This document shows, piece by piece, positions 1-32,669 of a stretch of 32,669 nucleotides of DNA (positions are counted from its first letter, which is position 1; the number at the start of each line of letters is the position of its first letter). The DNA lies in the IMG/VR virus record IMGVR_UViG_3300027769_000091, positions 1-32,669 of that record. One strand, given 5' to 3'. The notes under the pieces are model-generated. The model saw nothing but the letters and a program-made list of their open reading frames with translations, searched no databases and was not told the DNA's origin. Source of the DNA: a virus. Lineage: Duplodnaviria > Caudoviricetes. Position numbers and translations under genes: made by a program.

Positions 1-3000
1 GCGGCTACCTCCGAAGACGTGACCAAGGCCGAGGCTTTTGAAGACTCTTACGGCATCCTGCCCTACACGTCCGCCGGCCAGCTTACTGTCGACGCCAAAT
101 TCTCAATCAAGCAGAGCGGTGACTTCGGCACGCACCCGATACTCGGTATCCCGATCAACAAGAACGGCTCGGTGTCGCTCTACTTTCCCACCGACAACGC
201 CACCGCGCAGCTCGTACGCCGCGAGAAATTGCTGCGCGCATCAGACCCTTCCGCTACTCGGGTCTTCCTCACAAACGAATCCAGTGCTCCGAAGGTCGCT
301 GCAAACCCTGGCGATATCCAGCAGCCCATGGCCGGCGCGAACGTACTGGTCCAGGTAAACCCTGACCTCGTGCAGCTGCTCAAAGAGCACCCGGATGGCC
401 GTAAGGATTTCTTCATTCCGATCGCTGAAGGAGCTACCTTCAAAGCGAAGATGACAAAGCTATTCACGTTGAATGCGCCTAGAGACCAGGGGCTTCACTC
501 GGATCGCACTCTTGCTGAAATCAACGATGGCATCAGCGCGGCGGTTAATAGACTGCAGGCGGCCAGTACGCAAGCGCGTAAGGTGATTGTTTCGGCAGCA
601 CGCAAAGTTCTGCGAGCAGACCACAACGTAGGTACGTTGCTGGGTGAAAACGACAAACTCGCCAAGACTCGCACCGGCGACTACGGCATCGAGTACAACG
701 GTAAGCGTGTGTATTCGTTGGGCCTCGGCCTGGCCAGCGCGCAAAAGATCAACAACAAGCAGAAGCTCACGTCGTGCCCTCAGAGCGCGATCTGTGAAAG
801 CCTGTGCCTGGGAGAAACCTCTGGCCAGAATCTGTTGTACGGCGGCGTAGGCCAGTTCAGGTCTGGTCCGCGCCTGGCGCAGTACCTTAAAACTGAAGCC
901 ATGGTCGTCCACCCAGAAGAGTTTACCTCGGTTCTTTACGCAGAAATCGCGTCTTTCCGCTTGGCCATGATGAAGGAAGGCAAGCAGCCAACGGTGCGTT
1001 TGAACGTCACCAGCGACTTCGCGCCCAAGGTCTGGGAGCCACTGATCAAGGCGTTCCCTGATGTGATGTTCTACGACTACACCAAACTTGCCACGGACCC
1101 TATCGCTGAGAACCACCACCTGACCTACAGCTCCACCGGTGCGTCGCAAATAGTCGACGGCAAGCTGGTTGAGAACAAACTCAGCAACTGGCCGAAAATG
1201 GTACAGCGTCTGCGCGAAGGCAAGAACGTCGCCATGGCGTTCACCAGCAAAACCGACATGCCTGATTTCATCGTGGACGAAGCCACTGGCGAGCGGTTCC
1301 AAGTGTGGAACGGCGACAACTACGACGCACGCTTCTTGGATCCGAAACCTGGTGACCCGGCTAACAAATTAAACAAAGGCATGATCGTCGGTCTTACCAA
1401 CAAAGACCGTACCGGCGACGCGCAGACTGCTGCCGCACGTACCGACGGCTTCTTCATGGACTACGATCGCAAGCGCGACGGCGACACGCTGACTATCCGC
1501 GATCCTCGCACACTGGGGAGTGCTGCGTCGCGTCCGGTGAAAATACAGTTCAGCCGCAGCCAGAAAGAAACGTCCGGCGCCATCAAGGCCACCCCTGGCG
1601 TAGACATGGTGAGGATGGCTCGCCTGCTAGGTCCGCAGTTGTACGGAAACATGTCCGACATCGGGCTTGTAACCATTAAAGAAGTATTTCAGAACTCGTT
1701 TGACGCGCTGAAAGGGGCTATTCAAAAAGGCGACAAGACACGCGGCCTCATTGATGTGGAGGTGGACAGTTACGCCCGCACCATCACCATCACAGATGAC
1801 GGCACGGGCATGACGCCGGAGATTATCAACAAGGCGTTTCTCACCCTGGCGGGAACGTCGAAAGAAACCGACCGCGCTTCCGGTGGTCTCGGTATTGCTA
1901 AGATGCTGTTCCTGTTCGGCAACGAATCTTTGTCTCTGCGCACGGTACGCAACGGCGTGGAGAGCACGCTGTCTACTTCCGGTGCGGAACTGATGGCGTC
2001 GTTCTCGGACCCGGCTGTTGCTCCAAATATCCAGACTCGCCCCACCAGCGACCCCTCCGGGACTGCCGTCACGATCAAAATCCCGGAAACTTACACGGAC
2101 GAAAACGGGGAGGTTCAAAGTATAGACTTCCCTTACAAATGGAGTGCGGGGACTCTGCTGGAGTCCAGCCCACTGCTGGAGAACATAGAAGTTCGGTTGA
2201 ACGGAGAAACGCTTCCAATAGGAGCCAACTTCCCTGTGGATGACTACACCGTTCTGGCGAATGCCAAGTTCGCGTGGGGCAACATGCGCGTACTGGTGCG
2301 CCCCCGGAAGGCCAGCGAGTACGGCGAGAATATGACAGTGCTGTCAAACGGGCTGTATCAGTTTGGCGACACGCTGAAGAAAAACCCTCTTGATTTTTGG
2401 GGGCCAGCAGCGCCCTTCCAGTTTTACCTTAACATTGAGCCTACTGTCCCGGCGGACTCCCCACTGTACCCCATTGCACTTAACCGCAAGGGGTTTTCCA
2501 TGTCGGCAAAATCTGACTTTGAAGCACTGAAGAAGTACCTTAGTGTGCTGTACGCCAACAAAAACGACGCTGAAAGTGCGCAGTCTTTCGGGGAGCTAGA
2601 ACAGCTGTCCGAAGACGGCAAGACTTTCAAACGGATTAGCCTGGTCGTACCAGAGGCGGATCAGGGCAGCACGCTCGCGATAAACCCAGGGGACAAGGTA
2701 GAAGTCCGCGAAGGGCGCATGTACGTGAACAACCGGGAAATGCCGGAGATCACGAAAGAGTCGATGGCCGCACTGGTCAGAGACCCTGGAAAGTTTAAGA
2801 TCGACCCGGCTTTGATCGACCCGAGCCGCGTACTGGTTCACGACAATCTCACCCTTAGCGGGGTTCCCTTCAGAGAAGTGATGCGCGATTCTGTAGGCGA
2901 TGCCTTCGACGACTTTACGTTTGAGGTCGCGGACGTATTCAAGACGCTCCGGGACGCTACCGCAAAAGTCGGCGGTGCTAAATACTCGGACGTTTCAGAT

Positions 3001-6000
3001 GTTGCTGTTGGCGTCAGCTTTGACCTGGAGTATTACGGCGTCAACATCATGGTGCCGTTCCGGGCGATGATGATTAACCCGGCTTTCATTCGTGGAGAAG
3101 ATCCCGCCAAAGCAGCGCAGACCGTAGTTGGCACGATGATCCACGAGCTGGTTCACCACGCGGAGCGTAACCACAGTGAGACTGGATTTATTCCAGAGCT
3201 GCAGCGCATGTTCATGGAACTGTCCTTGTCGAGGGATTCAGAAGCTATTACCCGGCAGCTGCAGAATGTATTTAATAAATACCCGGATATAATGCGGGAA
3301 CTTAGGAGAATTCAAGACAATGAAAAAGAAAACCTCAAGCCCAAGGGCGTCCGACTCAAAGGTGACGCTGACACGACTGGTGTCGGCGGCATGGATGTCG
3401 GCCAAAAAGCCCGAGATGGTGCAAGCGCTGCTGCTAGGCTTTCTGCTCCCGGCGGAGCAAGAAGGGATGACAGCGACCTCCCCGGCATACGTCGAGCAGT
3501 TGAAGGCAGCGGTAGAAACCGCCCCTCTGGCGAAGAACGCAGAAGACCATCTTCGGCGGATGGCGGCTATGACCCAGGCCTAGCGTTCCGGGATCTGATC
3601 CCGCAGTTCAGCCGCGGCCAGAAAGACGTTCTCTCCAGAGAGCCAAAACTGGAAACCGCAGCTCAAGGAATCAAAGAAGGGACGGTAACCCGCGAACAAT
3701 ACGACGAGCTGGTCAACGCTCTAAAGCCGGTCACGCCGTATGAATCCGCTCCAAGTCCTGCCACAGAGGCGAAGATTCGGAGCGCGCTATCGGCTGACAA
3801 AGTTGACCGCATAGGCGCCCCCAGCAAAACACTCAAGGCCGGAGACCCTGTTGGCCTTCGACTGGATATCCCTGCATACGCCAACCACGGCGTGTGGGTA
3901 GTCTCCGTACACGAGCAGATCCCAGGCTTTGCTGCCGGCAAGTCCATCGGCTACGAAAGCGTGGCCTCGGTCACGAACCCCACTTTTGGCGTTGTTGAAA
4001 GCGCAGCGCTTAACATCGCTGCCGGGAAACCGAAAGCCACCATCGCGGTGATGAAAGGCGACTGGAAACCCGTAACTCCTAAGCAGGCCTCCGCAACTGC
4101 CAAACTGGCGCTCAAGTCCGACAACTGGATTCAGGTAGGCATGGACCCCACCAGGCATGCGTACTTTTACGACCGCGCCAGCATGGAGCCTGTTGTTTCA
4201 GCAGACGAAGCAATTCAGGTCGGGCCGCTCGTTCTTGCCAAGAACCCGGTGTACGGTAACAAAGAGGATTTTCGTTTTAGCCGCTCGCAAGGCGAAACGC
4301 CTAGCCAGCAACGCGGAATCAATGTTCGCAACGACGGCGATAACCTTTATGCCGATTTGATTGTGGATGGCGAGAAGACCATGGAGTCGCGTAACACCAA
4401 CAGCCTGCGTGCGTACGTTGGCCAGACCGTTGGAATTATTCGCACCGGCGAAGGACCGGCCAAGCTTATCGGCTCGGTCAAAATCGGAGAACCGATTGAA
4501 GTCGACGAACAGGAGTTCCGCGAGCTCGAGCCTGAGCACCTGGTGCCAGAGGGCTCAGCGTTTGACATCAAGCCCGGCAGCACAAAGTTTCTGTACCCAT
4601 TGACCGAAGCGCGGCGTTTTGATGAAGAGCGTGCCGTTGACTCGCGGGGTATCGTGGCGCGCAACGTGGCGTTCAGCCGCAGCCAGGAACCCACCGATAT
4701 CGAGCAGGCGCGGTTAAAGCGCTTCAGCCGTGCGTTCGGTGACGCCGTTCGCGAACGCGCCGGCCAACTCGCCGATTTGACCAACCGCCTCGCCGCAGAA
4801 GACAAGTACCTGGGCCTCGAAGTCGGAGACACGTTCCTCACGCAGAACCAGGATGGCGGGCGCTTCCGCCACCGCGTGCTGGCAAAGAGTGTGCTGCAAC
4901 GCAGGTCCGGCGAGTACGAGCTGAACGGAAAGAACTACACTCCTTCTCTGCGCGTGGAAACAATCGGGCCTGATGGCGAAGCGTCCACCGGCGACCTGAT
5001 CGTGGAGAAGTTGCGCGGCCGCGTCACTAAGATGGGCGGCCCTCGGTTCAGTCGCTCGCAGACCGACACGCCTGCGTTCAAGCGCTGGTTCGGTGATAGC
5101 AAGATTGTGGACGAGAACGGTGACCCAGTAATAATGGTTCACGCCTCCCCCCGCTCGGACATCTCTTCGTTCAAGCTTGGTGCAGATAACGGGGTCTGGT
5201 TTAGTCCATCCTTCGACACTTCTGAAGCTGATATAGTCGCGTCTGAAGGCCGAAAACTAATTTACAACCCTGATCCTAACAATTTTCCTGACGTTGCGGA
5301 AGGCATGACGTTTTACCCAGTTTATTTATCGATCAAGAACCCGGTACTTGACGACGATATGTTGACTGATTTTTATAACGGGGACATCACTGCAAGAGAA
5401 CTACTTGCCCAAGGTTTTGACGGCTTACTGTGGCCTGACGGTGTTGCGGTCGTTTTAAGTCCCACACAGATCACGTTCGCCATTGGCACCCCGGACGTCC
5501 GGTTCAGCCAGGCGCAGAAGTCCCCGCTCAAGCTTTACAGCGCGCTGGCCAAAGCCGTTGAGGCTGGCCCTGCTCGCGCGCCGAAGGACCAGTGGGCGAA
5601 CATCCTGCGCAAGCAGAAGTTCGTCACCGAAGAAGAGATCACCTGGACCGGTCTGGAAGACTGGCTCGAGATGCAGTCCGGGCAAGTGCCACGCGAAGCT
5701 GTTGCGGACTTCCTTGCGCAGAACGGTGTGCAGGTTGGTGAGGTCGTGTTGGGTGGGAGTACGCGGTACCCGCCGAACACTTTGATGCATCCGCAGTCTG
5801 GAGAGGTCGCCAGTGTTGAACAGTGGCGCGCGGACTTTGAAAGCATGGGCCGGGAAAACTGGTTTGGCCTACCCGAAGAAGAGACCGAAGATTTAGACTG
5901 GCAGATCAATTTGGTGGACGTTTCCGGCGATGAAATGTTCGGGTCTGAAACCCGCTTCGCACAGTACGTGCTGCCTGGTGGCCAGAACTACCGCGAGGTG

Positions 6001-9000
6001 CTGCTGACGCTGCCGACCGAGCAGCCGGACTTCAAGATCGACGACTTTATCGATGCTATGGCCGACAAGTACGGCCGTGAAAACATTTTTGATGAGTCGG
6101 GCAACATCGCCACCGTTAAAACCTCCTTCCCGAATATGCTGTCTGCAGAAGATCAGGCTGTGTATCGGAATATCCAACGCGAAAAGCCTAAGAAGTATCA
6201 GTCCTCCCACTGGGACGGCGTCCCCAACGTCTTGGCCCACGTCCGCATGAACGATCGCGTCGACGCCGATGGCGCGCGTGTGCTGTTCGTCGAAGAGCTG
6301 CAGTCGGACTGGGCGCAGGAAGGGCGGAAGATCGGTTTCGCTACAGGATCTTTGGCCGATGCCGAGATGGTAGCCACGATAAACAATTCCGCCAACGTGC
6401 CTTACTGGGAAATCAGTACAACCTCCGGTGATTTTGTCGCCAATGTGGTGGATGTCAGCACCAGAACGGGAACCCCAGAGCAAGCTATAACTGTTGCCAG
6501 AGAAATAGCGCGCCGCCGCGTGGACCGCCGGATACCAAAAGCGCCCTTCGTCCAATCCACCGACAGCTGGCTCCGCTTGGCGCTGAAGCGCGTCATCGCG
6601 ATGGCCGTCGAAGGCGGCTACGACAAGATCGCGTTCACCAACGGCCAGCAGAACGCAGAGCGGTACTCACTTGATAAAGAGCTGCGCGAGATCTCCTACG
6701 AGCCGGCCGGCGAAGGGCTTTATGAAATCAGCGCGACCAACCTTTCCGGCCGCGAAGTTATCAGCGAAGACGAAGTCACTTTGGACCGCATCGAAGAGCT
6801 GCTCGGAAAAGAGATCGCCGAAAAGATTTCGCGCGACGAAGGCGAACGCGAGGGGGGAGGCTACCGAGATTGGAGATACCTGCGGGGCCTTGACCTCAAG
6901 GTAGAAGCCAAAGGCATGCGCGCCTTCTACGACAACATCGTGCCGAAGACCCTGAATAAGCTGCTGCCGAAGATCGGTGGTGGGAAGGTGGAGCAGGTTA
7001 ATCTTGAATCCGACGAGGGCTCAAGCAAATACATCATCGACGCAGAGGACATCGGCGCCGACGAAGACTTTGAGCAAGAAGTCGTTATCCGTGATGAGAT
7101 GTCTTTGGAGGGGGTGGCTTCTTTCAACTCCATAGCTGAGGCTGACGCCTGGTTGGCTGATAACGACGTAGATGTCTCTGCGAAAATGCAGACCGGCTTC
7201 GCCGTCACCCGTGAGATGACCGACCAAGTGATGGACGCAGGTCTCCCACTCTTCAGCCGTCGTCAGAACATCTTCGGACAGCCAATGCCGGCGGGCACTT
7301 GGCAGGTTGGCGACAGTCGCATGGACGAGGTGATCTACTCCCTCCAAGACAAGCTGGTCGACACCAAGCGGGTGGTCGAAGCGATCGGCAATGTCGCCGA
7401 CAAGTTCGACGCCTACCTGCAAGAAACGCTCTACCACGGCAAGGTGTCTACCCGCACCACGGACTTCGCTGACAGCGAGCTGAAGCCCCTGATCGAAGCC
7501 ATGGGCAGGAACAAGGTCAAGATAGAAGACCTCGACGAGTACCTCCACAACCGCCACGCGGAAGAGCGCAACATCGCCATGGCGAAGCGCGACCCGAACC
7601 AGCGAGACGGGCTGTCCGGCATCACGACCGCTGACGCGAGGGCCTATTTGGCGGCCATCCCGTCTGCGCGCAGGGCACTCCTCGAAGGCCTGGCTCGCCG
7701 GGTGGACGCCATTACGGCCGGCACCCGCAACGCCCTGCTCAACGCCGGCTTGGAGTCGCAGGGGATGCTGGACGCTTGGGAGAACACTTACTCGGCGTAC
7801 GTTCCTCTCATGCGCGAAGAGCTGGACTACGATCCGGCCGGTGGCCCTGGCACTGGCGCCGGTTTCAACGTGCGCGGGGGCTCCTCTCGTCGCGCTGTGG
7901 GGTCGACCGACCGGAAGGTGGTAGACATCCTCGCCAACGTCGTGCTGCAGCGTGAGCGGGCGATCGTGAGGGCTGAGAAGAACCGGGTCAGCAAGGCGCT
8001 GTACGGCCTCGCGATCCAGAACCCTCTCCCGGAATTCTGGCTGCCGATCAACCTCGATGCGATGAAGGACCCGGCCGCTCTGCAGGCCGAGCTAATCGGG
8101 CTTGGGCTGTCCGTTGCTGACGCGCAGAACATCGCCCAGCAGCCCAAGGAGCGGGTCGTGGATCCGCGCACTGGCCTGACCACCGAACGGCCGAACCATC
8201 GCCTGCTAACATCTGCGAACGTGATCACCGCGAGGGTCAACGGGAAAGATCGGTTCTTGGTCCTGAACCCGCAAAACCCCCGCGCGGAGCGGATGGCGCT
8301 GGCGCTGAAGAACCTAGACGTGGATCATCTCGGCCGGGCGCTGGGCCTGATCGCGCAGGGCACCCGCTGGTTCGCCAGTGTGAATACCCAGTACAACCCG
8401 ATCTTCGGCGTGATCAACTTCCTGCGAGACGTGCAGGGCGGTCTGCTGAACCTGTCGTCCACCGAGCTCAAGGGTAAGCAGGGGGCGGTCTTGGCCGGCA
8501 CCGTGCCAGCCTTGCTTGGAATATCCGCAGGCCTCCGCACGCGCGGGGCCACCGGTCAGTGGGCGCAGCTCTGGCGTGAGTTCCAGGAGGTCGGCGGTCA
8601 GACCGGCTACCGTGACCAGTTCAGCCAGAGCGAAGAGCGCGCAAAAGCGCTTGAGAGCGAGCTCAAGGCCCTGTCCAATGGCACCGCCAAGAAGGCCGGC
8701 AAGGCTGTCGGGAAACTGCTGTCTGACTACAACACGACCATGGAGAACGCGGTCAGGCTTTCAGCCTACAAGGCCGGCCTGGACAAGGGCATGAGCAAGG
8801 AGCGTGCTGCAGCGCTGGCGAAGAACCTCACCGTTAACTTCAACAAGAAGGGCCAAGTCGCAACGCAGATGGGCGCCCTGTATGCGTTCTTCAATGCCAG
8901 CGTGCAGGGCACGGCCCGTCTGTTGCAGACCCTGTCCGGGCCTGCCGGAAAGAAGATCATCTACGGAGGGCTGCTGCTTGGCTCGGCTCAAGCGATGCTG

Positions 9001-9921
9001 ATGGCGATGGCGGGCTTCGACGAGGAAGAACCGCCGGAGTTCGTGCGAGAGCGGAACCTGATCATCCCGACCGGCGACGGCAAATACTTAACCCTACCCA
9101 TGCCGCTCGGTTTCAACGTGATCCCCAACTTCAGCCGGATCGTGACCGAGTGGGCGCTGTCGGGCTTTGAGCGCACCCCCCAGCGGGTGGCGCAGATCGC
9201 GACCTCGTTCTTCGAGATGTTCAACCCGATCGGCAGCGCAGGTCTGTCCGTTCAGACCTTGGCGCCGACGGTGGTGGATCCTCTGGTGGCGATAAGCGAG
9301 AACAGGGACTGGACTGGCACTCCGATCGCGCGTGAGGACTTCAACAGCCTTGACCCGACACCCGGCTACACCAGGGCGAAGGACACTGCGAGCGAGTTCA
9401 GCAAGGCGCTGGCTGAGTTCCTGAACCTGGCCAGCGGCGGCACCGAGTTTGCGCCAGGCGTGATCAGCCCGACTCCGGACCAGCTGGACTACCTGATCGG
9501 GCAAGTCACTGGCGGCATCGGGAGAGAGTACCTGAAGGCCGAGCAGACGGTGACCGCGTACTTGACCGGTGAGGAGCTGCCGACCTACAAGATCCCTCTC
9601 GTCGGCCGGTTCGGCGGCAACACCTCGGGAAGCTCTGCGGTGTCGTCACGTTTCTACGAATCGATCCGTCGGATGAACGTCCACAACAACGAGCTCGGCG
9701 GCCGACGGGAAGCAGGCAGGCCGGTGGGCGAGTACCTGCGCGAGAACCCGGAAGCGCGGCTGGCGCCCCAAGCCCTGCGAGCCTACCGGCAGGTGCAGGA
9801 TCTCCGCCGGCGGAAGCGAGAGATGCTGGAGCGCGATGCTTCAAAAGAGTCGATCCGCCGGATTGAGGCGCAGATCACTCAGCGGATGCAGCAGTTCAAC
9901 GATCGACTGGATCGTATGTGA
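1..9921 (+). CDS. Giant polyvalent phage protein (virion-associated/injected type), 5'-truncated; multiple enzymatic domains plus a C-terminal LPD38-like region
   Basis: Frame 1 is open from base 1, so the GTG at 19 is probably not the true start. Recognisable blocks: Gp88-like (CPQSAICESLC, RLNVTSD, FYDYTK, NGDNYDARFLD); GHKL ATPase (KEVFQNSFDA, DDGTGM, GGLGIAK, SGT); HELVH zincin motif at 3142-3156; ASCH (YADLIVDGEKTMESR); ART-PolyVal-like (TPAFKRWFGDSKIVDENGDP, PVYLSIKNP, GFDG); LPD38-like C-terminus (LPMPLGF, ENRDWTGTPI, PDQLDYLIGQVTGGIG). Confidence 0.85.
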   Translation, partial: AATSEDVTKAEAFEDSYGILPYTSAGQLTVDAKFSIKQSGDFGTHPILGIPINKNGSVSLYFPTDNATAQLVRREKLLRASDPSATRVFLTNESSAPKVAANPGDIQQPMAGANVLVQVNPDLVQLLKEHPDGRKDFFIPIAEGATFKAKMTKLFTLNAPRDQGLHSDRTLAEINDGISAAVNRLQAASTQARKVIVSAARKVLRADHNVGTLLGENDKLAKTRTGDYGIEYNGKRVYSLGLGLASAQKINNKQKLTSCPQSAICESLCLGETSGQNLLYGGVGQFRSGPRLAQYLKTEAMVVHPEEFTSVLYAEIASFRLAMMKEGKQPTVRLNVTSDFAPKVWEPLIKAFPDVMFYDYTKLATDPIAENHHLTYSSTGASQIVDGKLVENKLSNWPKMVQRLREGKNVAMAFTSKTDMPDFIVDEATGERFQVWNGDNYDARFLDPKPGDPANKLNKGMIVGLTNKDRTGDAQTAAARTDGFFMDYDRKRDGDTLTIRDPRTLGSAASRPVKIQFSRSQKETSGAIKATPGVDMVRMARLLGPQLYGNMSDIGLVTIKEVFQNSFDALKGAIQKGDKTRGLIDVEVDSYARTITITDDGTGMTPEIINKAFLTLAGTSKETDRASGGLGIAKMLFLFGNESLSLRTVRNGVESTLSTSGAELMASFSDPAVAPNIQTRPTSDPSGTAVTIKIPETYTDENGEVQSIDFPYKWSAGTLLESSPLLENIEVRLNGETLPIGANFPVDDYTVLANAKFAWGNMRVLVRPRKASEYGENMTVLSNGLYQFGDTLKKNPLDFWGPAAPFQFYLNIEPTVPADSPLYPIALNRKGFSMSAKSDFEALKKYLSVLYANKNDAESAQSFGELEQLSEDGKTFKRISLVVPEADQGSTLAINPGDKVEVREGRMYVNNREMPEITKESMAALVRDPGKFKIDPALIDPSRVLVHDNLTLSGVPFREVMRDSVGDAFDDFTFEVADVFKTLRDATAKVGGAKYSDVSDVAVGVSFDLEYYGVNIMVPFRAMMINPAFIRGEDPAKAAQTVVGTMIHELVHHAERNHSETGFIPELQRMFMELSLSRDSEAITRQLQNVFNKYPDIMRELRRIQDNEKENLKPKGVRLKGDADTTGVGGMDVGQKARDGASAAARLSAPGGARRDDSDLPGIRRAVEGSGRNRPSGEERRRPSSADGGYDPGLAFRDLIPQFSRGQKDVLSREPKLETAAQGIKEGTVTREQYDELVNALKPVTPYESAPSPATEAKIRSALSADKVDRIGAPSKTLKAGDPVGLRLDIPAYANHGVWVVSVHEQIPGFAAGKSIGYESVASVTNPTFGVVESAALNIAAGKPKATIAVMKGDWKPVTPKQASATAKLALKSDNWIQVGMDPTRHAYFYDRASMEPVVSADEAIQVGPLVLAKNPVYGNKEDFRFSRSQGETPSQQRGINVRNDGDNLYADLIVDGEKTMESRNTNSLRAYVGQTVGIIRTGEGPAKLIGSVKIGEPIEVDEQEFRELEPEHLVPEGSAFDIKPGSTKFLYPLTEARRFDEERAVDSRGIVARNVAFSRSQEPTDIEQARLKRFSRAFGDAVRERAGQLADLTNRLAAEDKYLGLEVGDTFLTQNQDGGRFRHRVLAKSVLQRRSGEYELNGKNYTPSLRVETIGPDGEASTGDLIVEKLRGRVTKMGGPRFSRSQTDTPAFKRWFGDSKIVDENGDPVIMVHASPRSDISSFKLGADNGVWFSPSFDTSEADIVASEGRKLIYNPDPNNFPDVAEGMTFYPVYLSIKNPVLDDDMLTDFYNGDITARELLAQGFDGLLWPDGVAVVLSPTQITFAIGTPDVRFSQAQKSPLKLYSALAKAVEAGPARAPKDQWANILRKQKFVTEEEITWTGLEDWLEMQSGQVPREAVADFLAQNGVQVGEVVLGGSTRYPPNTLMHPQSGEVASVEQWRADFESMGRENWFGLPEEETEDLDWQINLVDVSGDEMFGSETRFAQYVLPGGQNYREVLLTLPTEQPDFKIDDFIDAMADKYGRENIFDESGNIATVKTSFPNMLSAEDQAVYRNIQREKPKKYQSSHWDGVPNVLAHVRMNDRVDADGARVLFVEELQSDWAQEGRKIGFATGSLADAEMVATINNSANVPYWEISTTSGDFVANVVDVSTRTGTPEQAITVAREIARRRVDRRIPKAPFVQSTDSWLRLALKRVIAMAVEGGYDKIAFTNGQQNAERYSLDKELREISYEPAGEGLYEISATNLSGREVISEDEVTLDRIEELLGKEIAEKISRDEGEREGGGYRDWRYLRGLDLKVEAKGMRAFYDNIVPKTLNKLLPKIGGGKVEQVNLESDEGSSKYIIDAEDIGADEDFEQEVVIRDEMSLEGVASFNSIAEADAWLADNDVDVSAKMQTGFAVTREMTDQVMDAGLPLFSRRQNIFGQPMPAGTWQVGDSRMDEVIYSLQDKLVDTKRVVEAIGNVADKFDAYLQETLYHGKVSTRTTDFADSELKPLIEAMGRNKVKIEDLDEYLHNRHAEERNIAMAKRDPNQRDGLSGITTADARAYLAAIPSARRALLEGLARRVDAITAGTRNALLNAGLESQGMLDAWENTYSAYVPLMREELDYDPAGGPGTGAGFNVRGGSSRRAVGSTDRKVVDILANVVLQRERAIVRAEKNRVSKALYGLAIQNPLPEFWLPINLDAMKDPAALQAELIGLGLSVADAQNIAQQPKERVVDPRTGLTTERPNHRLLTSANVITARVNGKDRFLVLNPQNPRAERMALALKNLDVDHLGRALGLIAQGTRWFASVNTQYNPIFGVINFLRDVQGGLLNLSSTELKGKQGAVLAGTVPALLGISAGLRTRGATGQWAQLWREFQEVGGQTGYRDQFSQSEERAKALESELKALSNGTAKKAGKAVGKLLSDYNTTMENAVRLSAYKAGLDKGMSKERAAALAKNLTVNFNKKGQVATQMGALYAFFNASVQGTARLLQTLSGPAGKKIIYGGLLLGSAQAMLMAMAGFDEEEPPEFVRERNLIIPTGDGKYLTLPMPLGFNVIPNFSRIVTEWALSGFERTPQRVAQIATSFFEMFNPIGSAGLSVQTLAPTVVDPLVAISENRDWTGTPIAREDFNSLDPTPGYTRAKDTASEFSKALAEFLNLASGGTEFAPGVISPTPDQLDYLIGQVTGGIGREYLKAEQTVTAYLTGEELPTYKIPLVGRFGGNTSGSSAVSSRFYESIRRMNVHNNELGGRREAGRPVGEYLRENPEARLAPQALRAYRQVQDLRRRKREMLERDASKESIRRIEAQITQRMQQFNDRLDRM

Positions 9922-10528
9922 AGTCGGTGGCTCCTCCGAGGAGCCACTTGCTTTTGTCCTCAACCGTGTACTTGTTCGTGCAGACCTCAAAGTCTGGCCG
10001 CTTCAGTTCGGCGTGGGCCAGGGCGTTGTCGTAGAACAGACAGCGGTTGTTCGGCTGCAGCGCGAACTGCCCGTTGTCGAGCCGGATCAGGTTGTAGCTC
10101 TTGTGCTCGTCGGGGGTCTGGCTGAAGGTAAAGTCCGGTATCCGTGGGTCTGGCTGCGCCCCGTCAAGGGTAAACATGTAGACCCCTCCACGCATTGCCT
10201 GGTCCTTGCAATACACGTCAGCCCGTAACCCTGTCAGAAGCGGCTTCTCAATCACCTCGACGTGATACCCGAGGCAGTCCCATATCTGCAGCACGTCAAG
10301 CGGCAGCGGCTCGTCGATCGGCCGGTGCGCGAACGCGCTGATCGGCAGCTTGTCGTACAGCGCTCCGTATTCGGGGAGGTACGTTTCAAACCGAAACGCC
10401 TCGCCGCGGATCGACTTCACGCTGCACCAGATTCCTTCTACAAATTCGCCGTGGCCTCTCTTGTGGTCGTACAAGTACTCCGCGCGAACAAACACTTTCA
10501 CCGGTGGCAAAGGGCAGACAAAGCTCAT
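9896..10528 (-). CDS. Conserved phage hypothetical protein (about 210 aa)
   Basis: Likely start ATG 10528 (MSFVCPLPPV), which overlaps the stop of the upstream gene. The motifs EYLYDHKRGHGEF and YGALYDKLPISAF resemble a family I recall from aquatic phages. Its 3' end overlaps the convergent giant gene. Confidence 0.75.
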   Translation of the reverse strand: MSFVCPLPPVKVFVRAEYLYDHKRGHGEFVEGIWCSVKSIRGEAFRFETYLPEYGALYDKLPISAFAHRPIDEPLPLDVLQIWDCLGYHVEVIEKPLLTGLRADVYCKDQAMRGGVYMFTLDGAQPDPRIPDFTFSQTPDEHKSYNLIRLDNGQFALQPNNRCLFYDNALAHAELKRPDFEVCTNKYTVEDKSKWLLGGATDFTYDPVDR

Positions 10529-10740
10529 TTCCTTGCCTCCGTGTGCTTCTTCATCCAGGCGTCTACGTCGGACTGCCGCCACAGCAGGCGGTTGGATCCT
10601 GGACGCTTGAACCTCGGCGGCAGTTTGTGTGGGCTCCGATGCGCGTCCGCCTTCACCGTTTCGGGTGACAGGCGGAGCAGCTCGGCGAGCTCTTTGGGGG
10701 TCAAAAGTTTGTCAGACAAAGTATCGTGATAGGCTTTCAC
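10525..10740 (-). CDS. AlpA/excisionase-like helix-turn-helix DNA-binding protein
   Basis: LLTPKELAELLRLSPETV...LPPRFK...LLWRQSDVDAWM is a typical AlpA/HTH_17 pattern. The GTG start at 10740 follows GGAGG. Confidence 0.8.
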   Translation of the reverse strand: MKAYHDTLSDKLLTPKELAELLRLSPETVKADAHRSPHKLPPRFKRPGSNRLLWRQSDVDAWMKKHTEARK

Positions 10741-11090
10741 ATTCCTCCCCCATTTTTGCGGAAGAACTCGTTCCATGCGTCGGACGGTGTCGGGAAATCA
10801 GTCATAGGCGGAGCGTTTACGGTCGGTCTCTGCTCCTGCAGGATCGCCATTGACAGGTACACGATGGCGCCCAAGGCCTCTTGCACGAACGCCTCGCCCT
10901 GTCGGGTGGACGCCGCTTCCTCCAGCTTCTTCGCGGCCTGACCGGTGAGGAACCCACGCCCGTGCATCTTCGCGTAGTGAACCCACGGCTGCTCCATGAA
11001 CGGGGTGGCCTCACCACCGTGTCGTTCGCCCTTGCCCTTGGTGGCCTGCAGGATGGCCTGGTCAAACACTTGCTGTAGTGGGTGGGTCAT
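10737..11090 (-). CDS. Conserved phage hypothetical protein, all-helical (117 aa)
   Basis: Translationally coupled to the polymerase (TGATG overlap). The QATKGKGERH...PF.EQP...GQAAKK..EA pattern is typical of proteins next to phage Pol A genes. Confidence 0.7.
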   Translation of the reverse strand: MTHPLQQVFDQAILQATKGKGERHGGEATPFMEQPWVHYAKMHGRGFLTGQAAKKLEEAASTRQGEAFVQEALGAIVYLSMAILQEQRPTVNAPPMTDFPTPSDAWNEFFRKNGGGM

Positions 11091-13096
11091 CAGTCGGTCT
11101 CTTTTTGGTAGTAAGGAGTGATAAACCCTTCCGCCGGGAGCGGCAAGTCGGGCGCCCAGGGGATTGATCTCCCCATAATCTGTTCCATCTCGTTGAGCCT
11201 GGCCAGCTGCTCTTCGGTGACGATCTCGTCGTGGACCGTGAACAGCTGCTCAAAGCCCGCTGCATCAAGCCGCAGCATCGCCTCACCCAGGCAGTCGCGG
11301 GCGATCGCCTGGCAAATGTTCTCCAGCAATTTACCTCCCCATGTCGACAGCCTGCACCAGCGCTTCGTCTTCTGGTCCGTGCCCTCGTAGGTAATCGCGC
11401 CAGCGTAGGCGACCCTCATCCGGCTGCCGTTCGCCAGGTCCTGCCAGAAATCCTCTGGCTCGAGTCTGGCGTTCACGTAAAACAGCTGCCTGCCGCTGGG
11501 GAGTGTGCAGACGAGGGCACCTTTTTCGCCGGTGAAGGACATCTTCACACGTCCGTCGGCGACACTGAAATCAACTTTCTTCTTGCCCTTGATCGCCTCC
11601 TTCGCGGCGGTCTCGAGCGTGTACCACAGCCTCACGATCTCAGGGTTGGCTGCTCGCCAGGCGTCGACGATCGGCTGCAGCTCTTCTTCCTTGAGGCCCA
11701 TGTCGAGGGCGCCCATGTTGATCAACGCGTTAACCGCGCCTCCAAAACCGCAACTCAGCTCGCCGACCTTACCCATCTGCCGATACGGGCTCTTCCTTGT
11801 CACACTGCCCTTGGGCAGTTTGAACATCTGTTCTGCTGACGCTTCGTAAATCTTGCCGTCGCCGTTGAACACGTCCATCCGCCACTGGCACCAGGCCAGC
11901 CACGCGGTGACGCGCGCTTCGATGGCGCTGAAGTCGCACGGGATCATGCGCCGCCCTGGGCTCGGCACCATCGCCGTGCGGATCAGCTGAGACAGCACGT
12001 CGGGCACAGAACCGAACAGCATCTCAAGGCCTTCAATGTCGCGCTGCTTCACCATCTCACGCGCCAGCGGCAGATCCTTCAGGTGGTTCTGCGGCAGGTT
12101 CTGCAGCTGCACGATTCTGCCTGCCCATCGGCCGGTACGGTTCGCTCCGTAGAACTGTGTCACGCCACGCAGGCGGTGGTCGTCGCACGCGCTTCGGGAC
12201 ATGGCGAGGTACTTCTTCACCGAGGTCTTGGACATCTCCTGCCGCAGCTCAAGCACCCTACGCACGGTCTCGCTGTCGGCACTGGCCAGCAGCTTCGGCA
12301 CGGACTTCTTGCGCAGGTTGTCGATCTCTTCGTCGTCCATCTCTTCGTTGAGCCAGCCGATCAGCTGCTTCACGCTGTTCGGATTTGAAAGGCCAGTGAG
12401 AGCCACCGCCTCGCGGGTCAGGCGCTCCTTCACCACCGCGTCGCAGTGAATCGCTGCGTCGACGAGCTCCATGTCCACGCCGACACCGTGACGGAACATC
12501 TTCTGGTCCAGAATCCACAAGGCCCGCTCTTTCTTCGGAAGCGGGTACTTCGCCAGCTTGCTGCCAACGAACCGCTCTGCCTCCACGTCCATGCCGCAGT
12601 ATTCCTTGAACAGTTTCCACTTGTCAGGCTCGTGGTGGGGCAGCGTGCGCGTGCGGTAGCCGTTGGTCTTGGTCGGCTTACAGGGCATGCAGAATGTGCG
12701 AATGAGACTGTAGCCTGCCTTCTGCTTGCGGTACTGCTGCGGCACCTCCAGGACCTCGCACACGCCGCCCAGGTCGTTCGGTAGCCCAAGGTATAGCGCA
12801 TGCACGCTGGTGCATTCCCACTGCTCTGCCGGCATCGGCTCGCCGAAATGCTGGGACAGGCAGGTCATCTCGAAGTTCGCGTTGAACGCCTTCTTCGTGA
12901 CCTTGTAGTCAAACAGCGCCTCAAGTACGTCGCTCGGTATCTCTTCCCCCTGGGCCAGGTCAATGACCTGCCACGGCTGGTCGTCGATCGCGTATCCGAA
13001 CAACAACACCTCAAAGTCGGGCGACTCGGCGTAACGCGCAACGCCGCACTTCTTCAGGTCGACGCTGCTGTGGGTTTCGATGTCGATGTGGATCAC
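11090..13096 (-). CDS. Family A DNA polymerase with 3'-5' exonuclease (SPO2/APSE-like)
   Basis: ExoI DIET, ExoII FNANFE, ExoIII YCGMDV; RTGRWAG; motif A DFSAIEARV; motif B RQMGKVGELSCGFG; motif C TVHDE. Confidence 0.95.
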   Translation of the reverse strand: MIHIDIETHSSVDLKKCGVARYAESPDFEVLLFGYAIDDQPWQVIDLAQGEEIPSDVLEALFDYKVTKKAFNANFEMTCLSQHFGEPMPAEQWECTSVHALYLGLPNDLGGVCEVLEVPQQYRKQKAGYSLIRTFCMPCKPTKTNGYRTRTLPHHEPDKWKLFKEYCGMDVEAERFVGSKLAKYPLPKKERALWILDQKMFRHGVGVDMELVDAAIHCDAVVKERLTREAVALTGLSNPNSVKQLIGWLNEEMDDEEIDNLRKKSVPKLLASADSETVRRVLELRQEMSKTSVKKYLAMSRSACDDHRLRGVTQFYGANRTGRWAGRIVQLQNLPQNHLKDLPLAREMVKQRDIEGLEMLFGSVPDVLSQLIRTAMVPSPGRRMIPCDFSAIEARVTAWLAWCQWRMDVFNGDGKIYEASAEQMFKLPKGSVTRKSPYRQMGKVGELSCGFGGAVNALINMGALDMGLKEEELQPIVDAWRAANPEIVRLWYTLETAAKEAIKGKKKVDFSVADGRVKMSFTGEKGALVCTLPSGRQLFYVNARLEPEDFWQDLANGSRMRVAYAGAITYEGTDQKTKRWCRLSTWGGKLLENICQAIARDCLGEAMLRLDAAGFEQLFTVHDEIVTEEQLARLNEMEQIMGRSIPWAPDLPLPAEGFITPYYQKETD

Positions 13097-13326
13097 AGCA
13101 TGAACACCGGAGTCATCTCGCCCATGTTGGACCCGGCGACGTTGAAGTCGAAGAATTCGATTGCGTCCTCGAAGCCAATGTCTTCTGCCAGGATCTCGAT
13201 CACCTTCTCGTAGCTGTACACCACGACGTAAGTGCCGCAGCGGTTGGCCACGCCGAGGATCGCGTCGTCGTATCCGTCGGCGAACAGGAGCTCTTCGTAT
13301 TGCTCGATCAACTCTTCTCGGGTCAT
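13093..13326 (-). CDS. Small acidic phage hypothetical protein
   Basis: 77 aa, overlapping its neighbours on both sides; FADGYDDAILG...VVYSYEK...EDAIEFFDFN motif. Confidence 0.75.
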   Translation of the reverse strand: MTREELIEQYEELLFADGYDDAILGVANRCGTYVVVYSYEKVIEILAEDIGFEDAIEFFDFNVAGSNMGEMTPVFML

Positions 13327-13568
13327 AAGCTGTTCGGTATAAGGTAGCCCCGCTTCGGGGCGATAGTGGCTCTTTGCTTCATGTTGCTGCGGCTTTGAAT
13401 CCCAAGCGGTACGCTGACGGTCATCTCAATCGCCGACACGCCGAACGGGATTTTCTGGATCTTGCCGCCCTTTTTTAAAAAAGCCGCGATCTGTTCGCGT
13501 ATTTTTTCCGGGGTGAACTCAGAAGGCCGCGATACGGATTCTTCTTCGAGCGGTTGTTCGTCGCTCAT
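13323..13568 (-). CDS. Small protein with a SutA-like RNA-polymerase-binding motif
   Basis: Acidic N-terminus followed by REQIAAFLKKGGKIQKIP, which resembles the Pseudomonas SutA core (EEFL.RGGKVQEI). Confidence 0.55.
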   Translation of the reverse strand: MSDEQPLEEESVSRPSEFTPEKIREQIAAFLKKGGKIQKIPFGVSAIEMTVSVPLGIQSRSNMKQRATIAPKRGYLIPNSL

Positions 13569-13990
13569 TTCGTTTTCTCCTGTTGAGCGGCGCGTGCCGA
13601 TTCGACCAATCTCGAAATCTCCCTTTCGTATTCGGAGGCTGTTTTAGAGTTGACAACACTTTCGATGTTCCCAGTGTCAAGACGCAGTAGCAGTGCGGCG
13701 TAAATCAACGCATCCACCGGCAAACCCTGCAAAGCCTCTCGCCGACCCTGCTCCTTCGACTCTGCTAGTTTGGTGTTAAATTTATCCAAGCGCCAATCTA
13801 GCCAAGCATCTAAATCGTAGTCGCCCACCATACCGGCTTTCAGTGCTGCAATCTCCGTGTCCTTCTCTGCCAGCTCGGCTTCAAGCGCAAGTATTCGTGC
13901 GTACATTGCCCCCTCAACGCCACTACGCTCATGTTCTATTGCAGCCAGCTCGGCAGCGTGCGCGGCGGTGAGCTGTTCACGGGTCAGCAT
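13565..13990 (-). CDS. Hypothetical coiled-coil protein
   Basis: ATG 13990 is preceded by AAGGAG; the ORF overlaps the downstream gene. Confidence 0.6.
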   Translation of the reverse strand: MLTREQLTAAHAAELAAIEHERSGVEGAMYARILALEAELAEKDTEIAALKAGMVGDYDLDAWLDWRLDKFNTKLAESKEQGRREALQGLPVDALIYAALLLRLDTGNIESVVNSKTASEYEREISRLVESARAAQQEKTK

Positions 13991-14283
13991 GTCGGCGGCT
14001 CCTTTACATAGACTATGGTTCCGTTGGGTTTCACATACCACTGAATTCCCGGCTTACCGCCAGCCACTTGATAATGTGCCGTTCCGACTGGAATCCACTG
14101 CTGCGCCTGCTCTCGCCCGTAGGCTGCTGCCTTGTCTGCAACATCGCGCAAAACGCAGAAATCAAAGTCGTGCAGGCCGCGCCTTTTCAATGACTCTTTG
14201 AACCACTTCCACAAGAGATCATCAGACAACTCAACAGGCACGCTCGCCGCTGGAAACGCCGGCCCACCATTTTCTTTTTTCAT
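13984..14283 (-). CDS. Hypothetical protein
   Basis: ATG 14283 follows GGGGAG; starts MKKENGGPAFP, an N-terminal pattern common in phage small proteins. Confidence 0.6.
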   Translation of the reverse strand: MKKENGGPAFPAASVPVELSDDLLWKWFKESLKRRGLHDFDFCVLRDVADKAAAYGREQAQQWIPVGTAHYQVAGGKPGIQWYVKPNGTIVYVKEPPTC

Positions 14284-14471
14284 ATCTCCCCCTGTGCCTT
14301 GTTTGTAAGATGACACGCTTCATCATGTGCGCACTGATTACCGTCCCCGCCGATATTAGTACACCAGCGCAGATCAGCAGAACATGCTTCAAACTCTTGG
14401 TCGCACACTGGTGACATGCTTATGCTCTTCAGTTCACATACGCACTTGCGTTCTTTCGTGTACTCATTCAT
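14280..14471 (-). CDS. Small Cys-rich hypothetical protein
   Basis: ATGA overlaps at both ends; contains CVC, CDQEFEAC and CAHDEAC. Confidence 0.5.
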   Translation of the reverse strand: MNEYTKERKCVCELKSISMSPVCDQEFEACSADLRWCTNIGGDGNQCAHDEACHLTNKAQGEI

Positions 14472-14635
14472 ACGTACCACCCCGATAGCAGGGGGAACGT
14501 AAAAAACACTGCCGCCACGATAGCCGCCAACGAAGACAGCCCAAACACTACCCCTGCTGGAGTAGTGTCAGATTCCTGCAAGGCCAGCGCAGCAAGCACG
14601 CCGAGGCCGAAACCAATCATTATTGATTCATTCAT
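14468..14635 (-). CDS. Small membrane protein (55 aa; not in the ORF track)
   Basis: Hand translation: MNESIMIGFGLGVLAALALQESDTTPAGVVFGLSSLAAIVAAVFFTFPLLSGWYV. It has two hydrophobic stretches and ATGA coupling on both sides. Confidence 0.6.
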   Translation of the reverse strand: MNESIMIGFGLGVLAALALQESDTTPAGVVFGLSSLAAIVAAVFFTFPLLSGWYV

Positions 14636-14802
14636 CTTGCACCCCTCGGCCTGTACCGGACTTTGTCCAAGTCAATCTCTCGGATGTAGCTCTTGAACCG
14701 CCCCATCACCTCTTCTTTGGTTTGGCCGAACCAGGTGAGCTTCACTACACCATCGTCGCTGGTAAGCATCCACCAGCGGTCTTGAATTTTTTTGAGTACC
14801 AT
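14632..14802 (-). CDS. Small hypothetical protein (56 aa; not in the ORF track)
   Basis: Hand translation: MVLKKIQDRWWMLTSDDGVVKLTWFGQTKEEVMGRFKSYIREIDLDKVRYRPRGAR. It exactly fills the gap, with start/stop overlaps at both ends. Confidence 0.6.
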   Translation of the reverse strand: MVLKKIQDRWWMLTSDDGVVKLTWFGQTKEEVMGRFKSYIREIDLDKVRYRPRGAR

Positions 14803-15002
14803 CAGTTCACCTCCGCACGAATTGTTTCAAGTACCAGGGCGCCAAGGATAGCCATAGCGCGGTCGCGCTCCATCACAATGTACTGAGATCTCGGCCCGTC
14901 ATTCGTGAGCACTACACTGTGAGAGCGGTTGGTCGTCTTGGTCAAGAACTCGGCTTCTTCAAGGGCGAACCCCACTTCGTCAAATACCGTATCGCCAGTC
15001 AT
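14802..15002 (-). CDS. Hypothetical protein (66 aa)
   Basis: ATG follows a GGAGG SD; TGATG overlap with the next gene. Confidence 0.65.
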   Translation of the reverse strand: MTGDTVFDEVGFALEEAEFLTKTTNRSHSVVLTNDGPRSQYIVMERDRAMAILGALVLETIRAEVN

Positions 15003-15016
15003 ACATTCCTCCAGGG

Positions 15017-15048
15017 AAAAAGAGGCGCCCCCCGTGCAGGCGGGCGCC
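15017..15048 (-). terminator. Possible intrinsic terminator/attenuator after the SSB gene
   Basis: Minus strand reads GGCGCCC-11nt-GGGCGCC followed by TCTTTTT. Confidence 0.45.
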
Positions 15049-15055
15049 GGTTTGC

Positions 15056-15607
15056 TTACGACAAGAACCCGTCGTCGTCGTCTTCCACATCAAACGCGGT
15101 GCTTACGTCCACGCCGCCGCCGGACAGGCGATCACCGTCGCGCTTCTTCTGGACAGCTTCCAGACCTGGGCTGATACCTTGCCCGGTCTCGCCCCTGTAG
15201 GGGTAGAAGTTGATCACCACGTTGGCGAACACCCCGCTGTACAGATCTTCCGGGTCGGTGATGGCGTTCCGCTGCTGGTCGACCGCCTTCGGTGCTCTGG
15301 TGTAGCTTGCCGCGCGAAGCAAGAAGTGGCCGCGGTTCTCGTCGCCGCCGTACTTCCAGCTGCCGTCCTCTTCCTTCGCATCGCCGTCCAGCAATGGCGA
15401 CTTGATGGCGCCCTTGACGAGCTTGCCCTTTTCCTTACCGGCGGCCTTCGCGGCCTCAATCCCGGCCCGGATTTTTTCCAGCTGCGAGTCGTTCTTGGGG
15501 ATCAACAGGGTGGCGCTCCACGAGTGCTTGCCTTCCTTGTTCTTTTTGCCGTTGACCGCGTAGCAGTAAGACAGGCGTACATTCTTGATGACAACTTGCG
15601 TGCTCAT
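15056..15607 (-). CDS. Single-stranded DNA-binding protein (DUF2815 / T7 gp2.5-like)
   Basis: NVRLSY, WSATLLIPK, SPLLDGD, YSGVFANV, GDRLSGG and an acidic C-terminal tail (DVEDDDDGFLS). Start ATG 15607 follows AGGAGG. Confidence 0.9.
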   Translation of the reverse strand: MSTQVVIKNVRLSYCYAVNGKKNKEGKHSWSATLLIPKNDSQLEKIRAGIEAAKAAGKEKGKLVKGAIKSPLLDGDAKEEDGSWKYGGDENRGHFLLRAASYTRAPKAVDQQRNAITDPEDLYSGVFANVVINFYPYRGETGQGISPGLEAVQKKRDGDRLSGGGVDVSTAFDVEDDDDGFLS

Positions 15608-15608
15608 A

Positions 15609-16751
15609 TCAGTCCTCCTGGGACTCATCAGTGAAGTAACCCAGCGGCTCAATCGCGGGGCGTTTATCGGACTCCGGGGCGAGCGTAGGCTTGCCCTGCG
15701 GCTTCTCGATCAGTTTGCCGAGAACCTCGGCGAATTTTTTCTTGCCGACCAGCTTTTCCATGGCGGTGATACCGAGCAGGCTTCGCTCGTAGATCAGCAC
15801 CTCTTCAACGCCTGACGCAATGATCGCCTTCGCGACCTCGCCCTCGTCGGTGTACTTGCGGTTGCTTCTTCCCTCGACCAGCTTCCAGCCTGGCAGCGAG
15901 CCGCCGGTGGTCATCCGCTTGAGAGCCCACGCCTTGCTGTCGTTGAGCCACTTGATCACCTCGTCCGCTCGTAGCAGGACCTGTGACATCTGCGCCGGCG
16001 TCAGCTCATCGGCAGGCAGCAGCGCGAACGACGAGGTGACCAGCTCCTGCGCAGAAGCGTTGCGTGCCGGGCAGGTGAACCTGGCGCGGCAGAAGTAGTT
16101 CCCGCAGTGTTCCCCTGCGACCCGCTCGCCTTCGCCTTCCCAAGCGATCAAGGCCTTCGGCACGACGACCTGTTCGGCCCACTGCAGCAGCTCTTCAACG
16201 GTCAGCTCTTCGCTGCCCCAGTTGTCCATCCGCGGTTGCAAGACGTGCGTCCGGACGCGCTTGATGTCGTACAGCATCGACAGCTCGTTGTAGGCGCCGA
16301 GGCCGTAAAGACGCATCTGGCTGTTCTCCTGCGCCGACACGAAGGTCCCCTTGCCGTATTTCAAATCCGCCACCTCGACCAGGTCGTCGGTGATGATGAC
16401 AAGGTCGCCGGTGCCGAACCCTTCCGGCACCCACGGGCTGTAGTCGAGCCGGCGTTCGATCAGGATCACCGGGTCCTTGCAGCGGTCGTAGGCAGCGCCG
16501 ATCAGGGCGATAGCGTAATTGACCGCCGCCTGGACATGTTCAGCCATTTCCTTGCTCGCCAGCACGGTTGGCGATGATAAACCGGAGACGTGATCCGTCA
16601 TCACTTGCGCAAACAGCTCGTGCGCCAGCGTGCCTTCCGCTGCGAACGGGCTGTCCTCGTCCGGGATTTCGTCCTCCAGCTGCGCGCTGGGCGTGCAGAC
16701 CAGCCACTTGCCGCTGGAAGAGGCGCTCAGTTTGGCGTGCTTACGATCCAT
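15609..16751 (-). CDS. DUF2800 family PD-(D/E)XK (Cas4-like) nuclease
   Basis: HAKLSASSSGKWLVCTPS, AAEGTLAHE, GFGTGD, VADLKYGKG, NSQMRLYGLG, HC..FCRA...C and GWKLVEGRSNR; the usual neighbour of DUF2815 and Pol A genes. Confidence 0.9.
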   Translation of the reverse strand: MDRKHAKLSASSSGKWLVCTPSAQLEDEIPDEDSPFAAEGTLAHELFAQVMTDHVSGLSSPTVLASKEMAEHVQAAVNYAIALIGAAYDRCKDPVILIERRLDYSPWVPEGFGTGDLVIITDDLVEVADLKYGKGTFVSAQENSQMRLYGLGAYNELSMLYDIKRVRTHVLQPRMDNWGSEELTVEELLQWAEQVVVPKALIAWEGEGERVAGEHCGNYFCRARFTCPARNASAQELVTSSFALLPADELTPAQMSQVLLRADEVIKWLNDSKAWALKRMTTGGSLPGWKLVEGRSNRKYTDEGEVAKAIIASGVEEVLIYERSLLGITAMEKLVGKKKFAEVLGKLIEKPQGKPTLAPESDKRPAIEPLGYFTDESQED

Positions 16752-16962
16752 GGATGACCTCGTCCTTGCCGGCGGCGGCGCGCAGTACCAGCTCAGTGCG
16801 GAACCACTCCTGCGCGTCGGCAGTGATCTGCTCGATGTGGCTGTTCATGTAGGCGTACATGATCTGCGCGCCGGTGGGCAGCATGTCGGCAGGCGCGGCT
16901 TCGACCTGCCCGGTGACGTGGACGGTGTCGTCATGATCTTCAAACGTGATGATGGCTTTCAC
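16741..16962 (-). CDS. Hypothetical protein (73 aa)
   Basis: Overlaps both neighbouring genes in the operon. Confidence 0.6.
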   Translation of the reverse strand: MKAIITFEDHDDTVHVTGQVEAAPADMLPTGAQIMYAYMNSHIEQITADAQEWFRTELVLRAAAGKDEVIHGS

Positions 16963-17336
16963 AGCTGTTCTCCTTTTGCGTACAAGCCGGCCAGGTCAGC
17001 AATCGGGATTTGGGTGAGGTTGGTGACGCCATATTCAGCAAGCAGTTCCTGCACCTGCTTCCGCTTGCCGGCGTCTGCCTTCGCCTTCAGCATTGCCCGA
17101 ACCGCTTCAAGGGTTGTCAGCGTTTCAAGGGTTGTCGTCGTAGCCGGCCCAAAAGCAGGCGCCTCCACCGGTACATCCGAGCTCGCATCCTTGGCAGCAG
17201 CAGCTGCAGGACGCTTTTTTGCCTTGGTTGGCTCCGGCTCGGTTTTGCCGTTGAGATCCGCCAGCTTGATGAGGTACTCGCCGGTGAGGCGAAGCCACTC
17301 GGCGTTGGTTTGTTCGTTGAATGAAATGTTGATCAT
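16959..17336 (-). CDS. Hypothetical protein (Ala/Pro/Thr linker plus a small helical C-terminal domain)
   Basis: True start is probably ATG 17336 after CAGGAG. The C-terminal TLEAVRAML...VQELLAEYGVTNLTQIP is typical of the gene upstream of DUF2800. Confidence 0.7.
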   Translation of the reverse strand: MINISFNEQTNAEWLRLTGEYLIKLADLNGKTEPEPTKAKKRPAAAAAKDASSDVPVEAPAFGPATTTTLETLTTLEAVRAMLKAKADAGKRKQVQELLAEYGVTNLTQIPIADLAGLYAKGEQL

Positions 17337-17500
17337 GTGATTCTCCTGGTTGGGAGCGGCAAGCCTACAACAGCCTGACAAACCCGTGCAAGAATAATAT
17401 TTATTCCGACAACATTGCGCAACAGTGACTGGCCAGAGTACGCTGTCGGCCCCTTTCAAATTGGGATATATGTCATGTCATGCGTAGGAGCTAAACAATA

Positions 17501-17677
17501 ATGGAACACCGAGTCAATTATGTGGCCGACCTTTTGACGGACTGCCTGGAGTCAATGGACAGGCATTCTGAGGAGGCGGCGCTGCAGGAACCGGAGGACA
17601 GGGCGAAGATCCTCTGCGCTCTGATCATCGCGGACGCCATCAACGGCCTGCGCCGGTCGCTGACAGGGGGTCGCTGA
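17501..17677 (+). CDS. Small hypothetical protein (58 aa; not in the ORF track)
   Basis: AGGAG at 17486-17490; MEHRVNYVADLL...RRSLTGGR; TGATG overlap with the primase start. Confidence 0.65.
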   Translation: MEHRVNYVADLLTDCLESMDRHSEEAALQEPEDRAKILCALIIADAINGLRRSLTGGR

Positions 17678-20088
17678 TGTTTCTGCAAGAAGCGCTGCGG
17701 ACACTTCCGCAGGTGTTGGAGCTTGTCCCGGTATCCGGCAAGAGGCCGATGCTGGACAGCTGGGAGACCGGCCTGCCTAGGTCGGAACTGGAGAAGGTGC
17801 AAGGGTCGAAGGTCAATGTTGGCCTGCTCGCCCGCCATCGACCCGGCCTTGATATAGATGTCACCGACAAGGACTGCAGCGAGGCGATCCAGTTCGCTGC
17901 CGAAATAGAGCTCGGCCTGGCGCCGGTCAGGGTCGGTCAGGCGCCGAAGAGGCTGCTCATGTACCGCACCGACCAGCCGTTCAGGAAGATGAAGATCTTC
18001 CTTCAAGCGCCCGACGGGTCTACGAAGGACCCGGCCGGCAAGGAGTGGGCGGTGGAGCTGCTCGGCGACGGGCAGTTCTACGTCGTTGAGGGTATCCACC
18101 CAGGCACAGGGTCTGCCTTCACGTGGGACGTTGACAGGTGGTGGGACGAGCCGCTGACGGCCGTCCGCGAGGCCGACGTGCGTGCGTTCTTTGATGCCCT
18201 CCCTGACTACCTGCCTGCAGGCTGGCGGGTGGTCCGCCGGGCCGCGGTGGCACCGTCAGGGGGTGGGGAGGACGATGCCCTGCTCGCGCTCGCGCAGCAG
18301 CCGCTGGACGGTTGGGACGAGAACCGGGTGGTCGATGACATCCTGCCCTACCTGGACCCCAACTGCGGGTATGAGGACTGGCTCAAGGTCGGTCAGGCGC
18401 TGCATCACCAGGGGGAGGGCGGCGAGGAGTGGCTGCAGCTGTGGGATGATTGGTCGTCTGCCGGCGCCACCTGGGCGGAGGGCGTCTGTAGAGACAAGTG
18501 GGACAGCTTCGGCGGCTACGGCGGCCGGCAGGTCACGCTGGCGACCCTCATCCACGAGACCCGAGACGGCCGCGACGCCGCTAGGGCTGTCGTGTCCGCG
18601 TCGGTGGTGAGCAGGCTGCTGGCGGAGGTGGAGTCGGCCGCCGAGCCGGCGCTGCTGGAGACCAGCGTGGCGAGCCTGGTGCGGCAGGCGACCCTACTTG
18701 ACGTTGACCGTGAGAGGCTGGTCGAGGCGATCCGGCTGCGCGCAGGGGTGCTCGGCGTGCGGGTGACGGCTGCCGTGGTGAGGCGCTGGGTTCGGCCGCC
18801 TCGGAGGCAAGGGTCGACCGATGTCGCGCTCGCCGCGGAAGGCCCTCCGTGGGCGGCAGAGTGGGTCTTCTGCGGCAACGGTGACAAGTTCTTTTCGCTG
18901 CGGAACAAGCAGATGGTGACCGCGTTCGGGTTCCGTGCGATGCACAACAGGCTGATGCCAGTCGACCCCGCGTCGGGTGGACGGCTGCGCGCCGACTCGG
19001 CGTGCCTGGAGCAGTGGGGCATGCCAGTCGTTGATAACCTGGCCTACGTGCCGTGGGCTGGGCCAGTGTTCCACATGAACGGCTGCACGTGGGGTAACCT
19101 CTACCGTGACGACCTGGTGCCTGACGTGCCAGTCGAGACACTTGAGGCGGATCGGGAGGCTGTCGGCGTGGTCTGTGGCCATGCCGAGAAGATGTTCCCC
19201 GACACTCGGGAGCGGTCGCTGTTCCTTTCATGGTGCGCGTGGCAAGTGCAGCGGCCGGGCGAGAAGGTCAGATGGGCGCCCTACCTGTGCGGGGTGGAGG
19301 GGGACGGGAAGTCGTTCTGGGCGACACTGATCGGCCTCGCCATGGGCCAGGTCAATGTCCGGTCGCTGACAGCGAAGGTGCTTGAGAGCGGCTTCACCGA
19401 CTGGGCTACCGGTGCTGCGGTGATCGTGCTGGAGGAAATGAAACAGCACGGTCACAACCGGTACGACATTATGAACGCGCTGAAGCCGATGATCACGAAC
19501 GACATCATCGAGATTCACCCCAAGGGGCGTGCGCCCTACATGTCTCCCAACACCGCGAGTTACTTGCTGTTGTCCAATTTCATGGACGGCGCGCCAGTGA
19601 CTGACGGCGACCGGCGGTACATGTTTCTGCGTTCGGCGATCAGCCTGGAGGAGGTTCGGGCAATGTCAGCTGGCGGTTACTTTGATCGGCTGTTCGCCGC
19701 TGTGCGGGGTAGGCCGGGGGCGGTCCGTGCTTGGCTGCTGGGGTATTCCCTGCATCCGGAATTCAACGCAGAGGGCAGGGCGCCGGACACCGATTTGAGG
19801 GAGGCAGTCCTTGAGGCGGTCAAGTCCGAGGCCGAGTCTTTGGTCGACGATGTGATCGATGACGAGGGGTTCGGTGACACGCTGGTGTTCGACGAACTGC
19901 TGACGGCGGTCAAGCTGGTGGGCGCGATGGGGGTCGCCGACAAGTCGGTGAGCGCGGCTTTGGCCAGGAAGGGGTACAACATGGTGGGGCGTTTTATGGT
20001 TGGCGGGAGGCGGATGCGGGTGTGGAGCAAGCGGCGCATGTCGGCGCCGGAAGCCAAGGAGTGGGCGGTTACCCGGATAAAGAAGTGA
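17677..20088 (+). CDS. Primase-helicase (Prim-Pol-type AEP, PriCT-2, SF3/DUF5906-type helicase)
   Basis: N-terminal GKRP..NVGL..GLDIDV..GIHPGTG; PriCT-2 motif YEDWLKVGQALH...WDDWS; Walker A GVEGDGKS; Walker B IVLEE; LLSN; DRRY. Confidence 0.9.
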   Translation: MFLQEALRTLPQVLELVPVSGKRPMLDSWETGLPRSELEKVQGSKVNVGLLARHRPGLDIDVTDKDCSEAIQFAAEIELGLAPVRVGQAPKRLLMYRTDQPFRKMKIFLQAPDGSTKDPAGKEWAVELLGDGQFYVVEGIHPGTGSAFTWDVDRWWDEPLTAVREADVRAFFDALPDYLPAGWRVVRRAAVAPSGGGEDDALLALAQQPLDGWDENRVVDDILPYLDPNCGYEDWLKVGQALHHQGEGGEEWLQLWDDWSSAGATWAEGVCRDKWDSFGGYGGRQVTLATLIHETRDGRDAARAVVSASVVSRLLAEVESAAEPALLETSVASLVRQATLLDVDRERLVEAIRLRAGVLGVRVTAAVVRRWVRPPRRQGSTDVALAAEGPPWAAEWVFCGNGDKFFSLRNKQMVTAFGFRAMHNRLMPVDPASGGRLRADSACLEQWGMPVVDNLAYVPWAGPVFHMNGCTWGNLYRDDLVPDVPVETLEADREAVGVVCGHAEKMFPDTRERSLFLSWCAWQVQRPGEKVRWAPYLCGVEGDGKSFWATLIGLAMGQVNVRSLTAKVLESGFTDWATGAAVIVLEEMKQHGHNRYDIMNALKPMITNDIIEIHPKGRAPYMSPNTASYLLLSNFMDGAPVTDGDRRYMFLRSAISLEEVRAMSAGGYFDRLFAAVRGRPGAVRAWLLGYSLHPEFNAEGRAPDTDLREAVLEAVKSEAESLVDDVIDDEGFGDTLVFDELLTAVKLVGAMGVADKSVSAALARKGYNMVGRFMVGGRRMRVWSKRRMSAPEAKEWAVTRIKK

Positions 20089-20295
20089 TTGCCCACATGT
20101 TACCCAGATAAAATTTATCTGGGCAGTGCTCCAAGCTGTTGATTTTAGATAGGTATTTATATATTTACCCACATACCCACATAATATTACGCATACATAT
20201 ATAGGAAATTATATTTATAACGCTGTATAAAAAAAATATGTATATATCGGAAATAGAAGTTCAAATCGGCATTTATCTGGGCATCTGGGCAATTT
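20089..20295. other. AT-rich intergenic region, candidate replication origin
   Basis: Sharp AT-rich island in a GC-rich genome, directly after the primase. Palindrome CCCAGATAAA-A-TTTATCTGGG at 20103-20123; ATTTATCTGGGCA repeated at 20113-20125 and 20271-20283. Confidence 0.6.
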
Positions 20296-20559
20296 ATGGG
20301 TAATGAGAGCAAATTGGAGCAGAAGCGCCGCCAGCAGGTTGAAGACGCCGGCGGGTGGTATCTGAAGCAGAACGGGCACCCCGGCATACCGGACAGGCTG
20401 ATCCTGATGCCTGTCCCGGATGAGCACCGAGAGCTGGTGTCGAGGTACGTCAGGTTCGAGGAGGTCAAGGCATCTGCTGGCCGGCTGTCCGCTGTTCAAG
20501 AGCGGGTTATTGGTTGGTTGATCACGATGGGGTATCGGGTAGATGTCACGAAACCTTAG
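20296..20559 (+). CDS. VRR-NUC family nuclease (Holliday-junction resolvase-like)
   Basis: ESKLEQ...GGWYLK...GIPDRL...FEEVK..GRLSAVQ...GYRVDV. Confidence 0.88.
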   Translation: MGNESKLEQKRRQQVEDAGGWYLKQNGHPGIPDRLILMPVPDEHRELVSRYVRFEEVKASAGRLSAVQERVIGWLITMGYRVDVTKP

Positions 20560-21868
20560 AGCGTTTCAGGTAGAGGCGCTGCAGCGCGTTGCGCAGCAGA
20601 ACCTGTACCTGGCTGCAAAGCCTGGGTCGGGCAAGACCGCTGTCGCGGTCCACGCTGCGCACCGTGCGCTGTACGACACGTTCACGGCCAGACGGGTGCT
20701 GGTGGTCACCCCCAAGCGGGTCGTGCCACAGTTCGCATCTGAGGCGGCGTCGTGGAAGTTGCCGTTGACGTTTGCGGAGTGCATGGGCGGCGAGCCGCAG
20801 CGTCTTGATGCGCTGGCGGCCCAGACTGATGTCCTCGTGACCAGCCATGAGCACTTTCCGTGGCTGTGCCGGGCGATCCCTGCCCGGCAGTGGGACTTCG
20901 ACCTGGTGGTGTTCGACGAAGCCGGCCGGCTGAAAGATCACAAGTCGACCGGCTTCAAGGCGATGCGGGCGATTATGAAAAAGCGTAAGCCGAGGCTGCT
21001 GTTGATGAGCGGCTCACCGCGGCCTGGGAGCGCGCATGAGCTGTTCGCGCCGGTGACCCTGCTGGATGGAGGGGCGCGACTGGGAACGACCTTGGGGCCG
21101 TTCAGGGCGGCGTATCTTGAACCGCACAAGGTAGACCGGAACACGGGTCGGGTGTTCAGCTGGAGGTTGCGGCAGGGGATGGAGGGCGCGCTGTACGGCC
21201 GGATTGCTGACCTGTACTACGCGGTCAGCCCGGATCTGGGGCTCAAGTACACCGAGATCGATGTTCCGGTCACCTTGCCTCCGGCGGTTCGGCAGGAGAT
21301 CAACCGCATGCTGACCGGCCTCACCGCCGACTGGGGGCTGGACGAGATCACGGCAGGCAACAACGCGGTTGCGATCGGGAAGGCGTTGCAGCTGGCCAGC
21401 GGGACGGTTTTCAACGATGGCGGGGGAGTGACCCACGTCCACGATGCGAAGATCGACGCGTTGCGGGAGCTGATTGAGCAGATGGACGGCGAGCCGCTGA
21501 TGGTCGCGACCTGGTGGACGCATGAGAGGGAGAGGTTGCTGCAGGCGTTTCCTGGGATGGTGGACATAACGACAGAGGGGGGCCTTGCAGCGGCTAAAGC
21601 CGGGAAGGCCCCCCTTGCGTTGATCCACCCGCAGTCGGCAGGGCACGGGATCGACGGGCTGCAGCATCACTACTCGGCGCTGGCGTACTACACGCTGCCG
21701 CACTCGTACGATTACTACAACCAGTTGCTGCGGAGGATCGTCAGAAGCGGGCAGACGGAGACGGTGAGGGTGTTCAGGTTGCTGGCAGGCCCGGACGTCC
21801 GTGTCCGAGATTCGCTGCAGGTCAAGATGGCCGGGCAGGAGGGGTTCTACGATTTTTTGACCGGCTGA
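20543..21868 (+). CDS. SNF2-like (SF2) helicase
   Basis: LRAFQ, Walker A KPGSGKT, VVFDEAG, LMSGSP, HPQSAGHGIDGLQ, QLLRRIVRSGQ. Confidence 0.9.
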   Translation: MSRNLRAFQVEALQRVAQQNLYLAAKPGSGKTAVAVHAAHRALYDTFTARRVLVVTPKRVVPQFASEAASWKLPLTFAECMGGEPQRLDALAAQTDVLVTSHEHFPWLCRAIPARQWDFDLVVFDEAGRLKDHKSTGFKAMRAIMKKRKPRLLLMSGSPRPGSAHELFAPVTLLDGGARLGTTLGPFRAAYLEPHKVDRNTGRVFSWRLRQGMEGALYGRIADLYYAVSPDLGLKYTEIDVPVTLPPAVRQEINRMLTGLTADWGLDEITAGNNAVAIGKALQLASGTVFNDGGGVTHVHDAKIDALRELIEQMDGEPLMVATWWTHERERLLQAFPGMVDITTEGGLAAAKAGKAPLALIHPQSAGHGIDGLQHHYSALAYYTLPHSYDYYNQLLRRIVRSGQTETVRVFRLLAGPDVRVRDSLQVKMAGQEGFYDFLTG

Positions 21869-22187
21869 CCGCGGATTGACTCACGCCGACCGCCTTGCAG
21901 GCCCGGTAGGCAGTCCAGCCGTGTTCTTTCATGAGCCGGATCGCTTGTTGTGTCCGGCTGACCGCGGTCGCAACGGGCGCCTCGATCTCCGACTCCGGGG
22001 GCGACACTTCGTATACGAGGTCGGTGTCCCAGTCGCCGGGATTTTCGGCCCACACGCGAGCGCGCAGCTTGCCGTTGGGCATCACTTCAGCCGAGTAGGC
22101 CTCGGCCCTGCCAGCGGCCATGTGCGCTTCCAGCTGTTGGCGGACAGCAGGCGCCCATGCCAGATTGAGGAACTCATCTTTTTTCAT
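21822..22187 (-). CDS. Hypothetical protein with a C-terminal helix-turn-helix
   Basis: QQAIRLMKEHGWTAYRACKAVGVSQSAVSR; last gene of the leftward cluster. Confidence 0.65.
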   Translation of the reverse strand: MKKDEFLNLAWAPAVRQQLEAHMAAGRAEAYSAEVMPNGKLRARVWAENPGDWDTDLVYEVSPPESEIEAPVATAVSRTQQAIRLMKEHGWTAYRACKAVGVSQSAVSRSKNRRTPPARPS

Positions 22188-22381
22188 AACGGCACCGCGT
22201 TTTTGATGTGCCGGCCTTTGCCGGAGCCGTCAAAACTGACTGCCTCGGCTTTCAGTTCGGCAGTGATGCCACGCTTGGCAGCGCGATTAATTATCGTGGC
22301 CGGCTTGGCCGTGCCGGCGATCCGAAACTGAACGAACTGCCCAGATTCTGTTTTTCCAGAGCAAAAAGTTGTGTAACGCAT
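22184..22381 (-). CDS. Hypothetical protein (65 aa)
   Basis: ATG is preceded by CAGGAGGAC and lies directly downstream of hammerhead A. Confidence 0.7.
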   Translation of the reverse strand: MRYTTFCSGKTESGQFVQFRIAGTAKPATIINRAAKRGITAELKAEAVSFDGSGKGRHIKNAVPL

Positions 22382-22393
22382 GCGGTCCTCCTG

Positions 22394-22448
22394 GGACTCA
22401 TCAGTACCGGCAGTTACCGGCAGACGCAGCGGGTGCTGCGTTTCGTCC
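22394..22448 (-). ncRNA. Hammerhead ribozyme A (type II)
   Basis: Minus strand: GGAC GAAA C GCAGC-ACCC-GCUGC GUC^ UGCCGG-UAACUG-CCGGUA CUGAUGA GUCC. All core nucleotides and three stems are present. Predicted cut between 22423 and 22422. Confidence 0.92.
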
Positions 22449-22766
22449 TTACGAGGTCTTGCGAGCCGAGACCTTGATCGTGGCGAAGGCCTCGCCCGTC
22501 GAGCTGTGGGCGGTGACCAGCTGACGGCTGGGGTTGAAATGTTCGGCGATGGCGCGCCAGTCGATGCTGAGGCGGCCGTCCGACCAGGCGATGCTGGCGC
22601 GGTACTGCTGGCCGTCGATTGCTTCGTAGCCGCAGCCGGAAAGCATGGCCTTGATTTCTTTTTCGCGGATTTGCAAGTCCGCGATGCGGGCTTTCAGGCC
22701 GCCGAGTTCGTCGACCATGGCGATCAGGTCGGCGTCAGTGATGATGGTTTTGAGTTGTGCGGTCAT
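22449..22766 (-). CDS. Hypothetical protein (105 aa)
   Basis: ATG 22766 follows CAGGAGGAC; the TAA stop abuts hammerhead A. Confidence 0.75.
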   Translation of the reverse strand: MTAQLKTIITDADLIAMVDELGGLKARIADLQIREKEIKAMLSGCGYEAIDGQQYRASIAWSDGRLSIDWRAIAEHFNPSRQLVTAHSSTGEAFATIKVSARKTS

Positions 22767-22788
22767 GCTATGTCCTCCTGGGACTTGT

Positions 22789-22843
22789 GGACTCATCAGT
22801 GCCGGCGTTACCGGTCAGACGCAGCGGGTGCTGCGTTTCGTCC
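22789..22843 (-). ncRNA. Hammerhead ribozyme B (type II)
   Basis: Minus strand: GGAC GAAA C GCAGC-ACCC-GCUGC GUC^ UG(A)CCGG-UAACG-CCGGCA CUGAUGA GUCC. Predicted cut between 22818 and 22817. Confidence 0.92.
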
Positions 22844-23668
22844 TTATGCGGCTTTGAGGTCGGCCATTTTCTCGGCCAGCGACCAGAGCGCGCGGTTCAG
22901 CTTCACGTCCTGCTGGATGCCGGTCACCGGACGCGTGGTCATCCGGCGGCCGGTTGTTGCGCGGCCACGCTGGCCGCCCTTGAGCAGGTTTTCCTGGATC
23001 ACGTTGTAGGTGTTCCAGAGGGTCGGCGCCGCGTCGTCGTTGCGGTGCGGTCGGATCACCTGTGCTGCTGACACCGGCGCTGCGTCGTCCCAGCGCAGCT
23101 TGATGGCCTCGTCAGCGAGCAGCAGTTGTTCGGGGCGGGACAGTTCGATGCCCTTGAAGGCTTCCTTGCGGTGTTCTATCTCCTGAACGTTGCGCAGGAC
23201 CTCGTAGCTGCCTTCGATGACGTTTCCGACTACGTCGCCGGAGTGCCGGATTTTGACGTTGTTGTGAACGTCACCGGCGATCAGGCCGTTCGAGCAAACA
23301 AACCGAAAATAGCCGGCTAGCAGGTGGTAGCTAGACGCCCCGTCGTGGCTGTTGATCAGGATGATCTCCGGCACTTCCCCGCTGCCGGCGTCGATCAGGC
23401 TGCGGTGGCGCAGGCGGACCATGTGGCGAGTGAATTCCCGTTTGCTGGCATCGCGGGTCATCGACTGGCGCACCTCATACGGGGCGAACCCTTCGCGCCA
23501 CATCCCGCGCAAGATGTCGATCGTCGGGATGTGAGTGTACCGCTCGGAGCGGCTGGCGTGGGCTTCGGTGGCCAGCACTGATGGAGCATAGCGGGCGAAT
23601 TGCTCGCCCGTGATTGGGGTCTGGCTGCGGAACGTGTTGTCTTTGGTGCTGGATGCGTAGCGGATCAT
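22844..23668 (-). CDS. DUF932 (YafZ/YfjQ/YubP-like) protein
   Basis: HASRSERYTHIPT, KREFTRHMVRLR, EIILINSHDGASSY, FRFVCSNGL, LWNTYNVIQENL and DVKLNRALW. Confidence 0.92.
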   Translation of the reverse strand: MIRYASSTKDNTFRSQTPITGEQFARYAPSVLATEAHASRSERYTHIPTIDILRGMWREGFAPYEVRQSMTRDASKREFTRHMVRLRHRSLIDAGSGEVPEIILINSHDGASSYHLLAGYFRFVCSNGLIAGDVHNNVKIRHSGDVVGNVIEGSYEVLRNVQEIEHRKEAFKGIELSRPEQLLLADEAIKLRWDDAAPVSAAQVIRPHRNDDAAPTLWNTYNVIQENLLKGGQRGRATTGRRMTTRPVTGIQQDVKLNRALWSLAEKMADLKAA

Positions 23669-23698
23669 GTGCGTGCCCTCCTGGGGCTGGGTTGTGAT

Positions 23699-23749
23699 GG
23701 ACTCATCAGTGCCGGCGTTACCGGTCAGACGCCTTACGGCGTTTCGTCC
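23699..23749 (-). ncRNA. Hammerhead ribozyme C (type II)
   Basis: Minus strand: GGAC GAAA C GCC-GUAA-GGC GUC^ UG(A)CCGG-UAACG-CCGGCA CUGAUGA GUCC. Stem III differs from A and B but still pairs and has a GNRA loop. Predicted cut between 23728 and 23727. Confidence 0.92.
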
Positions 23750-23991
23750 TGTATCGCGACTTTCCCGACCAGCTTGATTGCGCCGAGTTCGCGAGCGGCG
23801 ACACCGCCCACGTTGTAGGCCTGCCGCTTGGCGCCTGTCCGGCTGCCGTAGCCGGAATTCCCGTTGCCGCCGATGTCGATGACTTCGACGACTCTGCCCC
23901 GCTTGGGCGAGAGCAACTCAAGGCGGGCGGTGACTGCCTCTGAACGCCAGCCGGCGGGGGTGAATACTGCGGTGTTGTATTTCACGAGCAT
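23734..23991 (-). CDS. Hypothetical protein (85 aa)
   Basis: ATG follows CAGGAGGAC; its last codons and TAA lie inside hammerhead C. Confidence 0.7.
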   Translation of the reverse strand: MLVKYNTAVFTPAGWRSEAVTARLELLSPKRGRVVEVIDIGGNGNSGYGSRTGAKRQAYNVGGVAARELGAIKLVGKVAIQDETP

Positions 23992-24011
23992 TTTGTCCTC
24001 CTGGGACTGGG

Positions 24012-24236
24012 TTACGCGTAATTGTTTCGGATTAGAAAAGCGATTAATTCAAAGTGGCGGCCCTCTTGGTACTTGCCGCCCTGCGGCCAGATGTAGCTGA
24101 CCTCTTCGCCGTCGCGCAGGATAGTGCCAACCAATTTTTCAGCGCGGGCTTCGCGCTTTTCAAGGCGGGTCAGCGCCCTCTCTTCTGCTTTGAGGCGACG
24201 GCTGATTCTGTTATCAAGGAACTGTTCGATTGTCAT
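24012..24236 (-). CDS. Hypothetical protein (74 aa), first gene of the leftward cluster
   Basis: ATG 24236 (MTIEQFLD) follows CAGGAGGAC. The longer ORF-track version runs through non-coding RNA. Confidence 0.7.
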   Translation of the reverse strand: MTIEQFLDNRISRRLKAEERALTRLEKREARAEKLVGTILRDGEEVSYIWPQGGKYQEGRHFELIAFLIRNNYA

Positions 24237-24253
24237 GCTGTCCTCCTGGGACT

Positions 24254-24306
24254 CTTGTTTCGGCCTTCTGGGCCTCGTCAGTAGCGCAGCGTCAGCGCTA
24301 TACAAG
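24254..24306 (-). ncRNA. Hammerhead ribozyme D (type III)
   Basis: Minus strand: CUUG UA^ UAGCGC-UGACGCU-GCGCUA CUGACGA GGCC-CAGAA-GGCC GAAA CAAG. GUA cleavage triplet; predicted cut between 24301 and 24300. Confidence 0.92.
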
Positions 24307-24408
24307 TTGCCGGTTTGTCCTCTGAGGCATCCGCCCCGGCTCCCGGTGTTTGATCTGCTCCGGTCAGCAGTGGTTCGTCGTCGTGAGAGGCCATTTCCGC
24401 ACGCCTGA

Positions 24409-24424
24409 TACTTGATGTCAAGTA
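24409..24424. promoter_or_regulatory. Inverted repeat overlapping a perfect -35 hexamer in the divergent early/late control region
   Basis: TACTTGA-TG-TCAAGTA. Minus-strand TTGACA at 24421-24416 points into the ribozyme cluster. The -10 at 17 bp spacing (GGAAAT) is poor. Confidence 0.45.
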
Positions 24425-24521
24425 CTTGCCACAAACTTTTTTAAATATTTTTCGGCCATCTTGCACAAAGCCGCAGCTTCCCTGAGACTTTGACCGGCGA
24501 AAAACTTTACAGGAGACGCCG

Positions 24522-24743
24522 ATGGCCAGCAGGATCACGATAGACATCGCTGACGACGGCGCCGCCGCGGTCACGATGGAGATGGACGGCGCAGAGCCGC
24601 AGATGATGAATTTCCCGAGCGCTGCAGAGGCGCTCGACGCTGTCGGGCAGATGCTCGAGGGCACAGAATCGCCGGACGCAATGTGGCAGCAAGAGGCCGC
24701 AGCGCGCGAGGCACCGATGTCAACTGATGAGGAGATGATGTAA
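24522..24743 (+). CDS. Small acidic hypothetical protein
   Basis: CAGGAG SD; first gene of the rightward packaging operon. Confidence 0.7.
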   Translation: MASRITIDIADDGAAAVTMEMDGAEPQMMNFPSAAEALDAVGQMLEGTESPDAMWQQEAAAREAPMSTDEEMM

Positions 24744-24934
24744 TGGACGCATATCGCGCACGCAAGGGCGGCCCAGTGGGCAGCAATCAGGAGCAGGGAA
24801 AAGGTGAGATACCGAGCAAGGTGTCGGTGCCGATGCCTGGCACGAACGCCACGCAAAAGGCCTACAAGAAAACAGGCGGTTCGGTCAAAGCCCCCGCCGG
24901 CTTCGCTGGTGGCGTAATCCCCGGCAAGATTTGA
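24743..24934 (+). CDS. Small basic hypothetical protein
   Basis: TAATG coupling to the previous gene; GAGGAG upstream. Confidence 0.65.
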   Translation: MDAYRARKGGPVGSNQEQGKGEIPSKVSVPMPGTNATQKAYKKTGGSVKAPAGFAGGVIPGKI

Positions 24935-24935
24935 C

Positions 24936-25439
24936 ATGCCGAAGCACAACACTCGGGCGTCGCAGCTGCGCCGCCCTGAAACCGACGACGATGGCGCGCC
25001 GCTACTCGCGACCACGGCGTCTTTTGACATGCCTGCGCCTACTGGTCGCAGGCTGCCGAAAAACGCCAAGGGCGTAGTTGAGGGCCGCGGCATCGCAGGT
25101 CAGCAGGCCAACCGCAGCGGAACGATCAATCTGAAATCCGTCGCCCAGGCTTGCATCGACGAAGGCCTAGACCCTGCTGCTGAGATCGCGCGTGTGCTGC
25201 GCACACAGGTGCCTGCTCGCGACAGATCAGGGGCGGTGATAGTGGGCGAGGACGGCAAGCCGGTGATGATCGATCTGATCGATCCCGACACGAAAGTGCG
25301 CACTCTCACCGAGCTGCTGCAGTACAACCAACCCAAACTGAAAGCCATTGAAATGAAAATCAGCGGCACGCTTGAGATGAGCAGCGAGGAGATCGACGCC
25401 AGGCTCACTGCGCTTTTGGCGAAAGCGGTCTCAAAGTGA
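24936..25439 (+). CDS. Putative terminase small subunit
   Basis: Directly upstream of and overlapping TerL; ELLQYNQPKLKAIE pattern; size fits. Confidence 0.6.
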   Translation: MPKHNTRASQLRRPETDDDGAPLLATTASFDMPAPTGRRLPKNAKGVVEGRGIAGQQANRSGTINLKSVAQACIDEGLDPAAEIARVLRTQVPARDRSGAVIVGEDGKPVMIDLIDPDTKVRTLTELLQYNQPKLKAIEMKISGTLEMSSEEIDARLTALLAKAVSK

Positions 25440-26896
25440 CCGCGCAGCAGCAGCCCATAAACTTCTCGGCTCTCAGCCTGGATGAGCGGCGGGAAGTGTA
25501 TGACCTGCTGCGCGAGAAAGATTTGCGCGCAAAGCGCAATCGCCTGTCAGCTTATAAACCGTACGGTAAACAACTTGAATTTCATGCAGCCGCCACGCAG
25601 TATCGAGAGCGGCTCTTCATGGCCGCGAACCAAAGCGGCAAAACGTATTCCGGCGCGTACGAAGTAGCGATGCACGCCACCGGCCGGTATCCGGCGTGGT
25701 GGACCGGCAAACGCTTCCCGCGCGCCACCCGATGGATGATCGGTTCAGAGTCCGCCGAGCTCACGCGCAAAGGTCAGCAGCGTCTGCTGATCGGCCCGCC
25801 CGAGCTGCGCGACGAGTGGGGCACCGGCGCCATCCCGCACGACTGCCTCAAAGACACGAGCATGCGCCAGGGTGTCGCTGATGCGGTGGCCAGCTGCATC
25901 GTGCGGCACGTCAGCGGCGAAGACTCCGTGATCCAGTTCAACTCCTACGACCAGGGTCGCACCAAATGGCAGGCTGACACAGTCGACGGCGTGTGGATGG
26001 ACGAAGAGCCGCCGATGTCGATTTACAGCGAGGCGCTGACCCGCACCAACGCAACTCTGGGCATGGTTTTCGTGACGTTCACGCCGCTCATGGGCATGTC
26101 CGATGTAGTGCGCAGGTTCCTTTTGGACAAGCCTGACGGCACGACAGTGATCAGCATGACCGTCCACGATGTGGAGCACTACACCCCCGAAGAGCGTGAG
26201 CGGATCATCGCCAGTTACCCTGAACACGAGCGCGATGCGCGTACCAAGGGCATCCCGTCGATGGGCTCCGGCAGGGTCTTTCCGCTCGCCGATGAGGCGG
26301 TGGCCATTCAGCCGTTCGCGATACCCGCCCACTGGCCCCGAATCGTCGGCATCGACTTCGGCATCGATCACCCCACGGCAGCGGTCTGGCTGGCATGGGA
26401 CCGCGACACCGACACGCTCTACGTCACCGACACCTACCGAGTCAAAGACAACGCGATCGTGCAGCACGCGGCTTCAGTGCGCACCCGCGGCAATTGGATT
26501 CCCGTTGCCTGGCCGCATGACGGCCTGCAGCGTGACAAGGGTTCAGGCCAGCAGCTGGCTGCGCAGTACAAGGCCCAGGGATTGGCAATGCTGAAAGACC
26601 GCGCCACTTTTGAGGATGGCAGCAACGGCCTGGAGGCAGGGGTCGCACAGATGCTGGAACGAATGCAGACCCGCCGTCTGAGGGTGTTCAGTCATCTCAG
26701 CGAATGGTTCGAGGAGTTCCGCCTGTACCATCGCAAGGACGGCTTGATTGTTACGAAAGTTGATGACCTTATGGCGGCTACGCGATACGGTATGATGATG
26801 CGCAGGCACGCGAAGACGGCAGCCGAAGTGCAGCCACGCGGTTACACAGCGCCGGTCATCCCTTTCGGCGTATTTGACGAAGTGGCGGGGTACTGA
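25436..26896 (+). CDS. terL: Terminase large subunit (P22-like)
   Basis: QLEFH, Walker A AANQSGKT, Walker B VWMDEEP, TFTPLMG, nuclease motifs GIDFG..HPTA and DDLMAATRY. Confidence 0.95.
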   Translation: MTAQQQPINFSALSLDERREVYDLLREKDLRAKRNRLSAYKPYGKQLEFHAAATQYRERLFMAANQSGKTYSGAYEVAMHATGRYPAWWTGKRFPRATRWMIGSESAELTRKGQQRLLIGPPELRDEWGTGAIPHDCLKDTSMRQGVADAVASCIVRHVSGEDSVIQFNSYDQGRTKWQADTVDGVWMDEEPPMSIYSEALTRTNATLGMVFVTFTPLMGMSDVVRRFLLDKPDGTTVISMTVHDVEHYTPEERERIIASYPEHERDARTKGIPSMGSGRVFPLADEAVAIQPFAIPAHWPRIVGIDFGIDHPTAAVWLAWDRDTDTLYVTDTYRVKDNAIVQHAASVRTRGNWIPVAWPHDGLQRDKGSGQQLAAQYKAQGLAMLKDRATFEDGSNGLEAGVAQMLERMQTRRLRVFSHLSEWFEEFRLYHRKDGLIVTKVDDLMAATRYGMMMRRHAKTAAEVQPRGYTAPVIPFGVFDEVAGY

Positions 26897-29061
26897 TGAG
26901 CATGGAAAACGAACTCAGCAAATTAAGCATTTTCGGCATGGCCCTCGGTCGCCAGCGTGACACCTGGATCCGCGCCCGTGCTGCGGCTGGCGTTGACAAG
27001 CGGTGGCTTGAAGACGAGGACCAGTACAACAGCAAGGACAACGTCAACCGCGCCGCGTCGCAGATGATGACCAGCGTTGAACAGGGCTACCCGGTCACGA
27101 CGCAGCACGCCAAGCCGCACCGGTCGACGGTCTACATCGGTCTCACACGGCAGAAGACGAACGCCGCAGAGGCTCGGATTGCTGACATCCTGCTGCCGAC
27201 GGACGACCGCAACTGGGGCATCAAACCTACCCCCGAGCCGTCAATCAGCGAGCTCGTGTCGGACAACGGCCAGGCGATCAACCCCGCCACTGGAGAGCAG
27301 GTCACCGACCAGCAAGGGAACCCGGTCACGATGAAGGCTGTCGCGCGGGCGATCATGGCCGACGCCAGACAGAAAGCGAAGGCGATGCAGACCACGATCG
27401 ATGACCAGCTTATTGAGTCCGACTACAACGCCGAGCTGCGGGCTGTCATCCACGATGCCGCCAAGTGGGGCACCGGCATCCTGAAGGGTCCTGTCGTTAT
27501 GAACCGCTCGCGGAAGGCCTGGAAGAAACTGGAGACCGGCGAGCAGGCGATGGTGTTCATTGAGGAAAAGGCTCCTGTCAGCTTCCGAGTCGACCCTCGA
27601 AACGTCTACCCTGATCCCGGCTGCGGGTCCAACATTCAGAACGGGAAAGGCATCTACGAACGCGACGAGCTGACAGCCAAGCGCGTGCGCGAGCTGGCCA
27701 AGCAGAAGGGCTACATGGAGGATCAACTGCGGAAGGTCCTTGAAGAAGGCCCCAAGCGTAGCCGAGCGTTGCAAGAGATTCGCGACGAAGAGCTTACCGA
27801 CATCGCCGAAGACCTGTTTGAGAAGTGGGAATACACCGGCGAGGTAGACTACGACGACCTGGCCGCTGCCGGAGTTGAACTGGGCGAGAAAGACCAGCTG
27901 CGGACGGTCAGCGCGACCGTAGTGATGATCAACGACACCGTCGTTCGGGCGTTTATCAATCCTCTTGAAGACGGCTCTTTGCCGTTTGACGCGTTCATCT
28001 GGGAGAAGGCCGGCAACACGGTCTGGGGCTACGGCGTGCCGTACCTTATGCGCGCCCAGCAGCGAGTCCTGAACGCCGCCTGGCGGCAGATGATGGACAA
28101 TGCAGGCGTCACCAGCGGTCCCCAGATTGTCGTCAAGCCTGGGGTAATCCAGCCGGCAGACAAGCAGTGGCAGCTGTCGGCCCGCAAGATATGGTACGCA
28201 ACAGACGACGTTGACGACGTGCGGAAGGCGTTCACCTCGTTTGAGTTCAACAGTCACCAAGGCGAGCTGGCAAGTATCATTGAGATGGCGATGCAGCTTG
28301 CCGACGCAGAGACCGGCGTCCCGACCCTGATGCAGGGCGAGCAGGGCACAGCCCCTGACACCGTCGGCGGTATGCAGATGCTTATGACCTCCGCGAATGT
28401 CGTCCTGAAGCGACTGGTCAAGCAGTTTGACGATTTGGTGACAAAGCCACACATCCGTCGTTACTACGACTGGAACATGCTCTACAACGACGACGAGTCG
28501 ATCAAGGGCGACTTCAGCGTTGACGCCCGCGGCAGCTCAACGCTGGTCGTCCGCGACATCCAGAACCAGGCATTCCTGCAGTTGCTGGCGGCCGGTGCAA
28601 ATCCTCTCTACGGCAAGTACCTGGATCCGAAGAAGTTGTTCGAGCGCGCGCTGCAGGCGCAGCACGTTGACCCGGCAGAGGTGTTCAAGTCCGACGAAGA
28701 GATTGAGGAGATCCTTGAAGCAGAGCGGCAGGCCGCGCAGCAGGGTCAGACTGAAGATCCTCGCGTCGTCGCCGCCAAGATCCGCGCCCAGACTGACGTG
28801 CAGCGCGTCCAGGCGCAGAACGAAGGCGACATGATGGAACTACAGACCCGCCTGCAGATTGCGCAGGAGGGCATCCGTGCGAGGCGTGAAGAGCGGCAGC
28901 AGATGATTGAGCTGGAGATGCTGAAGCTGGCCAACGCGCAGAACCTGTCCCTGGAACAGATCAAAGCGCGCCTGGGTGAGACCGCGATCAAGGAGCGCAG
29001 CAAGCAGAACCTGTTCGCCGCTGAGCGGCGCCTGAAGATGCAGATGGGCAGCGGTATATGA
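26896..29061 (+). CDS. Portal protein
   Basis: 721 aa, coupled to TerL; GTGILKG, RVDPRNVYPDP, WGYGVP, ETGVP..MQG and a long coiled-coil C-terminus as in P22/N4-type portals. Confidence 0.85.
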   Translation: MSMENELSKLSIFGMALGRQRDTWIRARAAAGVDKRWLEDEDQYNSKDNVNRAASQMMTSVEQGYPVTTQHAKPHRSTVYIGLTRQKTNAAEARIADILLPTDDRNWGIKPTPEPSISELVSDNGQAINPATGEQVTDQQGNPVTMKAVARAIMADARQKAKAMQTTIDDQLIESDYNAELRAVIHDAAKWGTGILKGPVVMNRSRKAWKKLETGEQAMVFIEEKAPVSFRVDPRNVYPDPGCGSNIQNGKGIYERDELTAKRVRELAKQKGYMEDQLRKVLEEGPKRSRALQEIRDEELTDIAEDLFEKWEYTGEVDYDDLAAAGVELGEKDQLRTVSATVVMINDTVVRAFINPLEDGSLPFDAFIWEKAGNTVWGYGVPYLMRAQQRVLNAAWRQMMDNAGVTSGPQIVVKPGVIQPADKQWQLSARKIWYATDDVDDVRKAFTSFEFNSHQGELASIIEMAMQLADAETGVPTLMQGEQGTAPDTVGGMQMLMTSANVVLKRLVKQFDDLVTKPHIRRYYDWNMLYNDDESIKGDFSVDARGSSTLVVRDIQNQAFLQLLAAGANPLYGKYLDPKKLFERALQAQHVDPAEVFKSDEEIEEILEAERQAAQQGQTEDPRVVAAKIRAQTDVQRVQAQNEGDMMELQTRLQIAQEGIRARREERQQMIELEMLKLANAQNLSLEQIKARLGETAIKERSKQNLFAAERRLKMQMGSGI

Positions 29062-29309
29062 GCAAGGGTCTGATCGCCAAAGAGATGAAGTGCAACGCTC
29101 CTCGAGCCACCCCTGACCACCCGAAAAAGAGCCACGTCGTTAAAGCCTGCGCGGATGGGAAAGAGAAGATCATCCGCTTCGGCCAAAAGGGCGTGAAGGG
29201 ATCCCCGGAAGGCTCGGCCAGGAACAAAGCGTTTAAGGCGAGACACGCCAAGAATATCGCCAAGGGCAAGATGAGCGCAGCTTTCTGGGCGGACAAGGTG
29301 AAGTGGTGA
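29058..29309 (+). CDS. Small basic conserved phage protein
   Basis: KSHVVKA..GKEKIIRFGQKG...AFKARH...SAAFWADKVKW; ATGA overlap with the portal gene. Confidence 0.75.
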   Translation: MSKGLIAKEMKCNAPRATPDHPKKSHVVKACADGKEKIIRFGQKGVKGSPEGSARNKAFKARHAKNIAKGKMSAAFWADKVKW

Positions 29310-29479
29310 TGAAAGGGCTATACGCGAACATCCACGCCAAGCGTGAACGAATCAAAGCCGGATCGGGTGAAAGAATGCGCGAGCCAGGCAGCAAAGGGGC
29401 GCCGACCAATGAGTCCTTCAAGGCGGCAGCCAAAACCACCCGTAACGGGCTGATCAGCAAAGCAATGAGGAACAAGTAA
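29309..29479 (+). CDS. Small basic conserved phage protein (56 aa; not in the ORF track)
   Basis: Hand translation: MKGLYANIHAKRERIKAGSGERMREPGSKGAPTNESFKAAAKTTRNGLISKAMRNK. TGATG and TAATG overlaps at the two ends. Confidence 0.75.
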   Translation: MKGLYANIHAKRERIKAGSGERMREPGSKGAPTNESFKAAAKTTRNGLISKAMRNK

Positions 29480-29835
29480 TGGCAACAGTACAGTTTTCGA
29501 GCACCCGCGAAGGTGCAATCGTGGTGACGTGGGCAGCGATGGCCGGCACAGACAACGGCTCGCCGTTTCGAGTTCCGTCCTCGGCGGATCTGACGTTCCA
29601 GGTGGCCGGCACGTTTGGCGGAGCAACCTGCACGCTGCAGGGGTCCAACGACGGCACAAATTGGCACACGTTGACAGCAAAGAGCGGGACATCCGGCATG
29701 GCGTACACCTCCGCGGCGGTCCACTCATGCAACGAAACGCCCCTGTTCGTTCGCCCAAACATCACCGGCGGCACGGGCAGCAGCATCACAGTTACTTTGG
29801 CTGTATTCCCACGATACGCCAAAACGGGGTACTGA
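29479..29835 (+). CDS. Hypothetical beta-rich (possibly virion) protein
   Basis: Gly/Thr-rich; QVAGTFGGATCTLQGSNDGTNW. Confidence 0.7.
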   Translation: MATVQFSSTREGAIVVTWAAMAGTDNGSPFRVPSSADLTFQVAGTFGGATCTLQGSNDGTNWHTLTAKSGTSGMAYTSAAVHSCNETPLFVRPNITGGTGSSITVTLAVFPRYAKTGY

Positions 29836-29837
29836 GC

Positions 29838-30203
29838 ATGAAACACACGGGGATGATGGTCGCGATGCTGTTCCTGGCCCGCGACCTGACGCACAGGCAG
29901 CACTTACGGACCACGTCCTACGCCGAGCACATGGCGCTGGCAGGGTTCTACGAGGGGGTGATCCCTCTCGTCGACGGTTTCGTCGAGGCTTACCAGGGGC
30001 GGTTCAACGAGCTACTTGACATCCCCCTCGGGGACAACGACTTCGAGGGCGAGATCGCCGACGTGCTGGAGCAGCAGATGTCTTGGATCGAGGACAACCG
30101 GGAAAAGGTCTGCCCCCGGAAAGAGACTGCTTTGAACAACGCTTTGGACGAGATCGTGACCCTGTATCAGAGCACGCTCTACAAGCTCCGGTTCTTGGCT
30201 TGA
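29838..30203 (+). CDS. Ferritin-like four-helix protein (DUF5856-like)
   Basis: Start ATG 29838; THRQHLRTTSYAEHMAL..FYE...D.FVEAYQG...LNNALDEI......LYKLRFL. Confidence 0.75.
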   Translation: MKHTGMMVAMLFLARDLTHRQHLRTTSYAEHMALAGFYEGVIPLVDGFVEAYQGRFNELLDIPLGDNDFEGEIADVLEQQMSWIEDNREKVCPRKETALNNALDEIVTLYQSTLYKLRFLA

Positions 30204-30263
30204 CCCCCTGCTAGGGCTTCCCTAGCATTGGTGACAGATATTAAAACATGATTGGCGATAGAC

Positions 30264-30470
30264 ATGATCAATCTACAACCGGGTGAGTGGGCCAAAGTGG
30301 AAGCATGGGCCCGCGGAGAGCTTGAAGCCGCCCGAGTTAAAAATGATTCGATCAGCCTGTCGCCAGAGGAGACCGCCGCCTATCGAGGTGAGATACGGGT
30401 CCTCAAAAGAATACTTGACTTGCCCAACCGGGTGACTCGAGAAGTGGAGGCTCCGCCGACGTTATTCTGA
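30264..30470 (+). CDS. Small hypothetical protein preceding the scaffold gene
   Basis: 68 aa helical ORF (TAAYRGEIRVLKRILDL); start uncertain (30252 or 30264). Confidence 0.65.
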   Translation: MINLQPGEWAKVEAWARGELEAARVKNDSISLSPEETAAYRGEIRVLKRILDLPNRVTREVEAPPTLF

Positions 30471-30533
30471 CATCGCCGGGCTTGGTAAGAGGTGGGCACA
30501 GAACCACCCTTGACAAAATGACGGAGAGACGAA

Positions 30534-31367
30534 GTGGCAGACAATGATTTGTTGAGCGCTGAAGACGCGCAGAAAGTGTGGGACGAGGAAGCAAACAGCA
30601 CGGACCCGGTAGCGCCGGCTCCTGAACCGCAACCTGAACCACAGCCAGAGACGCCAGCAGACCCTTTTGAAGGGCTGCCGCAAGCGGTCAGGTCAAAACT
30701 GGCAGAAATCGACGAACTCAAAAGAGCCAACGAGGATCTTCGACATCACGTCAAAACAACTGAGGGTCGGGTAGCTGCCTGGCAGCGCGAGCGGGAACAA
30801 ATGAAACAGCAAGCCGCTGTTTCCACGCCTACCGCTGGCGAAGTGACCAAAGCAGCAAGCGATTCTGAGAAGTGGAAAGAGCTCAAACAGGATTTTCCTG
30901 AATGGGCTGAAGCGATGGAAGAGTACGTCTCCGCCAAGGTTGGCTCGAGCGCTCAAGGGGTTCCAACCGATCAGCTTAATCAGCTGCTTGAGGAAAGAAC
31001 CACTCAGATGCGAGCCGAGAACCAGGAGGCTTTGGAGTACGCCAAGCTGGAAATGCGCCACCCGGAGTGGAAGGACGAGGTCAACAACGAGAAGTTTATC
31101 GCTTGGGCCAATTCCCAACCCCAGAACGTGTATTCCCTGCTGAACAGCCCCAAAGCGTCTGACGCTATCAAGATGCTTGATTTGTACGAAGCAGCCAAGA
31201 AAGCGCCGTCGGTTCAAAACCAACGCAAGGCCACTCTCGAAAGCGCACTCTCGACCAAACCCGGTGTGTCACGGCCCTCGAAAACAGTCGAGAGCATGAC
31301 CCAAGAAGAACTTTGGAAATATGAAGCCAGGCAGCTCGAAAAACGAAAAGAGCAGCGTGGCTTTTGA
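30534..31367 (+). CDS. Putative capsid scaffolding protein
   Basis: Acidic, Pro-rich N-terminus and coiled coils; lies immediately upstream of the major capsid gene. Confidence 0.65.
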   Translation: MADNDLLSAEDAQKVWDEEANSTDPVAPAPEPQPEPQPETPADPFEGLPQAVRSKLAEIDELKRANEDLRHHVKTTEGRVAAWQREREQMKQQAAVSTPTAGEVTKAASDSEKWKELKQDFPEWAEAMEEYVSAKVGSSAQGVPTDQLNQLLEERTTQMRAENQEALEYAKLEMRHPEWKDEVNNEKFIAWANSQPQNVYSLLNSPKASDAIKMLDLYEAAKKAPSVQNQRKATLESALSTKPGVSRPSKTVESMTQEELWKYEARQLEKRKEQRGF

Positions 31368-31392
31368 AACTTAACTACAGGAGCCTTGCCCA

Positions 31393-32451
31393 ATGGCAAT
31401 TCAAAACTACGGTACAGTCGCGTCGCGTAACCTTATCCGCGCCGCTCAAGGTATGCTCGACCACGCACAGCCGATCACCGTCCTCGGTGATTTCGGTACT
31501 CAGCGTGAAATGCCCCAGAACAGCACTGACACGCTGGTCTTCCGCCGCACTCTGCCCTTCGGTGCAGTAGCCGCTGGCACCACGATTGAAGGCAGCCAGC
31601 GCTACGCCGGCACGCCGAACATCGTCGCCAGCAACTTCGTGCTGTCCGAAGGCGTAACGCCCAACAGCAACACCATCAGCTTCCAGGACGTGACCGTCCA
31701 GCTGCAGCAGTACGGTATCCTCTTCAAGTACAGCTCAAAAGTTGAGCAGCTGTACGAAGACGACATCCCCGGTGAGATGATCAAGCTGACCGGCGAAACT
31801 ATGGCTGAAGTCATGGAAATGGTCCGCTACGGCGTGCTGAAAGCTGGCTCGACGGTGATCTACGCCAACGGCACTACCCGTGCAGGCCTGAACACCGCCA
31901 TCAGCCTGAACGCTATCCGCAAGGCAGCGCGTACTCTCGAGAGCAACCGCTCCCGCCGAGTGACCAGCCGCCTGGCGCCTGGCGTCAACTTCGGCACTCG
32001 CGCCGTGCAGCCGTCTTTCATCGTGTTCTGTCACACTGACGCGGTGTCCGACGTGCGCAATCTGCCGGGCTTCACCCGTGTGGAAGAGTACGGCAGCTTC
32101 AAACCTATCCACGATCGCGAGATTGGCGCCTGCGAAGATTTCCGATTCATCAGCTCCCCGCTGCTGCAGTCGTTCCTCGCCGCCGGTTCCGGCACCCTGA
32201 ACGGCATGCTGTCGCTTGGCGCTGCCAACGTCGACGTGTACCCGTTCCTGGTGATCGGTGAAGATGCTTGGGGCCAAGTCGCTCTGAAGGGCATGTCGGC
32301 CATCAAGCCGGTCGTCCTGAAGGCTTCCCAGACCAACCACGCCAACCCGCTGGGCCAGTTCGGCTATGTGGGCGCTTCGACCTGGTTCGCCACCGTTCGT
32401 TTGAACGACGCGTGGATGGCCCGCATCGAAACTGGTGTGACCGCACTGTAA
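31393..32451 (+). CDS. Major capsid protein (N4-gp56 family)
   Basis: MPQNSTDTLVFRR, LSEGVTP, LQQYG, CHTD, EIGACEDFRF, DVYP..VIGEDAW and NPLGQFGYVG...LNDAWMARIE; AGGAG SD. Confidence 0.93.
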   Translation: MAIQNYGTVASRNLIRAAQGMLDHAQPITVLGDFGTQREMPQNSTDTLVFRRTLPFGAVAAGTTIEGSQRYAGTPNIVASNFVLSEGVTPNSNTISFQDVTVQLQQYGILFKYSSKVEQLYEDDIPGEMIKLTGETMAEVMEMVRYGVLKAGSTVIYANGTTRAGLNTAISLNAIRKAARTLESNRSRRVTSRLAPGVNFGTRAVQPSFIVFCHTDAVSDVRNLPGFTRVEEYGSFKPIHDREIGACEDFRFISSPLLQSFLAAGSGTLNGMLSLGAANVDVYPFLVIGEDAWGQVALKGMSAIKPVVLKASQTNHANPLGQFGYVGASTWFATVRLNDAWMARIETGVTAL

Positions 32452-32457
32452 CCTACT

Positions 32458-32485
32458 GAGCGCCTTTTCGGAGGCGCTCTGTTTT
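32458..32485 (+). terminator. Intrinsic terminator after the major capsid gene
   Basis: GAGCGCCTT-TTCG-GAGGCGCTC followed by TGTTTT. Confidence 0.7.
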
Positions 32486-32504
32486 GATTTGAGGAGATCA
32501 CACC

Positions 32505-32669
32505 ATGAGTGAAAGCATACAACAACGCATGCCTAAAGTGCCGGACATTCTTACTTCGCGTGAGATTCAACCGCTGCTCGCCGCTATGCAAGTCGACATC
32601 GCTGCGTTGGCCACGTCGTTGAATCAGTTGCGAACTGACTACAACGCCGCGACTACGCCGACCACCGCT
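32505..32669 (+). CDS. Hypothetical (head-associated?) protein, 3'-truncated
   Basis: GAGGAG SD; ATG 32505 (MSESIQQRMP...); open to the end of the window. Confidence 0.65.
   Translation, partial: MSESIQQRMPKVPDILTSREIQPLLAAMQVDIAALATSLNQLRTDYNAATTPTTA

Follow-up and report, generated by a model that had tools for sequence, protein, structure and literature searches.

Clustered hammerhead ribozymes at the gene junctions of a phage operon and their possible role in cutting its transcript into gene-sized RNAs

What could several self-cleaving ribozymes do within a single phage operon? The window analysed here, the whole 32,669-base stretch of DNA, carries phage genes for a terminase, a portal, a major head protein, a DNA polymerase and a primase, and four hammerhead motifs in one operon. 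A blastn search with this operon against 50,697 phage records gave three short matches (32-53 bases); in a search for cultured relatives the best capsid and polymerase matches reached 42% and 56%, and a terminase search of genome contigs gave two loci, the better being a Proteobacteria MAG contig at 41%. The role of clustered phage hammerheads has been a question since 2011, when Perreault et al. (PMC3088659), in the portion of their paper considered here, described such clusters flanking single prophage genes (in Agrobacterium tumefaciens, with ardA, Azorhizobium caulinodans and Clostridium scindens) and proposed gene-length mRNA processing. Their clusters cleaved as predicted in vitro in 3/3 arrangements, and one did so in E. 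coli; 4 of 18 tested consensus hammerheads were inactive. According to the relevant part of a 2019 review (PMC6765202), more work is needed to define the purpose of phage hammerheads. The original prediction, that four hammerheads punctuate this operon into gene-sized RNAs, is therefore an interpretation already published in 2011; its statement that some hammerheads reported in phage and prophage DNA lack a clear function understated the literature, since PMC3088659 draws the same inference.

We searched both strands of the window with a descriptor (CUGANGA, GAAA, UH and three stems, in all three topologies). It retrieved four hammerheads, all on the minus strand and none elsewhere in the 32,669 bases, against none in each of 60 dinucleotide shuffles of the window. 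They are the one type III and three type II motifs first noticed by inspection, and they lie at the same places: the type III copy at 24254-24306 (predicted cut after 24301, GUA triplet) and the type II copies at 23699-23749, 22789-22843 and 22394-22448 (GUC triplets, predicted cuts after 23728, 22818 and 22423). All four have the CUGANGA and GAAA core elements, a NUH triplet and three core-closing stems, the pairing of which is kept across the clade by compensatory changes, although the descriptor requires the core-proximal pairs, so that constant pairing near the core is true by construction. A fifth candidate, a half-ribozyme at 15612-15632, was considered and rejected. In the Rfam comparison proposed with the original prediction (range 21500-25000, at E-value level) the hammerhead models did match all four copies, RF00008 at 31 bits (E 6e-4; GA 48.5) and RF02276 at 30.4, 24.7 and 19 bits (E 0.002, 0.063 and 2; GA 37), but none reached the gathering score, which is a curation cut-off and not a biochemical definition. 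Our copies thus share core, cleavage triplet and topology with RF02276 (type II) and RF00008 (type III), and differ from these families in their sub-gathering scores and, for the type II copies of the window, in the lack of the 4-bp pseudoknot between loop I and the tail, which has at most 3 bp here and 4-5 bp in 7 of the 21 distinct type II copies of the clade. A bulged A follows just two stem I pairs in two of the four copies. The weakest copy is 23699-23749, with a bulged stem I and an upstream ORF overlapping the ribozyme; in its context a rival hairpin over the core is predicted to win, with a stem II probability of 0.01. Stem III of the type III copy has a probability of 0.2 in context according to ViennaRNA, which does not model the hammerhead core.

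The operon, with all the genes and RNA elements described below, lies on the minus strand. Upstream, we predict a sigma-70-type promoter (24393-24424) with TTGACA at 24421-24416, a 17-nt spacer and a weak -10 box (GGAAAT); a 7-bp inverted repeat (24424-24409) overlaps its -35 box. A consensus promoter scan did not list this promoter, and the 10 distinct upstream regions of the clade all contain TTGAC(A/G) and have a -10 hexamer ending in T. Six genes follow, encoding a 74-aa protein (24012-24236; phrog_16256, function unassigned), an 85-aa protein of no family (23734-23991) whose last codons and stop extend into the next hammerhead, a 274-aa DUF932 protein (22844-23668; PF06067, E 2e-43), a 105-aa protein (22449-22766) of a virus-only family without a Pfam name, found upstream of DUF932 in relatives, a 65-aa protein of no family (22184-22381) and a final 121-aa protein (21822-22187) with a weak helix-turn-helix match (PF13384, E 1e-4, below the cut-off) and homologues in the same place in relatives. 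Small genes and the TTGACA promoter are the grounds on which the operon can be inferred to be early. For DUF932, sequence search returned no solved relative, and there is no paper on its function among the literature matches listed. The 21 cassette proteins of the relatives matched only NinX and one weak helix-turn-helix in Pfam, and families of unknown function plus one weak DNA-binding match in PHROGs. As originally described, the hammerheads adjoin stop codons: the final bases of the stops at 22449 and 22844 directly precede two type II copies, and the stop at 23734 lies inside the stem III loop of the copy at 23699-23749. The distances from cut to ATG are 64, 59, 51 and 41 nt, and two junctions (24012/23991 and 22187/22184) have no ribozyme.

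We consider it likely that the operon transcript is cleaved by the four hammerheads to give a short leader RNA followed by four mRNAs with one or two genes each. Transcription would start near 24386, and the type III cut would trim the leader, which would retain just six bases of the ribozyme, while the first mRNA would keep two hairpins. The cut sites and piece sizes, when recomputed, agreed with those first proposed: 573 nt (24300-23728), 910 nt (23727-22818) and 395 nt (22817-22423), plus a downstream piece. At each type II cut the upstream piece would keep the stem III hairpin and a 2',3'-cyclic phosphate and the downstream piece would begin with a 5'-OH and the stem I hairpin. Each gene would have the same protected ends and the same hairpin at its ribosome-binding site (RBS) whatever its neighbours, and its stability and translation would therefore be insulated, which would suit a region of frequent gene swapping. 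Stabilisation of the pieces by their 5'-OH ends would be in line with a sentence in the discussion of bioRxiv 2020.07.22.216051. Such processing into gene-sized RNAs is a plausible fit to the anatomy of the operon and to its conservation in relatives. Of two sequencing runs compared at 85% likeness, an RNA run sharing 0.15 of the sequence words gave two contigs over 23326-23715 (depth 5.8-7.9), further contigs covering 24507-26665 and a pair of short ones around 20763-21865. None of the contigs listed spans a cut site and one breaks off 12 bases short of the predicted terminus at 23727, but such low-depth contigs reveal neither the strand nor the ends of an RNA and may derive from DNA.

The differences between copies in stems I and III had been taken as a sign of selection on structure. 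Because the type II copies of the window have long identical stretches in common, they are not independent, and stems I and III each occur there in no more than two variants. It is the relatives, with their compensatory changes, that speak for selection on structure. The survey of related phages suggested with the original prediction gave a clade of 16 loci (related, some nearly identical), in all of which the first ribozyme of the operon is type III. Counting distinct copies only, the clade has 21 of type II and 11 of type III, and stems were kept by changes on both sides of several pairs. The fifth pair of type II stem III, for example, is CG in 10 copies, AU in 5, GC in 5 and GU in 1, and pairs 2-4 of type III stem I are switched in 3 of 11. 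One of the records examined, G000, is a virus record. A type II copy stands immediately upstream of DUF932 in all 10 loci holding this gene, while the remaining genes vary. In a wider survey, at least two hammerheads occurred in 24 of 59 groups of viral loci.

The first ribozyme might have another main purpose, namely to mature the leader into a small trans-acting RNA (e.g., a decoy that captures an RNA-binding regulator or a defence protein of the host), with the later cuts only punctuating the message; we regard this as possible, if unlikely. The non-coding leader (24301-24386, start estimated), which the first cut is predicted to release, has a conserved core (24370-24309) 93% identical over 11 distinct copies amid turnover of the flanking genes, and in 16/16 loci the ribozyme behind it is of type III, the topology with the shortest upstream scar. 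The core is predicted to contain an H-type pseudoknot (24343-24370; 5-bp and 4-bp stems, A-rich loop 3), both stems of which are paired in 11/11 distinct leaders with one pair each changed on both sides, and a second domain (24309-24340) in which nested stems enclose a GGAU loop and a bulge on the 3' side is rich in purines, also paired in 11/11 and weakly supported since its changes are only one-sided. Altogether, the 17 proposed pairs hold in 187/187 cells and two are changed on both sides, but 11 of the 17 are invariant, and 13 have either no change or change confined to 2 pairs, so that covariation is thin and may reflect one event per pair. The leader is single-copy and without Rfam match, and a covariance model (R1) run on 100 selected loci, 39 of them chosen by the pseudoknot pattern itself, gave three strong matches (85-96 bits), all within the clade, the others scoring at most 22 bits. 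Likewise, the pseudoknot pattern occurs in 51 loci, with a hammerhead nearby only in clade members, and a looser GGAU-hairpin pattern in 119, of which those with a hammerhead behind are clade members. Decoy sRNAs of the CsrB/RsmZ type carry several conserved GGA motifs in hairpin loops and act in hosts with CsrA. The leader has in common with these sponges a GGA in a hairpin loop, but the number of GGA per leader is not conserved (2-4, one in the conserved loop, with L174 lacking the second conserved one), which weakens a CsrA/RsmA sponge reading. We found no phage CsrA in the three records searched and no direct precedent for phage-encoded Csr sponges among the literature matches listed. A phage pseudoknot decoy has precedent in pseudo-ToxI (Blower et al. 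2012, PMC3475682, in the portion considered), like the leader a small structured RNA with a pseudoknot; a ToxI/pseudo-ToxI antitoxin identity was rejected because the leader is single-copy instead of made of tandem 36-nt repeats and has no Rfam match. Reading it as an HDV-like, twister or pistol ribozyme was also rejected (wrong helix order by eye, no Rfam match). The leader may also have a role in cis, such as antitermination, a 5' cap or a folding aid.

Another reading, rather improbable in our estimation, makes cleavage dependent on conditions, so that it would tune or reduce expression. A ribosome terminating at the stop, or a competing hairpin, would block the fold and leave only untranslated message to be cut, and the cut may speed decay or close the RBS hairpin instead of stabilising the RNA. 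The position of the type II copies, which also counts in favour of the main reading, would suit this: in the clade, the start of 24 of 28 falls no more than 1 base before or 2 bases after the end of a called gene's stop codon, and in the wider survey 105 of 125 touch or overlap a stop, although compact genomes also produce such closeness. Across the clade, each ribosome-binding site lies within a covarying hairpin, represented here by one at 24240-24252 (4-bp stem, CAGGA loop) and further copies at 24007-23995, 23687-23675, 22784-22772 and 22397-22385, with compensatory variants in relatives. At 22394-22448 the 3' strand of stem II is the 5' arm of the RBS hairpin, which makes the two mutually exclusive (predicted probabilities of 0.84 and 0.14, respectively, in uncut RNA), the hairpin being predicted to form after cleavage, and a rival hairpin also competes at 23699-23749. 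Nevertheless, at the other three copies the RBS hairpin is predicted to be independent of the ribozyme, with a probability of 0.9 or more, and these folding predictions are made without tertiary contacts and kinetics.

Within the clade, genes are gained, lost and reordered at ribozyme and RBS repeats. The called ORFs of the 16 loci form 27 protein clusters (a few likely miscalls); the blocks of homology to the related locus L147 have both their starts and their ends at ribozymes or RBS repeats and have swapped order, and L154 lacks the 74-aa ORF between two 15-base RBS repeats. The hammerhead at 22789-22843 is itself a mosaic: it matches the 5' half of 22394-22448 over 31 identical bases and the 3' half of 23699-23749 over 35, the two halves meeting within 7 shared bases around the cut. 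The phage encodes an exonuclease and a ssDNA-annealing protein, and the repeats of ribozyme and RBS probably also serve DNA recombination as short stretches of homology. A wider picture, possible but unlikely, is that of an integron-like array with ribozyme joints, in which the hammerhead-plus-RBS repeats would be both recombination points for host-takeover genes and RNA insulators giving each incoming gene the same protected ends, and the first ribozyme would mature an uncatalogued 70-85 nt pseudoknot RNA directed in trans at a regulator or a defence protein of the host. RNA ends bearing 5'-OH and cyclic phosphate groups can be joined by RtcB or by the ribozyme itself. As the pieces predicted here would carry such ends, those between two cuts could be ligated into circular single-gene mRNAs with a hammerhead rebuilt at the joint, as the halves of the mosaic copy might recall. 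We consider this very improbable: a rebuilt hammerhead would reopen, DNA recombination with the enzymes just mentioned explains the mosaic more simply, RtcB and reverse transcriptase were not found in 3/3 records searched (one 94% complete), although a host may supply RtcB, and Perreault et al. sought circular or spliced products and found none, as stated in the portion of PMC3088659 considered. Least credible of all is the view of the motifs as neutral or selfish passengers, duplicated with the RBS repeat and of little effect on the phage. It might be drawn from their copy number (2 to 4 among loci reaching DUF932), from identical genes with or without a ribozyme in front depending on the locus and from distant DUF932 loci without hammerheads (5 of 13 loci). 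Cores, however, are intact and stems covary across the clade, and the motifs keep strictly to the sense strand and to gene junctions, with no others anywhere in the window.

If the transcript is cut as we propose, several known systems offer comparison. T7 early mRNA is processed by RNase III, a host protein, at long hairpins, leaving 5'-phosphate ends; in both cases the polycistronic RNA of a phage would be divided at gene boundaries into pieces that are stable, though by a different family of elements. Retrozymes are non-coding elements with hammerheads in terminal repeats that spread via circular RNA, an identity rejected here, as the pieces are protein-coding and neither reverse transcriptase nor RtcB was found in 3/3 records. 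The closest likeness is to the clusters of Perreault et al. (2011), where a stretch of about 2 kb likewise holds several hammerheads and the single genes or short gene blocks that they flank are not constant; DUF932 here replaces ardA there, and, in contrast with their prophage setting, no integrase or resolvase was found in the three records of this phage clade searched. HHphage of haloviruses HF1/HF2, as described in the portion of PMC3088659 considered, is a single variant-core ribozyme of an archaeal virus with a mapped 5' end near the cut; like the first of our four hammerheads, it immediately precedes the opening gene of a polycistronic transcript, in its case an early one. The conserved leader, the covarying RBS hairpins and the shuffling of cassettes go beyond both the original prediction and PMC3088659 as consulted. 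To the earlier work this clade would thus add gene shuffling at repeats, a mosaic ribozyme, covarying RBS hairpins and a conserved 70-85 nt leader with a predicted pseudoknot, as judged from sequence comparison.

This locus does not settle the role of clustered phage hammerheads, but its 2.6-kb operon is a compact and well-conserved test case, for which the relatives supply junctions with and without a ribozyme. Should the leader prove to be a ribozyme-matured trans-acting RNA, it would count as a new small RNA of phages.

The window corresponds to an entire virus record with an estimated completeness of 58%. It encodes a terminase, portal, major head protein, family A DNA polymerase, primase and helicase, together with an exonuclease, an ssDNA-binding/annealing protein and a 3300-aa protein (19-9921, plus strand). 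This last protein has GP88-like and LPD38 domains as well as a weak HATPase domain; it is a large polyvalent protein, probably truncated where the record begins. Comparison of the operon, capsid and polymerase revealed no close cultured phage, and we found neither integrase nor resolvase in the three records searched, one of them 94% complete. An 81-aa ORF (13323-13568, minus strand) carries a SutA RNA-polymerase-binding domain (PF20661, 39 bits, above the cut-off); this phage protein resembles a host transcription factor. The operon comprises six small minus-strand genes (24236-21822), with the helicase gene converging on it on one side and the packaging genes diverging from it on the other.

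A descriptor search detected four hammerhead ribozymes in the window, all within the operon and on its coding strand (type III at 24254-24306; type II at 23699-23749, 22789-22843 and 22394-22448), and none in 60 dinucleotide shuffles of the window. These are the places indicated by the original prediction, whose statements on stop codons at the hammerheads were also correct; its piece sizes of 573, 910 and 395 nt were reproduced from the predicted cuts after positions 24301, 23728, 22818 and 22423. In the Rfam check that it had suggested, RF00008 (once) and RF02276 (three times) matched the four sites at E-value level, with E < 1 for three of them over the whole window, but none reached the gathering score. 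Folded in isolation, all three type II copies took on the secondary structure of a hammerhead (z values of -1.8, -2.4 and -3.2), and stems I and II formed in the type III copy. Two caveats concern the type II copies. They have a mosaic relationship to each other, and that at 23699-23749 is doubtful, since it scores 19 bits against Rfam, has a bulged A in stem I, is overlapped by the upstream ORF, which extends into the ribozyme, and is predicted to be dominated by a rival hairpin in its sequence context. Two minus-strand AUGs lie within hammerhead cores: one (22794-22796) shares the reading frame of the 105-aa gene (22449-22766), the ORF being called as 115 aa, and the other (23704-23706) starts a short ORF with a stop overlapping the start of DUF932 (22844-23668). 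Neither has an SD ahead of it, and both probably occur by chance.

Relatives were sought with DUF932 (13 loci) and with leader patterns (12 viral and 9 metagenome loci), and both searches converged on one clade. We retained 16 loci, window included, among which some pairs are near-identical; left out were loci that match the window exactly across the compared stretch (L145, L146, L158, L165, L167, L173, L177), duplicate contig entries (L160, L161, L162, L164, L166) and near-copies (L150, L169). The original prediction had proposed such a survey, and a leader followed by a type III hammerhead opened the operon in all 16 loci, which contain 45 hammerheads in total. No hammerheads were found in five distant DUF932 loci (L152, L153, L155-L157). 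Most clade type II copies (24/28) start -1 to +2 bases from a called stop, and two, one of them in the window, have a stop inside, 16 bases in; the remaining two were scored against miscalled or missed ORFs. Across the distinct copies (21 of type II and 11 of type III), numerous stem pairs show two-sided changes; because the descriptor requires the core-proximal pairs, the evidence is limited to these changes and the outer pairs. One locus (L174) has, on the reverse strand ~370 bases behind the leader, two tandem type III hammerheads around a 70-aa gene, the second with an alternative stem I also present in L171. The clade also has another type II subtype, present on the plus strand of two loci, L148 (2723-2779) and L151 (4370-4424 and 4921-4974); it combines a 3-bp stem II with a GGCC loop I/tail pseudoknot and sits at the very junctions where the window's subtype is found.

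More broadly, the type II pattern matched at least 144 viral loci. The flanks of 80 of these were examined and collapsed into 59 groups, at least three of them from this clade; 24 of the 59 had at least two co-oriented hammerheads per locus, with a maximum of eight, found within ~6 kb in viral contigs L015/L016, L030/L031 and L043/L044. A stop triplet in any frame ended no more than three bases upstream, or overlapped by one, in 105 of 125 surveyed type II copies, the chance expectation being ~16-21% (window or uniform composition).

Genes in the clade are shuffled as cassettes. A type II hammerhead immediately precedes DUF932 in all ten loci holding it. Nine of them place the 105-aa gene upstream of DUF932, and the downstream position is seen in the window only. 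Compared with the locus L147, the window has two homology blocks (23750-22852 and 22785-22379) in swapped order, the edges of both blocks falling at ribozymes or RBS repeats. The ribozyme between DUF932 and the 105-aa gene combines a 5' half like that of the last copy with a 3' half like that of the previous one, the two overlapping by 7 bases around the cut. Such a mosaic and swapped order would be the expected trace of a two-gene circle that was excised and then re-entered, or of unequal crossing-over. At another locus (L154), the 74-aa gene (24012-24236 in the window) is absent between two 15-base RBS repeats. DNA recombination is the simple explanation for this shuffling; no reverse transcriptase was found in the three records searched.

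Five operon gene starts share a 13-base element with a 4-bp stem and a CAGGA loop. Among its 13 distinct variants at clade gene starts, seven pair at all four positions, with two-sided changes in the outer pairs, and six do not pair fully. This RBS hairpin may be a repressor site, or merely a standard start structure. In the last ribozyme (22394-22448), the stem II 3' strand doubles as the 5' arm of the RBS hairpin, so that cleavage is predicted to permit the hairpin. About 20 bases in the final codons of the exonuclease gene (15612-15632, minus strand), preceding the ssDNA-binding gene, repeat the 3' half of that hammerhead plus the RBS hairpin. As a ribozyme, this repeat lacks both GAAA and the stem III partner, and two relatives retain the hairpin without an intact core (a third locus is uninformative); it is likely a copied start element rather than a ribozyme.

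Most probably, the ribozymes cut the nascent message, which would give every swappable gene or gene pair the same hairpin-protected ends as well as an RBS hairpin of its own. The motifs, their conservation and the gene shuffling are observed directly; transcription, cleavage and stabilisation of the operon RNA are what we infer. Ribozyme-made 5'-hydroxyl ends have been described as slowing end-dependent decay (bioRxiv 2020.07.22.216051). A putative promoter has TTGAC(A/G) in all ten distinct upstream regions and, at 17-nt spacing, a variable -10 box with its final T in all ten; the window -10 is weak and escaped a consensus promoter scan. A 7-bp perfect inverted repeat (24409-24424) overlaps the -35 box, with 4-7 bp inverted repeats at the same place in relatives. 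It may serve as an operator bound by the HTH protein that the last operon gene encodes, or represent back-to-back -35 boxes. The stretch from the promoter to the first cut contains a leader core of ~62 bases, with 93% identity across 11 distinct copies. Its model, in which two nested stems come after an H-type pseudoknot, is paired in 187/187 cells of the same sequences from which it was derived; only two pairs have two-sided changes (two are one-sided and 13 invariant), so that support for the structure is real but thin. No Rfam family matched the leader, nor was it found outside the clade by pattern searches and a covariance model on selected loci. The first cut might mature a trans-acting leader RNA, a considerably less likely reading; a phage pseudoknot decoy RNA has been documented (PMC3475682).

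Cleavage that depends on translation, or that destabilises the message, appears somewhat less likely still. It is very improbable that the cut pieces become circles. In an earlier study, three ~2-kb hammerhead arrangements cleaved in vitro, and one in E. coli, and circular or spliced products were not found (PMC3088659). That the hammerheads are hitch-hikers seems the most remote of these explanations, which are not all mutually exclusive.

One account terms the purpose of such hammerheads still undefined (PMC6765202). The cluster in this phage is real and well conserved, and belongs to the class described in 2011 (PMC3088659); what this locus adds is cassette shuffling and an uncatalogued leader, of modest interest.

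Follow-up and report, generated by a model that had tools for sequence, protein, structure and literature searches.

In a phage operon of six small genes, each of four predicted hammerhead ribozymes sits directly ahead of a ribosome-binding site, and the operon transcript is probably cut at these gene boundaries into linear, hairpin-ended mRNAs. Read from sequence, the layout is one ribozyme per independent ribosome-binding site rather than a pair per gene. Two of the pieces that would be released in this way have complementary ends, which is likely a by-product of the ribozyme having been copied, cassette-like, from one gene boundary to another; the reading of these matching ends as a sign of circular mRNAs is weakly supported.

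Phage record and operon organization

The window analysed here, 32,669 nucleotides in length, is a linear virus record (IMGVR_UViG_3300027769_000091) that is 58% complete and carries genes for terminase, portal, capsid, DNA polymerase A, primase and helicase. No cultured close relative was found: there were two hits of 53 nt in Streptomyces phages, and the DNA polymerase identity was below 60%. Between the helicase and the packaging genes lies the operon, in which four ribozyme motifs are combined with six genes, all on the minus strand. These are, in the direction of transcription, a 74-aa gene (24012..24236; phrog_16256), an 85-aa gene (23734..23991), a DUF932 gene of 274 aa (22844..23668; Pfam PF06067, E 2.4e-43), a 105-aa phage gene (22449..22766), a 65-aa gene (22184..22381) which overlaps the start of the HTH gene and, as the last of the operon, a 121-aa gene (21822..22187) with a weak match to Pfam HTH_23 (E 9.9e-05) that falls below the cut-off. 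The 105-aa protein had no match in Pfam, PHROG or NCBIfam, and its Atlas neighbours are viral hypothetical proteins. A promoter and terminator scan gave no clear promoter or terminator for the operon; a -35-like hexamer, TTGACA (24416..24421, minus strand), which the promoter scan did not call and which has no good -10 in this copy, is a candidate operon promoter, and TTGAC[A/G] is present in the same place in all 10 distinct leaders.

Predicted hammerhead motifs

A structure descriptor identified four hammerheads in the window, every one scoring at least 15; when it was run on 100 dinucleotide-resampled windows, the hits averaged 0.07 per window and all stayed below a score of 14. No plus-strand hammerhead was detected in the window by the descriptor. 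On the minus strand, hammerhead D (24252..24308) is a predicted type III motif cut between 24301 and 24300. Hammerheads C (23699..23750), B (22789..22844) and A (22394..22449) are predicted type II motifs, cut between 23728 and 23727, 22818 and 22817, and 22423 and 22422, with C17 at 23728, 22818 and 22423, respectively. The Rfam search placed D in RF00008 (31 bits, E 0.006) and A and B in RF02276 (30.4 bits, E 0.019 and 24.7 bits, E 0.59), all three below the gathering score (37 for A and B; 48.5 for D), and C was absent from the Rfam listing. A, B and C match RF02276 in topology, in core and in the triplet at which cleavage occurs; the difference lies in the scores, since the window copies stay below the gathering score of 37 bits and three homologous copies in the related loci L004 and L007 pass it (37.7-41.4 bits), with a copy in L003 just below at 36.6 bits.

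The initial annotation had described A, B and C as type II hammerheads with an open stem II, and both the sequence order and the descriptor bear this out. The order GGAC-GAAAC-stem III-GUC, cut, stem I hairpin, CUGAUGA-GUCC is that of the type II topology, stem I and stem III both end in a loop and stem II is open (7/4/6, 7/4/6 and 7/4/4 pairs in A, B and C), and the core elements CUGAUGA, GAAAC and GUC are present in all three (compared with CUGANGA, GAAA and an NUH triplet). The sizes given there for the predicted released units were likewise correct, namely 910 nt for the unit from C to B (22818..23727, minus strand) and 395 nt for the unit from B to A (22423..22817, minus strand), as were their ends, with stem I-CUGAUGA-GUCC at the 5' side and GGAC-GAAAC-stem III-GUC at the 3' side.

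Conservation extends to positions outside the search pattern. Among the GGAC/GUCC copies on phage contigs (n=156), an A before GGAC is found in 152 and U1.7 in 148, in agreement with the U7-A Hoogsteen contact reported for fast hammerheads (bioRxiv 2022.04.26.489422). The stem I U is at position 1.7 in A and at position 1.8, with a bulged A, in B and C. No clear pseudoknot that would provide a stem I/stem II tertiary contact was seen in A, B or C by inspection, and from their sequences these three seem dependent on a U-A contact. In this they differ from the consensus of Perreault 2011, which has a loop I-tail pseudoknot, a feature that the L004 and L007 copies appear to share. In ViennaRNA fold models, which ignore ribosomes and tertiary contacts, the probability of the native stem II was 0.98 for B, 0.51 for C and 0.13 for A in a nascent-RNA snapshot, and 0.66, 0.01 and 0.55, respectively, in the full 160-nt context. 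From the motifs as a whole we infer that A to D are active as ribozymes.

Ribozyme placement in relatives

Within the window, gene-boundary ribozymes are missing at the start of the 85-aa gene and at the boundary between the 65-aa and HTH genes. Relatives of the operon were mapped from IMG/VR and metagenome contigs and belong to one clade, so they are not independent. DUF932 was located in 14 distinct loci, two of which were dropped for a contig end, leaving 12 assessable loci, one of them identical to the window. A type II motif lies directly upstream of DUF932 in 12/12 of these loci and downstream in 6/12. In five of the six loci that have no downstream ribozyme, the DUF932 stop runs directly into the next coding region; L004 has a bare Shine-Dalgarno (SD) sequence after DUF932, and at the same place L321 has a hammerhead, ahead of the homologous next gene. 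Other ribozyme classes were not found downstream of DUF932 by Rfam in L003, L004, L005, L007, L008, L009 and L010. For the 105-aa gene, the 11 distinct loci carry directly upstream a type II motif (four loci), a type III motif (one) or no ribozyme (six). By map reading its unit is closable in 8/11 loci, the exceptions being L006 and L297, which both start with a type III motif, and L309 (1-bp cross match). Two-sided bracketing by ribozymes is thus unconserved for DUF932 and the 105-aa gene alike.

Among the distinct relatives in which a type III motif is present, it is the first ribozyme of the operon in 10/10 leaders. The 71-nt leader segment before D (24302..24372, minus strand), which D cleavage is predicted to release, is conserved in 10 distinct relatives and had no Rfam match at E<=10. 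Of the four pieces downstream in the window, two are closable. Across phages, 144/185 type II hammerheads have both an SD and a start codon no more than 80 nt away, a count made without a shuffle control, and in a search for hammerheads 42/122 type II motifs stood alone, the next one being more than 1.5 kb off or absent.

Probable processing into linear messages

Judged from the motifs, each hammerhead would fold locally during transcription and cleave. Cleavage at D would trim the leader, and cleavage at C, B and A would yield a two-gene piece of 573 nt, two single-gene pieces of 910 and 395 nt and a final piece. Each type II cut would leave a new 5' end consisting of a 5'-OH and stem I, and a 3' end consisting of stem III and a cyclic phosphate, and such ends would protect or tune each mRNA separately. 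Ends with a 5'-OH or a terminal hairpin resist RNase E, and those with stem III and a cyclic phosphate resist 3' exonucleases, so that the message of each gene could have its own lifetime; we infer a benefit of splitting the message on this basis. The ribozyme repeats would likely double as sites of crossover through which genes are gained, lost and reordered.

The presence of a ribozyme goes with the ribosome-binding site downstream of it, and neighbouring motifs are often incompatible, which points to processing of 5' ends rather than to circles, and the leading type III motif, having no upstream gene to release, supports linear processing as well. A counterpoint is the excess of compatible stems within arrays, described below, which judged from the sequences would also be expected under selection for closure.

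The gene-boundary hammerhead array is a layout already published in Perreault 2011. Clustered prophage hammerheads were reported to flank single genes and to cleave in vitro and in E. coli (PMC3088659). Those arrays resemble the present operon in their serial type II motifs and in the single genes or short blocks of variable identity between them, and processing into gene-length mRNAs was proposed for them; in the uncultured phage described here ribozymes likewise flank single genes or short blocks, and the flanked genes vary. Using cyPhyRNA-seq in D. vulgaris, Olzog et al. 2021 (PMC8782182) recovered free cyclic-phosphate and 5'-OH ends of type II motifs that lie close to phage-like genes, and the role of such ribozymes was called unresolved by Weinberg et al. 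2019 (PMC6765202).

Possible joining of unit ends by a host ligase

The ends predicted for the released units, a 5'-OH and a cyclic phosphate, are substrates acceptable to RtcB. A host RtcB-type ligase could therefore join them into translatable circles relevant to expression, the stem II complementarity playing no part, an outcome that we regard as unlikely. In its favour, each unit contains an SD, an ORF and a stop codon, and when the units were folded as circles the stem II probability was 1e-5 for the 910-nt and 0.003 for the 395-nt unit; since circular folds would rarely rebuild the ribozyme, re-cutting should be slow and circles could last, although where a rebuilt hammerhead did form it would re-cut its circle. 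Evidence from other systems also lends the route plausibility: with RtcB, 30-80% of retrozyme monomers were closed into circles in vitro (Cervera and de la Pena 2020; PMC7229834), and in E. coli an engineered mRNA with flanking ribozymes was both circularised and translated (Filko and Zhang 2025; PMC12628768). Against it, no RtcB is encoded in the contig (58% complete), the two-sided bracketing is not conserved, and both ends lie at hairpin bases with no ligation stem to join them.

The idea of a circular product is not new. Perreault 2011 had raised spliced or circular products for such arrays and stated that none were detected, with data not shown (PMC3088659). A circular contig containing a pistol ribozyme was identified as a dsDNA phage segment by Lee et al. 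and left unresolved (bioRxiv 2022.07.19.500677). No report of a natural circular mRNA from a DNA phage was found in the open-access literature.

Two known systems are informative for comparison. Tornado designs discard the catalytic cores and add a ligation stem. Tornado-type mRNAs, which have been used in E. coli (PMC10729303), resemble the phage units in that a ribosome-binding site, ORF and stop are flanked by ribozymes and the ends are compatible with RtcB (PMC12628768), but they are engineered, whereas the phage units are natural and keep the whole core. Retrozymes and viroid-like RNAs share with the phage operon the hammerheads in tandem and a monomer that is released with a 5'-OH at one end and a cyclic phosphate at the other, in the phage by prediction. 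Retrozymes differ in having type I/III motifs around a repeated, mostly non-coding unit, circles that have been shown and a protein ligase; in the phage each unit is a different gene, the bracketing is unconserved and the units are predicted from sequence. Nor was a repeated or self-propagating unit found, as the window genes are single-copy, the window has no plus-strand hammerhead and no chimeric DNA junction was present in 342 loci.

RNA contigs were also consulted. Among three runs compared, none of which showed a back-joint, one, a freshwater metatranscriptome, holds the phage, with 24 contigs spanning over 20 kb at an identity of at least 99%; a second gave a contig of a relative, and the third gave nothing. 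In the freshwater run, cover of the operon is confined to 23326-23535 and 23523-23715, both part of DUF932, at a depth of 6-8, and these sparse contigs carry no back-joint and bridge neither unit junction. Two contig stops, one 12 nt short of cut C and one of a relative inside the type III core, were rejected as evidence of cleavage, as they come from single studies, fall in different places and lie inside repeats.

Shine-Dalgarno hairpins and possible translational control

A covarying hairpin that includes the SD is carried by independent gene starts of the operon, also by gene starts that have no ribozyme. In the window it is found on the minus strand at the 74-aa gene (24240..24252; GUCC-CAGGA-GGAC), at the 85-aa gene, a boundary with no ribozyme (23995..24007), at DUF932 as a compensatory variant (23675..23687; GCCC-CAGGA-GGGC), at the 105-aa gene (22772..22784) and after hammerhead A (22385-22397), where its 5' arm is the GUCC of stem II of A. 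Of the in-operon CAGGAG sites, 49/52 form such a hairpin, with 4 bp enclosing the CAGGA and the SD as part of it, compared with 1/5 outside, and the paired variants are GUCC/GGAC, GACC/GGUC, GCCC/GGGC, AUCC/GGAU and ACCC/GGGU.

These hairpins are compatible with a form of translational control, in our judgement improbable, in which the ribozyme fold, a terminating ribosome and the SD hairpin compete and the downstream ribosome-binding site is opened or closed by cleavage, perhaps with a Csr/Rsm-like protein bound to the CAGGA loop as the mediator. The shared GUCC of hammerhead A would fit such competition, as would the position of the stop codons, which at A, B and C either border on the ribozyme or fall within it. 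The stop of the 85-aa gene is inside loop III of C, and the final A of the UAA stop of DUF932 is the A just before stem II of B. Across phages, upstream stop codons lie 5-10 nt before G12 in 121/169 cases. The five paired variants and the concentration of hairpins within the operon also speak for this reading, and a GGA in a hairpin loop that overlaps the SD is common to this element and to Csr/Rsm sites. CsrB sites, however, have the form CAGGA(U/A/C)G in hairpin loops (PMC5027483), and the flank differs in the CAGGAGG found here; no CsrA match was obtained among the 33 window proteins. The hairpin also occurs at ribozyme-less genes, and the folding gave no sign of an SD switch triggered by cleavage, predicted SD accessibility being unchanged by cleavage at A, B or C.

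Cassettes and possible recombination

Gene content and order between the cassettes differ in nearly every relative. In the window DUF932 precedes the 105-aa gene, the reverse of the order in the 10 other distinct loci that have both genes, and in L010 the 74-aa gene is missing exactly between two SD repeats. Sequence identity extends across the cuts, over 5+30 nt (35) between B and C and over 29+2 nt (31) between A and B, and a 21-nt copy of the 3' half of hammerhead A lies elsewhere in the window at 15612-15632. PeSL cassettes of T4-type phages are promoter stem-loops that are repeated between small variable early genes and serve as crossover points. The phage cassettes resemble them in being repeated between variable early genes and in the crossovers, and differ in being ribozymes and not promoter stem-loops. 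The cassettes might accordingly be thought to persist mainly as DNA recombination handles for the shuffling of early genes, cleavage being tolerated and nearly neutral. We consider this very unlikely, as the catalytic core and the tertiary-contact positions are invariant among copies while the stems vary, a pattern that recombination alone would not need, and a search of 342 loci turned up no DNA chimera that combines halves of A, B and C. Because the repeats of 31 and 35 nt span the cuts, both predicted unit junctions would look the same as the product of a template switch, or of a crossover between DNA molecules, within the repeat.

Origin of the complementary unit ends

The claim at the centre of the initial annotation was that the 5' GUCC and the 3' GGAC of one unit could pair, rebuild a full hammerhead and so lead, by ligation, to a circular mRNA. 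A full hammerhead can indeed be rebuilt from the two ends of one unit, and its core would lack nothing, with both the conserved A and the U of stem I in place. The match is nevertheless a poor pointer to circles: A and B, and B and C, are near-identical copies, and the piece between two such copies carries both halves, so that the complementarity is automatic, and it is irrelevant to joining by RtcB. Of the circular-mRNA reading, then, the topology, the unit sizes and the rebuildable ends stand, the use of complementarity as evidence is not supported and the two-sided bracketing is not conserved.

The rebuilt hammerhead is not favoured in folding either. With ViennaRNA, the probability that stem II pairs end to end came to 0.0001 for the 910-nt and 0.04 for the 395-nt unit, well below that of the native stem II of B and C in the nascent-RNA snapshot, and forcing the full hammerhead across the ends cost 5.7 and 2.1 kcal/mol, respectively. 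Synonymous codon shuffles closed as easily or better in 18/18 cases for the 910-nt unit and 93/150 for the 395-nt unit, which gives no sign that the coding sequences have been tuned for closure. Both stem II arms of the 395-nt unit are also contested by the local SD hairpin of the 105-aa gene (0.32 and 0.18), the former value being that at which its own GGAC takes up the ribozyme GUCC.

A wider survey of 342 loci gave 127 adjacent type II pairs, a set biased in that part of it was found with the GGAC/GUCC pattern. Full cross-compatibility was observed in 83/127, and 37/127 could form at most 2 bp, 33 of them one or none. GGAC/GUCC is ruled out as a general type II consensus, being found in 6/89 of the set obtained with a general pattern, and in that set 22/28 within-array pairs were compatible as against 24% of random between-locus pairs. 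On sequence grounds such an excess may reflect selection, or else descent from a common copy. When 21 arrays of at least three motifs were examined, adjacent pairs were compatible in 41/71 cases, compared with 41.9 after order shuffling (P 0.72), and compatibility tracked overall ribozyme identity (20/21 pairs at 75% identity or above, 39/74 below). Since adjacency adds nothing and compatibility follows identity, descent is favoured over selection. Stem II classes are mixed in 13/21 arrays; in L007 all three stems II have changed together and are still cross-compatible.

Self-ligation of the paired ends into a circular mRNA, though consistent with the complete rebuilt core, the compatible majority of adjacent pairs and the concerted change in L007, is thus highly improbable given the rare and costly end pairing, the shuffles that close equally well, the competing SD hairpin, the many incompatible neighbours, the null result for adjacency, the 1-3% self-ligation of retrozymes (PMC7229834) and a refolded junction that would cleave again.

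Implications

Cutting of the operon transcript into linear, hairpin-ended messages remains the reading that we prefer; the leader RNA and the SD hairpin are leads of their own. Any circles that accumulated would represent circular mRNAs produced naturally by a DNA phage and, if made by RtcB, a natural counterpart of the engineered ribozyme-RtcB circular mRNA. With its four ribozymes, two closable pieces and two non-closable pieces, this locus offers a compact test case for what ribozymes do at the gene boundaries of phages.

Leader RNA upstream of hammerhead D

A leader lies on the minus strand upstream of hammerhead D, the type III motif heading the operon (window 24302-24372), and is conserved in 10 distinct relatives, in all of which (10/10) a type III hammerhead sequence follows it. 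The leader comprises a 5-bp hairpin with a 6-nt loop, followed after an AAA linker by a second hairpin that is small and variable, and contains 2-4 GGA motifs. The 6-nt hairpin loop could pair with a CCGG farther downstream, and we take the order of elements to resemble that of the pistol ribozyme. The leader had no Rfam match at E ≤ 10. Cleavage at D would free it as a small RNA.

Stop codons, Shine-Dalgarno hairpins and a partial copy

Stop codons overlap the ribozymes at the operon gene boundaries (minus strand; 23734-23736, 22844-22846 and 22449-22451). Loop III of hammerhead C contains the stop codon of the upstream gene, and in hammerheads A and B the conserved A preceding stem II comes from the stop codon. 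Among phage type II hammerheads, 121 of 169 upstream stops were located 5-10 nt before G12 of the core.

The Shine-Dalgarno (SD) sequence of each independent operon gene is taken in by a covarying 4-bp hairpin with a CAGGA loop (minus strand; 24240-24252, 23995-24007, 23675-23687, 22772-22784 and 22385-22397), which was found at 49 of 52 in-operon sites across the phage family. Its commonest version has arms identical to those of hammerhead stem II. This hairpin is a candidate translational operator or recombination handle.

An exact 21-nt copy of the hammerhead A 3' half and SD hairpin is present on the minus strand at 15612-15632, where the DUF2800 exonuclease gene ends, still inside that gene and upstream of the ssb gene; with stems I and III absent, it does not count as a ribozyme under the structure descriptor.

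Other proteins of the window

The window also encodes a polyvalent protein of 3300 aa (19-9921, plus strand), in which GP88-like, HATPase-like and LPD38 domains are combined. A protein of 81 aa (13323-13568, minus strand) carries a SutA RNA-polymerase-binding domain (Pfam E 3.8e-10) and is possibly a phage transcription modulator. Amid the head genes lies the gene for a DUF5856/phrog_858 protein annotated as a starvation-inducible regulator (29529-30203, plus strand).

Cassette variants and long arrays

In phage locus L010 (2612-2680), the 74-aa gene that begins the operon is absent between two SD repeats, and L004 (3620-3660) has no hammerhead before a gene whose homologue in L321 is preceded by one; these differences are natural cassette variants. 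Phage arrays at L038/L039, L189-L191, L082, L070 and L027 carry 5-9 type II hammerheads each, with mixed and mutually incompatible stems II, and are useful natural controls for the idea that hammerhead-released gene units close into circular mRNAs through stem II (GUCC/GGAC) complementarity.
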